Sequence record: NZ_CP110908.1
Origin: a plasmid
Reading direction: 5' to 3' (one strand)
Length of the DNA stretch: 64,000 bases
Shown here: positions 1 to 64,000 of the stretch, piece by piece
Numbering within the stretch: the first letter of the stretch is position 1
Layout of the letters: every line of letters starts with the position of its first letter
The notes under the pieces: generated by a model
The model's input: only the letters and a program-made list of their open reading frames with translations
The model's database searches: none
Told to the model about the DNA's origin: nothing
Program-made: the position numbers and the translations under genes

Positions 1-2571
1 ATATTCACCCTGCAGGTTACCGCCCCCGTAGGAGGCCCCCACACTTCCCATCCCCTCACCGGTACGGCCTCTGTTCTCTTCAAACTCCTGCAGCAGTTGC
101 GGTTTCATGCGGTCTTCCACAAATGACTGCGCCAGTCTGTCGCGCTCGGCACGGACTTCCGGGCTGGCCGCATCAGAAAGCAGCTGGTCAGCTTCGCCCG
201 GACGCTTGCTGGTAACATAACCCACAAACTCCTGGGAGTAGTTCTGGTTAATACTGGCACTGTTATTTTCAGCATAGCTGGCCAGCTGCGAGTACTCGTG
301 ACTACGCGTAACCGCATCGTTGTACTGCGATGCTTGGCTTTTCAGACTGGAGAAGGTGGACGACAGCTGGTTAGCCAGAGAGGCCGACGCATTGTCCGTA
401 TGACTGCCGCTGTCGGTCACGCGGCTGGAAGTCACCACATCCATTGCATCGCGGAAATCCTTCATCTCCTGGGCACTGAATCCTTTGCTGGTCCCACCCT
501 GCTGAGTCAGGTCGGAACTGGTGCCATGCGAGGAGCCGCTTCTGCCCGTATACTCACCTTTCAGATGCGCTTCCCCTGAGACTTTCCCTCCGGTCACAAG
601 GCCGGCAACTTTGCCGAGAATCTGGCGGTCTGAGTCAACAGAGCCCTGCACACTGGCACCGGCACCAAAACTCATATCCTGGCTCTTGGTTGCGGCTGCC
701 CGAACCCCTTCTGCCAGGCTGACATTTTCATCCCGGGCATACCGGGAACCAATCGACTGAATGGTGTTCAGCGCTTTGGTCAGATTACTGCTGGCAGAGG
801 CGTCGCTGCCTGCCACCGTGGTGTCGCTGTTACCCCGCTGCTGGCTCCACTGGCTCATCTGCGACGTGGCGAGGCTCGAGGTCTGTGACAGGCTGTTGCT
901 GAGGCTCTGCGCTTCGCTCAGCGCATCACGCTGTTGTTGCTGCCAGCTGCTGGATGCGGTTTTCCCCAGCGCAATATCGACAGGCAGTTTTGAAATCGCC
1001 TCTGTGGTGTTGTAGACATTCTGCCCGGACGAGGTCAGGGTTTTCGTCGCCCCGCTTTCCAGTTGACTGGTCATATGCCCTTCACGATGGCTGTAGTTGG
1101 TGTCCCACTTGTTACCCTGTACGTTCCCGGTCGACATATTGTTATAGTGCCAGTTACCGTCGACAGCCTGAGATGACGACTGGGTGGAGGCCGACTGCAG
1201 CGTCTGGCCAAGGTAGTTCCCCGCCTGCGACACCACCTGACCCAGCCCTTTCACCATCCCCCAGGCAATAAACGGAATGGACAGCGCGAGCCAGCCCGCC
1301 GTGGTCCCGATATCGGAGTAGGTGTTCTGCACCTGGTCAAAGGTGGCCAGCGTCACCGCCGTCCCGTTGAGTTTGCCTTGCAGGTAAAAATTCATCGCAT
1401 GATTCAGGATGGAAAACAGCAGGGGCCACATCTGCAGGTAAGCAATAGTGTAGACATACCCTTTAATAATCATCCAGGACAGGGAACTCACCATTGCCAG
1501 CACAACCAGAATCGGGAACAGGGCAATCGTCATGCCGAGCAGCACCGAATACATCACCGGCAGCGTATTGGCGGCCACCGAGGCGCTGGTTGCCTGCGAG
1601 AGACGCATTTTGGCCATCGAGGTCTGGGTGGCCACATTCACCAGCCCTGCCGTATCACCGTTCTGGGCAGAAAAACTCTCCAGACCACTGCGCAGGCCAT
1701 TCATTATCACGTTCTTGCGAATAATTTCGGTGGAGGTCAGGGATGTGCCGTGAAAATAGCTGTAGCTGTCGCCCAGCATTTCGGTAAACAGTGCCGCCTT
1801 ATTCCCGTTTGTCGGCCCGAACACCTGGTTGGTAAACCCGTGGGTCATGTTCAGGACCTGCTGCAGAAACGGCTGCGGGTTGGCCCCGCTGATGTCGCTG
1901 GAATCGGTGTTAATTTTGGTTGTGGCCTGTTCGCAGGTCAGGAAATTTCGGTTTTTGTCGTACAGGCCGCGCAACGGACTGGGACGACTGAATATCAGCG
2001 CATACGGGTCGGAGGCATTCATCAGGTCCCCGATGGTGTACTTGTTGTTCAGCATGATATCGCCCACCACACAGTTATGGACGTAATCCGTGAACATACG
2101 CTGAATTTCCGGTTCAGAAAAACGAAAATCGGTACTGCCTGCGGCCAGTTGCGCCCCGAACAGCATCCCGGTTTTGCTGTAGGTCAGCGCATCCGGGCGG
2201 GCAAAGATAAAATCGTAAGTCTGCGCCATCCCGGCCCCGATACGGGTAATCAGGCTGGCCGGTGCGGCAAGGCCGGTCGGGACATTATCCACCTGATAAA
2301 TGGCGGCAGGCTCAGACAGGTCCACCACCTGGACATTCGTTTTGTCGCCAATCATAACGGCCAGCACAAAAACATAGAAGGCCACCCACTTCGCCAGGTC
2401 CATCAGGTTACGGGTGCGGATATAGGTTGCCGCCCCAACAATCACAGACACGGCGGTAGCCATCACAATCAGCGCATCCCCCGCCCGGCTGTTAAAGAAG
2501 GCGGCCACCCCGTTGAGCGTGTCCTGGAACCACGCCCCGCCCGCCACGGTATAAATCGTTTCCACCGACAT
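1..2571 (-). CDS. traG: TraG, N-terminal part. The gene continues beyond the window start. Mating-pair stabilisation / pilus assembly inner-membrane protein.
   Basis: Minus-strand reading from the ATG at 2571 gives MSVETIYTVAGGAWFQDTLNGVAAFF..., which aligns with the F TraG N-terminus. Start abuts the traH stop at 2573. The + strand 403-aa ORF here is antisense noise. Confidence 0.8.
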   Translation of the reverse strand, partial: MSVETIYTVAGGAWFQDTLNGVAAFFNSRAGDALIVMATAVSVIVGAATYIRTRNLMDLAKWVAFYVFVLAVMIGDKTNVQVVDLSEPAAIYQVDNVPTGLAAPASLITRIGAGMAQTYDFIFARPDALTYSKTGMLFGAQLAAGSTDFRFSEPEIQRMFTDYVHNCVVGDIMLNNKYTIGDLMNASDPYALIFSRPSPLRGLYDKNRNFLTCEQATTKINTDSSDISGANPQPFLQQVLNMTHGFTNQVFGPTNGNKAALFTEMLGDSYSYFHGTSLTSTEIIRKNVIMNGLRSGLESFSAQNGDTAGLVNVATQTSMAKMRLSQATSASVAANTLPVMYSVLLGMTIALFPILVVLAMVSSLSWMIIKGYVYTIAYLQMWPLLFSILNHAMNFYLQGKLNGTAVTLATFDQVQNTYSDIGTTAGWLALSIPFIAWGMVKGLGQVVSQAGNYLGQTLQSASTQSSSQAVDGNWHYNNMSTGNVQGNKWDTNYSHREGHMTSQLESGATKTLTSSGQNVYNTTEAISKLPVDIALGKTASSSWQQQQRDALSEAQSLSNSLSQTSSLATSQMSQWSQQRGNSDTTVAGSDASASSNLTKALNTIQSIGSRYARDENVSLAEGVRAAATKSQDMSFGAGASVQGSVDSDRQILGKVAGLVTGGKVSGEAHLKGEYTGRSGSSHGTSSDLTQQGGTSKGFSAQEMKDFRDAMDVVTSSRVTDSGSHTDNASASLANQLSSTFSSLKSQASQYNDAVTRSHEYSQLASYAENNSASINQNYSQEFVGYVTSKRPGEADQLLSDAASPEVRAERDRLAQSFVEDRMKPQLLQEFEENRGRTGEGMGSVGASYGGGNLQGEY

Positions 2572-2572
2572 A

Positions 2573-3934
2573 TTAATTCACCCTGCTGAACTGGTAGTTA
2601 CCCAGCACGCGGTCGCTCATCTTTGAGGAGACCTGCTGGCGGATAAAGCGGATTTGCTGCTGGGCAGAGATGAGGGCGTCCTCCTTAATCTGCACTTCCA
2701 TACGCAGCGAGTTGAGCGCCTGTCGGGCATCGGACAGGCCGTTTTTCAGCTCTTTCATGTTGGCCCCGGGATAATCTTTGGTGGCCAGCGAGCCGTTGAC
2801 CACCTTCATCACAGCCTCCAGGTACTGCAGGTAAATATCGACGGCGATATAATCCGTCAGCTGTGCAAACAGGGACTGCGACACGCTCAGTGACGACTGG
2901 TCCACTATCCAGGACAGGATGGGGATGGAGGTGCTGTTGATGAACTGCTTCTCTTTCTCCGTCAGGGGCGAGTCGGTGATGGCCTTGTTCTCGATGCTGG
3001 TCAGCATGTCCTGTACCATCCGGATAAGGGATTTGGATTCGGATATCGTCACGTTACTCAGGGACGGGGACAGGCACTTGTTCTGGTTGTCGCAGACATA
3101 CACCTTCGCGCTGCCCCCGCTCATCATCGCGGTCAGCAGACTGCGGTCGGAGGCCAGCGACGAGAGAATACGCATCTCCCCGTTGCTGCCGAAAATCACC
3201 GACCCGCTGATACTCATGGCAAACTGGCGCAGTTCCGCATTGCTGCTGAGCGTACTGTTACTGAGCGCATCCCACATCAGATTGATATCTTTCAGGACCT
3301 GGTCCTTTTCCGCCCCGGTAGCCTTGTCGGTAACAGCGTCGTATTTCCCGCCTGACGTACACCCCTGACGGGAAGACACCCAGTCAGAGAACACGTTTTT
3401 CTGCCCGGCGACCGACTGGCAGACGTTCTGCTGGCTCTCGCCCCACATCGACGCCACGCTGTCGACCATCGCTTTTGCCGCCTGGCAGCTCGACATATTG
3501 AAGCGGTTAAGGTCAGCGGCCATCTTCTGCAGGAAGTCTTTCGCGGCTTTCAGTTCCGGGACCGTGGTTTCCAGTGCGAGGTCAAAAAAGTATCCCGCCG
3601 CATTGGCCATTGTCTGTTTCACAAAAGCCATAATCTGGTCCGAGTTTATGAAAGAGAACGCGCCCAGATAGACGTCAATTCCGCCGCAGCCGGCGTTGAT
3701 GGACGGCAGGCTGATGGAGATCAGCTGGATATTTTTATTACCGGTCCGGGCATAGAACGAACCGCCGGAGACATAACGCGCCGCCTGCCCCTGCCAGGCT
3801 TTGGCCGAGGTGGCATTACTGGCGTAACTCATGTCATTGAAGAAAGAATTCATGTCATCCTGCAGGCCGGCATGCGCCGTGCCCGCGCTGTACAGACCCA
3901 GCACCATCGCCAGGCAGAGTGGTTTCAGTCGCAT
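2573..3934 (-). CDS. traH: TraH pilus assembly protein
   Basis: 453 aa. Strong recognisable identity to F TraH across its length (e.g. ...NIQLISISLPSINAGCGGIDVYLGAFSFIN..., ...AAGYFFDLALETTVPE...). Confidence 0.9.
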   Translation of the reverse strand: MRLKPLCLAMVLGLYSAGTAHAGLQDDMNSFFNDMSYASNATSAKAWQGQAARYVSGGSFYARTGNKNIQLISISLPSINAGCGGIDVYLGAFSFINSDQIMAFVKQTMANAAGYFFDLALETTVPELKAAKDFLQKMAADLNRFNMSSCQAAKAMVDSVASMWGESQQNVCQSVAGQKNVFSDWVSSRQGCTSGGKYDAVTDKATGAEKDQVLKDINLMWDALSNSTLSSNAELRQFAMSISGSVIFGSNGEMRILSSLASDRSLLTAMMSGGSAKVYVCDNQNKCLSPSLSNVTISESKSLIRMVQDMLTSIENKAITDSPLTEKEKQFINSTSIPILSWIVDQSSLSVSQSLFAQLTDYIAVDIYLQYLEAVMKVVNGSLATKDYPGANMKELKNGLSDARQALNSLRMEVQIKEDALISAQQQIRFIRQQVSSKMSDRVLGNYQFSRVN

Positions 3935-4545
3935 TATCGTGGTCCCTCAGAAGGTGGTGGAAGGTGTTTCCCGGCCTGACGGTCCAGCGCCATCCGGAAT
4001 ACCTCATCGAGGCGGGAGCGGAACTCACCGGCCCCTGCCGCCCCCTGCAGCAGTGGCCAGGTTTCCATCGTGTTGACGTTGGTCAGAAAGGTGGTCGGTG
4101 TCGCCACTGGCACACCGCTCTGGAAATATTCCACCATCACATCCGGCGTGGCCGGGAGCACATCGGGGAATTCGGTATCGCCTCTCCCGTCGAGACTCAC
4201 CGGGAACACGCTGAGGCCGGTCTGCTGTGACAGGGATTTCAGCACCGGCGCAAACTGGCGGCAGTACTGACAGGTCGACTGCATAAACAGCACGACCTTC
4301 CAGTCCTGCACGTTCACCTGTCGCCCGTCACTGAGCGGGAGCCAGACAGGGGCCGTATCCTGAACCGGACGATCAACTGTCGCAGTTGTCGGGGTCTTCG
4401 GCAGAGCGAGTCCGTCCAGCGCCGGGGCGGTACGCCCGGTCTTTGTGGCCTCCAGGGCGCGGATATCATCCAGGGTCCCGGCCTGCGTCAGGCCGGACAG
4501 CATCGCCGCCATCAGGATGGCGGTCTTCAGTAAAGGGATATTCAT
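3934..4545 (-). CDS. trbB: TrbB, thioredoxin-fold disulfide isomerase of the F-type T4SS
   Basis: 203 aa. Signal peptide, CxxC motif (STCQYCRQF), and position between traF and traH. Confidence 0.7.
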   Translation of the reverse strand: MNIPLLKTAILMAAMLSGLTQAGTLDDIRALEATKTGRTAPALDGLALPKTPTTATVDRPVQDTAPVWLPLSDGRQVNVQDWKVVLFMQSTCQYCRQFAPVLKSLSQQTGLSVFPVSLDGRGDTEFPDVLPATPDVMVEYFQSGVPVATPTTFLTNVNTMETWPLLQGAAGAGEFRSRLDEVFRMALDRQAGKHLPPPSEGPR

Positions 4546-4569
4546 ACGTTACCTTAGCGGTCGGAATTA

Positions 4570-5346
4570 TCAGTAAGTGGCCCTGAACTGCGTCAGGACG
4601 CTGACCATCTGGTTATCGAGGTCGTCGTGGCTCATAAATCCCCATGCAAGGGGTTGCCACTGGTGCGTTTTCGGGTCGACCAGAAAGGTGGCCGGGAAGT
4701 GAGTGACGCGCATCTGCTCCGCCTGTCCGCTGTCAGGGCGGCTCTGTGGCAGCTGGTCGCTGATTTTGCCGTCCACACTGATCGCCATGAGCGTGATGTC
4801 CCGGTCTTCGCAGAAGGCGCGGATGACTCCGGCCATCAGGTTGTCGACGGCATTATTCCCGCGATAGAAGAAGAACAGGCCGTAGCGCTGCGCCACCTGG
4901 CTTATCACCGCACTCTGAACCTTCTTCTCTTCGCTCAGACGCGCCTCCACCGAACCGTTGTAGTGGCTGCGCTTCACGTTGTAGTCGAGCTCCGGGTATT
5001 TCAGACGCGCCAGTTTCGAGGTCTGGGTGAAGTCCGTCGCCCGGTCAGTCCAGAAGTTCTGCAGGGTCATAAAGCGGCGAAAGTTCTCCGCTGACGGATA
5101 CAGAATGGCGGTATCGAGTGCTTCACGCGTCGCCTGCTGGAGCACTTTTTTTTGCTCTGACGGAGTCATACTGGCCAGACGCGCCTGCTGCGTCGGGGCT
5201 GGCGCGGGGGCAGGGTCTTCCTCAGCCGCATTCGGGTTGTACCACTGCCAGCCCTCTTCCCGGGCAAAGTTAGACGTCAGAACCTCATCCGGGGCGGCAT
5301 GCAGGGTGGTGGATAACACCATCATCAGGACAGCGAGTCGTTTCAT
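4570..5346 (-). CDS. traF: TraF pilus assembly protein (thioredoxin-like, no CxxC)
   Basis: 258 aa. GWQWYNP..., ...KYPELDYNVKRSHYNGSV..., FFFYRGN... resemble F TraF. Confidence 0.8.
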   Translation of the reverse strand: MKRLAVLMMVLSTTLHAAPDEVLTSNFAREEGWQWYNPNAAEEDPAPAPAPTQQARLASMTPSEQKKVLQQATREALDTAILYPSAENFRRFMTLQNFWTDRATDFTQTSKLARLKYPELDYNVKRSHYNGSVEARLSEEKKVQSAVISQVAQRYGLFFFYRGNNAVDNLMAGVIRAFCEDRDITLMAISVDGKISDQLPQSRPDSGQAEQMRVTHFPATFLVDPKTHQWQPLAWGFMSHDDLDNQMVSVLTQFRATY

Positions 5347-7172
5347 GGCGTCGCATCCTTCATTTTTTCCGCGATGATGTCCTGCGCTTTTTTCAGTAGT
5401 GCCTGGTCTTCGGGGATGTCGCTGCCGGCACTGAGGTCATCATAAAAATCGCTGAAGTTCATCACGCCAAAATCGAGTCGCTGGAGTTCATCCACCGTGA
5501 TGCCCCGGCAGTCCGGTGATTTTCCCCCGCCGAACCCGACGCCCAGCTGGCCACGGCGGCCCTGCTCCTGGACGATACGCGCCAGTTTGGAGTCAAACAC
5601 GCAGTAACCGCGCTTCTTCTCCAGGCACACGCCCAGCACCTTTTTGCTGCAGTACTCCCCGACATACACTGTCAGCTTTTTGTCCTTCGCCTTCCCGAGC
5701 GCCTTTTCCTCGCTGCTGCAGCTCGACAGGCCCACATCCTGGCCCCAGCCGGAGTCCTTGCAGCAGTTATTGAAGCCCACCGCCATCTTCTTGCAGTGCT
5801 GCGCTTCTCCGGTAAAGGCGCGGACGTTTTCCCCGTTCAGCAGAGCCACATCTTCCCCGGCAGCGGCCACTGCCGCCAGCGCCGAGACCGCCTGACCAAA
5901 CATATTGCTGGTTCCCGTCTGCGCCTGGGCACAACTGCCGTCTTTACAGAAGAATTCCCCGCCGCAAATCTGGCCGTTACCCTCTTTTTTACGCTCACAG
6001 GAGTAGGTCACCTGCTGACTGACGCAGAAGCCGTCCACCGTGTCGGCACACTCGCTGCGGGTCACCGTACAGGTGGAGTCCCTCATGTATTCCCCGCAGG
6101 TTCCTTCCGTCTCTGTCTGGGTCAGGTACGTGTCCTGCCATTTCCAGCAGGCCTGATACGCACTCAGCGTCTGGCCACCGACCACAATCGTGCGGGTTTC
6201 ACCCGGTTCCACGCACTGTGAACCGGTCATGGCCCCCTCGGTCTTGCTGAACGGACAGTTTTCGGACCAGGTCACGACGGGTTTGTAACTGTCCCTTTTT
6301 ACCCGCAGCACGAAGCGCAGTTTAAACGGAACGTGTTTGCGGTGCGTCAGCGAGCCGGAGCCATCCCGGACTTTACGGGGATGACGGGAGGTGAACGACA
6401 CACCGGCAGTCAGGGAGGACGGAACAGGCTTAAAGCTCACGTTGTTGTACGACCCCTTCTGGTGCCACTGCACGTTATTACCGAGAAAGGAAATCGTCAT
6501 ATGGAAACGCGGTTTGTTACCGAGGGAGTTACTCCAGGAATACATGGCTTCCGTGATTTCCCCGCTGATTTGCGGCGTCACTGCCACCACGATGTTGCCG
6601 TTTTCCTCCCACGACGGCAGTTCACTCAGCTCATATTCCACCACTCTCACGTCATATTCCGTGCTGCCCTCATACCCCAGCGTGGCTGTGCGCGTACAGT
6701 ACTGCTCGATCTTCGTATCCCGCAGACACTGATGGGTGGTGATTTCGGTAAAGCTGGCAGGCTGGTCCACGCAGCCGGCAAACCCGCCGCCGGTAATGGT
6801 CTCCGCCTTGTCTTTCATGGCCAGCCCTTCAGAAATAAACGGCGCATCCAGCGACGGTTTATTATCCGGCGGCGTGTTCAGAATGGATTCGGTGATGGTT
6901 TTCCCGGCCTCCGAGGTATTCAGCGCCGACGACCCGGGTGAGGTCATGTCCACGCCGGAGGACGTCACGCCCCCGTAATAGCCGCTTTCCGGCGGTGAGT
7001 CGGTGTAGCCGGGGATTGCCTCTGCCGGGTTAAACCCCTGTATGGCACCGGCCCCCTGCCCTTTGCTGGCGTTACCCTGCTGCATGCCCTGGTTAAACTG
7101 GTCATTCGCGACAAGTGGCTGAACAAGGCAGAAGGATGCCATCGCCATCAGTAAAGGAAGATACCGCTTCAT
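5343..7172 (-). CDS. traN: TraN mating-pair stabilisation outer-membrane protein
   Basis: 609 aa, Cys-rich C-terminal half, signal peptide, position after trbC. F TraN-like. Confidence 0.85.
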   Translation of the reverse strand: MKRYLPLLMAMASFCLVQPLVANDQFNQGMQQGNASKGQGAGAIQGFNPAEAIPGYTDSPPESGYYGGVTSSGVDMTSPGSSALNTSEAGKTITESILNTPPDNKPSLDAPFISEGLAMKDKAETITGGGFAGCVDQPASFTEITTHQCLRDTKIEQYCTRTATLGYEGSTEYDVRVVEYELSELPSWEENGNIVVAVTPQISGEITEAMYSWSNSLGNKPRFHMTISFLGNNVQWHQKGSYNNVSFKPVPSSLTAGVSFTSRHPRKVRDGSGSLTHRKHVPFKLRFVLRVKRDSYKPVVTWSENCPFSKTEGAMTGSQCVEPGETRTIVVGGQTLSAYQACWKWQDTYLTQTETEGTCGEYMRDSTCTVTRSECADTVDGFCVSQQVTYSCERKKEGNGQICGGEFFCKDGSCAQAQTGTSNMFGQAVSALAAVAAAGEDVALLNGENVRAFTGEAQHCKKMAVGFNNCCKDSGWGQDVGLSSCSSEEKALGKAKDKKLTVYVGEYCSKKVLGVCLEKKRGYCVFDSKLARIVQEQGRRGQLGVGFGGGKSPDCRGITVDELQRLDFGVMNFSDFYDDLSAGSDIPEDQALLKKAQDIIAEKMKDATP

Positions 7173-7783
7173 TTCGCCTCCTCACCCAGCAGGTTCCGGG
7201 CCGTGTCAGCACAGTCACCCTCTTCCGCCACCCGCTTCAGGGCCTGATGTAACGTCAGGTCCCCCTGAAGCCGGTCGACCGTATCGCCCTGATTGCCACA
7301 GGCCACAATCAGCACCGGCACGGCGGTAATGTTGTATTTGCGAAACGTGGTCGGATCTATCTGCACCCCGCCGGTATTGCTCTCTTTCACCAGACCGGCC
7401 ACGGCATTGGCAGTGGCCCGCATATCACCGTTGACCATCCCCCGGATAACCACCGGAATATTGAGTTGTGCCGCATCCTTCACGCGCTGTTTCAGTTCCT
7501 CCGCTGGCATCGAGAAGGACACAAACACCAGGGCCGCGTCCACCGGGCGCTCCCCGGGCTGCATGGCCTGACGGAACTGTGAGGCCTGCGCGTCCAGAAA
7601 CGCCTGGTCCTGTGGTGTCACGGTGCGCGGCTGTTGCAGAAACTCCGGCGTCTGCAGGGCACGAAAACGCTGCCTGTCCAGTTGCAACTGGTCGTGAATA
7701 AACTGGCGGTTCTCAGTATGGTCACTGGCCATCCCGGCCCCGCAGGTCAGAAGCACGGCCAGCGACATCAGTACTCGTTTCAT
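7169..7783 (-). CDS. trbC: TrbC periplasmic pilus assembly protein
   Basis: 204 aa with signal peptide. Position between traU and traN, as in F. Confidence 0.7.
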   Translation of the reverse strand: MKRVLMSLAVLLTCGAGMASDHTENRQFIHDQLQLDRQRFRALQTPEFLQQPRTVTPQDQAFLDAQASQFRQAMQPGERPVDAALVFVSFSMPAEELKQRVKDAAQLNIPVVIRGMVNGDMRATANAVAGLVKESNTGGVQIDPTTFRKYNITAVPVLIVACGNQGDTVDRLQGDLTLHQALKRVAEEGDCADTARNLLGEEAK

Positions 7784-7801
7784 TGTCTTTCTCCCTGTGA
7801 C

Positions 7802-8797
7802 TTAAAGAAATACACAGTTACGCTTGCGCCAGAAGAGATACCCGAAATTGCGCCGGTCGTTGGGCATGTTCTTGCCGGTTTCCCAGCGGGTCACACTACG
7901 GCCCAGCGGATGACACTGGCCTGCATCGGGATATTTATTAACCAGGTGATACCGCCAGCGGCTTTTAGGGATGATCGGGGACGGATATTCAAAACACACG
8001 GAGGTGTTTTCACCGATGCTGTTCATCACCATGCCCTGACGGTGCAGTTTGAACGCCATGCGTTCACTGAGCAGTAAAGAGGTCTGCAGCGGGCTGAATT
8101 CGTTAGAGACATAGCCGTTAAACGGATACATGCTGCCCTGACTGCCGGCACACCAGAACAGGGCATCAATGGGTTTACCCGTGAGGCTTGCCACCGCGTC
8201 AGCCGCACAGGCTCCCTGGGCGATGATGTTGCCAAAGAGAATGGCTTCGGGCTGGATAATCATGCTCAGCGAACTGCTGTCCCACATCGGGTCCAGTTCG
8301 GACAGATAGCCGATATCCAGGTCACCACCCTGCAGGCAGCCCATCGAGGTGATAATGTTCAGCCAGTAGGTGAGCGGGTATTTGTACCAGTGGACATGGT
8401 AGAATGCGCCGGGATTTGCGCGGTTTTCCTGCCCGCCTGTCCCGCTGCCGACGTTCCCGATATTGATATTGAACCCGCCCAGATTCACCATGCAGTACGG
8501 GGAGCGCGTCACGTCCGTCAGCGCCATCGGCTCCCAGTACCCGATGGCCAGTCCCACCCGGTACAGAATGCCCATCGGGCAGAACTGAATCGGCATCGAC
8601 GGATTCGGCGTGTCCGGCTGGCGACCTTTGGCCACCGGCACATTGCCGATGGTCACCGGGAAGATGCACTCCCAGCAGACATCGGTGATCGGGTTGACAA
8701 AATTCCCCTCGCATTCCGCAGAGGCCGCCTGTGTCGTGCCACTCATCCCTGCCAGACACAGAAATATCAGCCCCAGACCGGCCAGATAACGTTTCAT
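7802..8797 (-). CDS. traU: TraU pilus assembly / DNA transfer protein
   Basis: 331 aa (F TraU is 330 aa). Signal peptide and conserved Cys/Trp-rich sequence. Confidence 0.85.
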   Translation of the reverse strand: MKRYLAGLGLIFLCLAGMSGTTQAASAECEGNFVNPITDVCWECIFPVTIGNVPVAKGRQPDTPNPSMPIQFCPMGILYRVGLAIGYWEPMALTDVTRSPYCMVNLGGFNINIGNVGSGTGGQENRANPGAFYHVHWYKYPLTYWLNIITSMGCLQGGDLDIGYLSELDPMWDSSSLSMIIQPEAILFGNIIAQGACAADAVASLTGKPIDALFWCAGSQGSMYPFNGYVSNEFSPLQTSLLLSERMAFKLHRQGMVMNSIGENTSVCFEYPSPIIPKSRWRYHLVNKYPDAGQCHPLGRSVTRWETGKNMPNDRRNFGYLFWRKRNCVFL

Positions 8798-9429
8798 GGC
8801 TTCACCTCCGGCGCGTCCAGGGCAAACGTGTCCACCCGCAGACGGCGACGATCTTCTGCCAGCGTCACCCGGGCCGGGATGGCTTTCAGCGCAAACTTCC
8901 GGCTGAGCGAGCCATCCTGGTCAAAGTAGATACGGGTATTCAGGGCGTTCGTGGCCTCCCGGACATCGCCGTTGACCAGAATGACGCGGTACGTCAGCGT
9001 CCCGGGCTTCTGCACCTTCATCCACGCCAGCTGCTGCGGGTTATCGGCGTCGATAAAGTACAGCGTGTCGGTAAACGGCACCGTATCCAGCGGATTAATG
9101 ACCTGCCCTTTATGGGCAAACACCCGGCCCTGATGGTCTTTCAGGTCCTCACTGACCGTCAGGGAGGGGTCGATATAGTGCGTGGTGTTCTCCTGCGCCA
9201 GCGTCAGACCGTCAACCGGCTTCGGGCGCAGGGTGTTTTCAATGACGCGTTGTTTGAACGCTTCCTGCTCCCGGGCCATCTCGCCGCTGGCTTCCATCGC
9301 TTTCAGCCGGGTCTGGATGGTGGTCAGCATGTCCTGTTCGGCAATGGGGTACATCTCCCCCCATGTCCCCAGGTTTTTCGCCTGTACCATGCCGGGCAGG
9401 ACAAGCAGAATGAGCAGACGTCGGTACAT
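8794..9429 (-). CDS. traW: TraW pilus assembly protein
   Basis: 211 aa (F TraW is 210 aa). Signal peptide. Overlapping stop/start with trbI and traU. Confidence 0.8.
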   Translation of the reverse strand: MYRRLLILLVLPGMVQAKNLGTWGEMYPIAEQDMLTTIQTRLKAMEASGEMAREQEAFKQRVIENTLRPKPVDGLTLAQENTTHYIDPSLTVSEDLKDHQGRVFAHKGQVINPLDTVPFTDTLYFIDADNPQQLAWMKVQKPGTLTYRVILVNGDVREATNALNTRIYFDQDGSLSRKFALKAIPARVTLAEDRRRLRVDTFALDAPEVKP

Positions 9430-9893
9430 TACGGCGTCCCTCCTTCGGCCATCTTCGTCGCCACCGCGCTCTGGATCTCCCCGGTAATGTCAGCGGCCCC
9501 GCCGACCACTGCCGGCGTCACCAGGATAAGAGCGTCATGACGGCGCTGGTATTCCTGAAGCTCGGTGCTGAGGGCGTGCATAAACCGTTCCGTCAGGTCG
9601 GTCGTCTGTTTTTCATCCAGGGACCGGGCGCCCGCCTGGTCAGTGAACTGGTCGACCGTCCCCTTCATATCAAAGGACACGACTGTCGGGGTGCGCCAGC
9701 TAATCAGCAGCGACGTGACCGCCGCGTTGATACACACAATAGTGGCTGCAACCAGCAACAAATTGCGCAGGCAGCGGCGGCGACGTTGCTCCAGCCGGTG
9801 TCCTTTCGCTTTGGTGTTTCCCCCCTTCCTGACGTCATCTGCAGTAAGGGTGGGTTCAGGCTGAGCAGGAGTAAGGTTTTGCTCTGTGGTCAT
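9429..9893 (-). CDS. trbI: TrbI, inner-membrane protein involved in pilus retraction
   Basis: 154 aa, single TM segment. Sits between traC and traW. Confidence 0.65.
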   Translation of the reverse strand: MTTEQNLTPAQPEPTLTADDVRKGGNTKAKGHRLEQRRRRCLRNLLLVAATIVCINAAVTSLLISWRTPTVVSFDMKGTVDQFTDQAGARSLDEKQTTDLTERFMHALSTELQEYQRRHDALILVTPAVVGGAADITGEIQSAVATKMAEGGTP

Positions 9894-12484
9894 GCGGCCT
9901 CCGCGAGCGCTTCCAGTTCGCGCATCTCATCAGGAAAGTTACGGACAGCCAGCTGATACACCGCGTCATGGATATCCATGTTCTGTTCCCGGCACTGGCG
10001 GATAAATTCGAAGTCATCGCCCTTTGAACTGAACATCGCCCGACTCAGCGGATCGACAAAGAGACGATGGAAACTGCAGGTGTCGTTGATGCGCAGCATA
10101 AAGGAGGAGAACCACTGGTCTTTGGCATCCCCGAACTTACTGATTACGCTGCGCTCCAGTTCGCTGAACTGGTTGGGGCGGTTCTGGTTGTACTGCTTGA
10201 ATTCAGACGCATCCTGCTTGAGCACCACCTTGAAGGCGGAGTTACCCCAGGCCGCTTTGGCCGCGCCGGAGGCATCATCGGCGTCAAAGTCCTTGATATT
10301 CTGGCTGATGGTGATGAACGCCCCACGGTGACGGCGCACGGTGCGGTAGCCGGTTTCAATAAACTGCCCGACCTTGTCATTTTTGAAGTTGAGCAGTTTC
10401 CAGCCCTCATCAATGGTGCAGCATTTCTTCAGGCTGCGCGGCGTGCGGTACATCTTGTCCTCGATGTAGATAATGAGGGAGAACATCACCGCAACCAGCA
10501 GGTCGGGTTTATCCTGCAGGCCACCCAGCTCCAGGACGATAAAGCGGGCATCATCGGTCAGGGAAGGCTCGTCGCTGTTGAAGTACTCGCCGTAAATTCC
10601 CCAGGAGCAGTACTTCCCGAGCAGTTCGACAATCTCATCCAGACGGTTGGTGATGCCGGGCGAGTTACGGTATTTCTCATCTTCGCGGATGGTCGTCAGC
10701 TTATGGACAACATGGTCGATACGCGCTTTTTCCCTGTGTTCTTCCCAGGCTTCCTGAACCCCGCGCAACAGCAGACTGTGGTGAACCTCATCCAGTGTGC
10801 CGTTGGGGCTTGCCAGCACGGCCAGCTGGTCACGGATACGCTCGCCGGATTCGTTGATGCTGGTGATGTTGGCAAACGGGTTAAACTTGAGTGAATTGCC
10901 GTCCAGGTAAGTGCCGCCGACGTTCTCACAGAACGACTTGTAGCCGTCGCCCATATCAAACACCCAGGCGATGCCGCCGGAGTCCAGCACGCTGCGCAGA
11001 ATAGGCTGCACCAGACCGGTTTTACCGGCCCCGGACGTGCCGGTCACCGCCATGTTGTAGTTGGTGTTGCCCAGTCCGTCGCCGTAGATATCGAGGAACG
11101 CCAGCTGATTGCGGTAGGACGGCGTCAGCAGTCCCCCCTGACAGAGGCGGTTGTCGGCCACCACCGGCAGCAGGTTCACCGCCTGGATACTCTCTGCCCG
11201 GCAGGTGGCCCCGCCCATTTTGATATCGTCCCACAGCCCTTCGGCGTGGATGAAGGGGATCATCGCTATCCAGTTCCGGAACTGCATATAGGTCGGGGAA
11301 AACAGGTCGATGCCGTTCTTTTTAAAGGTGTTGATGACCTGCTGCTCGCAGACCAGGGCTGCTTCATCCGAATCCGGGCAGAACGTGGTGATGTTGTAGT
11401 AATAGCGGACGATGCAGGTCTGGTTGCTGTTGAGGTGCTCGCGGATCTCCTTCCACTCTTTAGCCTGTCTGGCCACACCGGGAAACAGGGTGGCATAAGG
11501 CGAGTTGGCCTTTTTCTCCCGGTCGAGGTACTTGCGCGTCGCTTCCCCCTGGGTGGCCACCTGGTCCTCGGCCTCCATCACCATCGTGATGACAAACGGG
11601 CTGGCAATGGTCAGGTCCGGGCTGAGGAGGTTGGACAGGTTATCGCCTCCCATCCACAGCATGAATATGTCCGGGTTGTTCTCCAGCATAAAGTTCATGG
11701 CCCGGGTGGTGGTCACCGTCCCCTGCCGGTCCGCCAGGCTGACACGGACATCGTCAGGACGCACATCGATACCGATGCGCTGGTCGACGCAACGCTGATG
11801 CAGCTCATCAAACTTCCCGACACGAACATCATCCGGATACAGCTGGTCATGACGGGCATTGAGCATCCCGTGCACCAGTGAGGCCAGCTCCTGGTCGTCT
11901 GCTGCCCGGGTGAATATCTTCGCCGCATCGAGCGAGGAGCGCAGGACCTTCATGGTGTGTGAGACTTCGGTCATCACCGCCGCCGTGCGTTTCTTTGCTT
12001 TCACACAGTAAGAGATATACAGACGGTAATCCCGCAGGGTCAGCGGCAGGCCGGTCGGGCTATTGAACTGCAGCTGGGTAGCCCGCTGGTAATAGGCCCG
12101 GGTAATACGGTTGAACTTATCCGCCTGCTTTCCCTGCCAGCGGAAGTCAGCCAGACCACGGTCCAGCTGGCTGCCAATCAGTTTGCTGGACACCAGGTGA
12201 AAGGATATCGGCGTTTTGCGGGGCAGCTTGCTCTTGATGAGGTCTTCCAGCACATAGACTATCTGCTCATTGGCCCCGATAAGCGGTTCGGCGTGCAGCA
12301 GAAAGCCCACGGTATTGCGGTTCACGAACAGGCCGCTGTCGCGGTCATAGTCGCGGTACGGCAGGATACTGGTCAGCTGCGGAAAATCCAGGCTGGCCAG
12401 GTTACGGGTCATCTCTGCCGCACCATCCGGCATCCGGAAGGCGCTCTGCAGGTTTTCCAGTACATTGAGAAACTTTTTCACCAC
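9890..12484 (-). CDS. traC: TraC, VirB4-family T4SS ATPase
   Basis: 864 aa. Walker A (GTSGAGKTGL). Size and order as F TraC. Confidence 0.9.
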   Translation of the reverse strand: MVKKFLNVLENLQSAFRMPDGAAEMTRNLASLDFPQLTSILPYRDYDRDSGLFVNRNTVGFLLHAEPLIGANEQIVYVLEDLIKSKLPRKTPISFHLVSSKLIGSQLDRGLADFRWQGKQADKFNRITRAYYQRATQLQFNSPTGLPLTLRDYRLYISYCVKAKKRTAAVMTEVSHTMKVLRSSLDAAKIFTRAADDQELASLVHGMLNARHDQLYPDDVRVGKFDELHQRCVDQRIGIDVRPDDVRVSLADRQGTVTTTRAMNFMLENNPDIFMLWMGGDNLSNLLSPDLTIASPFVITMVMEAEDQVATQGEATRKYLDREKKANSPYATLFPGVARQAKEWKEIREHLNSNQTCIVRYYYNITTFCPDSDEAALVCEQQVINTFKKNGIDLFSPTYMQFRNWIAMIPFIHAEGLWDDIKMGGATCRAESIQAVNLLPVVADNRLCQGGLLTPSYRNQLAFLDIYGDGLGNTNYNMAVTGTSGAGKTGLVQPILRSVLDSGGIAWVFDMGDGYKSFCENVGGTYLDGNSLKFNPFANITSINESGERIRDQLAVLASPNGTLDEVHHSLLLRGVQEAWEEHREKARIDHVVHKLTTIREDEKYRNSPGITNRLDEIVELLGKYCSWGIYGEYFNSDEPSLTDDARFIVLELGGLQDKPDLLVAVMFSLIIYIEDKMYRTPRSLKKCCTIDEGWKLLNFKNDKVGQFIETGYRTVRRHRGAFITISQNIKDFDADDASGAAKAAWGNSAFKVVLKQDASEFKQYNQNRPNQFSELERSVISKFGDAKDQWFSSFMLRINDTCSFHRLFVDPLSRAMFSSKGDDFEFIRQCREQNMDIHDAVYQLAVRNFPDEMRELEALAEAA

Positions 12485-12491
12485 AGGCTCC

Positions 12492-13133
12492 TTAATTCAC
12501 GCGGGACGGGAGAACCCAGTCCGCCGGTTCGGCGACAAAGGACACGCGTCCGGGCTGATGAAAGGCGTTATCGCTGTCCACCCAGGGCGCAATCCAGACG
12601 GTGGCAATCCGGTCCTGGCTGCGCTGCGGATGCACCGAACCGGGGCTGTCACAGCGCACGGTCTGGCACGAGGGCGCAGTGACCGGTGTGACGGAACGCA
12701 CTGGCGGCATGGTCAGTACCGGACGCGAAGCCGTGGTGCTCACCGGCGCGCCTGCCACCGGGCGCGGAGACAACAGGCCACTGGTGCGAACGGGGGCCGG
12801 AGCAGAGGGTCGGGCCGCTGACGTCACCGTGGTGGAAGCCCCCACGGACGGGGCGGACACAACGGGGGCAAGTGTTGATGCCGGGCGGATAACAGACCGT
12901 ACCGGTACCGGCTGAGAAGCCGCCTGCGCCGGAAGGTTAACCAGGGAAGGCAGTCCGCCCGCAGCCTGCTTTCCCGTCTGTTTTGCTGCCTTGTCCCGGG
13001 CCAGCTGGTTGGCCTTCGTCATGGTCATACAGGTATCAGAGGTGGTGGCATCGCAGTCAAAGCTGCTTTTGACGCCGGCACAGCCGGATAACAGCAGGAC
13101 GCTGCCTGCCAGTAACAGGGTGATTTTTTTCAT
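12492..13133 (-). CDS. traV: TraV outer-membrane lipoprotein (core complex)
   Basis: MKKITLLLAGSVLLLSGCAG lipobox followed by SSFDCDATTSDTCMTM, which matches the F TraV N-terminus. 213 aa, with a longer Pro/Ala/Ser-rich linker than F. Confidence 0.85.
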   Translation of the reverse strand: MKKITLLLAGSVLLLSGCAGVKSSFDCDATTSDTCMTMTKANQLARDKAAKQTGKQAAGGLPSLVNLPAQAASQPVPVRSVIRPASTLAPVVSAPSVGASTTVTSAARPSAPAPVRTSGLLSPRPVAGAPVSTTASRPVLTMPPVRSVTPVTAPSCQTVRCDSPGSVHPQRSQDRIATVWIAPWVDSDNAFHQPGRVSFVAEPADWVLPSRVN

Positions 13134-13150
13134 ATAACAGTCCTTATCAG

Positions 13151-13597
13151 TCAGGCATCAAAAGGGGCTGGCGCAGAACCCAGCGAGAGATGGATCAGGG
13201 TGATTTCTTTATCCAGGCAGTACTGCGCGTATTCCCAGGAAGAATCAGAGGTGCAGCCCCACTGGCGAAGCGGAGATTGTCGCAGTGGCTCCAGTTTTTG
13301 TATTTCGCCAGCCAGCTGCATGTGCCAGTTCAGCGGCAGAGTGGAATAACGCAGGACGATAATTTGTGCGCCCAGCGCAGCCACGCCGGTGAGGAGCAGA
13401 AAGTGCGTTAAGGCGTAGCCCACTATCAGCACCACAATGGCAATCACGAAAGACTGCTGTTTTCGGGGAGAAATATGTTCGTGGGTATGCAATATTCTGG
13501 CCCGCAAAATCTCCACCTTTTTACGTCTGGCAATCAGTTCCGGTCGGGTCAGATCACTGAAATCGCGCAGAAGTAATGAAGACATATCCATCATCAT
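13151..13597 (-). CDS. Hypothetical inner-membrane protein occupying the traP position
   Basis: 148 aa with a central hydrophobic hairpin. No recognisable family. Location between traB and traV. Confidence 0.3.
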   Translation of the reverse strand: MMMDMSSLLLRDFSDLTRPELIARRKKVEILRARILHTHEHISPRKQQSFVIAIVVLIVGYALTHFLLLTGVAALGAQIIVLRYSTLPLNWHMQLAGEIQKLEPLRQSPLRQWGCTSDSSWEYAQYCLDKEITLIHLSLGSAPAPFDA

Positions 13598-14019
13598 TTA
13601 CCGTTTTCTTTTACCCACGCAGAAGAAACGACGTGGCCCTTGATATATCCCCTGCAGTTCTGACGGATGGCCTCAGCCAGTTCCTCTCCGTCATCGCCGG
13701 AATACAGTTCCCTGAGCCGGCTGACGTCAGATCGGGCCACAAATACCCGGGCAACCTGCTGTCTGGTTACGCCCCTGCCTGAACCCGGTTTTCCCATGAA
13801 CAGGCAGTGCCGATACTCCCCCGACAGTTCGCACCTGAAAATCCTGACATTGTCGCCAGGGGAGTCAGAACACGGCAGAAATGCCGAAAACCTGAACGCG
13901 GTATCTGCGGCATGAACACAGATGACGCGCATCCCCTTATTCCCGCAGCGGGTTGCGGTATCTTTCAGATGACGGGTCTTACCCGGACCGCCATTACTGT
14001 TGGTTTTCATGATGTTCAT
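13594..14019 (-). CDS. Hypothetical protein (trbD/trbG position), real start probably MNIMKTNSNGGPGKT
   Basis: ORF-track 172-aa frame. GC-rich region, so the ORF call is weak. Confidence 0.2.
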   Translation of the reverse strand: MNIMKTNSNGGPGKTRHLKDTATRCGNKGMRVICVHAADTAFRFSAFLPCSDSPGDNVRIFRCELSGEYRHCLFMGKPGSGRGVTRQQVARVFVARSDVSRLRELYSGDDGEELAEAIRQNCRGYIKGHVVSSAWVKENGK

Positions 14020-14179
14020 CCCCTGAGTTTTTTTCGTTTTTCTGAATACCAGCGCGTAATTCCCGCCAGTCGTCGCGTTGCCGTTCTGATAAAAAGGTCT
14101 GCACAACCTCAACGCTGATAGTGGTCTTACCCATGCCGGATCTCCCCGGGACCATCACATTGCCTGTTCTGTCTTCCAT
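13994..14179 (-). CDS. Small 61-aa ORF with a perfect Walker A motif (GRSGMGKTT); possibly trbD-like
   Basis: Overlaps the following ORF in a different frame. F TrbD is of similar size. Assignment is tentative. Confidence 0.25.
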   Translation of the reverse strand: MEDRTGNVMVPGRSGMGKTTISVEVVQTFLSERQRDDWRELRAGIQKNEKNSGDEHHENQQ

Positions 14180-14182
14180 CGC

Positions 14183-14407
14183 TCACCTCTGGTAGTGTTT
14201 GCTCCGGTGCTCCAGTACCCGCTGACATTCCGTGCAGGTCCGTACCCCGGGTATCGTTTGCTGGCGTCTGAGGGGAATGTCGTTGCCACAGCATTCACAT
14301 TCGCTGAGACTTTCCCCGCCCCTGATGAGCTGCTGCCGGGCGGCCTGTATGTGCAGCCGGGTCAGCAGGTCTTCCTGCACCTGCAGATGGTCCAGTTCGT
14401 CGGCCAT
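14183..14407 (-). CDS. traR: TraR, DksA-like C4 zinc-finger protein
   Basis: ...LSECECCGNDIPLRRQQTIPGVRTCTECQ... resembles F TraR. ATG at 14407 gives about 74 aa. Unusually placed upstream of traV. Confidence 0.7.
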   Translation of the reverse strand: MADELDHLQVQEDLLTRLHIQAARQQLIRGGESLSECECCGNDIPLRRQQTIPGVRTCTECQRVLEHRSKHYQR

Positions 14408-14518
14408 CGGCTCTCCTTGTTTACGCTGTCCGGACACGCTACCGCCCATCCCTTTCACGTCTTCCAGGGCACTGACTGTTCCGGATTGTGGTGTTCTGAC
14501 CGGATAACCGGTCCCTGC

Positions 14519-15880
14519 TTACTGTGTGACGGTCTGCCCGGTTTCCGGGTCAACGGTGTCCCCCACCCTGAAGTCCTGCAGCTGCTTCAGCATGTCCGGC
14601 GTGTTCGCCGGCATGACAGCAGGGGCTGACGGGGCAGCGGGTTGCGTTTGTTTTTTACGTGCGGCCGCTTTCGCGCGGGCTTCCTCCAGGGTTTCCAGCT
14701 GGAAGCCGTCCTGGAAAACCAGCGTGACTTCGTTGCCTGCACCAATCGGAATAACCGGGTGGTACTGTTCGGCACGTTTGATGTAGTAATCAGAGAGGGT
14801 TTTGGCGGCAGAGCTGACACCGCCGCCGAGTCCGGCCTGGCCAATATCAGCGGCACTCATACTGGCGGTGGCCCCGACACCCACGGTGGTACTGGAGGCT
14901 TTCTCGATACCCTTGCCGATACCATCCAGGAAGCCGGCACCGCCTGCATACAGCAGGATCTGGCCGTTACGCATGACCACTTCGCCCTTGATGCCGTTCT
15001 TGCCCATGAAAGACACATGCCCGGCAATCTTCTGGTCGATGTTGTCCTCCCCCAGCTTGCAGCTGATGGAGCGGGAACGGACGATGGCCCGCTCACTGGA
15101 GACATCCCCCCAGGCCTCCAGCGTCACAAAGCAGCCGGTCAGGTCGAATTCCTGGTCGTTGGGCATCTGGACCTTGCCGGTGAGACGCAGCTGCATCGGC
15201 GCGGTATTCTTGTCCCCCGTGACGGACGCATTCGCATCAGCCCCTTCCACCACGATGGCTTCGGCAAAGCTGCCGGAGGATATCCACGGGAAACGGGGCT
15301 TTTTCGGGCCGGTATCCGGGAGACTGAATTCCTGGCTGTCCATCATGCCCGGGCGGTTGAGTGGCTCCATCACGGGTGCGACCGGGGCCTGTCCGCCGCC
15401 TGCGGGCCAGAAACTGGTCGGCGGCGGCACGGCCCCGGCGGGTGCCGGTTTGCCCTGAGAAGCCAGCGCCCCCGGCAGCGGCTCGGCATTCAGGGAGTCA
15501 AAGTTTTTCCCGGCCTCAAGCTGGGTCTGCAGCAGCTTGTTCTCGTCTTCCAGCTCCCGGATACGGTCCTGCGAACCTTTCAGATCCCGCCCGATAAGGC
15601 CCATTTCGGTACGCAGCTTTTTAATTTCCGTCTGCGTTTCTTTATTCAGACGCTGGGCCTCGGCAATCGCGGAACGCTGGACCTTATTGTCAAAGGACTG
15701 GTTCACCACGCCGGTCATGTCCGGCGCGGGTTCCCCTTTCGGGGCTTTGGCTGGCGGGGCTTTTTTCAGGTTCATCTCTGAGACCATCCAGGTCCCGACA
15801 CCGCCTGCGCCAATCCCGAGAACCAGCGCAATCAGCAGGGCAACCTGGCGGCGGCGGATGATTTTGTTAACGTTGGCCAT
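14519..15880 (-). CDS. traB: TraB, VirB10-like core complex protein
   Basis: Start MANVNKIIRRRQ with GGAGGG RBS. Coiled-coil N-terminus and Pro-rich linker. C-terminal ...SGSFAEAIVVEGADANASVTGD...HVSFMGKNGIKGEVVMRNG... is nearly identical to F TraB. Confidence 0.85.
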   Translation of the reverse strand: MANVNKIIRRRQVALLIALVLGIGAGGVGTWMVSEMNLKKAPPAKAPKGEPAPDMTGVVNQSFDNKVQRSAIAEAQRLNKETQTEIKKLRTEMGLIGRDLKGSQDRIRELEDENKLLQTQLEAGKNFDSLNAEPLPGALASQGKPAPAGAVPPPTSFWPAGGGQAPVAPVMEPLNRPGMMDSQEFSLPDTGPKKPRFPWISSGSFAEAIVVEGADANASVTGDKNTAPMQLRLTGKVQMPNDQEFDLTGCFVTLEAWGDVSSERAIVRSRSISCKLGEDNIDQKIAGHVSFMGKNGIKGEVVMRNGQILLYAGGAGFLDGIGKGIEKASSTTVGVGATASMSAADIGQAGLGGGVSSAAKTLSDYYIKRAEQYHPVIPIGAGNEVTLVFQDGFQLETLEEARAKAAARKKQTQPAAPSAPAVMPANTPDMLKQLQDFRVGDTVDPETGQTVTQ

Positions 15881-16607
15881 CGCTGCCCTCCCCGCTCTCA
15901 CGGATAACGGTGAGGGTCATGCTTCCGCCACCCAGAAGGGTCTGCGCATTGTTATCAAACATCACTGCCCGGATACCGGGCTTCCAGAAGTCCTGCTCCT
16001 GAAGCGCCACGCCCCAGGTATTGTTATTACGCAGGGTATAGCGGTCAGCACGCAGCCGGTCGCCGGCCCAGGCTTTCAGTGGCGTCACGGAAAAACCGCC
16101 CGGCACACGAACGCCGTCTGCCAGCGGCTTCACTTCACCATAGCCATCCGGCATCGTGCCGGACAGAACTGAACGGCTGAGGCTGATGAGCAGTGTTTCG
16201 TAAGCCTGCGCGGTTTCCCATTTGCGGGTTTCCGGACGCGCCGGCGGTTCAGCACTCATCAGACGGTATACGCGGCCTTCCCCTTTCACCGGCGTGGCCA
16301 CCACAGAGAACGTCTGGCCCAGCGCGGTCTCCACATAGAGCGTGAACGCGCGGGTGGCCACCGAGGTGAACAACACACCGCCGGCAGAGGTCAGCTTTTT
16401 GTCGGCCAGCATGCCGCCCTGGGCGGTAATGGCCGTGACTTTATCACCGGGAATAAATATCAGGTTGGGGTCGGTATTGCTGATACTGAGCCGGAACTGT
16501 CCCCCCTGCGGGAAACTGATGGTCGCGGGAGACTGGGCCTGTGCTGCAAAGGGCACGGCGGTCATCATGGCGGTGCCCAGCCATAATGCCGGAAGGTTAT
16601 TTTTCAT
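15867..16607 (-). CDS. traK: TraK, secretin-like core complex protein
   Basis: 246 aa with signal peptide. Position between traE and traB. Confidence 0.8.
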   Translation of the reverse strand: MKNNLPALWLGTAMMTAVPFAAQAQSPATISFPQGGQFRLSISNTDPNLIFIPGDKVTAITAQGGMLADKKLTSAGGVLFTSVATRAFTLYVETALGQTFSVVATPVKGEGRVYRLMSAEPPARPETRKWETAQAYETLLISLSRSVLSGTMPDGYGEVKPLADGVRVPGGFSVTPLKAWAGDRLRADRYTLRNNNTWGVALQEQDFWKPGIRAVMFDNNAQTLLGGGSMTLTVIRESGEGSDGQR

Positions 16608-17160
16608 TGGTCACCTCATAGAACCGGCCAATACGGGTAAAGCCGCCAGCGTATTTCAGGCGGAGACGGTAGGTTTTTAACTCTGTGGAGGGTTTTGCAT
16701 TGCCAATCCACATCTTCTGTACCCCGCGAACATCGACGCGGCCGTCAACGGGATAGACATTGATTTCAGAGGCGTAAAAAACGGAGTTCACTTCACTGGC
16801 TTTGATTTGCGCCGCTTCTTCTTCAAGGACAGGCTTAAACTCTTCCCGGGCCTCCGGCTCCACAAACGAGAGCAGAAAGGCGTGGTTCGAATCGACGGTT
16901 TCGGGCGAGACATTAAGACGCAGGGCCAGGAAGGACAGCGTCATCATCCGGTAGTTTTCCGTATCAGATTTGGTTTCCGACACGGCAAACGGCGCGTTAT
17001 AGGTCATCGGGGTGACAACCGTTCGCTGTTCGTGGATGAGTGCTCTGTTGGTCACGGCCAGCCATGCCACAGCAAAAGCCAGAATAAAGACCAGTGTCGT
17101 GAGTGACAGAATAAAAATGGCAATAATTTTGGTGGATGAATTACGAGCGCTGATTTCCAT
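16597..17160 (-). CDS. traE: TraE pilus assembly protein (VirB5/8-like)
   Basis: 187 aa (F TraE is 188 aa). N-terminal TM segment. Confidence 0.85.
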   Translation of the reverse strand: MEISARNSSTKIIAIFILSLTTLVFILAFAVAWLAVTNRALIHEQRTVVTPMTYNAPFAVSETKSDTENYRMMTLSFLALRLNVSPETVDSNHAFLLSFVEPEAREEFKPVLEEEAAQIKASEVNSVFYASEINVYPVDGRVDVRGVQKMWIGNAKPSTELKTYRLRLKYAGGFTRIGRFYEVTNEK

Positions 17161-17179
17161 AATATGGCCCTGCGGTAAT

Positions 17180-17488
17180 TTACTTGATCCATTTCCTTAA
17201 ACTGGAATCGGGAATAACGCGGTAGACCACCCGGAATAATTCAGTGGGTAAATACCAGTAACACCAGTTGTATAACCAGCGGGAACTTTTTCCGCGTTTC
17301 GCCGCCCTGATCAGTTGCCAGATAATTGCCGCAATAATCAGACTGAATAAATATTTCTTGGTGAAAAATCCCCACACTAATACAACCGATGCGGGGATGG
17401 CTTCATCAAGGGGCAGTCCGATAATACGGTTCTGCTCTGACAGGGTTTTCGGGAAACGGTATTTATCTAAATCGTTTCCCTCCATCAT
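17180..17488 (-). CDS. traL: TraL pilus assembly protein (VirB3-like)
   Basis: Internal start MMEGNDLDKYRFPKTLSEQNRIIGLPLDE...SSRWLYNWCYWYLP...IPDSSLRKWIK aligns with F TraL. The N-terminal extension in the track ORF is spurious. Confidence 0.75.
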   Translation of the reverse strand: MMEGNDLDKYRFPKTLSEQNRIIGLPLDEAIPASVVLVWGFFTKKYLFSLIIAAIIWQLIRAAKRGKSSRWLYNWCYWYLPTELFRVVYRVIPDSSLRKWIK

Positions 17489-17847
17489 CAGACAATAAAC
17501 GTCAGACCAACCGTGGTGAAGACGATGACCACGACCAGACCCAGCAGGATAAGCAGGTTCTTGGTGCGGATATACATCGCCACACCGACAATCAGTTCGG
17601 CAATGATGATACACATCATGACGAAGGAGTCGGCCCCGAAGGTGGCTTTCACATCATCTTTACCCCCGGCCAGCAGGTCAGTGGCGTGGGCCATCTGTCC
17701 CACACCGAGTAACAGCAGCGGAGACAGCGCAGCCAGACGGGACAGCGCTTTTTTACTGGTCACACCACGCCATGCCATCTGGCAAAACTGCCATGCACGG
17801 TTTTTTACAGACGCGGGGAGGCCGCCTTTTGCAAAGGATAAATTCAT
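17488..17847 (-). CDS. traA: TraA propilin
   Basis: GGAG RBS before the ATG at 17847. Long leader peptide then ...VKATFGADSFVMMCIIIAELIVGVAMYIRTKN..., the F-pilin signature. Confidence 0.85.
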   Translation of the reverse strand: MNLSFAKGGLPASVKNRAWQFCQMAWRGVTSKKALSRLAALSPLLLLGVGQMAHATDLLAGGKDDVKATFGADSFVMMCIIIAELIVGVAMYIRTKNLLILLGLVVVIVFTTVGLTFIV

Positions 17848-17952
17848 AAAAAACTCCATTTATGTAATTTTAATAAAACACCCAGCGGTATTGACCGGTA
17901 AAGTCAATCCGGCACAGAACCATCAGATAAGGCTAATGACTCTGTAACAGAA

Positions 17953-18120
17953 TCACTCCTTTAACCCTAAAGCCTCTTCAATTTTAAGTGCTGCTGTCTG
18001 TTGAATTGATTTTGAGTTTTTTTTTGCATTCTTTTTTAACTCTGCATACACAACACCATCCAGATATAGTTTTATAAACTTCCCTGCAGGACGGGGTTTA
18101 AGTGGTAAACCTTGAATCAT
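17953..18120 (-). CDS. traY: TraY ribbon-helix-helix oriT-binding protein (short, R100-like)
   Basis: MIQGLPLKPRPAGKFIKLYLDGVVYAELKK... RHH-like. GAGG RBS. Position between traJ and traA. Confidence 0.55.
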   Translation of the reverse strand: MIQGLPLKPRPAGKFIKLYLDGVVYAELKKNAKKNSKSIQQTAALKIEEALGLKE

Positions 18121-18336
18121 TTTCAGCCTCACAAAAAGAAAAAGGGAACAGACATATGATGACGTAAAAAAAATAGGGTTGTCCAATTGAAGATTGTATT
18201 ATTTTTAACCTCAATAAATGCATGAATAAAAAGAAGAAAAACGAAACACTGGAAAAGTCTGACAACCACAAATTGATCTAAATCAACGATAAAACGTGAT
18301 GCGCGTCACATCACGTTTTTCATCAAATTCGATTAA

Positions 18337-18618
18337 TCACAGTTCCGGCAGCAGTTCAATCCTTAAGTCGAGGAAGGAATGTAAAGCCAGTCGAGTGATG
18401 TACAAAGTCTTAAGTGCCTCATTAGAAGGTGCACCATACTGTGTGCATAGTTCCTTGAGAGTTTTATACACTGCTTGTGGCTTTGTATTTCTGTAATCAG
18501 AAATCTCCCTGACAGTCATTCCGAAAGCAAAAAGAGTAAAAACCTCGACTTGCGCATCATTAACCTCAGGAAAAACCTTGTGTAAAATTTCCATACGAAT
18601 AGGATCGATGATAACCAT
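18337..18618 (-). CDS. traJ: Small TraJ-position activator with LuxR/GerE-type HTH
   Basis: 93 aa. ...FGMTVREISDYRNTKPQAVYKTLKEL... is a helix-turn-helix. Positional analog of traJ, with a hairpin in its 5' UTR. Confidence 0.4.
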   Translation of the reverse strand: MVIIDPIRMEILHKVFPEVNDAQVEVFTLFAFGMTVREISDYRNTKPQAVYKTLKELCTQYGAPSNEALKTLYITRLALHSFLDLRIELLPEL

Positions 18619-18700
18619 CGTAACCTCCTGTTAAATGTGTTCAGGTTATTGGTGGCCAGCGATAACAGGGGTGGCCGCCCCTGTTATCGCGTTAAAGGCA
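18619..18700 (+). ncRNA. finP: Candidate FinP-like antisense RNA region (13-bp perfect stem gcgataacagggg/cccctgttatcgc) opposite the traJ leader
   Basis: Perfect inverted repeat immediately upstream of the traJ RBS. No clear U-tract, so this is weak. Confidence 0.2.
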
Positions 18701-19124
18701 AATCAATTTAAAATTTGATAATTGCCTCCCTTCTGACTGATTTGCCTTAAGTGAAATATATCGCAGCAGGTATATCCACTCAATCAATAACGGAATTACG
18801 GTTTGTTTTTTGACTGTAGTCACATAAAAAATGCGAAATTTTGAACGTATTTCAGTAATCCACCCAGAAGAAATAAAAAACCATCCGGTATCCTGGGCGC
18901 AAGAGAATTAAAGGTAAAGAAGGGGGTTTAATCTGATGTGAAAAATAAGAGCTTTCCTTTACACGCAAAACTACTATATATTCTAAAAACATTAATAGGG
19001 ACATTAAGTATGAATACTTAATAATTAGAAATCAATATAATCACTAACGTTACCGCACCTGAATGATAAATATACTCTGCCGCCATGAAAGGCGGCATGA
19101 AGTCGGAGAGCAATATATCAGGAG

Positions 19125-19508
19125 TTAGTCTTTTTCTTCTTCAGCAAAAAAAATGCCCACCTGCTCATCCGCAAAACGCTCGATAGCTTTGCGCATATTA
19201 TCCAGTTTGAACCCTCCATCACTTAATGATTCCTGAGATAATGTCCCCATTTTCATTATCTCCGTACACATCATCCTGACGCGAGCCATACTGTCCAGCA
19301 TAACTTTGTTATATTCCATCTGGTTAAAGCCACTTTCTTTTTTCTCACGCTGTATCCGGTATACACGCAGACCAAGCTCTATTAACATTGAAGTGACCGA
19401 AGATACTGTTGCATCAACTTCCGTCGCACCTTCCTGTCTGCGCTCTGTAACCACAGACTCTATTTCTTCACGAACCTGATTACTGACAAAAGTTTGTATA
19501 CGTGGCAT
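19125..19508 (-). CDS. traM: TraM relaxosome accessory protein
   Basis: 127 aa from MPRIQTF. ...RRQEGATEVDATVSSVTSMLIELGLRVYRIQREKKESGFNQMEYNK... aligns with F TraM. Hairpin terminator at about 19075-19097. Confidence 0.85.
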   Translation of the reverse strand: MPRIQTFVSNQVREEIESVVTERRQEGATEVDATVSSVTSMLIELGLRVYRIQREKKESGFNQMEYNKVMLDSMARVRMMCTEIMKMGTLSQESLSDGGFKLDNMRKAIERFADEQVGIFFAEEEKD

Positions 19509-19559
19509 AGAAGATCCTTTTTTAGAACAAAACAAAAAATTATTAAAAGGCAATTTTTA

Positions 19560-19760
19560 ACATACATATCCATAGTATGTGGCGAGTATACCATTAAAAA
19601 AATCAGAGTATAGTCGCGAGTATGTAGCCCATAAAAAGCAGAGTATACTCGCGAGTACACTCTATATAACAACCTGAAAATGCTTAAATACTCTAATCAG
19701 AGTGTGATGAACACTCTGATTAGAGTATAGATAGAGTGTACTTATACTCTATTTTAAATC
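19560..19760. promoter_or_regulatory. TraM-binding (sbm-like) palindromic repeats and the traM promoter region
   Basis: Repeated motifs: GAGTATAGTCGCGAGTATG, AGAGTATACTCGCGAGTACACTCT, and a long palindrome ctctaatcagagtgtgatgaacactctgattagag. Confidence 0.6.
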
Positions 19761-19820
19761 GCTCTGTTTAAAATACATCGTTAAAAAAATCATAACCAAC
19801 TGTTTTAAAAGACAAATCAT

Positions 19821-19860
19821 GCAAGATTAAATCTTGCGACGGGTGTGGGACTTTGATGTT
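19821..19860 (+). other. oriT: oriT core: inverted repeat gcaagat-taa-atcttgc followed by the nick-like sequence GCGACGGGTGT/GGGACTTTG. Predicted nic is about 19846/19847 on the + strand.
   Basis: Same architecture as F oriT (GCAAAAACTTGTTTTTGCGTGGGGTGT^GGTGCTTTT). Strand polarity is consistent with leading-region genes being transcribed toward oriT. Confidence 0.55.
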
Positions 19861-19976
19861 AAGGAGCAGGCATACAGAAATATACCTGCCGGGAAGAATT
19901 CAGTATTTCCGGGCATTGCCGTTTTTTATCAAAAATGGCACTCTGGCTAAAGAAAAGATAATGAGGAATAGCTGAC

Positions 19977-20432
19977 GTGAGGAAAACTCTGATTACAGGA
20001 CTACTGGCGATGACATTTTCTGTTAATGCGCAGGACTGTTTTGAAATGGCGGGAAGAGATTATCGGATCGAGCCGGATCTGTTACGGGCGATTTCGTTCC
20101 GTGAGTCGTCCTGGCGTGATAATGCGCTCAACGTTGTATCACAGAGCGAATATGCTGTCGGTAAGATGCAAATACACTCACAAAACTTTTCGCATCTGGC
20201 TCAGTTCGGGATCACTCCCCGACAACTTTATACTGACAATTGCCTTAACATTTACACTGGCGCTTACTACCTTGCCATTGCTTTTAAACGCTGGGGATAC
20301 TCATGGCGGGCTGTAGGGGCTTATAATGCAGGATTTCGTGAAACGGAAGTACAGGAGAAAAAGCGCCAGCAATATGCAAAAGAAATTCAGGCAATTTATG
20401 TTGCCATCAAAAAAAATGCGCCACCAGAGTGA
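19977..20432 (+). CDS. Lytic transglycosylase (F orf169 / gene X, R1 gene 19 homolog)
   Basis: Signal peptide. SLT-domain motifs ...AISFRESSW..., ...AYNAGF.... Confidence 0.8.
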   Translation: MRKTLITGLLAMTFSVNAQDCFEMAGRDYRIEPDLLRAISFRESSWRDNALNVVSQSEYAVGKMQIHSQNFSHLAQFGITPRQLYTDNCLNIYTGAYYLAIAFKRWGYSWRAVGAYNAGFRETEVQEKKRQQYAKEIQAIYVAIKKNAPPE

Positions 20433-20442
20433 CGCACCTGTT

Positions 20443-20973
20443 TTAATCGATAGCCCGCCATATCAATCCACGTTCCGGATGTTGAATAAGACTGACATAA
20501 TCCTTCAGCGCATCCTGACGGGCGACAAGCTGTTTACAGACTTTCGCATATTTATCTCCCATATCCGCCGCCTGCCAGGACAGCCAGTTCATTATCATCA
20601 ACGTTGCAATAATTCCTGCAGCATCAGCACTGACCTCTGACTCAAAATAATTACCGGGGACACACATGTTATAATGTTGTTCTCCTGCTGGTGCGATATA
20701 CCCGGTTTGTGTTGTGGTGAAGATAATTCTGTTCGGGGCCACATTGCCACCAACACCCTGCGGAATGATCCAGTAATTCCAGAAGCCGCCATCATAATCT
20801 GAATGCTGGCGTAACCAGCTGGCGATCATATTGTCAGCGGATGGTGTAAAAAAAAGAGCAGGGATAAAATCAAGTCGTTCATCACCATCGGTTACACAAT
20901 AGCGCTGAAATTTATCTGTTTTAAATTGTTCGGCTGATTCACGAGTGGCGGTTTTGACGTTAATGGTGTGCAT
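20443..20973 (-). CDS. KlcA/ArdB-family antirestriction-like protein (long paralog)
   Basis: 176 aa. Shares the ...[20 protein letters not shown]... motif region with the KlcA-like gene at 32286-32714. Confidence 0.55.
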   Translation of the reverse strand: MHTINVKTATRESAEQFKTDKFQRYCVTDGDERLDFIPALFFTPSADNMIASWLRQHSDYDGGFWNYWIIPQGVGGNVAPNRIIFTTTQTGYIAPAGEQHYNMCVPGNYFESEVSADAAGIIATLMIMNWLSWQAADMGDKYAKVCKQLVARQDALKDYVSLIQHPERGLIWRAID

Positions 20974-21365
20974 TCAGGTTTTCTCCTTATGGATTTATTA
21001 AATCGTTCGACTTCATCACTGAGCGGCAAAGGGCAATGAATAAAAAGGCGTGCAGCGCTTATATACCCTTTTATTTATTCCTGGCTGATGCTAAAAGCAG
21101 CCCTCTGCGAATTGATGAAAGAGACAAACAGAAGAATGCCGGATGAGAGGTGACAGGCAGGAATAAATAATAATATGACAATTATGCGTCTGAGTAATAT
21201 GTGCGGCGTGTAGCGCAGCAGGTATTACCCTGCGCCGCAGGCGCGCGGCCTTTGACAGCAGTCGGGCAGGTTAACGTCGAACGCGTTACGGGAATAGATA
21301 TTGCGAACAAAACCATCAGTACGCAGGGTCATATTTTTACGTGTCATCCTCGTTTCCCCTCTCAC

Positions 21366-21575
21366 TCAGGATTTGTTAAAAATTTCAGACAGTGCGCCAC
21401 GGATGAAATACAGACAGGCATCTGTGCGAGTGAACTTATCGCCGTAATGCGCATGAGCTTCCTGCACACAAGCCACGTTGTAGTGCCCACGGTCGATAAT
21501 CCGTGCCATTTTTTTCACCCATCTTTTGGTAGATTCTTTGGTGGCGGTTTTGACCTTGACGTTCTGTGTGTTCAT
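21366..21575 (-). CDS. Small ORF (69 aa) whose N-terminus and 5' leader duplicate those of the adjacent ardB-like gene
   Basis: MNTQNVKVKTATKES vs MHTINVKTATRES. The upstream leaders share gggtatataa...gccctttgccgc. Confidence 0.3.
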   Translation of the reverse strand: MNTQNVKVKTATKESTKRWVKKMARIIDRGHYNVACVQEAHAHYGDKFTRTDACLYFIRGALSEIFNKS

Positions 21576-21920
21576 CCTGCGTTTCCTCTTGTCTGGTGAT
21601 TAATCCATCTTTCGGTGAGTTCCCTGGCGGCAAAGGGCAAAGTAGCGACGACGTACGGAGGAAGGAAAGGGGCGGAGACAAAAGTTTTTGCGGCCCCAGG
21701 CAAAAAGTTTTGGCGGAGTTTATATACCCCTTGGATGACGACACGGCGGTGCTACGACCAGCCCTCCGCCCGGGGAACTCACCGAAAGATGGATTACCAG
21801 AGGCAGGGAAAGAGGATGAACACACCCGACACGGCGGAACGGCGTGGCGACATCAGAGTGACGGCAGTCTTATCGCCGGCACGGTGAAAAGCGGCGCATC
21901 CGTTTACGGATGCAGCAAGC

Positions 21921-22045
21921 GAGGGGTTGGTGTTGCGACAGCCTGGGATGGACACCCGCTGCCCCAAAGGAGCCGGGCAGAGACAGCATTGCTGGCTCTG
22001 TGCGAAGCATGACAGCCCCGGTTCCCGTCAGGGAAGTCGCCCGGG
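21921..22045. repeat. Leading-region repeat family 1, short copy (putative ssDNA promoter, Frpo/ssi-like)
   Basis: About 125 bp, near-identical to 30975-31098. Confidence 0.5.
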
Positions 22046-22483
22046 AATGGCTGTGATACCCGCCAGTTCAGTAGCCAGACCTGCCAGCGTATAGTTTTTT
22101 TTATCCAGCACATCAGCCCGCAGCAGCAGACTGTTAATCAGAAAGGTATCCAGCACCGGCATTCTGTGCAGACATGTCATTCGTAGCCCGCTGGCAGACT
22201 GCAGCAATATCATCCAGTGGCCACAGGCTTCTCCGGGGCTGGTCAGCATGAAGAAGTGCCGACAATGCGGTGGTATATACCGCAGACAAACTGGCCATAC
22301 TCCACCATACTCACAGAAAATTTCAGGTGAAGCCACCCAGCCCTCCGGCAAAAGCAACTCCCCCGCTACGGCCTGCGTCAGCACCTGACGTGACGACCAG
22401 CCATCAGCGCGAAATTGTTCAAAATCCCCGGGAGTCATGGAAACCAGCGCCGGTAATGTCAGTCCTGTATTCAAATTCGGCAT
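22028..22483 (-). CDS. Hypothetical leading-region protein (151 aa)
   Basis: ORF downstream of psiA. No family recognised. Confidence 0.35.
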   Translation of the reverse strand: MPNLNTGLTLPALVSMTPGDFEQFRADGWSSRQVLTQAVAGELLLPEGWVASPEIFCEYGGVWPVCLRYIPPHCRHFFMLTSPGEACGHWMILLQSASGLRMTCLHRMPVLDTFLINSLLLRADVLDKKNYTLAGLATELAGITAIPGRLP

Positions 22484-22593
22484 CCCTCTATTACCTCTGT
22501 TATTACTGAATTCTGCATGCGCAGCATACCCGGTATCGTACCTGACTTCGCTCCCCTGCTCACTTTTGGGTCAGCAGGGGATAATAACCTGAC

Positions 22594-22920
22594 TCAGCGG
22601 GGAGACTTTTCGCGGAAATACGCCGGGCGAGCTTCCAGTTCACGCCTGATAAATTCATCAGCAAACAACGGCGCGATACGGTTTACACGGCGTTCCAGAT
22701 TCCGCCGACGGGCAGCCGCTTTCCGCTCATCACTCCAGCGCCGGACCTGCCTTTCATCCAGAAAATCGACACACACCGCATACCCTGCGCCCGCCACCCA
22801 ACGGGACATCACCGACTCAGGTGCGGGCTGCCCTGCCTCCACCAATTCTGACACCAGTTCCTGCGGTCCGGGACACGGTGTCCGGGGCAGTCTCCAGCGC
22901 AACGAGTAACGCCACTTCAT
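22594..22920 (-). CDS. Hypothetical leading-region protein (108 aa), Arg-rich
   Basis: Overlaps the psiA stop (ATGA). Confidence 0.35.
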   Translation of the reverse strand: MKWRYSLRWRLPRTPCPGPQELVSELVEAGQPAPESVMSRWVAGAGYAVCVDFLDERQVRRWSDERKAAARRRNLERRVNRIAPLFADEFIRRELEARPAYFREKSPR

Positions 22921-23645
22921 GCCTGACTCCGGTGCATCAGCTTGTTGGGGACCATCCAGCGCTCCAGTTGTCTGACCGGTTCCGGGCTTTCTTTAGCGAG
23001 GGCATCAGATTCAACCATCACACTCCAGAAGGGCTGATTCACCATCATCCAGCGTTCCATTGGTGCCAGCGACGGAAAACGCTCGCTCCAGCGCCAGAAC
23101 ATTTCCTCCAGGTCGTACTGGTGCAGTTCAGTACCCGACCAGCGGGCGCTCCAGCTGCTGACCGTTTCCGGGGTATGAAAAGCCAGCTCAATTTCCGCCT
23201 GCCCCGCCAGCGCCTGATACGCCGTTTCGCGCTGGCACGCCTCCTTCCGGCGCTGGCGGGTGTATTTTTCAGCCCCCAGTTCACTGTGCCGGCGGGTACG
23301 CTCCTGCATCTGAAACTTCGTTTCCGGGAACAGTCGCCAGCCATCCGACAGCGACAGGGGCAACCAGCAACACGCGCCCCGGCTTTCAATCAGCCGGTCG
23401 ATAGCCGCCAGCCAGTCCTGTTTATTTCCCCGCAGAGACTGTCCTGTCAGCCCCGGAGAGAACCAGCCGATATCCTTTACGGTGACACGCTTACTGCCGT
23501 TCAGGATGCGGAAAAAGGCATGGGCATACGCAAACTCCACAACATGAGCATCCCTTTCATACTTGTGCTCCACCTCTGCGATGGCCTGCATTGCAGCACG
23601 ACGCTCATGACTCAGGGGGACCAGTGACAAACTCGCCGGGATCAT
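22917..23645 (-). CDS. psiA: PsiA
   Basis: ...LVPLSHERRAAMQAIAEVE...FAYAHAFFRILNGSKRVTV... aligns with F PsiA. Confidence 0.8.
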   Translation of the reverse strand: MIPASLSLVPLSHERRAAMQAIAEVEHKYERDAHVVEFAYAHAFFRILNGSKRVTVKDIGWFSPGLTGQSLRGNKQDWLAAIDRLIESRGACCWLPLSLSDGWRLFPETKFQMQERTRRHSELGAEKYTRQRRKEACQRETAYQALAGQAEIELAFHTPETVSSWSARWSGTELHQYDLEEMFWRWSERFPSLAPMERWMMVNQPFWSVMVESDALAKESPEPVRQLERWMVPNKLMHRSQA

Positions 23646-24073
23646 TGTGCACCCTCCATCGCCAGAACACTGATAATGCTGGCCTGACTGTAGCCATCGG
23701 CATCGAGGCGGGCGACGAGACTCAACGTGTGGCTGATAACCTCCGGCGACCAGGCTGGCAGCGTGCGCATAACAGAGAACGGGCGACCACTGGCAGGAAT
23801 AAACACCACCATCCAGGACGGGCTGATATCACCGGGGCTGCACACTGCCAGGCTGAAATTGCCGTGGGAGGGTGTGAAACGGATCTGCACCGGGAAAAAA
23901 CCGCCGAACTCGCTGCGGTACTCGCCGTTCAGGTCCCAGTGAACCGGGCAGTCAAGGTCACGCATCACGGCATGGGTCAGTTCGCGGCGTAAATCTTCGC
24001 CACCGTCGCGCCAGTCTTCAAACTCCTGGGGGATCATGGTGTTCAGTACATCGGGGGTAATAATGTTACGCAT
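23642..24073 (-). CDS. psiB: PsiB, plasmid SOS inhibitor
   Basis: ...RRELTHAVMRDLDCPVHWDLNGEYRSEFGGFFPVQIRFTPSHGNFSLAVCSPGD... is near-identical to F PsiB. Confidence 0.85.
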   Translation of the reverse strand: MRNIITPDVLNTMIPQEFEDWRDGGEDLRRELTHAVMRDLDCPVHWDLNGEYRSEFGGFFPVQIRFTPSHGNFSLAVCSPGDISPSWMVVFIPASGRPFSVMRTLPAWSPEVISHTLSLVARLDADGYSQASIISVLAMEGAQ

Positions 24074-24118
24074 AATGTTCTCCTTAAATACCGCCCCGTA
24101 ACGGGGCGGCCTCCGTTA

Positions 24119-26170
24119 TCAGGCTGCGTCGTGCAGGGTGTGGGGGCTGTCTGCATCAAAAGCCGCATCGGGTGCATCAGTACTGCCGTTTTCAGTATCA
24201 GATACGTCGTTTTCTGCATCAGACGGGGATTTTTCTGCATCAGGGGCGCGCATCCAGACAGGCACCCATCGTGTACCGGAAAGACACTGTTCAGCATGGC
24301 TGGCGGCATCTCCTTTCTTCATACTCCCGATATCTGACGCGGCCCCTGACAGTCCGGCCTCTTTCAGCGCCTCCACAATCTGGTTCTTACTCAGCAGACT
24401 GAGGAAGTTTGCCGCCGTTGGCTGCCACCAGTCGCGCAGGTTGAACCCGATTGCCGTTTCAACGCCATCGAGGTCGCTCTGTGTCGTATGCCCCATTGTT
24501 CTGGTCTGCACGCCATCGACAGAACAGGCTGTACAGAAGACCATCAGGGACATCAGCATCTTTCCGTCAAGGGTAAAAAAGGTGGTGAAATCCTTTTTCC
24601 AGCCTTCCGGCAGCAGCGCCTCCAGACGGGCTTTTTCCTGCATCAGACACAGCCATGCCTGACCACTCTTTCCGGTCGGAGCCTCACTCGTGAGTCCGCT
24701 GTGGTGTACCTCCAGACGCATAACAAATGGATCACGGGTGGTGTTGCAATAGTCGAAAACGCAGGTACACAGCCGCCATACCATCAGGGCCACAGCTTTT
24801 TCGGGCTGCTGTACCAGGGCGGCCTGCACTGCCAGCGTTCTTTCTGAAGACATCTTTTTGAGCAGCGGGGCGCTGATCCCCTCCGTCACATCCGGCTTGC
24901 TGCTGACCACATGGAGGGAGCCGCCACTGCCATTATCTTCCTGCCCTTCTTTCGCCTCGTTCTGAGGCTTCTTCTGCACCCCACGCTGGACACAAAGCTC
25001 ACCGTCATACAGGCTGACCACCACGCCACAGGCTGATTTCTGCTCCGGCGTCCACGCCCGGATCGATGCCGCATTTTCAATTTCGTCAATCAGCACCTGA
25101 ATCGCGGCTTCATCCTCAAACGTTTCTGTGGCCTCCTGAGTGACGTACAGTTCATCAAGACGCTGCTGTTCGTCAGCGGTGTACTGTGCTTCCGGCTCTG
25201 GTAACAGCAGATAATGTTCGCGGTCATCACCGTAGTTTCTGACCGCGCCCTCCCGGGCCAGTGACCATGACCATCCTTCATGCAGTTCGATTGCCAGTGC
25301 GGCGGACTCAAGCTTCTCCTGCACCAGTCGTTCGACCAGCACACCGTCTGCCGTACCATCACCCTCCTGGGCGCTGAACAAATCCTCACGCACCACGCCC
25401 CCTGCAGACTCATACATTTCACGCCCGATAAACACGAAGCGGGAGTGGTTCACACCGATTTCGGTGTCCGTGATGGCGCGTTTAAGCATGTGCGCGGGGG
25501 CATAGCTGTGCTGCGCCTTCACACGCTCGTAAATCTCCACCTGACGCACCGGATCATTCTCCAGACTCAGTGCCTGACACTGCTCCACATCGAGCCTGTT
25601 CTCTGCCAGCAGGACGAGAAGTTCCGGGGCAAGGTTCGCCAGCTTCAGCATTCGCTGGACGTGGCGCGAGCTGTACCCCAGCTGGTCACCAATCTGCGCC
25701 GGCGTCTTACCCTGCTCAGACAACGTGCGAAACCCGCTGATTTGTTCTGCCGGATGCATCGCCGCCCTCTGGTTGTTCTCCACCATTGAGGCGACCACCG
25801 CCAGGTCGTCGCTGACGCGCTTGACGACAACGAGATACCCGGCATCGATGCGCTGTTCGCTGAGTAACAGTTGCAGGGCAGCAAGACGACGACCGCCCGC
25901 AGCAACGCCTGACAGGCCATCAGGCAGCGAGTGAACCACCAGATTCTGGATCAGGCCGACCGCGAGAATGGAGTCAGCCATTTCCCTGACACTCTCATCC
26001 GGGTACGGAATAATACGGACGTTCAGCGGGGATTTGACGAGCGCCGACAGCGGCACCATTTCAATCTGAGCGGCCTCAAGCGCCGCCTTAAGGGCTGCGG
26101 CTTCGGCAGGTTTAACCGTTTTTTTGCTGGTTTTCGCGGGGGTTTTTGCTTTAGACTCGGTTACTGACAT
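24119..26170 (-). CDS. ParB/Srx-like nuclease-domain protein of the leading region (683 aa)
   Basis: N-terminal ParB-like domain (...VREMADSILAVGLIQNLVVH...GGRRLAALQLL...). Typical large leading-region ParB-like protein. Confidence 0.75.
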   Translation of the reverse strand: MSVTESKAKTPAKTSKKTVKPAEAAALKAALEAAQIEMVPLSALVKSPLNVRIIPYPDESVREMADSILAVGLIQNLVVHSLPDGLSGVAAGGRRLAALQLLLSEQRIDAGYLVVVKRVSDDLAVVASMVENNQRAAMHPAEQISGFRTLSEQGKTPAQIGDQLGYSSRHVQRMLKLANLAPELLVLLAENRLDVEQCQALSLENDPVRQVEIYERVKAQHSYAPAHMLKRAITDTEIGVNHSRFVFIGREMYESAGGVVREDLFSAQEGDGTADGVLVERLVQEKLESAALAIELHEGWSWSLAREGAVRNYGDDREHYLLLPEPEAQYTADEQQRLDELYVTQEATETFEDEAAIQVLIDEIENAASIRAWTPEQKSACGVVVSLYDGELCVQRGVQKKPQNEAKEGQEDNGSGGSLHVVSSKPDVTEGISAPLLKKMSSERTLAVQAALVQQPEKAVALMVWRLCTCVFDYCNTTRDPFVMRLEVHHSGLTSEAPTGKSGQAWLCLMQEKARLEALLPEGWKKDFTTFFTLDGKMLMSLMVFCTACSVDGVQTRTMGHTTQSDLDGVETAIGFNLRDWWQPTAANFLSLLSKNQIVEALKEAGLSGAASDIGSMKKGDAASHAEQCLSGTRWVPVWMRAPDAEKSPSDAENDVSDTENGSTDAPDAAFDADSPHTLHDAA

Positions 26171-26238
26171 AGTTGATACCTCACTGGATATTGATGACTG
26201 TCCGGCCCTGCGGAGTTAGCGCTCCGGCAGGGCACCTC

Positions 26239-26472
26239 TTACTGCTGTTTACGAATGCCGTAACGTTCGATGTAACGGTTAAGCCAGATCCCGGCATCCG
26301 CTTCAAAATTCCATGCCTGCCACACCATTTCGCCGTTCTGACGAACGACCAGGCGAAAATGCGAACCCTGATCGTCTTCGATGGCGACATTTTCAAACTG
26401 TGCCACCACTGCTTCCGCCTGTGCTCTGGTGAAGGTGTCATCTGGTAACGGTCCGGCGTTATAAATGCTCAT
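26239..26472 (-). CDS. Hypothetical small protein (77 aa)
   Basis: ORF between ssb and the ParB-like gene. Confidence 0.4.
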
Positions 26473-26523
26473 ATTTTCTCCTTTTACTGCCCCGCTGGTT
26501 GCGGGGCGTATTCATCATGCTGG

Positions 26524-27084
26524 TCAAAACGGGGCATCATCATCCATCGGTGGATAATCGTCCGGTAACGGCTGCGGCACCTGCTGAGACGGTGCGGCGC
26601 TCTGACGGCCTTTTCTGCCGCCCTTCGCTTTCGGGGATTTTTCAGGAGTGCCAGCTGGTTGTGACGGAGTGGCTGGCGTCTGCGGTTGTGCGGACTGCTG
26701 CTGCGGAGCCGTGCTCTGAGACTGACCGCCGTCACGACGACCACCCAGCATCTGCATAGTGCCGTTCTGTCCGACAACGATTTCAGTGACATAACGTGTC
26801 ACGCCGCTGTCGTCCTGCCAGTTTCGGGTGCGCAGTTGCCCCTCGACGTACACCTGAGCGCCTTTGCGCAGATACTCGCAGGCCACTTCCGCGAGCTTGC
26901 CAAACAGCACCACGCGATGCCATTCGGTGTTTTCGCGCATCTCTCCGGTCTGTTTATCGCACCAGGACTCCGAAGTGGCGAGGCTGAGGTTAGCGACCGC
27001 GCCGCCATTGGGCATGTAACGGACTTCTGGGTCCTGGCCCAGATTACCCACGATGATGACTTTGTTGATGCCGCGTACGGTCAT
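26524..27084 (-). CDS. ssb: Plasmid single-stranded DNA-binding protein
   Basis: [41 protein letters not shown]...[14 protein letters not shown]... Gly/Gln-rich tail ending DDDAPF. GGAG RBS. Confidence 0.9.
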
Positions 27085-27100
27085 GATGAATCTCCTTCCG

Positions 27101-27575
27101 TTTGTTTTGCTTTTAAAAACCATCACCCGTTGAGTTGCCGGGGCCGCGGTTTTGACGTTTTGCGGGGACCTGCTGAACACTCCCGCTGGTTATTACCTTC
27201 ACCCGTTTGAGAGCCGTTCGCCGCAAGGGCGTAAACGACCACGGCCCGGTGCAGGTGTCCGGGGTGAGCGGTCAATTTTTTACGGTCTAATGAAGCCTGC
27301 GGAATGGCCGGAAAAAATTTATCGCGAAAGGCTTCGCCGTCCCTGGACAGCCAGGCGGGTTGTGGTTGTCTCAGCCCCGGCGAAAGGACTCAAAAGGGTG
27401 AAAAAACCAGGCAAGGAATGAGCAGGCCCCCGCCGCAACGACGGAAAGCGCGGGCGCGAAACGGCGTTGCGCCTTACAGCCCGGCGGCAGTTTGCCGGGG
27501 TGCGAAAAGCGCAGGAAACGGCGCGCCAGGGGCGGCGTGACCGGAACGGTCGCAGCAAGCCTGCTTTTGACTTTC
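27101..27575. repeat. Leading-region repeat family 1, long copy A (putative Frpo-like ssDNA promoter) immediately upstream of ssb
   Basis: About 450 bp homologous to 30585-30985. Contains a TTGACG -35-like box and extensive dyad symmetry. Confidence 0.5.
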
Positions 27576-27966
27576 GCCATCAGACCCTAGCCGTATGGCC
27601 CGAAACCCGCAGGGATTCGGCGGAGACTGGCAGGTGCGCAGCAACTGCCCTGGCGGAGTGGGGCTCGACGACTGGACAGCGCCAGCTGGCCAGGAGCCGA
27701 AGGGGGCCAGTACCCTGATATTTCAGATTTCAAAAACACAGGGAAGCAGCAGCATGAAAAGGAACCGGAACAGGAACAGAAAACATCACCCTGTGAAACA
27801 GCAGAGAAAGCTCTCACCCGACAGACAGTCCAGCCAAAGAGACCATGAACAGACGCGGATGGAGGGCGGCGGCGCGAAGCGCGGCCCCCTTCAGCGCCGC
27901 AGGCGCGCGGCTTTTTCCGGCGCGGACAGACGGGGGCGTCCTCCCCCGCCCGGCTCACAGTGCCCG

Positions 27967-28530
27967 TCAGTTCTGAATTCTGAGAAGGACGGTTGATACA
28001 TCGGTATACGTGAATGTGCCACGCGGCAGCGGCTCCCAGACATCAGACAGGGGTTTCAGGATCTTCTGCTGGCGTGGCCCGTTCAGACAAACCGCCGTCA
28101 GTATTCCGCCTGATTCGAGCAGCGTTAAGGCGTGCTGTATGTGGCGGATATCCTGCGCATGCTGAAACGGCGGATTCATCAGGATTTTGTTCCAGAGGCT
28201 TCCCGGCTTGTATTCCAGAAAATCCCCGCACCGGACGTTAACGCCCGGAAACGCCGCTTGCAGATGTGCGGCTAACGCGGCGTTAAGCTCCACGGCGTCA
28301 CACCGTGCCAGCGGGGCCACCTCCCGGATGGCCCGTAAAATGGCCCCCGTTCCGGCCTCCGGCTCCAGAATACGATCAGAATCGTTAAGCTCTGCCAGGT
28401 CAGCCATCTGACGACAGACCGGATCGGGAGTGACGAAAAGCTGCGAGCTGGCCCGGATTTCGGCCACGGGGGTGCGTCCGTCAAGTCTGGCCCGCATCGC
28501 CTGAATACGGTCCCTGAGTTCACTATGCAT
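27967..28530 (-). CDS. Orphan N6-adenine DNA methyltransferase
   Basis: Motif I EPEAGTGA and motif IV NPPF. Confidence 0.75.
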   Translation of the reverse strand: MHSELRDRIQAMRARLDGRTPVAEIRASSQLFVTPDPVCRQMADLAELNDSDRILEPEAGTGAILRAIREVAPLARCDAVELNAALAAHLQAAFPGVNVRCGDFLEYKPGSLWNKILMNPPFQHAQDIRHIQHALTLLESGGILTAVCLNGPRQQKILKPLSDVWEPLPRGTFTYTDVSTVLLRIQN

Positions 28531-28576
28531 ATGAATGGCCCTTACCTCCCCGGCGTAATGCCGGGGAGTCTGTCGG

Positions 28577-29959
28577 TTATTTTTGCGGGATTTCCACGGT
28601 TTTCATGTCGGTGATGTACACATTATCGAGCGTGTAACCGCTGGTCATGATGCGGCGGAAGCGGTACGCGCCATGCTCATCATTTTCAGCGACACCCCGG
28701 ACCGACTTATAATCAGCCGGGGTTTTCGACCATTCGGCTTTTGTCATTTCGCGGAAACCCTCCCCCGGATAGTTAACGATCGGCGGGCGTTTCGCGGCCT
28801 GTTTTGCGGCGCGGGCTTCTTCCGCAGACGGGGCTTTATAGTCCGTGATACGGTCGGGGGTCAGTGTCATGGTCCCGTTGCAGCGCATAAAGCTGTAATA
28901 CGGGGTGACAACCGAACTGACCGCGCCGTTACTTTTATTGATGCGGATGATGGTCAGCCACTCGCCCCGGCTCTGAACCTGCCCGCCCGGCTCAAAATCC
29001 TGGGTACGGGTGACCACGCCGCCGCTTTCGTCCAGCATGGCGTGTTCATAGGCCAGGCGGTTCTGGTAATGATTCAGCCAGCGCTGCTGATGGCGGATCG
29101 TGCGTTCATGATATGGGGCGGCAATGTCGCGGGCCTGTTCAAAAGTAATAATCTCATTCTCAAGCGCCGAATGCAGGGACATCTGGCCTTCGTACTGGCT
29201 TTTCTCCGGCGGGCGCGGGTATTTTTCCAGCGTGAAACAGGTGTAAATATGATCGTAATTGCTGATAAGCCGCGCCATTTTCAGATCCAGCGTCTGCGCC
29301 CGCCACATCGTCAGATATTTCTGCGCCTGTGCAATATTCCGCTCCGCCTTGCGCTTGTCCGCCTCGATTTTTCTGATACGACGGTAACGCACATCCGGGC
29401 GTTCTTTGTATTTCGCCAGACGCAGGGAGGCATGCGCCCGATCCTCCCAGTATTCCGCACGTTCAAAGAGCATCACGGCGCGTTTCATACCGTTCTCAAT
29501 ACGCTGCGCATCCCGTCGCGCGCGGCGTTCGCTGTGATGGCCTACCAGGATCGGCTGTCCGAACGGGATAACCGACGCCAGCGCATCCACCTGCGCGAGC
29601 GTCTGCTCTGACTCCCCGGCGCGTTTTTCGCTGTAGCCGCTGAAACGGTCGGCGCGTTGCTCCTGACGGTCAAACAGGGTGTTGTCATCGTCTTCAATAT
29701 CTCCGGCAAGAGACAGAAGCACGTCCTCACGGGCTGGCGTCCAGGCTGGCGCGACAAACAGTTTCTGTTTCGGCGCCCAGCGAAAACCCACGGCGTGGAT
29801 CTTCTGATACGTTTCATCATCCAGACGCAGCGCGGCATACAGGCGCAATTTGTTGTCATCCGGGGAGTATGTCGCCCGGTACGACTGCACGGGGCTGTCT
29901 TCAGACGCGGGCGGCGGGGTGATGCTGGCAGTCAGTGCCAGTGCGGTAGTCTGTGTCAT
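28577..29959 (-). CDS. Hypothetical 460-aa leading-region protein, co-oriented with and directly upstream of the methyltransferase
   Basis: Long ORF with a basic/coiled-coil central region. No family recognised. Confidence 0.55.
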   Translation of the reverse strand: MTQTTALALTASITPPPASEDSPVQSYRATYSPDDNKLRLYAALRLDDETYQKIHAVGFRWAPKQKLFVAPAWTPAREDVLLSLAGDIEDDDNTLFDRQEQRADRFSGYSEKRAGESEQTLAQVDALASVIPFGQPILVGHHSERRARRDAQRIENGMKRAVMLFERAEYWEDRAHASLRLAKYKERPDVRYRRIRKIEADKRKAERNIAQAQKYLTMWRAQTLDLKMARLISNYDHIYTCFTLEKYPRPPEKSQYEGQMSLHSALENEIITFEQARDIAAPYHERTIRHQQRWLNHYQNRLAYEHAMLDESGGVVTRTQDFEPGGQVQSRGEWLTIIRINKSNGAVSSVVTPYYSFMRCNGTMTLTPDRITDYKAPSAEEARAAKQAAKRPPIVNYPGEGFREMTKAEWSKTPADYKSVRGVAENDEHGAYRFRRIMTSGYTLDNVYITDMKTVEIPQK

Positions 29960-30010
29960 GTGAGTTTCTCCTTCCTGTGGTTGCCGCCCCTCGCGGGGCG
30001 GCTCACCTCA

Positions 30011-30241
30011 TCAGTTAAATGCGCGTTTCAGTTCAAGCGTGCGGAGTACCTGCCCGTAGGCGGTATTTGTCATCGCGGGGATATGTACCCCGCGCCCCTT
30101 GCGGATACGTCTGGCGATGTGTCGCCCGAATGCCTTTAACGCGGGATTAATTTCTGATGCCGAAATATCGGCCCGAATGATGCGCGTATGACGGCGGGGC
30201 TTTACAGCCTCTGCGGAAGGTGAAACAATAGTTACTGTCAC
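30011..30241 (-). CDS. Hypothetical small basic protein (76 aa)
   Basis: ORF only. Confidence 0.3.
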   Translation of the reverse strand: MTVTIVSPSAEAVKPRRHTRIIRADISASEINPALKAFGRHIARRIRKGRGVHIPAMTNTAYGQVLRTLELKRAFN

Positions 30242-30333
30242 TTTAGTTAACTCCTTATGGTAGTTAATGAAGCCGTAAAAACCGTTACAGCGATTTTTAC
30301 GGCGTGGGAAAAGCAGGGTTTACCCTGCTTTTT

Positions 30334-30561
30334 TCATGTCTGCGGGTTGCTGCCCGTTCCTTCTGCCTCCTTCTGTACTTTGTCCGTAATGTCTTCGGGG
30401 TCGCCTAAAAACCAGCCGCTGACGGGTTGATAACGTTCGATAAATGCCCTGACAGCCCGCTTTCCGGTCACGGCGCGGATACGGGTAAACATCGGTATAA
30501 CGCCCTGTGCATCGCGTCCGCTGAACGCAATCTGATAAACACGCATCGCCTGAGCCTGCAT
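30334..30561 (-). CDS. Hypothetical small protein (75 aa), first gene downstream of repeat copy B
   Basis: ORF with upstream GGAGG. Confidence 0.35.
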   Translation of the reverse strand: MQAQAMRVYQIAFSGRDAQGVIPMFTRIRAVTGKRAVRAFIERYQPVSGWFLGDPEDITDKVQKEAEGTGSNPQT

Positions 30562-30584
30562 TTTTCTTCCTCCTGGTTTTTAAA

Positions 30585-31098
30585 GAACATCACCCGTTGA
30601 GTTTCGGGAGCCGCGGTGTTGACGTTTGCGGGAACCTGCTGCGCTGCTCCCTCTGGTATTTAACTTCACCCGTTTGAGAACCTTCGCCGCAGGGGCGTAA
30701 ACGAGCACGGGCGATGGCAGCCGTCCTGGGCGCGGTTTACCGCGTGCCATTTACCCTGGACGGCTGACAGCGTTTGTGCTTGTCTCAGCCCGGGCGAAAG
30801 GGGCTTAAACGGTGAAAAGGCACCAGAAGTGGATGAGAGCAGGGGCCCGCCGCAACGTCGGGGCGCGGCACGCGAAACGGCGTTGCGCCTTACAGCCCGG
30901 CAGCCTTACCGCCGGGGTGCGAAAAGCGCAGGAAACGGCGCGCCAGGGGCGGCGTGACCGGAACGGTCGCAGCAAGCCTGCCGTTGACGTTGCGACAGCC
31001 TGGGATGGAAACCCGCTGCCCGAAGGGCCGGGCAGAGACAGCGTAGCTGGCTCAGTGCGAAGCATGACAGCCCCGGTTCCCGTCAGGGAAGTCGCCCG
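30585..31098. repeat. Leading-region repeat family 1, long copy B (about 400 bp similar to copy A plus the 125-bp module seen at 21921-22045)
   Basis: Direct sequence comparison. Confidence 0.5.
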
Positions 31099-31138
31099 TC
31101 GTCAGCGAAATCCGTCAGGAAATATCGGCAGCAGGATG

Positions 31139-31190
31139 AAAGGAAACAGGAACAGGAACAGGAACAGGAACAGGAACAGGAACAGGCAAC
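31139..31190. repeat. Hexanucleotide microsatellite (AACAGG)x~8
   Basis: Perfect tandem hexamers. The homologous position at about 27760-27785 has only 2-3 units. Confidence 0.9.
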
Positions 31191-31295
31191 GTATTATCAC
31201 CGGCAGAAAAAAACCTCACACACTGGCCAGAAAAAACTATCACCCGGCATGAGAAAAATCCGGCCAGCGACAGGCAGAATGCTTCAGGACTGAAG

Positions 31296-31553
31296 CTACT
31301 TTTTAACCTCATCCTCTTTTCTGGCATATTCCGGGGCATTTTTGTCAGGCAGCTGCTCACTGAACTGACGGTAATAGTGCAACCGCCCCCAAAAATACGC
31401 TCTGAGATGTTCAGGCAGTTCTCTGACCACCAGTTCAGCGACCACCGGCATAGCCAGCCTTTCTTTATACGCCACGCCTGAAGCGACCAGGTCAATGGCC
31501 ACCTTATCCTGCTCTTCTTTCGATGTTGCGGCGAGATTAAATCCGGACATCAT
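31296..31553 (-). CDS. Hypothetical protein (~85 aa from [14 protein letters not shown])
   Basis: ORF. The N-terminal extension in the track is probably spurious. Confidence 0.35.
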
Positions 31554-31785
31554 ATACTCCGACAGAAAGGGAAACCGGCGGTAAGTGTACGCAATCTGAG
31601 TCAGGGGGGGAAAAGGACGGGGAGCGGCGCGAAGCGCGGCACGAGTCCTTCCTCCCGCAGGCGCCAGCCTGCATGGTTTTTCGCGCGGGCTGACAGGCGG
31701 CATAACCACCTGCAATCATGCTTACCTGCCCTGTCCTCCCTGTAAGATAAAGTGACCGCCGATGTACACGGCGCACTAATATCTG

Positions 31786-32220
31786 TCAGTAGTTCCCTTC
31801 GGTCTGGTTATGGTGAGGAATATTTGCGGAAAGCAGGTATCGCAACGTATCCAGTGCGGCTTCTTCTTCGGCGGCCCTGTCCTGCGTCTGGTAACGCGGA
31901 AGGTTCATTCCGGCTTCCATCAGGGGCAAAAGCGTGCGCAGCATATCTTCAGGGATGGCAATCTGGCGCGGGGGACGCTGTGCGACTAACTCGCGCAATA
32001 CGCCCTCAACAAAGTTCTGGCCAATACCATCACGCCAGAGCGAATCACTGTCCGACTCGCCAATGGCGCGCAGTACGGCCTGTGTGTCATCAGCGGTCGG
32101 GTTAAACTCCGCCCCCACTTCGCGCACATCGTCTTCACACCAGACGATGACGGCTATCTTTTCGTTGTTCTCGTACACTTTCAGTAAGTCGCAGCAGATG
32201 GTGCTGACGGTTCCGTACAT
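31786..32220 (-). CDS. MYGT-family leading-region protein, paralog 1 (144 aa)
   Basis: Shares the MYGT N-terminus and a VPADLL/IPEDML core with 33967-34371 and 34427-34846. Confidence 0.5.
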   Translation of the reverse strand: MYGTVSTICCDLLKVYENNEKIAVIVWCEDDVREVGAEFNPTADDTQAVLRAIGESDSDSLWRDGIGQNFVEGVLRELVAQRPPRQIAIPEDMLRTLLPLMEAGMNLPRYQTQDRAAEEEAALDTLRYLLSANIPHHNQTEGNY

Positions 32221-32285
32221 AACAGTCTCCCTTAAATAAATGAATGTCGCTTACAGCGGGGCGGCATCGCCGCCCCGTCGGTTAA

Positions 32286-32714
32286 TCAGTCGAGCGCGGC
32301 ATAAATGGCGGTGCATTCAGGGTGAAACGTAATGTGATTCCAGAGCTGGGTATCACGCAGCATGTACAGGCGTGTGAGCGCGGCATTGCCGCAGTCGTGA
32401 TGTGTCCAGCAACGGCGGTTAATGGCAAGCGAGGTCAGAATAATCCCGGCGGCGTCGGCGCTGACGGTACGATCAAACCAGTTTTCACCGTTGATCATGT
32501 GTACCCGATCGCAGTCGGGCATCATGTACCCGCCGCCTTCCGGCAGACGGATGAAATGCCAGGTAACGCCGCTGTATTCGGGCATCCATTTTTTCGCCAG
32601 GGCATACACCTGTAATTCAGCCAGCATAAAATCGGTGCCGAACATGTACGGCAGGAAAGACAGGCGGTCGGATTCTTCGACGTTAAGGGTGTGCTGACGT
32701 GTAGCTAACTGCAT
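32286..32714 (-). CDS. klcA: KlcA/ArdB-family antirestriction protein
   Basis: 142 aa. ...[25 protein letters not shown]... Typical KlcA size and motifs. Confidence 0.75.
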
Positions 32715-33131
32715 GGTAAACCTCCGTAATCACATGGTCTGCGACACCGGGCGGTGCCGTGCATCCAGACCAGTCGGGCGATCGGGCGTGGATACAAGGG
32801 CGCAAGGGAAGCCGCAGCCTGACGCGCACGGCAGACTGGAGCTGAAGGGTGAGACCGTGAAACCTGAGCGGTCGAACGACCGGAAGATAACGGCTGACGT
32901 GAAGGAAGGACCGGGTGACCGCCGCGTGCACTTTACCCTTGTATCCACGACAGCCCGACTACGATGGATGCACGGCACAGCCCGCACACGGCTCCGGACT
33001 GACAGAGCGGAAAACCACCAGGCCACGTCACACCGGGACGGGGCCGCCATAAAAGCGGAGCCGGCGACATCCTTTTCAGCTTCTGAGTCACCGGCGGATA
33101 AAAGAAGGGGTTTCCCCCTTCCCTCCCTGAC

Positions 33132-33899
33132 TTAATCCCCGATGGGGTCTGTGTTGCGGACCTCGTTCAGCACATCCCGCAACACGCGACGGTCAAACCA
33201 GCGGCGGACCGGTTCCCCCGGGAAACGCAGAAGATCGGTCATCACTCCGGCCGCTTCGATTTCCTCCCGGGACTCATTCACCAGGGTGAGCAGGACCGGA
33301 CAAAACCGCGCACCCCGGACCAGTATGCCGTCCAGCACCTGATCCAGCCGTTCCCCGTCCTCACTGTCCAGCCAGTTGTCGTGCTCGTATTCGTCCGCAA
33401 CCAGTCGCCAGTCTCCGAAACGTTTTTCCATCAGCCGCGGCGCGGCAGACGGCACCAGAGCCGCCGCGATGCGCTTCGCGTCCTGACGAACAATGTCACA
33501 GATCCGGTCAATGAAATCTTTCAGGAAGGCCAGCAGGTCCCCGCATTCGGCTTTTGTCAGCCATTCCTGCGCATACGGCAGACTGATACAGGTAAAATCA
33601 GTCAGGGCTTCGGGCCGGGGATAAGACTGAGCCGGATACAGATGCAGCCGGGCGGGCGTACCTGCCAGCCGTTGCGCGCTGGCGGTCAGCAGTTTCGCCC
33701 GTCCGTCATTCAGGGCCTGGCACAACCGGGTTGTCAGCGCCAGGATCTCGTCTGCATCGAGCACGCCACTGGCGAACAGCCAGCCGGGTACGGTTTCGGG
33801 CGCGACGGGCGTCATACCAACTGAGTCGGGCCAGCCGGACCGGCGCAGCAGATTGTCACCGTGGCGCAGAATGAGGGCGTTCAGGGTATCGTTATTCAT
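33132..33899 (-). CDS. Hypothetical protein (~255 aa from MNNDTLNALILRHG)
   Basis: ORF with ATG at 33899. No family recognised. Confidence 0.4.
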   Translation of the reverse strand: MNNDTLNALILRHGDNLLRRSGWPDSVGMTPVAPETVPGWLFASGVLDADEILALTTRLCQALNDGRAKLLTASAQRLAGTPARLHLYPAQSYPRPEALTDFTCISLPYAQEWLTKAECGDLLAFLKDFIDRICDIVRQDAKRIAAALVPSAAPRLMEKRFGDWRLVADEYEHDNWLDSEDGERLDQVLDGILVRGARFCPVLLTLVNESREEIEAAGVMTDLLRFPGEPVRRWFDRRVLRDVLNEVRNTDPIGD

Positions 33900-33966
33900 G
33901 GTTATTCTCTCTGTATACTGTACGGGAAGTGTCGCCCCGTCAGAACGGGCGGGGCGGTCGGTCACA

Positions 33967-34371
33967 TCAGGCGGCCAGGAGCTGCCTGAGCCACGTAATA
34001 TCGGCCTGGGCATCAGCCACGGACGGGTAATGCTGGCTAACAAGCGGCCAGGCCCGGGCGTCCTCTGCGTCCAGCGCCAGCCCCGCGACGTCAGTCAGGC
34101 GGGCCAGCAGATCAGCGGGAACGATGACGGTCGGGATGTCGGCCCGTAATCCGGCATACATCTCCTGGACCGTGCGAAATGTAATACCCTCTTCGGTATG
34201 GCCGGTCACGCTGCCGATTTCCTGCAAAATCGCAGCGGCCTCGCTTTCCGTCATGTTTTCCACCTGGGCCATTACGTCCTGCTTCGTCCAGACCAGCAGG
34301 GCAAAGTGATCATTGTTGCCAAACATACGTTTCAGCTTTTTATTCAGTTCCTTACGGGTGCCGTACATCAT
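33967..34371 (-). CDS. MYGT-family paralog 2 (134 aa)
   Basis: MMYGTRKEL...TVIVPADLLARL... Confidence 0.5.
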   Translation of the reverse strand: MMYGTRKELNKKLKRMFGNNDHFALLVWTKQDVMAQVENMTESEAAAILQEIGSVTGHTEEGITFRTVQEMYAGLRADIPTVIVPADLLARLTDVAGLALDAEDARAWPLVSQHYPSVADAQADITWLRQLLAA

Positions 34372-34426
34372 GATCTTATGTTCCTCTGAGCAGATTCAGT
34401 CCACGCCGCCGGGGCGGCGTGGGTAT

Positions 34427-34846
34427 TCAGTTTTTCAGTAAGGCGCGCACTTTCGCCGTATCAGCCAGGCGGCGGGTCACGCTGTCCGGGACCGGGTGGT
34501 TGCCGTCGCGGGCGGTCCATTCCCTGTGCCATAACGCCTGTTCGGCGGTCGTCAGCAGGGTTTCAAGCAGGTCAGCCGGCACCATCACCGCCGGAACGGC
34601 CTGTTTCACCTGATCAATCAAATCCATGACCGCACTGGCAGACACGCCCGACTCAAGCCGCTGTTCTTCCGGTATGGCGTCCAGACGCGCCAGAACGTCC
34701 TTTATGTCCTGTTCAGACACGGCACATTCCATGCCGTCGGCCAGCGCTTCGATATCCGCCGGGGACCAGACAACCAGGTTCAGCGGGGTTTCTGCGGGAT
34801 ACTGCTCACTCAGCAACCGGCAGAGGGTTTCACAGGTTCCGTACAT
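34427..34846 (-). CDS. MYGT-family paralog 3 (~139 aa)
   Basis: AAGGAG RBS. MYGTCETL...VMVPADLLETL... Confidence 0.5.
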   Translation of the reverse strand: MYGTCETLCRLLSEQYPAETPLNLVVWSPADIEALADGMECAVSEQDIKDVLARLDAIPEEQRLESGVSASAVMDLIDQVKQAVPAVMVPADLLETLLTTAEQALWHREWTARDGNHPVPDSVTRRLADTAKVRALLKN

Positions 34847-34856
34847 GTTTTTCTCC

Positions 34857-35078
34857 TTAGTCCTTAAAGCAGGTATCCAGCTCAAGCATTTCGTTGTACG
34901 CCGCCATAAACAGGGCATTGATGCGGAAGAGCGTCTGACGAGCCAGGCGTTCGGTCAGCACTTCGGAATCAAAGCGATAGCGGTGCTGCATGTCGTTCAG
35001 CGCGTCCCGCAGGTCACTCATGTTGTTGGCCAGTTCCGCCACGTCTGCGCGGAGTTTTTCGTGTCCGGCATAGTTCAT
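34857..35078 (-). CDS. Hypothetical small protein (73 aa)
   Basis: ORF overlapping the methyltransferase start. Confidence 0.3.
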   Translation of the reverse strand: MNYAGHEKLRADVAELANNMSDLRDALNDMQHRYRFDSEVLTERLARQTLFRINALFMAAYNEMLELDTCFKD

Positions 35079-35758
35079 TACGCGGCCTCCGGATAAAAGA
35101 CGTCGTTGGCTGCCGGGCGCTGCATGGCGCGCTGCACGGATGACAGGCGCTCAATTCCGGCTTTGTGGTACTGCTCCATCAGCTCAATCCCGATATAACG
35201 GCGCCCTGCCTGGACGGCGGCCACACAGGTGGAGCCGGAACCGGCAAACGGATCGAGAACAATGGCGTTCGGGTGTGTGAAGCTCTCGATCAACGGTTGC
35301 AGACTGGTCACGGGTTTTTCGGTCGGATGGTGACGGTTGCCGCTGTATTTCCAGCCCAGAACATCCGGTAACGGGTCCGGCGGCAGCGCCGGACGGCCTT
35401 TCGCCAGGATATAGGCGCATTCATGGCGGTAGCCGACATAGGCCGATTTCGACGAGTAGGTTTTGGTGAAAACCAGATGCCCGACCACGCTGAACCCGGC
35501 GCTTTTCCATGCGGCCATGAAGCGATCGACGCGGTTCCAGCCGTAGAAGCTCACCATCAGCGCGTCTTTTTTGAGGACGCGATACATCTCATTGCAGGCT
35601 GGTTGGAGCCATTCATCGGTTTTGTCACCGGCAATACTGCGGCCGGAACGGTCACGGAACCCGACCAGATACGGGGGATCGGTGAGAATGAAATCAACGG
35701 CACGCTCCGGAAAGCCGGACATAATATCGACGCAGTTACCCAGGATAAAACGGGACAT
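35078..35758 (-). CDS. Orphan DNA methyltransferase (beta-class: DPPY then FAGSGST)
   Basis: Motif IV DPPY is N-terminal to motif I FAGSGS. Typical leading-region orphan N6A/N4C methyltransferase. Confidence 0.8.
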   Translation of the reverse strand: MSRFILGNCVDIMSGFPERAVDFILTDPPYLVGFRDRSGRSIAGDKTDEWLQPACNEMYRVLKKDALMVSFYGWNRVDRFMAAWKSAGFSVVGHLVFTKTYSSKSAYVGYRHECAYILAKGRPALPPDPLPDVLGWKYSGNRHHPTEKPVTSLQPLIESFTHPNAIVLDPFAGSGSTCVAAVQAGRRYIGIELMEQYHKAGIERLSSVQRAMQRPAANDVFYPEAA

Positions 35759-35760
35759 AG

Positions 35761-36045
35761 GGACACCTCGTGGTTACAGGGGGCACCCAGGAGGACGTCG
35801 GTACGACGTCCGTTCCCTGCTGCCCGGAGCCTGTACGCCGCGACCGGTAACGGGTCAAGCTGACCGTGGAATAACGAGCCGACAGTCCCCATCATCGGCG
35901 AGCTTATGCCGCGAAAGCAGCTTGAAGGGCGCTCCTTAAAGTGCGAGTGGATGGCGTAAAATCACAGCGACGCCGGACAGGAGCGGAAACGCCGCCCGTC
36001 CCGTGTCCGTCCGGGCGCGGCACACTGGCTCCGGGCAGTGGATAT
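35761..36045. repeat. Leading-region repeat family 2, copy 1 (structured leader immediately upstream of the methyltransferase gene)
   Basis: About 285 bp, ~85% identical to 37451-37740. Contains hairpins gccgaca...tcggc. Confidence 0.5.
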
Positions 36046-36134
36046 CCCCGCGCCCCGCGCGGCATGGATGCGGAGCAGCGCGACATCATTATTCCGGCCT
36101 GAAGTACCGGGCAGTCGGCCTGCCCGGTCTTCCG

Positions 36135-36551
36135 TCAGCGGGTAATATCCCGCCAGTCGTTCCCCCACTCATCGTGCAGTCGCGGCATATCCGTTGAGCC
36201 GGTCACTGTCCACGCATCGAGGAACTTCAGCCCGCGCAGGATACTGTTTTCCACGTCATCGAGCAGAATAATGCTGTTAAACCAGACCACGCCTTCGGGG
36301 AACTCCCAGCGATGCCGGTCATCCTCGCGTCTCAGCGATGGCCACCAGGTGCGCCCCATTTCCAGAATGCCCGCTTCAGCCTGCGCCAGGTCACTCGCGG
36401 AAACCAGGTAATACACCATCATTTCAGTGCCACCGATGTCGACGCTCAGGCCAACAAGCCAGGTATTCAGATTTAATTCCATGTTATTCCGGGCGGTTTC
36501 CCGCCCGCCTCCGGTCAGCCGCCAAAATGCGCCACGTTGTTGATAATCCAC
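36135..36551 (-). CDS. Hypothetical protein (~115 aa from MELNLNTW)
   Basis: ORF track. Overlaps the following gene. Confidence 0.35.
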   Translation of the reverse strand: MDYQQRGAFWRLTGGGRETARNNMELNLNTWLVGLSVDIGGTEMMVYYLVSASDLAQAEAGILEMGRTWWPSLRREDDRHRWEFPEGVVWFNSIILLDDVENSILRGLKFLDAWTVTGSTDMPRLHDEWGNDWRDITR

Positions 36552-37450
36552 TCCGGGCCGATCACATCAGGGAAGCTGTCCTCATCGTCCGGGTCAGCCT
36601 CGCCCCATTCCAGCTCGTCAGTGATGTACACGTCCGTTTCGCCGCTGACGTACCGGGCATAACCGCAGTAATTGCAGCCCTGCTCCGCAAACCAATGCTC
36701 CACTTCACCGCCATATCGCTGACTGAGTTCAGCCACAACGACCTCGCCAACCGGACTCCAGGGGGTGTCAAAATCCACCGTCAGCGTGTTCTCTCCGGCG
36801 AAACAGATATTTGACTCATAACCGACCGGCCACTTGCAACCGTACCGGGTCAGATAGTGGTCATATGACGACGGGACACCCGTCAGCAGGCCACCGTTGA
36901 AGCCGTTCACTTCAATATCCAGGCGCGTCGGCAGGACATCACGCAAATCCACTGGCTCTGCGGCAAACAAATCATCACCAGCATCGCACAGGCTGTTCCA
37001 CCATTCCTCCACCGGCGCAGGCCGGAAACTGTTTCCCCAGTCAAAAGATTTTTGCTGGTACAGCTGCCGGATGACTACCTGTTCCGGTTCACTGAGGGTA
37101 GCCCAGCGGGCATGCCCGATATGGCTGTCCAGCCAGCACTGATGCAGCGTCTGGCAGGTTTCCACATCCAGCACAGCTCCGGCCATAAACATCGCCAGCC
37201 AGTCGCTGTATGCCTGGGCTGAAGCCCGGTTGTCTGCGGCCATCCCGTGAGCAACCAGTTGCGGGTATGGCGTGTAACACAGTTCTGTCAGGGGGCGCAG
37301 TATCCCCGCACAGCCTGCCAGGAAAAGCTGAATACCGTCTTTTCTGGCGCGGCGATGCAGGGACAGCCCGCCTCCGGCAATCCACGTTTTGAGGGCATCA
37401 CTGTTTTGAATACCACTGAACATCAGTCGGTTGGCACACCAGTTCGGCAT
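36515..37450 (-). CDS. Hypothetical 311-aa protein with acidic C-terminus
   Basis: Long ORF directly downstream of repeat family 2 copy 2. Confidence 0.5.
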   Translation of the reverse strand: MPNWCANRLMFSGIQNSDALKTWIAGGGLSLHRRARKDGIQLFLAGCAGILRPLTELCYTPYPQLVAHGMAADNRASAQAYSDWLAMFMAGAVLDVETCQTLHQCWLDSHIGHARWATLSEPEQVVIRQLYQQKSFDWGNSFRPAPVEEWWNSLCDAGDDLFAAEPVDLRDVLPTRLDIEVNGFNGGLLTGVPSSYDHYLTRYGCKWPVGYESNICFAGENTLTVDFDTPWSPVGEVVVAELSQRYGGEVEHWFAEQGCNYCGYARYVSGETDVYITDELEWGEADPDDEDSFPDVIGPEWIINNVAHFGG

Positions 37451-37740
37451 GGGAAGCTCCTTACACAGTCAGGGTGGGCAGGAGGCATCACCGCGATACC
37501 GTTCCCTGCCGCACGCTGCCTGTTCGTCGCGTCCGGTAACGGGTCAACGCCGACCGTGGAATAACGAGCCGACAATTCTCATCGTCGGCGAGCTTATGCC
37601 GCGAAAGCGGCTTGAAGGGCGCGCCTTAAACTGGCGAGGGTATGGCGTAAAATCACAACGACGCCGGGCCTGAGCGATAAAGACGCCCGTCCCGTGACAG
37701 GCCGGACGCGGCACACTGGCAGCGGGTGGCAGTCAGCAAC
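37451..37740. repeat. Leading-region repeat family 2, copy 2
   Basis: Homologous to 35761-36045. Confidence 0.5.
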
Positions 37741-37955
37741 AGGCGGGCAGGAATGGCCGTGGTGATCAGAGGATTTATGGGAAGGGAAAACACCAGAGAG
37801 GGAGCAGATGACATACCAACAGTTCTGCGCCGGTCCTCCACAGGGTTATTAACCGATTCTGTGGATAACCTGACATCTGTTTTTCCAGGCAGAACAGTTA
37901 CCTGACGGGAAACAGCAAAATTTCACTTGCAGGACAGGAAATATCTTAAATAATA

Positions 37956-37971
37956 CTGTATATGCAAACAG
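37956..37971 (+). promoter_or_regulatory. LexA (SOS) box CTGTATATGCAAACAG upstream of umuD
   Basis: Matches the CTGT-N8-ACAG consensus, 20 nt upstream of the umuD ATG. Confidence 0.6.
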
Positions 37972-37990
37972 GTGTTTTAAGAGGTATGCC

Positions 37991-38413
37991 ATGTTACTTT
38001 TTGTCGCCCCCGAACAGGAGCCGGTGCAGTCCACTGCCCCGCTGTTCACCGAACGTTGCCCGGCGGGTTTTCCGTCGCCGGCCGCCGATTACACCGAAGA
38101 AGAGCTGGACCTGAACACTTACTGTATCCGGCGTCCGGCTGCAACGTTCTTCGTCAGGGCTATCGGGGATTCGATGCGGGATATGGGTCTGCATTCCGGC
38201 GATTTAATGGTGGTCGACAAAGCAGAGAAACCCATGCAGGGGGATATCGTTATCGCGGAAACAAACGGCGAATTCACGGTTAAACGCCTGCAGCTGAAGC
38301 CCCGCATTGCCCTGCTGCCGATGAACCCGGCCTACCCCACGCTCTATCCGGAAGAACTGCAGATTTTTGGGGTGGTGACGGCTTTTATACACAAAACCCG
38401 GAGCACAGACTGA
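37991..38413 (+). CDS. umuD: UmuD/MucA-like Pol V accessory subunit (S24 peptidase)
   Basis: ...[46 protein letters not shown]... LexA-like self-cleaving fold. Confidence 0.85.
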
Positions 38414-39687
38414 TGTTTGCGCTCGCGGACGTGAATTCGTTCTATGCCAGCTGCGAAAAGGTCTTTCGCCCTGATCTGCGGAATAAACCCGTTGTCGTTC
38501 TCTCAAATAATGATGGCTGCGTCATTGCGAGAAGCCCTGAAGCGAAGCGGCTGGGCATAAAAATGGGGGTACCGTGGTTTCAGCTGAAGTTGGTGAAATT
38601 TCCGGAGCCGGTCATCGCGTTCTCCAGTAATTACGCGTTGTATGCGAGTCTCAGCAACAGAGTGATGATCCATTTAGAGGAAATGGCGCCACGGGTGGAG
38701 CAGTATTCCATTGATGAGATGTTTCTGGACATTCGCGGCATAGACCGCTGCATTAATTTTGAGGACTTCGGCCGGCAGCTGCGTGAGCACGTCCGGAACG
38801 GAACCGGCCTGACTATCGGCGTGGGTATGGGGCCAACTAAAACGCTGGCGAAGTCAGCTCAATGGGCCTCCAAAGAATGGTCGCAGTTTGGTGGCGTTCT
38901 GGCGTTAACGCCGGGAAATCCCCGCCGCACGGAAAAACTGCTCTCACTGCAGCCGGTGGAGGAAATCTGGGGGGTTGGCCGGAGAATTTCGAAAAAGCTG
39001 AACACAATGGGAGTCACCACGGCACTGCAGCTGGCGCGCGCGAACCCTGTATTTATCAGGAAGAATTTCAGCGTTGTGCTGGAGAGAACCGTCCGGGAAC
39101 TCAACGGAGAAAGCTGTATTTCGCTGGAAGAAGCGCCTCCGCCGAAACAGCAGATTGTCTGCAGCCGATCCTTTGGGGAGCGTGTTACGACGTATGAAGC
39201 CATGCGCCAGGCAGTTTGTCAGTACGCTGAGCGTGCAGCTGAAAAGCTGCGCGGCGAGCGTCAGTTCTGCAGGCATATTGCCGTGTTTGTGAAAACATCG
39301 CCATTCGCCGTAAATGAGCCCTACTACGGTAATCTGGCCAGTGAAAAACTGCTCATCCCCACGCAGGATACACGGGACATCATTGCCGCTGCCGTCAGAG
39401 CTCTGGACAGGATCTGGGTGGATGGTCACCGTTACGCAAAGGCAGGCTGTATGCTGAACGATTTCATGCCAACTGGGGTATCGCAGCTGAATTTGTTTGA
39501 TGAAGTACAGCCGTGGGAACGGAGCGAGCAGTTGATGCAAGTTCTGGATAGTATTAACCATTCCGGTCTGGGGAAAGTGTGGTTTGCGGGACGGGGCATT
39601 GCTCCTGAGTGGCAAATGAAACGAGAAATGCTTTCCCCTGCGTACACAACGCGCTGGAATGATCTCCCGGTGGCAATGATAAGATGA
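38413..39687 (+). CDS. umuC: UmuC/MucB-like Y-family DNA polymerase V catalytic subunit
   Basis: [22 protein letters not shown]...[10 protein letters not shown]... Typical UmuC N-terminus. 424 aa. Confidence 0.9.
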
Positions 39688-39700
39688 TCTGCCACCGAAA

Positions 39701-39718
39701 GATTTCGCATGCGAAATC
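39701..39718. promoter_or_regulatory. 18-bp perfect palindrome GATTTCGCATGCGAAATC (copy 1)
   Basis: Seen directly in the sequence. Intergenic, between umuC and the RES gene. Confidence 0.8.
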
Positions 39719-39735
39719 TAGGTTGTATCAACCCG

Positions 39736-41118
39736 TCAGAAATCGTCATCTGAATAGCCAGATTTCGCATGCGAAATCTCTGCTTCAGCGGCAGACAAAC
39801 TTATCTCTTTATGGCCTACCGGGGTTACTAACGATGTATACTTAACGCCCCTGATTTCATGGATCTCAATACTGCCCAACTTCAGTTCAAGTACGTCTTG
39901 CTGAGGTTTGTTTCGGGAGAGAACGGTAAACTCTCGTCTGAAATCACGATTGGTCGTTGTCATCTGAGGGTCAAACTCAGCGTAGTCATCGTCTTCTCTA
40001 TACATTGAAACTTGCGCTTCCAGTCGTCTGAGTTTGGCGTTTTTAACTGCCGATGACTTATGAAACAAGATCACATTACACGCGTTTTCCTCCCCTTGGC
40101 CAGAAGGCATTTGAGCAGACGAAAACTTGATTCCATCCAGTGAATATTTGTCCGTGATAGACAGATAATCAGCAATAGCTTGCGTAAGCAGATAGTTCGA
40201 TTCAGCGAGCTCAGGCACAACCGGCATAACTAGTTTGCGTGATAGTGTTGCTATGAAACGGCTACGCTCATATCTGACCAGATATTCAGGATCAAAACGG
40301 CTTACACCGTTTACAGCCACTCTGCCGAGTACCGTCAAATCGAGGAGACGTACAGGACGCAGTACCCGAAATTCAGAAACTACTACGAAACTACCGACCG
40401 GAGGACGGACTTCCGAAACGGCATTAGTTTTGGATGTTGCTCCATAAAATACAGATATTCCTTTCGCGTTCATCCGACCATAAGGTGCTAAATCGGAAGG
40501 AGGGGGGCCAAGCCTTGATTCTGGCATGTGCAACGCAGACTTAATGTCATCCTCGGACTTAAAAATCCGTCCACGATAAAGAGGCGTATCTGGAGTGAAA
40601 TCGGTAAAGGCTGAAGGGTGATTATCAAAGAGATAACCGAACACTTCATCAAACGTTTCAAGGGCATCATGATTGAAAAAACGATTACTTTCACGAAGCT
40701 TCTTTTCCATTAAAGCCCATTTGTTGGAAAGCTTAGAAGAAATTGATATTGCTGAGATGAAGAGTGGATCTTCACCATATTTATGTTCTTCAGTTCCCCG
40801 TTCGAACCAGCAATCCAACAGTATTTTTGAAAGGTCTTTAATCACATCGATGTTGGATGAAACCTCTTGTTCAAGAATCTCGATAAGAGGAGAACCTTCC
40901 TGAACACCATACTCATGGTCTACTTCGCCAGGAGAATAATATTTTTCTATCAGCCAGTCAGTTTTATTTCCCAATGCATGCATAGACATGGTTCGGTCTT
41001 CATTACCACAGTAGTCGCATGGTCTGTAAGAATCCGGGTCATTAATGATCATGTGAAAGAGAACCGGGTCATTCTTCAAACAGTGACTGCAAACTCTCTT
41101 GTAATTCTCGTCAAGCAT
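39736..41118 (-). CDS. Large RES-domain protein (~460 aa) with an N-terminal Cys-rich (2x CxxC) domain
   Basis: Central ...LYRGRIF...YGRMNAKGISVFYGATSKTNAVSEVRP... matches the RES toxin-domain signature. N-terminal CSHC...CDYC zinc-ribbon-like. AGGAG RBS, ATG at 41118. Confidence 0.5.
   Translation of the reverse strand: MLDENYKRVCSHCLKNDPVLFHMIINDPDSYRPCDYCGNEDRTMSMHALGNKTDWLIEKYYSPGEVDHEYGVQEGSPLIEILEQEVSSNIDVIKDLSKILLDCWFERGTEEHKYGEDPLFISAISISSKLSNKWALMEKKLRESNRFFNHDALETFDEVFGYLFDNHPSAFTDFTPDTPLYRGRIFKSEDDIKSALHMPESRLGPPPSDLAPYGRMNAKGISVFYGATSKTNAVSEVRPPVGSFVVVSEFRVLRPVRLLDLTVLGRVAVNGVSRFDPEYLVRYERSRFIATLSRKLVMPVVPELAESNYLLTQAIADYLSITDKYSLDGIKFSSAQMPSGQGEENACNVILFHKSSAVKNAKLRRLEAQVSMYREDDDYAEFDPQMTTTNRDFRREFTVLSRNKPQQDVLELKLGSIEIHEIRGVKYTSLVTPVGHKEISLSAAEAEISHAKSGYSDDDF
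39761..39778. promoter_or_regulatory. 18-bp palindrome copy 2 (inside the 3' end of the RES-domain gene, encoding EISHAKS)
   Basis: Seen directly in the sequence. Confidence 0.8.
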
Positions 41119-41135
41119 CGTGATGCTCCTGTAAA

Positions 41136-41153
41136 AATTTCGCATGCGAAATC
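41136..41153. promoter_or_regulatory. Palindrome copy 3 (aATTTCGCATGCGAAATC) overlapping the promoter/RBS region of the RES gene
   Basis: Seen directly in the sequence, 18-35 bp upstream of the RES-gene ATG. Confidence 0.75.
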
Positions 41154-41160
41154 TCAATAT

Positions 41161-41484
41161 CTAATTTCGCCGATAGAGTTCTTTAACGCTTGCAGATAGC
41201 TGGTAGTGCTGTTTTGCCCACCGCCCGTAGTTATTAACGGACTCATACTGACGCTCGGCAGCACCATCACGGTAATACTGTATATGGATAATCCCATGTA
41301 GCTGCAGATAGCTGGCTACCGTTGTTACATTATTGCGAATGAAGCGCGTGTGGCTCTGGAACACATCAAGATCAACTCCGTCCTGTCCTTCATCAAGCGC
41401 ATCAAGAATAAAAGCGATTAATGCAGAAGCGATAGAACGTCTGCCAGAGCCTGCGATACAAGCATCAAGCTCTTGAAAGGTCAT
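41161..41484 (-). CDS. Hypothetical protein (107 aa), translationally coupled within the par operon
   Basis: ATGA overlap with the upstream ORF. Confidence 0.4.
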   Translation of the reverse strand: MTFQELDACIAGSGRRSIASALIAFILDALDEGQDGVDLDVFQSHTRFIRNNVTTVASYLQLHGIIHIQYYRDGAAERQYESVNNYGRWAKQHYQLSASVKELYRRN

Positions 41485-41921
41485 GTGGATTTCCTGTTGT
41501 AACGGTAGCTGGCATCCTCTTCAATTGCCGCCACGAACCATCCGGTAGCCGTTTGCCTGTCTATGCTATCAGGCAAGGAAGCGACTAACTGCTCAAGTGG
41601 AAGTGTACGATTAGCTCTGAATATCAGCGCCGACATACCACACCAGTCCTGGTTACTTTCTGGCTTCCAGCCGATGCTGAGCATCAATGTTAACGCTGTC
41701 TGAGCTGCCCACAACGGAGTTTCAGCCGGGTTAGAGGACCATGAAAGTAACGCCGCGCCGGGTACGGGCCTGCTTCTTGTAACATATCCCAGATTGATAG
41801 CCGCTTCTGTTAATGCGGCAGCTGCTTCGGATTGAGTTCCGGGATATCGAAGCGCCCAGAGGCGGACAATTTGGCCACGGAATGCCATGGCCATTTCGGT
41901 GAACGGGGTTGATTTCATCAC
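41481..41921 (-). CDS. Hypothetical protein (146 aa), translationally coupled to parB
   Basis: ATGA overlap with the parB stop. Confidence 0.4.
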   Translation of the reverse strand: MMKSTPFTEMAMAFRGQIVRLWALRYPGTQSEAAAALTEAAINLGYVTRSRPVPGAALLSWSSNPAETPLWAAQTALTLMLSIGWKPESNQDWCGMSALIFRANRTLPLEQLVASLPDSIDRQTATGWFVAAIEEDASYRYNRKST

Positions 41922-42949
41922 TGAGAGCGCATCCCTTTGACGCGTAGTTCAGAAGCCTCAACTGAAATCTCACCAATTTCCATTTTCACCCACACATACC
42001 CAGCTTTATCTGGCGCACGGTCAGTCATTATTACCCCTTGCTGACCGTCTATCTCGACAACAACCTGCCATGTTTTTACATCTGAATTACAGTCTAAAAG
42101 CTTGGTTGATTTTTTGTTCTGAGACTTAGATTTCGCATGCGAAATCTCACCTTTGCTTTTGTTCTTAACTGCATCAAGAACAGCTTTAACCTGCGAACGT
42201 GAAATACCAGACTCTCGCGCAGCTGCGACAAGCTTCTCGGCCTCTTCGGGAGACTTTTCATTTACCTGTATCAGTGTGTATGCCAGATCGACATCGGATG
42301 TGATTTTATCCCGGAGAAGGGCGGTAACATTTTCTGGTGCATCAATGAGACGAAGGTGTTTACTGACAAATGAGGTAGGCTTACCCATTGTTTTTGCGAT
42401 CTGCTCACCCGTCATATTGAACTCATGCTTGAGCTCATAGAACGATTTTGCAGTCGCTAATGGTTTCAAACCAGACTGCTGCAGATTTTCAATGAGCTGA
42501 CCGATGATGCGTTCTTTTCTTTCCCGTGGTGGTTTACCGACATAAATATCAATGTGGGTATCACCACGCTTGCGGGCAGTGCGAACACGCGTTTCGCCTA
42601 ACCATATCTGGTAGCCACGTCTGTCACGAGGATAACAACGAGGCGGGGTAAGCATCCCTATCGTTTCGAAGGTATCAGCCATACCATCGATAATATCTTC
42701 CTCGAAGTCTTCTTCAGGTCGCACTTGTTCTTCAGCATAAACCAGATTTATATCGACACGGATTATCTGTCCATCAGGTTCGATATCCGGTCGGGCAATA
42801 TCCGCCATAATCTGGTGCGCAGCTATATCATGGTTCTGCTCATCTGGTTGTTTATTTGCAATGACCTGTTCAATATCAGAAACAACAGATGCATTTTTTT
42901 TCATTTCCTGCTGCGCCTGGAGTCGTCTCATAAACGGTTTCTTGGCCAT
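41918..42949 (-). CDS. parB: ParB partition protein (ParB/Srx N-terminal domain, GxxRxxA box)
   Basis: ...YQIWLGETRVRTARKRG... ParB box II. HTH. 343 aa. Stop overlaps parA. Confidence 0.8.
   Translation of the reverse strand: MAKKPFMRRLQAQQEMKKNASVVSDIEQVIANKQPDEQNHDIAAHQIMADIARPDIEPDGQIIRVDINLVYAEEQVRPEEDFEEDIIDGMADTFETIGMLTPPRCYPRDRRGYQIWLGETRVRTARKRGDTHIDIYVGKPPRERKERIIGQLIENLQQSGLKPLATAKSFYELKHEFNMTGEQIAKTMGKPTSFVSKHLRLIDAPENVTALLRDKITSDVDLAYTLIQVNEKSPEEAEKLVAAARESGISRSQVKAVLDAVKNKSKGEISHAKSKSQNKKSTKLLDCNSDVKTWQVVVEIDGQQGVIMTDRAPDKAGYVWVKMEIGEISVEASELRVKGMRSQ
42129..42146. promoter_or_regulatory. Palindrome copy 4 (inside the parB 3' coding region, encoding EISHAKS)
   Basis: Seen directly in the sequence. 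Confidence 0.8.
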
Positions 42950-43815
42950 TACTTACCTCCTGCGAGCAGAATAATTTTCTTAGTAAGTTCTTTATACTGA
43001 ATTGCAGGAAGACATTTGGGGTCATATTCATCAAATGAGAGACCAAGTTCGATCGCTTCCTTTGCAGCAGCAGGTACAAATGATATATAGGCGAGAATGT
43101 ATTCTTCAGAGTAGCCTTTTCCCTGAAGGATCTCGATGAGGAGATTCAGGTTCAGTGTATCAATAGGCCCCAGATATCCTTCTTTAAGTGGCTTTTTATA
43201 ATTTTTGACCTGCGTCTGCGTCACATAAGTCCCCATGAACTGCAGCGAAGGATTGTAGTTCCGCTTAATTTTCTGCATATAAGTAAGCTGTTTACCAACT
43301 GCATTACGGGCCTGCTTCTCCAGCAGGGTAGGGATCAGAAGGTAATCAGCTGACATATGCGCTGCGATCATGACATTTGAATAAGATGGCGCTGAATCAG
43401 CAATAATAAAATCAAACTGTTTCTTCAGTTCTTCAATACGGTCCCTGAAGTCGAACATGCAGTCGCTGTTTCGGTAGTTAATTTCATTAAGTTCACTGGT
43501 AGCACCGATAAAAAAGCGCCCGCCAGGAAGCTCAATCGGTCGAATCTCTGTTTCAGAAAAGAAAAGCTGATATGTATTCGCTTCACCGGGTGTAAAACTG
43601 TTACTTAAAGGTTCGCGTTCTATCTCATAAGGTAAGCCGTCAGGGAATGCCCTCTCCGTCAGACCAGTTGTCCAGTCCATATCAATTTCAAGCACACGGA
43701 AACCAGCTTCACGAAGGTCATGTGCGATTTCACTGGATGACTGCGATTTAACGATTCCGCCCTTCTGACTACATACAACGATCAGTTTTCCGATAGGTCC
43801 AATTTTCAGTGTCAT
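42949..43815 (-). CDS. parA: ParA partition ATPase (deviant Walker A KGGxxKS, no N-terminal HTH)
   Basis: MTLKIGPIGKLIVVCSQKGGIVKSQSS... AAGGA RBS before the ATG at 43815. Confidence 0.8.
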   Translation of the reverse strand: MTLKIGPIGKLIVVCSQKGGIVKSQSSSEIAHDLREAGFRVLEIDMDWTTGLTERAFPDGLPYEIEREPLSNSFTPGEANTYQLFFSETEIRPIELPGGRFFIGATSELNEINYRNSDCMFDFRDRIEELKKQFDFIIADSAPSYSNVMIAAHMSADYLLIPTLLEKQARNAVGKQLTYMQKIKRNYNPSLQFMGTYVTQTQVKNYKKPLKEGYLGPIDTLNLNLLIEILQGKGYSEEYILAYISFVPAAAKEAIELGLSFDEYDPKCLPAIQYKELTKKIILLAGGK

Positions 43816-43829
43816 GTAACAATCCTTAA

Positions 43830-43847
43830 GATTTCGCATGCGAAATG
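43830..43847. promoter_or_regulatory. Palindrome copy 5 (GATTTCGCATGCGAAATg) overlapping the parA RBS-proximal region
   Basis: Seen directly in the sequence. Confidence 0.75.
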
Positions 43848-44047
43848 TTTGAGAAGGGGCGGCACGGCTTGAAAGAGTATTTCAATAATGAAATGAATTC
43901 ATTGCGGGATTTCATACACACTCCTGTGAGTCAGGCGTTTCGCCAGGTGCAGAAGCAGCTATCTGCCACTGCGTTTGTTGTCGCGCTTTCATGACAACAC
44001 AAACAGTATACAGAGAAAATATAAGATATCAATAATGATACGCAATA

Positions 44048-44065
44048 GATTTCGCATGCGAAATC
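44048..44065. promoter_or_regulatory. Palindrome copy 6, about 230 bp upstream of parA
   Basis: Seen directly in the sequence. Confidence 0.8.
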
Positions 44066-44221
44066 ACATTTTATGTCCGTTAGTAAAAGCCGAACCAGCG
44101 GCTTTTTTACGTCACTGGTTTAATACCCTCGCCATCTGGACACTCCGATAATTCTGTCCAGTTCTGCTGGCAGCGCAGGATCTGGCCTGATAGTCTTGGG
44201 TAATAACTACAGGAGGTAGAG

Positions 44222-44440
44222 ATGACATTTTTCCTTATTATTGCGTTTGCTCTGATAGTCGTCGGTAGGCTTCTGCTGCGAAAGAGCCTAAATAAACTCC
44301 ACAATGAGTATTACCGCCGCGCTGACGAGCGGGGATGCGCGGAACGTTATGAATCGTTCGTTCGCCTTTACAATTCCAGAGATCCCCGCATTTTAGAAAT
44401 TGCTTATCTGGAAGCCATTTCCTGCACTAAGGCCGCTTGA
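44222..44440 (+). CDS. Small membrane protein (72 aa)
   Basis: Hydrophobic N-terminus. Followed by a hairpin plus T-run terminator. Confidence 0.35.
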   Translation: MTFFLIIAFALIVVGRLLLRKSLNKLHNEYYRRADERGCAERYESFVRLYNSRDPRILEIAYLEAISCTKAA

Positions 44441-44450
44441 GCGGCCTTTT
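44420..44450 (+). terminator. Rho-independent terminator (ggccgcttgagcggcc + TTTTTTAT)
   Basis: GC stem followed by a T tract. Confidence 0.5.
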
Positions 44451-44515
44451 TTATATCCCTCGTTTAATTCTCCGCTCGGTTAGACATTCAGGTATTTCTG
44501 TCCACGTCAGTTAGC

Positions 44516-44914
44516 TCAGGTCCATAACGAAAGAATCCAGCCAGCTATCACATCGTTTGAAATTGATGCGAAAACTCCACACGCGCCTCCAAGCCACCAT
44601 TTATGCTTTCCCACAAAACGCTTTAGCTTTTCCCCTCTGGTAAGTGATGCCTCATGCAATTCGATAAGCGTTATCCATTCCTGTATCTTCTGTTTATAAT
44701 AATTCCAGCTATTCTTATCTACCTGTTCCTGAGATAGCGGTTTTATTCTTCTGGAGATCCAGCCGCAGAATTCGGGAGGCATAATTTCCGATAACTCTTT
44801 TACACCAAAATCAAACCGGTGCTGGTTAAGAAGAGATATAATTTCTCTCTGTTCAGCGGTGTTAAGCCCAGCGCGGTCGCGGACTTCAATTAGTTGGTCC
44901 AGTGTCATAAGCAA
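44516..44914 (-). CDS. Hypothetical protein (~130 aa) with C-terminal TM segment
   Basis: ORF. AT-richer than the flanking sequence. Confidence 0.35.
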   Translation of the reverse strand: MLMTLDQLIEVRDRAGLNTAEQREIISLLNQHRFDFGVKELSEIMPPEFCGWISRRIKPLSQEQVDKNSWNYYKQKIQEWITLIELHEASLTRGEKLKRFVGKHKWWLGGACGVFASISNDVIAGWILSLWT

Positions 44915-45044
44915 GCCCTCTTATGGTTGAAGACCCCTATTTTATCACCTCCGGAACATGGCCGTAGAAGTCGCCCTGTTATGTCCATTTATAATAAATT
45001 TGCGTTCGCCTGGACGTTCAGTTGTTTCAGTTCACTTACTTACC

Positions 45045-45548
45045 TTACCTCCGCCAGAACGCCCACCATGCATGTTGTTTGCCCTGAAGTGCAGCTTTAT
45101 CCTGAAGTAATTCAGCACTAACTACCCCCTGAAGCATAGAAACGGAGTCTCTCGCGGCATTACGGTAGGAATCAATAAGATCACTGGGCTTTCTGAGCAA
45201 AATAAATTGCGATACTTTTGCCTGAGTATCAAACGCATAAACTCGTAATTCAGACGAAGAAGTGAGACTCACAATATTATGCAACCGCATATAATCGGTG
45301 TAGTCCTCGCCACCTGGATCACATGATTCATAAAGATATTTCTGCATTAGCAATTGCGATGAAGAAAGGAAATCTATATAGCGGTCAGTTTTTTTATCTA
45401 TATCACGCAGTCGCTGAGCTACTGCTTCTTTCCTAATTTCATGGAGGTGTGTTAATTTCAGTGTAATCCAGCCGCCAACAATGGTGATTAACGCGCCCAG
45501 ACCGATTTTAACGGCACTGTCAGCCACATCCACCCACTCAAGCGCCAT
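45045..45548 (-). CDS. Hypothetical protein (167 aa) with N-terminal TM segment
   Basis: ORF upstream of and co-oriented with 44516-44914. Confidence 0.4.
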   Translation of the reverse strand: MALEWVDVADSAVKIGLGALITIVGGWITLKLTHLHEIRKEAVAQRLRDIDKKTDRYIDFLSSSQLLMQKYLYESCDPGGEDYTDYMRLHNIVSLTSSSELRVYAFDTQAKVSQFILLRKPSDLIDSYRNAARDSVSMLQGVVSAELLQDKAALQGKQHAWWAFWRR

Positions 45549-45784
45549 CTGCTATCCCTTCTATTTCTGTGATGATCATGACTGTCAGTATAAATCCCCG
45601 GCGGATTGGACATACAGCGCTTTCTGTCCAGTTCAATCCATGCCTCGCTCTATCACCTTCAATCATGCACCAAGAATGTACAAAAAATGTTTTCTAACTT
45701 GGACATTTCGGCACTATCGGAAAAAGTGTCCAGAAAATATTTCTGGTGATCGTATTTAATTTTGTTGACCCGCTGCGCAAACCG

Positions 45785-45850
45785 TGAGTCTGTTCAGAAC
45801 TTGCTTCTGAACAGGGGAGGGGTTGGACAAGCCCGCCGGGCGCGTCAGCA
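45785..45850 (+). repeat. 65-bp element, copy 1: hairpin tgttcagaacttgcttctgaaca + GGGGTTGGACAAGCCCGCCGGGCGCGTCAG
   Basis: Directly repeated (~80% identical) at 55885-55943. Confidence 0.8.
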
Positions 45851-45970
45851 AGTCACATTGGGGTATGCTCTATATATACCATCCGAAAAAATACCGGCTA
45901 ATATTATTGTTACCACATAAGTGATACCATCATAAGCAAGACCACTTAAAAGTTACCAGAAGGACAAAAT

Positions 45971-46612
45971 ATGTTCGTTTTTGGTTACCTCCGGGCATCC
46001 ACTTCAGAGCAGGATGCCAGCCGGGCAAAAAATGCACTGAAGGCATTTGCAAACCAACATGGCCACCGTATTGCTGGCTGGTATATCGACAATGTCTCCG
46101 GTGCGACAATGAACCGTCCTGAACTGATCAGGCTTCTTGGTGATGCGGAACCTGGTGATGTGATTCTCATTGAACAGGTCGACAGGCTTACTCGACTGGA
46201 TGATGCAGGCTGGGAGACACTCAGAAAGCAAATCACCGACAAGCAGTTGGCCATCGTCAGTCTTGATTTACCAACCAGCCATCTGGCGCTATCCAGCACA
46301 GTAAGTGATGACTTCACCCGAAGCATGCTGAAGGCCGTAAATGGCATGATGCTGGATATGCTCGCCGCTATTGCCAGAAAAGACTACGAAGACCGTCGAC
46401 GTCGCCAGGCAGAGGGAATCTGTAAAGCGAAAACTGAAGGAAAATACCGGGGCAGGGTGGCCGATGCACAGAAACATGAACTGATACGTACTCTGCGCCT
46501 GGTCAACGGAAAATCGCTGCGAGAAACAGCCCGCCTGGCTGGCGTTTCCAAAATGACTGTCATCAGAGTCTGCAATGCTCAGAATGTAGAGCCAGAGACG
46601 GCTAATACCTAA
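45971..46612 (+). CDS. Serine recombinase (resolvase/invertase family)
   Basis: N-terminal FGYLRASTSEQD catalytic-Ser motif and C-terminal HTH. Confidence 0.8.
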   Translation: MFVFGYLRASTSEQDASRAKNALKAFANQHGHRIAGWYIDNVSGATMNRPELIRLLGDAEPGDVILIEQVDRLTRLDDAGWETLRKQITDKQLAIVSLDLPTSHLALSSTVSDDFTRSMLKAVNGMMLDMLAAIARKDYEDRRRRQAEGICKAKTEGKYRGRVADAQKHELIRTLRLVNGKSLRETARLAGVSKMTVIRVCNAQNVEPETANT

Positions 46613-46778
46613 GATGAATAACGTAACCCACACTCTGAAAGGACATAGCATGAATGATATACCATTTGTTACGTTCACCTCTGATCCTAGACTGGCCCCC
46701 TGAATCTCCAGACAACCAATATCACTTAAATAAGTGATAGTCTTAATACTAGTTTTTAGACTAGTCATTGGAGAGCAG

Positions 46779-47144
46779 ATGATTGATGTCTTAGGACCGG
46801 AGAAACGCAGACGGCGTACTACACAGGAAAAGATCGCTATTGTTCAGCAGAGTTTTGAACCGGGAATGACGGTCTCCCTTGTTGCCCGGCAACACGGTGT
46901 GGCAGCCAGCCAGTTATTTCTCTGGCGCAAGCAATACCAGGAGGGAAGTCTTACTGCTGTGGCCGCAGGAGAGCAGGTCGTTCCTGCCTCTGAACTTGCT
47001 GCTGCCATGAAGCAGATTAAAGAACTCCAGCGCCTGCTCGGCAAAAAAACGATGGAAAATGAACTCCTTAAAGAAGCCGTTGAATACGGGCGTGCAAAAA
47101 AGTGGATAGCGCACGCGCCCTTATTGCCCGGGGATGGGGAGTAA
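46779..47144 (+). CDS. insC: IS2 OrfA (InsC)
   Basis: [56 protein letters not shown]... matches InsC. Confidence 0.85.
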
Positions 47145-48007
47145 GCTTAGTCAGCCGTTGTCTCCGGGTGTCGCGTGCGCAGTTGCACGTAATTCTCAGA
47201 CGAACCGATGACTGGAAAGATGGTCGCCGCAGCCGTCACTCAGATGATACGGATGTGCTTCTCCGTATACACCATGTTATCGGAGAGCTGCCCACGTATG
47301 GTTATCGTCGGGTATGGGCGCTGCTTCGCAGACAGGCCGAACTTGATGGTATGCCTGCGATCAATGCCAAACGTGTTTACCGGATCATGCGCCAGAATGC
47401 GCTGTTGCTTGAGCGAAAAACCGCTGTACCGCCATCGAAACGGGCACATACTGGCAAAGTGGCCGTGAAAGAAAGCAATCAACGATGGTGCTCTGACGGG
47501 TTCGAGTTCCGCTGTGATAACGGAGAAAAACTGCGAGTCACGTTCGCGCTGGACTGCTGTGACCGTGAGGCACTGCACTGGGCAGTCACTACGGGCGGCT
47601 TCGACAGTGAAACAGTACAGGACGTAATGCTGGGAGCGGTGGAACGCCGCTTCGGCAACGAGCTTCCGGCGTCTCCAGTAGAGTGGCTGACGGATAATGG
47701 TTCATGCTACCGGGCTAATGAAACACGGCAGTTTGCCCGGATGTTGGGGCTTGAACCGAAGAACACGGCGGTGCGGAGTCCGGAGAGTAACGGCATAGCA
47801 GAGAGCTTCGTGAAAACGATAAAGCGTGACTACATCAGTATCATGCCTAAACCAGACGGGTTAACGGCAGCAAAGAACCTTGCAGAGGCGTTCGAGCATT
47901 ATAACGAATGGCATCCGCATAGTGCACTGGGTTATCGCTCGCCACGGGAATATCTGCGGCAGCGGGCCAGTAATGGGTTAAGTGATAACAGGTGTCTGGA
48001 ACTATAG
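47102..48007 (+). CDS. insD: IS2 OrfB (InsD, expressed as an OrfAB fusion by -1 frameshift)
   Basis: DDE transposase (...WCSDGFEF...[11 protein letters not shown]...). Matches InsD. Confidence 0.85.
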
Positions 48008-48322
48008 GGGCAAATCCAGATCCTATTGAAGGTGAAGTGAGTCAGGCTCTTTCTCTTTATAAAATTGCATTGATAAAAACCAATTACCGCAATTTTTGGC
48101 ATCGTCTGTTATGTAAATTAAGGGATAAAGAAGCACTTGAAAACGAATGTATTCTTGTCAAACAGGAAATACGATGTAGAGATGTCATCAATCAGTCCGA
48201 TGCACACAGAGAAATGCTAAAAATTCTTATAAGTCAACAACCCTCGGATATCCGTCAACGAGATCAGTTTAGCCGATTACTTGAACCTTCATCAACCAAT
48301 GCACTCTATAGAGAACATAGTG

Positions 48323-48676
48323 ATGACAAATAAATCAGGGGCCAACGGGCATTACGGCTATCTTTTTGAAGAGCCGGTAGATGAAATATCTGGTGATATC
48401 CTTATCGATTTAGAAAATCTACCGCCAGAGATGAAGCAGACTATTCTCTTGCTCGTGAAAAATGCAGCTGACCGTGATGCGGCGCAGAAAGCGCTGTCCG
48501 ACATAATGAAGCAAATTGAGTTTGATGTAACCGCTGCTGATTTGCAGCATATCTTTTTAAACCAGGTAACGCTTAAAGATCAGCATGGGAAAAAGGGGAC
48601 CGAACCACCCCGGAACGATCCCCTGAAGGAATGGCAATTCCGTTCACCGCCAATATTAGCTTTTTCCGGGCTGTGA
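48323..48676 (+). CDS. Hypothetical protein (117 aa), translationally coupled (ATGACAAATAA overlap) to the IS2-disrupted gene
   Basis: ORF in an AT-rich islet. No family recognised. Confidence 0.4.
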   Translation: MTNKSGANGHYGYLFEEPVDEISGDILIDLENLPPEMKQTILLLVKNAADRDAAQKALSDIMKQIEFDVTAADLQHIFLNQVTLKDQHGKKGTEPPRNDPLKEWQFRSPPILAFSGL

Positions 48677-48712
48677 TAACATATCCGGGTGATTTTTCAG
48701 AGCTCAGGACTG

Positions 48713-49651
48713 ATGAAGAAGAAATCCGGTACACCCACACCCCATGACGCGACATTTCGCCAGTTCCTGGCGAATCCCGATGTCGCCCGTGACTTCATGA
48801 TGTTACATCTCCCGGCTGAATTACGCGCGCTGTGCGATTTGACCACGCTGAAGCTGGAGTCCGGTACCTTCGTTGAGGACGACTTACGTCAGTACGCCAG
48901 CGACATTCTCTGGAGCATGAAAACCACCACCGGCGATGACGGGTACATCCATCTGCTTCTGGAACACCAGAGTTCGGCGGATAAAAATATGGCCTTTCGT
49001 CAGCTCAGATATGCTGTCGCCGCCATGCAACGTCATCTTGAAGCGGGTCATAAAAAACTGCCGCTGGTCATCCCGGTTCTGTTTTACCACGGCAGCCGGA
49101 GTCCGTACCCGTTCTCCACGAACTGGCTGGATTGTTTCAGTAACCCGGAACAGGCCGGAAAAGTATACACGACAGGATTCCCGCTGGTTGATGTCACCGT
49201 CATCGATGATGATGAGATAATGAACCACAGACGGATGGCCGCACTGACCCTGCTGATGAAACATATCCGCCAGCGGGACATGATGGAACTGCTGGACAGG
49301 CTACCCCGGGTGATGGTGGAATGGATTTCCCCCGAACAGGTCCGCGTTCTGATAAACTACATGTTAAATGCAGGCGAAGCGCCTGCACCGGAATTTATGC
49401 GGGCGCTGGCAGAGCGTCTGCCGCAACACGAGGATGAACTGATGACCATCGCACAACAGCTTGAACAGATTGGCATCGAGAAGGGCCTGCAGCAGGGCCT
49501 GCAGTTAGGTGAGCAACGCGGTATTGAAAAAGGCCGCAATGAAGGCAAACTCGAAGTTGCCCGCACCATGCTCCAGAACGGTATCGACCGCAGTACCGTC
49601 ATGAAAATGACCGGTCTGACTGAAGACGATCTGGCGCAGATCCGCCACTAA
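48713..49651 (+). CDS. rpn: Rpn-family recombination-promoting nuclease (YhgA-like, PD-(D/E)xK)
   Basis: ...PHDATFRQFLANPDVARDF...LLEHQSSADKNMAFRQLRYAVAAM... and C-terminal EKGxxxG repeats, as in E. coli RpnA. Confidence 0.75.
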   Translation: MKKKSGTPTPHDATFRQFLANPDVARDFMMLHLPAELRALCDLTTLKLESGTFVEDDLRQYASDILWSMKTTTGDDGYIHLLLEHQSSADKNMAFRQLRYAVAAMQRHLEAGHKKLPLVIPVLFYHGSRSPYPFSTNWLDCFSNPEQAGKVYTTGFPLVDVTVIDDDEIMNHRRMAALTLLMKHIRQRDMMELLDRLPRVMVEWISPEQVRVLINYMLNAGEAPAPEFMRALAERLPQHEDELMTIAQQLEQIGIEKGLQQGLQLGEQRGIEKGRNEGKLEVARTMLQNGIDRSTVMKMTGLTEDDLAQIRH

Positions 49652-49737
49652 TCCCCCTTTCCCGGCACTCCCTGTCCGGCCATCAGCGAATACTGGTGGG
49701 GCAGGGAGGCACCAGACTCAGGCTCTGCCTGCCAGCC

Positions 49738-50532
49738 TCACGCTGTCCGCAGTGATGTCGGGGGATAATGTGTGCTTACCATCAGAAGCGAAGCCTCCTG
49801 CTTTTCAAGTTCGGCTCTGGCGTTTTCCGACAAACCATCATCTGTAATTATTGTATCAAAGGCGTCCAGCGACAATGCCAGCCAGGTCGCCACCTGGCCA
49901 TATTTTGTGGCGTCACAGACCAGTATCCGTTGCCTGCTGGCGTCGGCTATCGCCCGTTTTACCGTCACCTTATCTTCTGCCGGGGTGGAAATGCCCCGGA
50001 CACTCCACGACGAGGCAGAGATAAATGCCTGATCAATCATCAGCCCACGCAACATGGTTGCCGTGGCTTCCCCCACACATGAACGGTTTTCCCGGCAAAC
50101 AGCCCCCCCGGTGTGAATAATTGTGCAACTGCTGTTATCAAGCAGAAAATCTGCGATGACAAAATCATTGGTGACCACGGTAAGAGGTTCTGTTTTAACC
50201 AGATGCTGAGCGATGGCAAGAGTGGTCGTTCCTGCATCCAGATAGATGCAACTGCCGGGCTGAATGAGACTGGCTGCAAGCTTTCCGATCGCTGTTTTTT
50301 GCTTCATTGCCAGTGCTGTTTTCATCTGATGGGAAGGCTCATGCGCCACTCTCCCGGATAACTGAACACCACCAGACACCAGCGTCACGGCCCCCTGCTG
50401 CTCCAGTTTTTGCAAATCCCGGCGAATGGTCATATGCGACACATTTAACCTGTCTATCAGCTCAGCAATACTGACAACGCTTTTTTCAGCAATCATCCCC
50501 AGGATAATTTGTCGACGTTCTGCGGGTATCAA
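49738..50532 (-). CDS. ygbI: DeoR-family transcriptional regulator
   Basis: N-terminal HTH (SIAELIDRLNVSHMTIRRDL) plus DeoR C-terminal sugar-binding domain. Divergent from ygbJ, as in E. coli K-12. Confidence 0.8.
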   Translation of the reverse strand: MIPAERRQIILGMIAEKSVVSIAELIDRLNVSHMTIRRDLQKLEQQGAVTLVSGGVQLSGRVAHEPSHQMKTALAMKQKTAIGKLAASLIQPGSCIYLDAGTTTLAIAQHLVKTEPLTVVTNDFVIADFLLDNSSCTIIHTGGAVCRENRSCVGEATATMLRGLMIDQAFISASSWSVRGISTPAEDKVTVKRAIADASRQRILVCDATKYGQVATWLALSLDAFDTIITDDGLSENARAELEKQEASLLMVSTHYPPTSLRTA

Positions 50533-50725
50533 CTTCAGCTCCTTCCTTTTGACCTGCGGTCATTCTACGTTATTTGTTCGTTATACGTGTATGACCCGTA
50601 TTCTGGATTCACATAAATTAACAGCATATGTTAATTTATGTGACGCGATTCACTAACCAGCTTTCGTTAACTGTATATATTAACAATATAGAACAAAATA
50701 ACACTTAAATTAACAAGGAAAGAAG

Positions 50726-51634
50726 ATGAAAACGGGCTCAGAGTATCATGTCGGTGTTGTTGGTTTAGGTTCAATGGGGATGGGAGCGGCACTGTCATGC
50801 GTGCGCGCCGGTCTGTCCACCTGGGGGGCTGATCTGAACGTCAGAGCATGCGAAACCCTCAAAAAATCAGGGGCATGCGGCGTTTCTGATAACGCAGCAG
50901 TGTTTGCAGAAAAACTGGATGCGCTGCTGTTACTGGTGGTCAACGCGGCTCAGGTGAAGCAGATACTGTTTGGCGATAACGGTGTTGCCCGGCATCTGAA
51001 ACCCGGAACCGTTGTGATGGTTTCCTCCACAATTGCCAGTGCTGATGCACAGGAAATTGCTACAGCCCTGGCGGCATTCGATCTGGATATGCTGGATGCA
51101 CCTGTTTCCGGTGGCGCGATCAAAGCGGCTGACGGGGAAATGACCGTCATGGCTTCCGGCAGTGATAACGCTTTCGCCCGTCTCGAACCAGTCCTGGATG
51201 CTATTGCAGGCAAAGTTTACCGCATTGGTAAAGAACCGGGCCTGGGTGCCACGGTGAAAATAATTCACCAGCTTTTAGCGGGTGTACATATTGCCGCAGG
51301 GGCAGAAGCAATGGCACTGGCCGCACGCGCGGGCATTCCACTGGATGTGATGTATGACGTGGTCACCCACGCTGCCGGCAACTCCTGGATGTTCGAAAAC
51401 CGGATGCGCCACGTTGTTGATGGTGATTACACAGCTAAATCTGCCGTTGATATATTCGTAAAAGATTTAGGGTTAGTGGCCGATACCGCTAAATCACTCC
51501 ACTTCCCGCTGCCCCTGGCATCAACCGCATTCAATATGTTCACTGCAGCCAGTAACGCCGGTTACGGCAAAGAAGATGACAGTGCGGTCATCAAAATTTT
51601 CTCCGGTATCACTCTTCCTGGGAGAAAATCATGA
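50726..51634 (+). CDS. ygbJ: L-threonate dehydrogenase (HIBADH/6PGDH family)
   Basis: GVVGLGSMG Rossmann motif. Operon context (ltnD). Confidence 0.85.
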   Translation: MKTGSEYHVGVVGLGSMGMGAALSCVRAGLSTWGADLNVRACETLKKSGACGVSDNAAVFAEKLDALLLLVVNAAQVKQILFGDNGVARHLKPGTVVMVSSTIASADAQEIATALAAFDLDMLDAPVSGGAIKAADGEMTVMASGSDNAFARLEPVLDAIAGKVYRIGKEPGLGATVKIIHQLLAGVHIAAGAEAMALAARAGIPLDVMYDVVTHAAGNSWMFENRMRHVVDGDYTAKSAVDIFVKDLGLVADTAKSLHFPLPLASTAFNMFTAASNAGYGKEDDSAVIKIFSGITLPGRKS

Positions 51635-52893
51635 TCAAGATTGGTGTTATCGCCGATGACTTTACCGGCGCGACAGACATCGCCAGTTTTCTGGTGGAAA
51701 ACGGGTTATCTGCCGTGCAAATGAACGGGGTGCCAACGGGTGAACTGCCGGAAGACACCGACACGGTGGTTATCAGCCTGAAAACACGTTCCTGTCCAGT
51801 AACCGAAGCCATACAGCAATCGCTTAAGGCTCTTGAGTGGTTACAGCGGCATGGCTGTCGCCAGATCTACTTTAAATACTGCTCCACCTTTGACAGCACA
51901 GCACAGGGTAATATCGGACCGGTTACCGATGCCCTGATGGACGCACTCGAAACACCGTTTACCGTCTTCTCTCCCTCGCTGCCTGTGAATGGTCGCACAG
52001 TGTATCAGGGCTACCTGTTTGTAATGAGTCAGCTGCTGGCTGAATCCGGAATGCGCCACCACCCGGTAAATCCCATGACCGACAGCTATCTTCCCCGGCT
52101 GGCCGAAGCACAGTCAAAAGGGCGCTGTGGCGTGGTTCCGGTCAGCATTCTTGAACAGGGTGCTGACGCCATTCGTCAGGAACTGGCTCGCTTACAGCAG
52201 GCAGGCTGTCGCTATGCCGTTCTTGATGCCCTGACAGAACACCATCTGGAGATCCAGGGCGAAGCCCTGCGTGACGCCCCGCTGGTGACCGGCGGTTCCG
52301 GTCTGGCGATTGGCCTGGCACGACAATGGGCCATACCTGGTCATTCCTCTGTACACGAAACGGTCCGGCCATTCACCGGGCGCGGTGTTGTGCTCTCCGG
52401 CTCCTGCTCGCAGATGACGAACCTGCAGGTGGCTCATTATTGCCGGATAGCCCCATCCCGTGAAGTGGATATTTCCCGTTGTCTCTCCGCAGAAACACTG
52501 GCGCCATACGTTTGTGAACTGGCTGCATGGGTATTACATCAGGAAAGCGATCTTGCCCCACTGGTGTTTGCCACCGCCAGTACCACCGCTCTGGCTGCCA
52601 TCCAACAACAATATGGAGCCCGGAAAGCCAGCCAGGCGGTGGAAGCCCTGTTTTCTCAGCTGGCTGCCCAACTGGCTGCAGACGGTGTCACACGTTTTAT
52701 TGTCGCCGGTGGGGAAACCTCGGGCGTGGTCACGCAGAGCCTCTCAGTCACAGGTTTTCACATCGGCCCGACAATTTCCGCCGGTGTGCCCTGGGTCAAT
52801 GCCCTTGATAAACCGGTTTCACTCGCCCTTAAATCCGGGAATTTCGGGGATGAAGCCTTTTTTTCGCGTGCCCAGAGAGAGTTTCAGCCATGA
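51631..52893 (+). CDS. ygbK: Four-carbon acid sugar kinase (DUF1537; 3-oxo-tetronate kinase)
   Basis: MIKIGVIADDFTGATD N-terminus typical of OtnK/DUF1537. Confidence 0.85.
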   Translation: MIKIGVIADDFTGATDIASFLVENGLSAVQMNGVPTGELPEDTDTVVISLKTRSCPVTEAIQQSLKALEWLQRHGCRQIYFKYCSTFDSTAQGNIGPVTDALMDALETPFTVFSPSLPVNGRTVYQGYLFVMSQLLAESGMRHHPVNPMTDSYLPRLAEAQSKGRCGVVPVSILEQGADAIRQELARLQQAGCRYAVLDALTEHHLEIQGEALRDAPLVTGGSGLAIGLARQWAIPGHSSVHETVRPFTGRGVVLSGSCSQMTNLQVAHYCRIAPSREVDISRCLSAETLAPYVCELAAWVLHQESDLAPLVFATASTTALAAIQQQYGARKASQAVEALFSQLAAQLAADGVTRFIVAGGETSGVVTQSLSVTGFHIGPTISAGVPWVNALDKPVSLALKSGNFGDEAFFSRAQREFQP

Positions 52894-53528
52894 ATGATGC
52901 CGCAAAAAAAGAACAATTCCTGCGGGAGGAAATGATTCGGATCGCCGGCTCTTTCTTTCAGCGCGGCTATGCCACAGGTTCGGCCGGCAATCTGTCCCTG
53001 CTTTTACCCGACGGCAACTTACTGGCAACGCCAACAGGGTCGAGTCTGGGTAATCTTGACCCACAACGGCTTTCCAAAGTGACGCCCGGGGGGGAATGGC
53101 TGAGTGGTGACAAACCGTCCAAAGAGGTGCGCTTCCATCTGGCGCTGTATCAAAACAATCCGGGTTGCAAAGCGGTGGTGCATTTGCACAGCACCTGGTC
53201 AACGGCACTTTCCTGCCTACAGGGGCTGAACAGCAGCAATGTCATCCGCCCTTTTACGCCTTATGTCGTCATGCGGATGGGAAATATCCCACTGATACCC
53301 TATTACCGTCCCGGAGATAAACGCATCGCTCAGGATCTGGCTAAACTGGCCGCCGATCATCAGGCTTTTTTACTGGCAAATCATGGACCGGTTGTCTGTG
53401 GGGAAAGTCTGCAGGAGGCCGCTAACAATATGGAAGAACTGGAGGAAACGGCAAAGTTGATCTTCATCCTCAATGACCGTCCGATCCGGTATCTGACCAC
53501 CGATGAAATTGCTGAGTTAAGGAGCTGA
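52890..53528 (+). CDS. ygbL: Class II aldolase/adducin family (3-oxo-tetronate 4-phosphate decarboxylase)
   Basis: 212 aa. ...HLHSTW... metal-binding His motif. Confidence 0.85.
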
Positions 53529-53532
53529 TACC

Positions 53533-54309
53533 ATGCCACGTTTTGCCGCTAATTTGTCCATGATGTTCACTGAGATCCCCTTTATTGAACGTTTTGCTGC
53601 CGCGCGAAATGCAGGATTTAATGCTGTGGAGTTTCTGTTTCCTTATGATCACTCCCCGCATGAAATCCGGCAGCAACTGACACAAAACAATCTGACGCTT
53701 GTCCTGTTTAATACTGCAGCAGGAAATATCCATGCAGGAGAATGGGGATTATCCGCCCTGCCAGGGCGGGAGAAGGAGGCCCGTACGGATATCGATCGGG
53801 CACTGGAATATGCGCTGGCTCTCAATTGCGAGCAGGTCCACGTCATGGCAGGGGTCGTCCCCACCGGTGAAGATGCAGGCCTGTGTCGTGAGGTCTTTAT
53901 CGACAACCTTCGCTATGCTGCCGAACGCTTTGCACCACACGGTAAACGCGTCCTGATCGAAGCGCTCAGCCCTGGTGTGAAACCTGACTATCTTTTCTCC
54001 AGCCAGTATCAGGCACTGGCGATTGTTAAAGAGGTCTCGCGTCCGAACGTCTTTATCCAGCTGGATACTTTCCATGCTCAAAAAGTGGATGGCAATCTGA
54101 CCCGGTTAATCCGCGATTACGCCGGAAAATATGCCCACGTTCAAATTGCCGGACTTCCTGACCGGCATGAACCGGACGACGGAGAAATTAACTATTCATG
54201 GCTTTTCCGCCTGTTCGATGAGGTGGAATACCCGGGCTGGATTGGGTGTGAGTACACCCCCCGAACCCATACCGAAGCTGGGCTTGGCTGGTTTAACGCC
54301 TGGCGATAA
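53533..54309 (+). CDS. ygbM: Hydroxypyruvate-isomerase-like TIM-barrel (2-oxo-tetronate isomerase)
   Basis: [14 protein letters not shown]... Hyi-family N-terminus. Confidence 0.85.
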
Positions 54310-54394
54310 CGCTTAATTCATTATCACAACGACTCTACATTCCCCCCATCTCCGGATGGGGCAGGTTAACTATAACTTTCAGACAGGGTTTCTC

Positions 54395-55762
54395 ATGTCC
54401 ACTATCACATTGTTATGCATTGCGTTAGCCGGCGTAATCATGCTGTTACTGCTGGTCATTAAGGCAAAAGTTCAGCCTTTCATTGCACTGTTGCTCGTCA
54501 GTCTGGTCGTTGCACTAGCCGCGGGGATCCCGGCGGGTGACGTCAGCAAAGTCATGATCGCCGGAATGGGAGGTGTTCTCGGCTCCGTCACGATTATTAT
54601 CGGCCTTGGCGCAATGTTAGGGCGGATGATAGAGCATTCTGGCGGTGCTGAATCTCTGGCCAACTATTTCAGCCAAAAACTGGGAAGTAAACGCACCATT
54701 GCTGCACTCACCCTGGCCGCATTTTTCCTGGGTATTCCCGTGTTCTTTGATGTCGGGTTTATTATTCTGGCACCGATTATTTACGGTTTTGCCAAAGTAG
54801 CCAGGCTGTCCCCACTTAAATTTGGTTTGCCGGTCGCCGGGATTATGCTGACCGTTCACGTGGCGGTACCTCCTCATCCAGGCCCGGTAGCCGCCGCAGG
54901 GTTACTCCATGCAGATATTGGCTGGCTGACCATTCTCGGTATCGCCATTTCCATTCCGGTCGGTATTGTCGGCTACATTGCAGCCAGAATGATCAATAAA
55001 CGTCAGTACGCGCTGTCCGTTGACGTGCTGGAACAGATGCAACTGACTCCCGCGGCCAGTTCCGGGGAAACCACGAAAATCAGTGACAAAATGAGCCCCC
55101 CAGGTGTGGCGCTGGTTACCGCTCTGATTGTCATTCCAATTGCCATTATTATGGCCGGAACCGTGTCTGCCACGTTAATGCCGGCATCGCATCCGCTGTT
55201 AGGCACGCTACAACTGCTTGGCTCCCCGATGGTGGCGCTGATGATTGCGCTGATACTGGCATTCTGGTTGCTGGCTTTACGTCGGGGCTGGGGTTTACAA
55301 CATACCAGCGACATTATGGGGTCGGCGCTACCCACTGCAGCAGTTGTCATCCTGGTGACGGGGGCGGGGGGCGTATTTGGTAAGGTTCTGGTGGAGTCCG
55401 GCGTGGGTAAGGCCCTTGCCAGTATGCTCCATATGATGGACCTGCCTCTGTTGCCTGCCGCCTTTATCATTTCACTGGCTCTCAGGGCATCACAGGGCTC
55501 AGCGACAGTGGCTATTCTTACTACCGGTGGGCTACTTTCTGAAGCTGTTGTGGGGCTAAATCCGATCCAGTGCGTGCTGGTTACACTGGCTGCCTGCTTT
55601 GGCGGACTTGGGGCATCACATATCAACGACTCTGGTTTCTGGATCGTGACCCGATACCTGGGATTAAGTGTGGCAGATGGACTGAAAACCTGGACCGTAT
55701 TAACCACGATCCTCGGCTTCACAGGCTTCCTGATTACCTGGGGCATATGGGCAGTGGTTTAG
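54395..55762 (+). CDS. ygbN: GntP-family permease
   Basis: MSTITLLCIALAGVIMLLLLVIKAKVQPF... GntP N-terminus. Polytopic membrane protein. Confidence 0.85.
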   Translation: MSTITLLCIALAGVIMLLLLVIKAKVQPFIALLLVSLVVALAAGIPAGDVSKVMIAGMGGVLGSVTIIIGLGAMLGRMIEHSGGAESLANYFSQKLGSKRTIAALTLAAFFLGIPVFFDVGFIILAPIIYGFAKVARLSPLKFGLPVAGIMLTVHVAVPPHPGPVAAAGLLHADIGWLTILGIAISIPVGIVGYIAARMINKRQYALSVDVLEQMQLTPAASSGETTKISDKMSPPGVALVTALIVIPIAIIMAGTVSATLMPASHPLLGTLQLLGSPMVALMIALILAFWLLALRRGWGLQHTSDIMGSALPTAAVVILVTGAGGVFGKVLVESGVGKALASMLHMMDLPLLPAAFIISLALRASQGSATVAILTTGGLLSEAVVGLNPIQCVLVTLAACFGGLGASHINDSGFWIVTRYLGLSVADGLKTWTVLTTILGFTGFLITWGIWAVV

Positions 55763-55884
55763 CGTCAGTAAAAATCAGACACCAGTCAGAATTTTCACGC
55801 CCTGACCAGGAATGGTGAGGGGATGGGCATTCCGGTCACAGTCACCGCTGGTGAGCCACATCGCTTTACCTTTGCAACCTGATG

Positions 55885-55943
55885 TCTGCTCAAAACTTGT
55901 TTTTGAGCAGACGACGGGTTGGGCAAGCCCGCCGGGCGCGTCA
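55885..55943 (+). repeat. 65-bp element, copy 2: hairpin ctgctcaaaacttgtttttgagcag + CGACGGGTTGGGCAAGCCCGCCGGGCGCGTCAG
   Basis: Direct repeat of 45785-45850. Abuts the stop of the resD-like gene. Confidence 0.8.
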
Positions 55944-55960
55944 GGCCGTTATCAAAGGAC

Positions 55961-56752
55961 TCACACTGACCCTTTCAGCATGGCCACCGCATCCGTCTCC
56001 GGCATCTGAAACTGCACCCGGTGCCGCGCCGCCACGTCCAGTGCAAACACCTTCGTGTACACCTCTGTCGAACTGACTGACTTGTGGCCCATCAGGCTCT
56101 GCAGCACCTTCAGCGGGATACCGGCGTACAGCATATGCATGGCGTAGCTGTGACGGAACGTATGCGGTGTCACCGGCACGGAGAACATCACGCCGTCGAC
56201 CGCAGCGATTTCAACCGCTTCATTCAGCCAGGTCCGGACCGTCCGGTCGGTGATCTCCCAGATGCGGGCCTTCTCCGTTCTGCCGGTGCGTTTATTCTTC
56301 CGCTCAAGCGGGATCTTCAGCGTGGCAACCATCATCTCCAGCTGGCTGACATACTGCTGATCAGAAAGCGGTACCAGGCGATGCGCCTGACTGCCTGCAG
56401 GGGCACGGCCTGCCGTTCTGGCTGCTTTCTCCGTGCGCTGTTTCAGGGTGGCCAGTTGCACAAACGGATAAGGCGGCGCGAGCGAAAAATCCCCCCTTGT
56501 CAGGGCCAGGGCTTCGTTGATGCGTGCCCCGGTGTTCCACAACGTCGCCAGCAGCATTTTACGGTGCAGGTCCGGCACATAGTGGAGCAGGGCACTCACT
56601 TCCGGGGCCAGCAGGTATTTCGGCAGTTCATCCTGCACCAGCGCCATCTGACGCAGGACCAGCGCGGCCGGATAATCAATGGCCACCGGCAGATGAACGG
56701 GCTGAACCGGCGAATGCAATGCCGGTCGCTGTACCGGCAGGTTACTGTTCAT
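55961..56752 (-). CDS. resD: Tyrosine site-specific recombinase (F ResD-like multimer-resolution protein)
   Basis: C-terminal ...HTFRHSYAMHML...LMGHKSVSSTEVYTKV... (R-H-R-Y family). Immediately downstream of ccdB, as in F. ATG at 56752. Confidence 0.6.
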   Translation of the reverse strand: MNSNLPVQRPALHSPVQPVHLPVAIDYPAALVLRQMALVQDELPKYLLAPEVSALLHYVPDLHRKMLLATLWNTGARINEALALTRGDFSLAPPYPFVQLATLKQRTEKAARTAGRAPAGSQAHRLVPLSDQQYVSQLEMMVATLKIPLERKNKRTGRTEKARIWEITDRTVRTWLNEAVEIAAVDGVMFSVPVTPHTFRHSYAMHMLYAGIPLKVLQSLMGHKSVSSTEVYTKVFALDVAARHRVQFQMPETDAVAMLKGSV

Positions 56753-57057
56753 CCCGTTCTCCGTTGCCCTGCACCGGGCCATCAGTATCCGGAGCCATCC
56801 GCCAGACGGCCCCGCCGAACTCGGTTCCCCCGACCACCTGCGACCATTCGTCACTGCAGGCCAGGCTTTTCGCCACCACCGCAAAATCCACATGGCTGAG
56901 CGGGGTGTCGCCACGCTCGCCAGGCGTTTCCAGGACCAGACCATCCGGTACCACCGGGCCGGGCGTGCCGGCCAGTCTGGCAGAGCGGCGCCAGAAACTG
57001 CGGATACAGCCCCCCTGTCTCAGGACACTGAGCAGCACCTGTTCGCTGATCCGCATG

Positions 57058-57363
57058 TCAGATCCCCCGGAACATCAGGTTGATGGCGTTCTGGATGTCA
57101 TTCTCCAGGTGGCTGAGATCGGCCACTTCTTCCCCGATGACAGTGGCCGGCACACTGGCCATATCCGTGGTCATCAGACGATAAGGGTCACCTCCGACTG
57201 ACACCACCGGATAAAGCTCACGCGAGACTTTGTCGGACAGCAGGCGGGCGCTGACCAGCGGGATCACCATCCGGCGTCCCGGGGTGTCAATAATGTCACT
57301 CTGCACGTCGACGAACAGACGGTAGCGGCTTTCTCTTTTATAGGCGTAAACCTTAAACTGCAT
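57058..57363 (-). CDS. ccdB: CcdB gyrase poison
   Basis: [54 protein letters not shown]... is near-identical to F CcdB. Confidence 0.9.
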
Positions 57364-57364
57364 A

Positions 57365-57583
57365 TCACCAGTCCCTGTTTTCGTCAGCAAACGATCCGTT
57401 AGCCTCGATAAAGCTGGCCACCTCAGCCATACCTTCCCGGTTTTCTTCCTGCCAGCGTTCGGCGCGCAGACGGCGGGCTTCGTTCTGCATGGTCGTACTG
57501 ACCAGACCGGAGATATTTACGTCGTATGCCTTGAGCAACTGATAGCTGTCGCTGTCCACTGTCACTGTAATACGCTGCTTCAC
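57365..57583 (-). CDS. ccdA: CcdA antitoxin (GTG start)
   Basis: [44 protein letters not shown]... AGAGG RBS. Confidence 0.85.
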
Positions 57584-58299
57584 AATGCACCTCTTTTTTA
57601 CATACTTCAGGTATGCCATAAAGTATACATTCTGCTGAAGCAAAAATCTGCTCCGCTCTGTGAATACTGTAAACCGGCTTACAGTGACTGAGTTAACTGT
57701 ACACTGCTGTTATAGACATACCTCGCATATGCATTTTGATGCGCATCTTATTGATGCCGGATTTCGCCTCTTAAAACGCATACTGTTAGCCAGCCACTAG
57801 TAACCTAATCATATTTTACACATAGCAACTTTCACCAGATGCAATTACAACTCAACTTATAAAAACACCCCTGAATTACCGGATGGCAGTTTTCTGGTGA
57901 TCCGATTTCTGGAGTATTTAAGACTTTCCGGAAGTGTACCACGGGCAGGGAATAAGCAAAGCGGTCTTTTCCGGCCCTGTGCGACAGGTCAGGAAAAGAG
58001 AGAGTAACACAACATATAGTAGATAATCCGTCTTACGGAGTAGTGCATTTTGTGTTTCCGGGCCGAAGATCGCCGGAGTGGTACAGGAAGATCCGGGACT
58101 GCCTTTTTTCGGATCTGAGCGGGAAAAGTGAGAAACCAACATAGGTGTAACATATCCATATGCCGGGCATCTGCATAGGCAAAGCATACGCATATACCTA
58201 CCATCTGCATATGTAACACCTATACAAGCCGGGCTTGCAGGCATATACTTCACCTATGCGGGAATACTCCCTGGCACACTCAGCATATGAGGAAAAACC

Positions 58300-58530
58300 A
58301 TGCGCACAGTTTCGATATTTAAAAACGGCAATAACCGCGCCATCCGTCTGCCCCGGGACCTGGATTTTGATGGCGTCAGCGAGCTGGAGATCGTCCGGGA
58401 AGGGGACAGCATCATTCTGCGTCCCGTCCGGCCGACCTGGGGCTCGTTCGCGCAGCTGGACAGGGCCGATCCGGACTTTATGGCGGAGCGGGAAACTGTC
58501 TTCAGTGACCAGGGCCGGGGTGAGCAGTGA
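58300..58530 (+). CDS. vagC: VapB/VagC SpoVT-AbrB antitoxin
   Basis: MRTVSIFKNGNNRAIRLPRDLDF... AbrB fold. Overlaps vagD. Confidence 0.8.
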   Translation: MRTVSIFKNGNNRAIRLPRDLDFDGVSELEIVREGDSIILRPVRPTWGSFAQLDRADPDFMAERETVFSDQGRGEQ

Positions 58531-58937
58531 ACAGGACATATATGCTCGACACCCGTCTCTGCGCGTACATCATGCGCGAGCAGCCGGAAGCGGTACTGAC
58601 ACGCCTGGAGCAGGCGGTGCTGCGCGGCGACCGTATCGTGGTCTCTGCCGTCACCTGGGCCGAACTGTCACAGGCGGCACGGGCGTCCGGTCCCGCCACG
58701 CAGGCACTGGCCGACGCGTTCTGCGCCAGTCTCGATGCCGTGCTGGCCTGGGATCGCGCCGCGGTGGATGCCACCACCGTCATTAAGGCAGCACTGGCCG
58801 CAGACGGCACGCCGATCGGCCCGAATGACACGGCGATCGCTGGGCATGCCATCGCCGCCGGCGCCGTGCTGGTGACGAACAATGTGAGAGAGTTTGCGCG
58901 GGTCCCGGGCCTGGTGCTGGAAGACTGGGTTAAATAG
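58527..58937 (+). CDS. vagD: VapC/VagD PIN-domain toxin
   Basis: MLDTRLCAYIMRE...VTNNVREFARVPGL... PIN acidic residues. Confidence 0.8.
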   Translation: MNRTYMLDTRLCAYIMREQPEAVLTRLEQAVLRGDRIVVSAVTWAELSQAARASGPATQALADAFCASLDAVLAWDRAAVDATTVIKAALAADGTPIGPNDTAIAGHAIAAGAVLVTNNVREFARVPGLVLEDWVK

Positions 58938-59154
58938 TACGGCAGAAACACCGTATTAATGGAGGTCCGCTTTGTGCCAAAAGCAGACTTTAAGTTGTCC
59001 AAGAACAGCTCTCATATCTTGGCCTCTTTATGTCGACCACCACTTCAGTGCCTGCAGGATTTAAGGGGACAACGAGCCTGCATGTGGACACAGGTATATC
59101 GGTGAGTTAATGTCTTTAAGGGGTATCATTTGACTGTATCTTGAGGGACTTAGA

Positions 59155-60811
59155 GTGCGGGTTAAATCGATTAAGCTTACCAATTTCAAGAAATTCAAAG
59201 ATGAACATTTTGAATTCAACGATGACGTAAATATCTTTGTAGGTGATAACAACGCCGGTAAAAGTACTATTCTGGAAGCCCTGGAAATCGTACTGAATTA
59301 CAGCTATCGAGGCCGCCCCTTCAACAGCGAGTTTACGCCAGACATTTTTAATAAGGATGCAGTGCAGCTTTTTTTGGCTTCTGATAAATCGGCCTCTATT
59401 GCCTGTCTTGGCAATAGAGGCATTCATTGAGGGGGTGCCTGAATACCGGGGTACAAATAATTTCCTTAAAGCCGATGCTCAAGGGATCACGGTGCTGGTG
59501 CGCTTTGATGACACGCTCAAGGACGTTTACGCCGACCACTTACTGACAAACCCACACATTACGAGTATCCCGATCGAATTCTACAAGCTGGAATGGCTGG
59601 ATTTCGGATGGAATCCTGTTAAAGCCGTAGCGAAGAAATTCAGGGCGTTATACATCGACCCAACTCGTATCCACCCCACTCTGGGTAAGAATCAGTACAT
59701 CTCTACCATACTTAATACCGCTTTAAAGAAAGAGGAACTGGTTAAGCTGACCCTCAATTATCGTGAGAATCAGCAGGTTTTTAACAACTCAGGTGAGGTC
59801 AGGACAGTCAACACCGGTCTGGATACGGACCACTTGATCACAGAAAAAAAGCTGTCCATTGCCGCAAGCACTTTACCAGCGGGATCTATTCATACCAGCC
59901 TTCAACTTGAAGTAGATGATGTCCCTTTCCAGTTCATTGGCAAGGGTGAGCAGAGTAATGTGCAGATCAAGCTCGCGATTCAGAACAAGTCGAAGGATAT
60001 CGATTTGGTGATGATGGAGGAGCCCGAAAATCACCTTTCTCACACTAACCTCAATAAGCTGGTTCACTACATTGAAAATCAGCGGGGCGACAAACAACTC
60101 TTCCTTACCACTCACAGCTCGTATGTGCTCAACAAGCTGAGCATTGATAAAATCTGCCTGGTTCAGTCGGGATACAAACGTCTGCATAAGCTTGCCCCTG
60201 CAGTGGTCAAAACCTTAAAGCGCTTACCGGGCTATGACACATTGCGCGTGGCACTGTCGCACAAAGTCATCCTTGTCGAGGGACCGTCAGACGAGTTAGT
60301 ACTCAAGAAGATTTACCACCGCAAGCACAACCGCCTGCCCGAGCAGGATGGTATTGATATCATCGTCGTGCGCGGAGTCGGGTTTGATACGTTCATCTCT
60401 GTAGGTATGGAAATTGGTACCCGGATAAACGTCCTCAGAGATAACGATGGCGACTATGAAGAAAACGTCGTGAAAGCGCGTGCCGATTATGCGGCCTATC
60501 CCAATATCAAACTTATCTCCTCTGCCAAAAATGAGGAGTTTTCGCTTGAACTCGCGATGATATATGCCAATGCAACCGACTTGGTTACGCTGGACGCTTT
60601 CGCCAAAGTGGTGTTATCGACACAAACGTTTAACCTCTACGATAAAGTAGTCGACTTAGATAAGCGACGCGACTTTCTGATCGACTGGTTTCGAAGCGTC
60701 CAGGGAAACGGTAAGGGCGCTCGCAAGGTCGATTCAGCTATCAAGCTGTTTGATGGCACTCTGAATTTCAGGTATCCACCTTTCCTCGATGAGGTGTTCG
60801 ACTTTGCCTAA
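59155..60811 (+). pseudogene. gajA: GajA-like OLD-family ATPase/TOPRIM nuclease (Gabija A), split into two frames at a T7 homopolymer (~59369-59375)
   Basis: N-terminus IKLTNFKKFKD...FVGDNNAGKSTILEAL (ABC-type Walker A). MMEEPENHLS Walker B. C-terminal TOPRIM VILVEGPSDE. Removing one T fuses ORFs 59155-59430 and 59357-60811. Confidence 0.65.
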
Positions 60812-60964
60812 TGAATTCTGGATTGCCGGTGCAGGATCAGGAAAAACCCAAAAAGTCATTGAGGATGCCATTGAAGTCATAAAGGCGGGCGGACGCGTAT
60901 TGGTCGTCACCTACACCATGAACAACCAGGCAGAGCTCCGTTCTCGCTTTGTGGAATTGTACGG
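60789..60964 (+). pseudogene. gajB: GajB-like UvrD-family helicase, N-terminal 58 codons only; truncated by IS903
   Basis: ...FWIAGAGSGKTQKVIE... UvrD-type Walker A. ORF runs into the IS903 IRL. Confidence 0.5.
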
Positions 60965-62019
60965 GGCTTTGTTGAATAAATCGAACTTTTGCTGAGTTGA
61001 AGGATCAGATCACGCATCCTCCCGACAACACAGACCATTCCGTGGCAAAGCAAAAGTTCATAATCACCAACTGGTCCACCTACAACAAAGCTCTCATCAA
61101 CCGTGGCTCCCTCACTTTCTGGCTGGATGATGAGGCGATTCAGGCCTGGTATGAGTCGGCAACGCCTTCATCACGAGGAAGGCCCCAGCGCTATTCTGAT
61201 CTCGCCATCACCACCGTTCTGGTGATTAAACGCGTATTCCGGCTGACCCAGCGGGCTGCGCAGGGTTTTATTGATCCCATTTTTGCCCTGATGAACGTTC
61301 CGTTGCGCTGCCCGGATTACACCAGTGTCAGTAAGCGGGCAAAGTCGGTTAATGTCAGTTTCAAAACGTCCACCCGGGGTGAAATCGCACACCTGGTGAT
61401 TGATTCCACCGGGCTGAAGGTCTTTGGTGAAGGCGAATGGAAAGTCAGAAAGCACGGCAAAGAGCGCCGTCGTATCTGGCGAAAGTTGCATCTTGCTGTT
61501 GACAGCAACACACATGAAGTTGTCTGTGCAGACCTGTCGCTGAATAACGTCACGGACTCAGAAGCCTTCCCGGGCCTTATCCGGCAGACTCACAGAAAAA
61601 TCAGGGCAGCCGCGGCAGACGGGGCTTACGATACCCGGCTCTGTCACGATGAACTGCGCCGCAAAAAATCAGCGCGCTGATTCCTCCCCGAAAAGGAGCA
61701 GGTTACTGGCCCGGTGAGTACGCAGACCGCAACCGTGCCGTTGCTAATCAGCGGCTGAGCGGAAGCAATGCACGGTGGAAATGGACAACGGAATATAACC
61801 GTCGCTCGATAGCGGAAACGGCAATGTACAGAATGAAGCAGTTGTTGGGAGATTCACTGACGCTGCGTGACTACGATGGTCAGGTAGCGGAAGCTATGGC
61901 CATGGTGCGTGCGTTGAACAGGATGACAAAGGCTGGGATGCCAGAAAGCGTGCGTATTGCCTGAAAATCCAGCCAGCTACAGGGTCGTTCGCACGAAATC
62001 TTATTTATTCAACAAAGCC
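60965..62019 (+). mobile_element. IS903: IS903-like (IS5 family) element
   Basis: IRL GGCTTTGTTGAATAAATC at 60965-60982. IRR ATTTATTCAACAAAGCC at about 62003-62019. No matching 9-bp flanking duplication. Confidence 0.85.
60997..61964 (+). pseudogene. tnp: IS903 transposase with a -1 frameshift in an A-run near 61667 (RRKKSAR* instead of RRKKISALIPP...)
   Basis: The C-terminal part (...GAGYWPGEYADRNRAVANQRLSGSNARWKW...MPESVRIA) continues in another frame. Confidence 0.7.
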
Positions 62020-62630
62020 CATCGGCACCCATCTGGTTTACCTGGTGGCGATCAAAAATATCATCCTGAGCCAAGAGGGACACGGCCTGATTTACTTTAA
62101 GCGCAGATTTCATCCGGTGTTAATTGAACAAGAAATAACCGTTTAATACCCCTTCGCCAGTCGAATTTCGGCTGGCGCTTATTTGTTTTCCACTCTCTGA
62201 AATTGAAACAATCACTATCAGAAACTAATGTCCAATATACGCTTTTGCCCCCCCCCACCAGAGTTAATAGTCTTTCGGACTTTTCCCCTTTTTCAGAGCT
62301 GATTTCTGAAATTTGAAATGACACAATCTGCAAATTAATGTAATCTTCGCCACACAAAAACACTTTCATGAATAATAAAAAACGATTTAGTTGTTTACTG
62401 AATAGTTTTTTATGGCAGCATCCTAAAGCAAATTGAACACTTTCTAACCGGAATCGTCATTTTCCGTGCGGTAGCCTACCTTTTTTTTGCCCTTTATTGC
62501 TTCATTTCCTCAGCTATGCGCCTCTGCTCCCTGGCCTTCGGGTCAACTTTTTGGGCAATATAAACAGTCGGGTACCTACGAATTTTTATATTCACACGCC
62601 AGGTTCCGAATACATGGAAAATATTTACAA

Positions 62631-63005
62631 ATGAAGAACGCAACTCGCCTTCTGGTGATTTCGCTCGCCCTCATCCTGAGTGGCTGTGCATATTCCCCGA
62701 AGCAGGTTGAAGCCTCAAGACCGCTTGTAAATCAAGCCGCTTCGACCGATCTCCACGCTATGGCAGCTAACCTGCAACAACCTCTGAACACCCTGCCGCA
62801 GGGCGCTACTCTTAGCGCCAATGGCACCACCTTTACCCTGGGTCAGCGCTATGTCTCTGCCCTGGGGCTGGAATGCATTGAACTGCTGCGTAACCGTAAC
62901 TACAACCAGTCGCAGTGCGGCGTGACCTGCAAGAACGGTGATACCTGGTATCTGATACCGCAACTGGAACAGGCATCTGCCAGCAACTTGCTTGCCGTTC
63001 AATAA
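62631..63005 (+). CDS. Lipoprotein (MKNATRLLVISLALILSGC lipobox), probable polysaccharide-locus accessory protein
   Basis: Lipobox. Immediately upstream of a Wza-like gene. Confidence 0.4.
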   Translation: MKNATRLLVISLALILSGCAYSPKQVEASRPLVNQAASTDLHAMAANLQQPLNTLPQGATLSANGTTFTLGQRYVSALGLECIELLRNRNYNQSQCGVTCKNGDTWYLIPQLEQASASNLLAVQ

Positions 63006-63019
63006 TTTTGAAGAGAAAT

Positions 63020-64000
63020 GTTGTGAAGATAACGAAATTTCGGCAATTGAGTGCCATTCTGCTGCTGGCCTGCGCCTCTTGCGCTGCCATTGCCGCCCCT
63101 TCTAAGGAAGATGCTCAGGCCTTTGGAATGAACACTCCGGCAGATACCGGCGACGGCCGACTGCAACTCGGCGGTGATCAGGCGATGAGCGGTCAGGCGA
63201 ACACCTCCTCTACCACCGGGACTTTTACGCAGCAAAACCGCCAGGGCATGTTACTGCCGGGCGAGTCCGACGTGCGTAAATTACTCCCGCAGTCCGAGTC
63301 CGGTCTGCCCCCTCCTTACGGTGCCAACCTGTTTGCCGGTGGCTATGAAACCGAGCGCAGCGACGGTCTGACTGATAATTACCTGATCGCTCCCGGCGAT
63401 AAGCTGAATATCTGGATCTGGGGCGCAGTCAATTTCTCCAACGTCGTCACCGTTGATAATCAGGGTAATATTTTCATCCCTGATGTCGGGCCGATTAATG
63501 TAAAAAACGTAGCAGCAAGTAAAGTCAATAACTTAGTCACCAGCCACATCAGTGAAGTATTTACCAATAACGTTAATGTTTACGTAAATTTACTTACGGC
63601 AACGCCGGTCAGCGTATTTGTGACCGGCCCGGTGATCCGTCCGGGGCAATATGCCGGCCAGTCTTCCGACAGCGTGCTCTATTTCCTGAAACGCGCAGGC
63701 GGTATCGACTCCGATCGCGGCAGCTACCGTCATATTAAGGTGTTGCGTCAGAACCGGGTCATTCAACAGATCGACCTGTACGAGTTTATGCAGCAGGGCA
63801 AAATGCCGAAGCTGGCGCTGAAGGATCAGGACGTGATCCTGGTTGAACCGCAGGGGCCGATGATCAACGTGGCCGGTAAAGTGCGTAACCCGTTCCGCTT
63901 CGAGTTAAAGAACAGCAGCGCGCTGGGCTCCGAGCTTATCGATTACGCTCTGCCGCTCGCGAAGGTGAGCCACGTGGGCGTGATTGGCGATCGCGCCAGC
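63020..64000 (+). CDS. Outer-membrane polysaccharide export protein (Wza/GfcE-like OPX), GTG start. Partial; continues past the window end.
   Basis: Signal/lipobox LLLACASC. Poly_export motif ...LIAPGDKLNIWIWGAVNFS...VDNQGNIFIPDVGPINV... followed by SLBB-like repeats. Confidence 0.6.

Follow-up and report, generated by a model that had tools for sequence, protein, structure and literature searches.

Two direct repeats bound a 10-kb segment of plasmid NZ_CP110908.1 that includes six ygb genes, and the question raised by this locus is what the repeats are and whether they account for the presence of the ygb genes. The initial annotation had described them as 65-bp repeats resembling the nick region of oriT and had proposed that they might serve as rfsF-like sites for the tyrosine recombinase ResD, as secondary oriT sites or as HUH-type ends that captured chromosomal DNA. 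Analysis of the window, i.e. the whole stretch of 64,000 nucleotides studied, and of related replicons indicated that each repeat is a copy of a structured DNA element, not described before and confined to plasmids, which adjoins recombinase genes in more than 1000 enterobacterial plasmids.

Repeat pair and gene content

A repeat search of the window identified one direct repeat pair, 45788-45848 and 55884-55944, of 61 nt and 85% identity, and conserved edges extend each copy to about 85 nt (Table 1). The pair and its orientation are therefore as first described, while the length of the conserved unit is not. Degenerate patterns for each repeat half matched just these two places in 64 kb and none of 100 shuffles gave a match; a covariance model of the element, trained on 26 family members, matched only the two copies.

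The gene content reported previously (serine recombinase, IS2, a split small-gene module, rpn, the ygb cluster, ResD and ccdAB) was borne out by annotation. The serine recombinase is similar over its full length to the Sin, Tn3 and gamma-delta resolvases. A 115-aa ORF starting at 46651 is split by IS2, and relatives without IS2 exist (locus L044 and others). The Rpn gene is followed by a conserved tail of about 86 nt (49652-49737), and the adjacent block consists of ygbI (49738-50532, minus strand) and ygbJKLMN (50726-55762). The ResD ORF is listed as 327 aa; homology to F ResD begins at M65, indicating a product of about 263 aa, and annotation calls it at 263 aa. No HUH gene was found in or near the repeat-bounded module by annotation and profile search.

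Table 1. Coordinates of the features in and around the repeat-bounded segment
Feature	Position	Strand	Evidence
Element copy 1	45770..45854	+	Repeat search, fold, covariance model (91 bits)
Putative res site of the serine resolvase	45849..45970	+	Inferred; conservation in every resolvase context
Small serine recombinase, resolvase type, C-terminal HTH	45971..46612	+	PF00239, 4.6e-24
IS2 insertion, 1331 bp	46688..48018	+	Target duplication GATCC at 46683-46687 / 48019-48023
Rpn (YhgA-like PD-(D/E)XK nuclease) gene	48689..49651	+	Annotation, profile match
Inserted block, ygbI(-) and ygbJKLMN	49738..55845	.	Junction comparison with relatives
Element copy 2	55866..55950	+	Repeat search, fold, covariance model (88 bits)
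ResD tyrosine recombinase	55961..56944	-	86% identity to F ResD
ccdB and ccdA, head of ccd-resD operon	57058..57643	-	Profile match
rfsF-type 28-bp site AGATCCGGGACTGCCTTTTTTCGGATCT, expected ResD target	58089..58116	+	Pattern match; PMC8299605

Structure of the element

The element comprises a hairpin of about 20 bp with covarying arms and the loop CTNGY, the invariant tail GTTGGRCAAG, a small GC hairpin and GCGCGTCAG. The hairpin of copy 1 (45780-45824) has arms of 20 nt, the loop CTTGC and, in this lineage, a 6x6 internal loop, and is followed by the invariant GTTGGACAAG, a short GC hairpin (45826-45846) and GCGCGTCAG. The hairpin of copy 2 (55876-55920) is a nearly uninterrupted 21-bp stem in which two pairs are T.G and one position is an A.A mismatch, followed by GTTGGGCAAG, the GC hairpin and GCGCGTCAG. 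A hairpin had thus been recognized correctly; the G-rich box that was set apart from it is part of the stem.

Alignment of the 26 family members revealed that 89.7% of the stem cells are paired, versus 30-48% with slid partners. Double-change pairs numbered 7 compared with 3.0 +/- 1.0 in shuffles, and the covariation score was 0.186 compared with 0.122 (0/500 shuffles in both cases). The same two helices were recovered by RNAalifold, and A.A and T.T stem mismatches were present in three related lineages (L009, L011 and L017). Stem cells held 44 G.T versus 3 A.C; since pairing was kept via G.T but not via A.C intermediates, it is the + strand that folds. The left flank of the element is unrelated between plasmids and therefore the element needs no outside promoter. 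From these features we infer that it most likely acts as DNA, while the + strand is single-stranded.

Mutation bias or template-switch correction of quasi-palindromes, and not selection, could be partly reflected in the G.T excess.

Distribution and genetic contexts

The element matched 1027 plasmid records, and its carriers include pSLT and the Klebsiella virulence plasmids; it is present at one to three copies per plasmid, with a single copy in most. Its occurrence spans Hafnia, Erwinia, Pantoea, Kluyvera, Citrobacter, Salmonella and Klebsiella. Among E. coli complete genomes, 147 of 5426 carried it (median one per genome) and 165 of the 166 occurrences were on plasmids. These figures do not agree with a ubiquitous REP/BIME family, which the initial annotation had named as evidence against its proposal; a chromosomal repeat of this type was rejected, as many dispersed chromosomal copies were not seen and a single place of 166 was off-plasmid. 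Like REP, BIME and ERIC sequences the element is a short imperfect intergenic palindrome, sometimes located between convergent genes, but it differs from them in being plasmid-only, in its low copy number and in its fixed contexts beside recombinase genes.

The element is found in either or both of two places: immediately outside the putative res site I of a Sin/Tn3-like serine resolvase, and shortly beyond the resD 3' end. A conserved ACATTNGGGTAT...ACC site and a resolvase gene follow immediately to its right in about 18 lineages, and in about 13 it is beside the resD 3' end; that the repeats are related, direct and tied to recombinase genes was confirmed. Weak extra copies are present on either side of a toxin-antitoxin pair in L013 and of two small ORFs in L007, and L008 retains just the part from GTTGG onward. 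The covariance model found no copy in the F plasmid, despite its ResD and rfsF.

In the window, a putative site I, ACATTGGGGTAT-N9-ATACC, directly abuts copy 1, and (A/T)TACC motifs recur from there to the ATG. These inverted half-sites directly right of copy 1 and upstream of the resolvase gene constitute a putative res; the element is outside it, and no site I is present 3' of copy 2. The arrangement resembles that of Tn3/Sin res in that the element abuts a conserved inverted GGTAT-N9-(T/A)(C/T)ACC and further repeats upstream of a Sin/Tn3-like resolvase gene, and, as in site I of the Tn3 family, homology between lineages breaks at the centre of the putative site I (e.g. L015 vs L041). The element itself, however, is a covarying hairpin and not a set of protein-binding repeats, and it persists without resolvase or site I, as in copy 2 and the Klebsiella virulence plasmids.

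Presence and absence of the segment and of the ygb genes

A search for the empty site, as initially suggested, revealed eight Citrobacter plasmids (H121-H128) that carry the same outer flanks and a single copy of the element; the synthetic junction was covered 100% in one piece at 85% identity. The segment between the repeats behaves as a presence/absence unit, and thus the repeat-bounded module is an old insertion/deletion unit. As the empty-site plasmids are just 85% identical, they are not recent excision products. Most simply, the module would be the relic of a resolvase-mediated fusion.

The gene order without ygb was element, Rpn, element, ResD in L021 and parBA(-), element, Rpn, element, ResD in L034, while the Klebsiella virulence plasmids showed Rpn, element, ResD. 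Since many plasmids carry this arrangement without ygb, some of them with both copies, the six ygb genes (approximately 49738-55845) arrived later, by insertion between the Rpn tail and copy 2. On the left, the junction coincides with the ygbI stop codon (49738); on the right, it falls in the interval from the ygbN stop (55762) to about 55845, some 40 nt left of copy 2. Neither IS nor repeats were found at the ygb junctions. The E. coli chromosome matched the window with 79% identity only over 49877-55755. The proposal that the repeats explain the capture of the ygb genes is not upheld by these comparisons; on sequence grounds the repeats appear to predate the ygb genes and probably did not capture them. 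The initial annotation had regarded ygb genes in a repeat-free context elsewhere as contrary evidence, and the location of the ygb junctions inside the repeat-bounded segment is equivalent to it in spirit. Copy 2 of the window and of L021 share 95% identity, versus 83% for the adjoining stretch of copy 2 plus resD, which suggests that copy 2 may be under selection.

rfsF and oriT sequences

The rfsF site of F has the pattern AGATCCGNAAN8TTNCGGATCT (PMC8299605) and is a known hotspot of mosaic exchange in F, IncI1 and IncR plasmids (PMC8299605, PMC8004404, PMC9412624). In the window this pattern, with arms AGATCCGNAA and TTNCGGATCT around an 8-bp spacer, matched a single place with 1 mismatch (Table 1), about 445 bp upstream of ccdA; the distance is about 390 bp in F (locus L005, rfsF at 1923-1950 and ccdA at 2341). 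An rfsF-type site is also found at the operon head in 11 other ResD loci. The window resembles the F rfsF/ResD system in its recombinase and in its operon with ccdAB.

Copy 2 has the 10-mer CTTGTTTTTG in common with the F nic-proximal sequence, 5'-CTTGTTTTTGCGTGGGGTGT|GGT (PMC2504302), and the 7 nt after its hairpin (GACGGGT) are those following the plasmid's own oriT hairpin (GCAAGATtaaATCTTGC-GACGGGTGTGGGAC, 19822-19852). The MOBF nic regions read GCAAAAACTTGTTTTTGC-GTGGGGTGT|GG in F and GCAAGATTAAATCTTGC-GACGGGTGT|GGGAC in this plasmid, and the element resembles them in having a hairpin and then a G-rich stretch on the transferred strand. The statement that copy 2 carries the F oriT core holds as a literal match but not as mimicry of oriT, and the G-rich box is not nic-like, being the 3' arm of the hairpin. 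Its variants across the 26 members (CAAGGGGTT, CGAGGGGTT and CCTGGCGTT) are each matched by a change in the opposite arm, so that copy 2 resembles oriT only superficially. The majority of the members have TTCAGAACTTGCTTCTGAA in place of the F-like A/T run, the family consensus is without the F-like stem, and the invariant GTTGGRCAAG...GCGCGTCAG has no counterpart in oriT. The MOBF nic motif (G)GTGT|GG, single-stranded 3' of an inverted repeat, was rejected for the element, where these bases are paired and covary and where GTGTGG is not in the family consensus. The covariance model of the element gave no match at the plasmid's own oriT.

Alternative explanations

An rfsF-like resolution site for ResD was suggested by the ResD stop codon, 17 nt from the end of copy 2, and by an inner hairpin resembling inverted arms around a short spacer. 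However, the bona fide 28-bp site is present at the same relative position as in F, the 11 further ResD loci show the same arrangement, and the element, whose loop is 5 nt long and whose arms are unrelated, shows no sequence resemblance to this 10-8-10 site, is located past the resD 3' end instead of upstream of ccdA, is absent from F and has freely covarying arms, unlike those bound by proteins; this role is hardly credible. A secondary oriT or HUH end, where a relaxase would nick the strand 3' to the hairpin and starting and stopping at the two copies would mobilise or capture the DNA between them, is very improbable. The shared motifs of copy 2, the layout on one strand of a hairpin and a conserved single-stranded 3' tail, and the coincidence of the folding strand with the transferred strand in the window and pSLT are consistent with it, but the last rests on shared synteny, the G-box is base-paired, the F-like stem is peculiar to one sub-lineage and the model does not recognize a real oriT. 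Furthermore, 240 of the 1027 carriers are typed as non-mobilizable and some carry MOBH relaxases, the HUH gene is lacking from the module and its surroundings, and two direct copies have been stably kept while the sequences diverged by about 15-20%.

A folded single-strand recombination site like attC or the CTX-phage attP(+), at which ResD or host XerCD would insert and excise modules as cassettes between direct copies, is likewise doubtful. As in those sites, structure is conserved more than stem sequence and folding is strand-specific. The 3' foot carries the invariant GTTGGAC/GTTGGGC, in agreement with the attC R' consensus GTTRRRY. Direct copies bracket Rpn, the toxin-antitoxin pair and the resolvase-Rpn module beside a tyrosine recombinase gene (at one end in the approximately 13 lineages), the bracketed segment is present or absent among plasmids, and the remnant in L008 begins at GTTGG. 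Against this, a complementary R'' box is missing: a comparison with R''(RYYYAAC)/R' boxes found just AAC conserved on the 5' side, and the four outer bases are unpaired except in L028. Conservation runs about 30 nt past GTT in all contexts, unlike cassette boundaries, no extrahelical-base pattern was recognized in the element, and most plasmids have one copy, usually one or two. Integron-integrase matches were all below the curated threshold (62 vs 265 bits for the neighbour, which is the F ResD orthologue with its own rfsF, F being without the element), and both arms of each copy match each other, giving no sign of crossover within the hairpin. A + strand RNA structure, i.e. a barrier, processing site or stabiliser that would keep read-through transcription out of the res/resolvase locus (at copy 1) and off the antisense side of resD (at copy 2), or a UTR element of the Rpn operon, is unlikely but deserves some weight. 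At two stem positions a G.U-type pair is the most common state, and such pairs are frequent at others, as in RNA families; the two copies are co-oriented with the resolvase, Rpn and ygb genes, copy 2 is in the 3' region after Rpn or ygbN, and its fold is stable (z = -3.65). On the other hand, neither copy has a U-tract after the hairpin, no promoter-like site was found upstream of copy 1, and a + strand transcript at copy 1 is not assured, since the genes to its left (parA, M14-like) are on the other strand and the left flank varies; no Rfam 15 match was obtained over 45500-56200 on both strands at E <= 1.

Proposed history of the segment

The explanation that we favour, and to which we would give an even chance, is that the element is a self-contained structured cis element of about 85 nt, that it forms part of the maintenance backbone in enterobacterial plasmids of the F-like and related groups, and that it has a history of fusion. 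It would mark the outer edge of a res locus with the order element, site I, further subsites, resolvase gene, two small ORFs and Rpn. We infer that a plasmid (flank-element-site I-resD(-)) could have recombined at site I with DNA carrying element-res-resolvase-Rpn, which would leave the resolvase-Rpn module bracketed by two direct copies, and that site I may then have been lost from the copy beside resD. In one lineage the six ygb genes would have replaced the short spacer between the Rpn tail and copy 2, in relatives a DUF2913 gene, without involvement of the repeats, and IS2 would have inserted after ygb.

This history is one of several that fit, and deletion by homologous recombination between the copies would give the same single-copy plasmids. 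The left homology break at the hairpin foot is not accounted for by a resolvase crossover at site I and counts against the fusion. Because site I is missing at copy 2 and the target of ResD is rfsF, at another place, neither recombinase would be expected to act on the pair, and the 10-kb segment should be stable. The weak extra copies in L013 and L007 hint at a more general role of the element at module boundaries than that of a single fusion relic.

Repeat pair and gene content of the segment

Searches for long direct repeats in the region revealed exactly one pair, 61 nt in length and 85% identical, each repeat lying within a structured element of about 85 nt. Degenerate patterns built on the hairpin half and on the 3' half each matched only these two places in the 64 kb, while shuffles gave no match. 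The window is 100% identical to the Citrobacter freundii plasmid NZ_CP110892.1, and gene and profile annotation bore out the gene list that the initial annotation had given around and between the repeats. IS2 interrupts a 115-aa ORF downstream of the resolvase gene, 12 codons from the start of this ORF; the same ORF is intact in relatives, those free of IS2 carrying intact 115-aa and 117-aa ORFs between resolvase and Rpn. PADLOC returned no defence-system match for the two small ORFs, the resolvase or a 167-aa ORF annotated as peptidase M14 on the left of copy 1, and one weak match for the C-terminus of Rpn. The conserved tail that follows Rpn is common to the pSLT, Klebsiella, E. albertii and Erwinia loci, and a convergent DUF2913 gene runs with its 3' end into this tail in some plasmids.

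Features of plasmid NZ_CP110908.1 considered in the analysis
Feature	Position	Strand	Remarks
oriT nic region	19822-19852	+	GCAAGATtaaATCTTGC-GACGGGTGT/GGGAC, also written GCAAGATtaaATCTTGC-GACGGGTGTGGGAC
Terminator-like site, left of copy 1	45746-45730	-	hairpin with T-run
Element, copy 1	45770-45854	+	61-nt repeat at 45788-45848
Putative res site	45849-45970		probable; element just outside site I
Serine recombinase (resolvase)	45971-46612		PF00239
IS2	46688-48018		1331 bp; 5-bp GATCC target duplication; whole span with duplications 46683-48023
Two small ORFs	between resolvase and Rpn
Rpn	48689-49651
Conserved Rpn tail	49652-49737		about 86 nt, directly after Rpn stop; strong hairpin CTCCCTGTCC...GGGGCAGGGAG
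ygbI	between Rpn and copy 2	-
ygbJKLMN	between ygbI and copy 2
Terminator-like site, left of copy 2	55809-55782	-	hairpin with T-run
Element, copy 2	55866-55950	+	61-nt repeat at 55884-55944
Tyrosine recombinase, ccdB, ccdA	after copy 2	-
rfsF-type site	58089-58116		AGATCCGGGACTGCCTTTTTTCGGATCT; 28 bp, 1 mismatch; likely ResD target

Empty sites and origin of the ygb insertion

With a synthetic junction as query, in which the Rpn tail is fused to the copy 2/ResD side, many plasmids were found in which Rpn and ResD converge over about 145 nt containing the element, without the ygb genes. Both copies are present without ygb in two of the comparison loci fetched from other records (L-numbers), namely L021 (element, Rpn interrupted by IS110, element, ResD; copies 2.8 kb apart) and L034 (parBA on the minus strand, element, Rpn, element, ResD; copies 1.37 kb apart). 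In the window the end of the conserved Rpn tail is the start of the ygbI stop codon at 49738, the similarity of the ygb genes to the E. coli chromosome (79%) ends at the ygbN stop, and about 40 nt on the left of copy 2 are common to the window and L021. These junctions, together with the ygb-free plasmids, indicate that the ygb block (about 49738-55845) lies inside an older structure and that the repeats predate it; the proposal that oriT-like repeats had captured a chromosomal operon is thus not sustained. The position of the ygb block is occupied in relatives by a DUF2913 gene or its remnants. Inspection of the block junctions revealed no IS and no repeat, and insertion at a short CTGGTG repeat was rejected since this motif belongs to the conserved Rpn tail of all lineages.

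An exact-protein look-up for a chromosomal ygb donor found none at identity; identical ygb proteins occurred in the same plasmid context only, the matches including two plasmid segments within chromosome-sized records. The resolvase-Rpn-ygb(-ResD-ccd) segment is found in CP056181.1 (L045, 4.99 Mb) and in CP136727.1 (L047/L054, 4.93 Mb), in the latter alongside the plasmid genes ParB, RES and umuDC, and this arrangement suggests a plasmid integrated into the chromosome. A diverged version (79-85%) of the ygb arrangement, without copy 2, is carried by a Salmonella plasmid.

The empty site carrying a single copy was also found: a second synthetic junction, consisting of the copy 1 left flank, one element and ResD, matched eight Citrobacter plasmids over 100% of its length, in a single piece and with 85% identity. 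Plasmid pBM527-1 carries the peptidase M14 gene, a single copy-1-type element with ACATTGGGGTATAC and the ResD stop about 25 nt further. The resolvase-Rpn module is therefore present in some plasmids and missing from others between the same flanks. A degenerate second copy after Rpn was sought in the single-copy plasmids (pSLT, Klebsiella KPC, E. albertii) and none was found.

ResD and its rfsF site

The tyrosine recombinase of the window shows 86% identity to F ResD. The replicon-fusion/resolution site rfsF of F is 28 bp long, AGATCCGNAA-N8-TTNCGGATCT (PMC8299605). One site of this type was identified in the window, about 445 bp upstream of ccdA, as compared with about 390 bp in F, and an rfsF-type site at the operon head was also present in eleven other ResD-bearing loci fetched. 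Scanning F with a covariance model of the repeat element revealed no copy. Since F, the window and the eleven other loci all have rfsF at the operon head, and F is without the element, the ResD/rfsF system is complete without the repeats. The window site is likely the true target of this ResD orthologue, and the suggestion that the repeats themselves were rfsF-like ResD sites is not supported. Sites of the rfsF type are a known hotspot for replicon fusion.

Genomic contexts of the element and the putative res site

The contexts were classified in about 40 loci, a sample reached via similarity searches seeded on the window. Most loci (class A) carry the element, ACATTNGGGTAT-N9-(T/A)(C/T)ACC, more (A/T)TACC repeats, a resolvase of about 210 aa with similarity to the Sin, Tn3 and gamma-delta resolvases over its full length, two small ORFs and Rpn. 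Class B1 (L039, L040 and L041, with L018 similar) is without a resolvase gene; the element and the first inverted site are followed after 30-100 nt by the 3' end of resD on the opposite strand. In class B2 (window copy 2, L021 and L028-L036, among them the Klebsiella virulence plasmid pSGH10, L029) the inverted site is missing and resD lies within 10-35 nt of the element.

On the right of the element, homology between lineages is lost halfway through the inverted site; loci L015 and L041, for instance, are identical through GGGTATACCCGT and diverge after it. Such breaks are expected from crossover at site I of a resolvase, so the stretch between the copy 1 repeat and the resolvase gene is read as a probable res site, with the element just outside site I. 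On the left, homology between plasmids ends at the foot of the hairpin, and in Dryocola (L008) only the part from GTTGG onward is kept. Weaker extra copies (31-40 bits with the covariance model) were detected about 1.1 kb upstream of the main copy in L013 and L007, where extra and main copies bracket a Phd/RelE-type toxin-antitoxin pair (L013, 2369-3525) and two small ORFs (L007, 3219-4400), both pieces lying right after a divergent parA-like gene. In the Erwinia tracheiphila locus L009 a second diverged pair, resolvase-like (27% identity) and Rpn-like (57%), is located at 5144-6812, 2 kb downstream of the first module.

Structure and covariation of the element

Alignment of 26 distinct copies revealed a main hairpin with arms of about 20 nt and a 5-nt loop C-T-N-G-Y, followed by an invariant GTTGGRCAAG, a short GC hairpin closed by GAC/GTC and an invariant GCGCGTCAG; RNAalifold recovered the same helices. 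Paired cells amounted to 89.7%, as against 30-48% with slid partners, a control that corrects for kinship among the copies. In shuffles, which ignore kinship, neither the seven pairs changed on both sides (3.0 +/- 1.0 expected; 0/500) nor the covariation score of 0.186 (against 0.122; 0/500) was reached. The non-Watson-Crick cells comprised 44 G.T versus 3 A.C, and helix 2 varied via G.U only, from which it follows that pairing is kept on the + strand only; mutation processes in quasi-palindromes could account for part of the G.T excess. A.A and T.T mismatches are present in three related copies. The element is a strongly conserved, covarying, strand-specific hairpin.

The copy 1 sub-lineage has a conserved 6x6 internal loop and the copy 2 sub-lineage a nearly continuous stem. 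Copy 2 of the window and that of L021 are 95% identical, while the adjacent stretch of element and resD is 83% identical, and the copy 2 stem shows lineage-specific compensatory changes; both observations indicate that copy 2 itself is under selection.

Distribution of the element family

The 61-nt core matched 1027 plasmid records, every time as a discrete unit, Salmonella virulence and Klebsiella plasmids among them. A pattern anchored in the 3' part detected the element, in one-genome-per-species data, in Hafnia, Izhakiella, Erwinia, Pantoea, Citrobacter, Rosenbergiella, Kluyvera, Atlantibacter and Dryocola. Among complete E. coli genomes it was present in 147 of 5426 (median one per genome) and 165 of the 166 places were on plasmids; the repeat is not of the REP/BIME type. 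Its place is always the edge of recombinase loci, and it sometimes brackets small maintenance or defence modules. An Rfam scan of the region gave no match, and no description of the element was found in the searchable literature; rlgA of pSLT sits at a different locus. The six matches of a metagenome pattern scan were all unrelated or chance-like GC-rich sequences, none beside a resolvase. Locus L019 (NZ_JABBXF010000124.1, labelled Streptomyces morookaense) matches the Klebsiella plasmid L003 without a difference over the element and the flanks shown, 60 nt on the left and 30 nt on the right; the resolvase of L019, which is truncated, resembles that of the window about as much as the Klebsiella resolvase does, and the locus is probably a contamination of the Streptomyces assembly.

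Possible function and resemblance to oriT

The initial annotation had compared the repeats with the oriT nick region. Copy 2 does have CTTGTTTTTG in common with F oriT (...CTTGTTTTTGC-GTGGGGTGT/GG; PMC2504302) and GACGGGT with the oriT of its own plasmid, to the left of which the minus strand carries tra genes, one of them a probable traM. These matches sit at varying, covarying positions of the family, most members having TTCAGAACTTGCTTCTGAA, and the supposed nic-like G-box corresponds to the stem's 3' arm, which changes from CAAGGGGTT to CGAGGGGTT to CCTGGCGTT while the 5' arm changes to match. Nothing in oriT corresponds to the invariant part of the element, and the covariance model did not match the real oriT of the plasmid. 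The folding strand is the transferred strand in the window and in pSLT, an agreement that is not independent evidence because the order of oriT, leading region, umuDC, parAB and element is common to both. A relaxase target is a poorly supported reading, as is an rfsF-like site.

No sigma-70-like promoter was found near either copy and no T-run after either element hairpin. The terminator-like sites are on the minus strand only, 35-60 nt to the left of each copy, and minus-strand transcripts, for example of the ccd-resD operon, would run through the element as its reverse complement before coming to an end. The element could alternatively be a + strand RNA barrier or UTR element; the variable left flank stands against a + strand RNA dependent on an upstream promoter. 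Pairing on one strand argues for an element that would act while the + strand is in single-stranded form, be it in conjugative entry, in replication or when the opposite strand is transcribed. In our estimate the element is unlikely to be a folded single-strand site of a new kind, similar to attC or CTX attP(+), for recombination or for marking module boundaries on enterobacterial plasmids; in this reading a tyrosine recombinase (ResD or XerCD) or another structure-specific enzyme, for instance the neighbouring Rpn nuclease, would act on the single-stranded + (transferred) strand and so swap maintenance and defence modules (Rpn, toxin-antitoxin pairs, resolvase) between plasmids. These statements on function derive throughout from comparison of sequences.

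As the reading with most support we propose that the element may be a structured cis site, self-contained, bordering a resolvase res locus on its outer side, and that the pair in the window would be what remains of an old fusion or insertion, at res site I beside resD; site I would have been lost from copy 2 afterwards, and the ygb genes and IS2 would have come later by unrelated events. Because neither recombinase has its own sites flanking the segment as a pair, the island should be stable, which fits its persistence over 15-20% divergence.

For the plasmid itself, the annotation gains the real rfsF location, a probable res site and precise boundaries for the inserted ygb block. More than 1000 plasmids of clinical importance carry the element, among them pSLT, the virulence plasmid of Salmonella, as well as hypervirulence plasmids of Klebsiella and KPC plasmids. 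Should the element serve as a recombination or priming signal, it would matter for the mosaicism of F-like backbones and for the origin of hybrid virulence/resistance plasmids.
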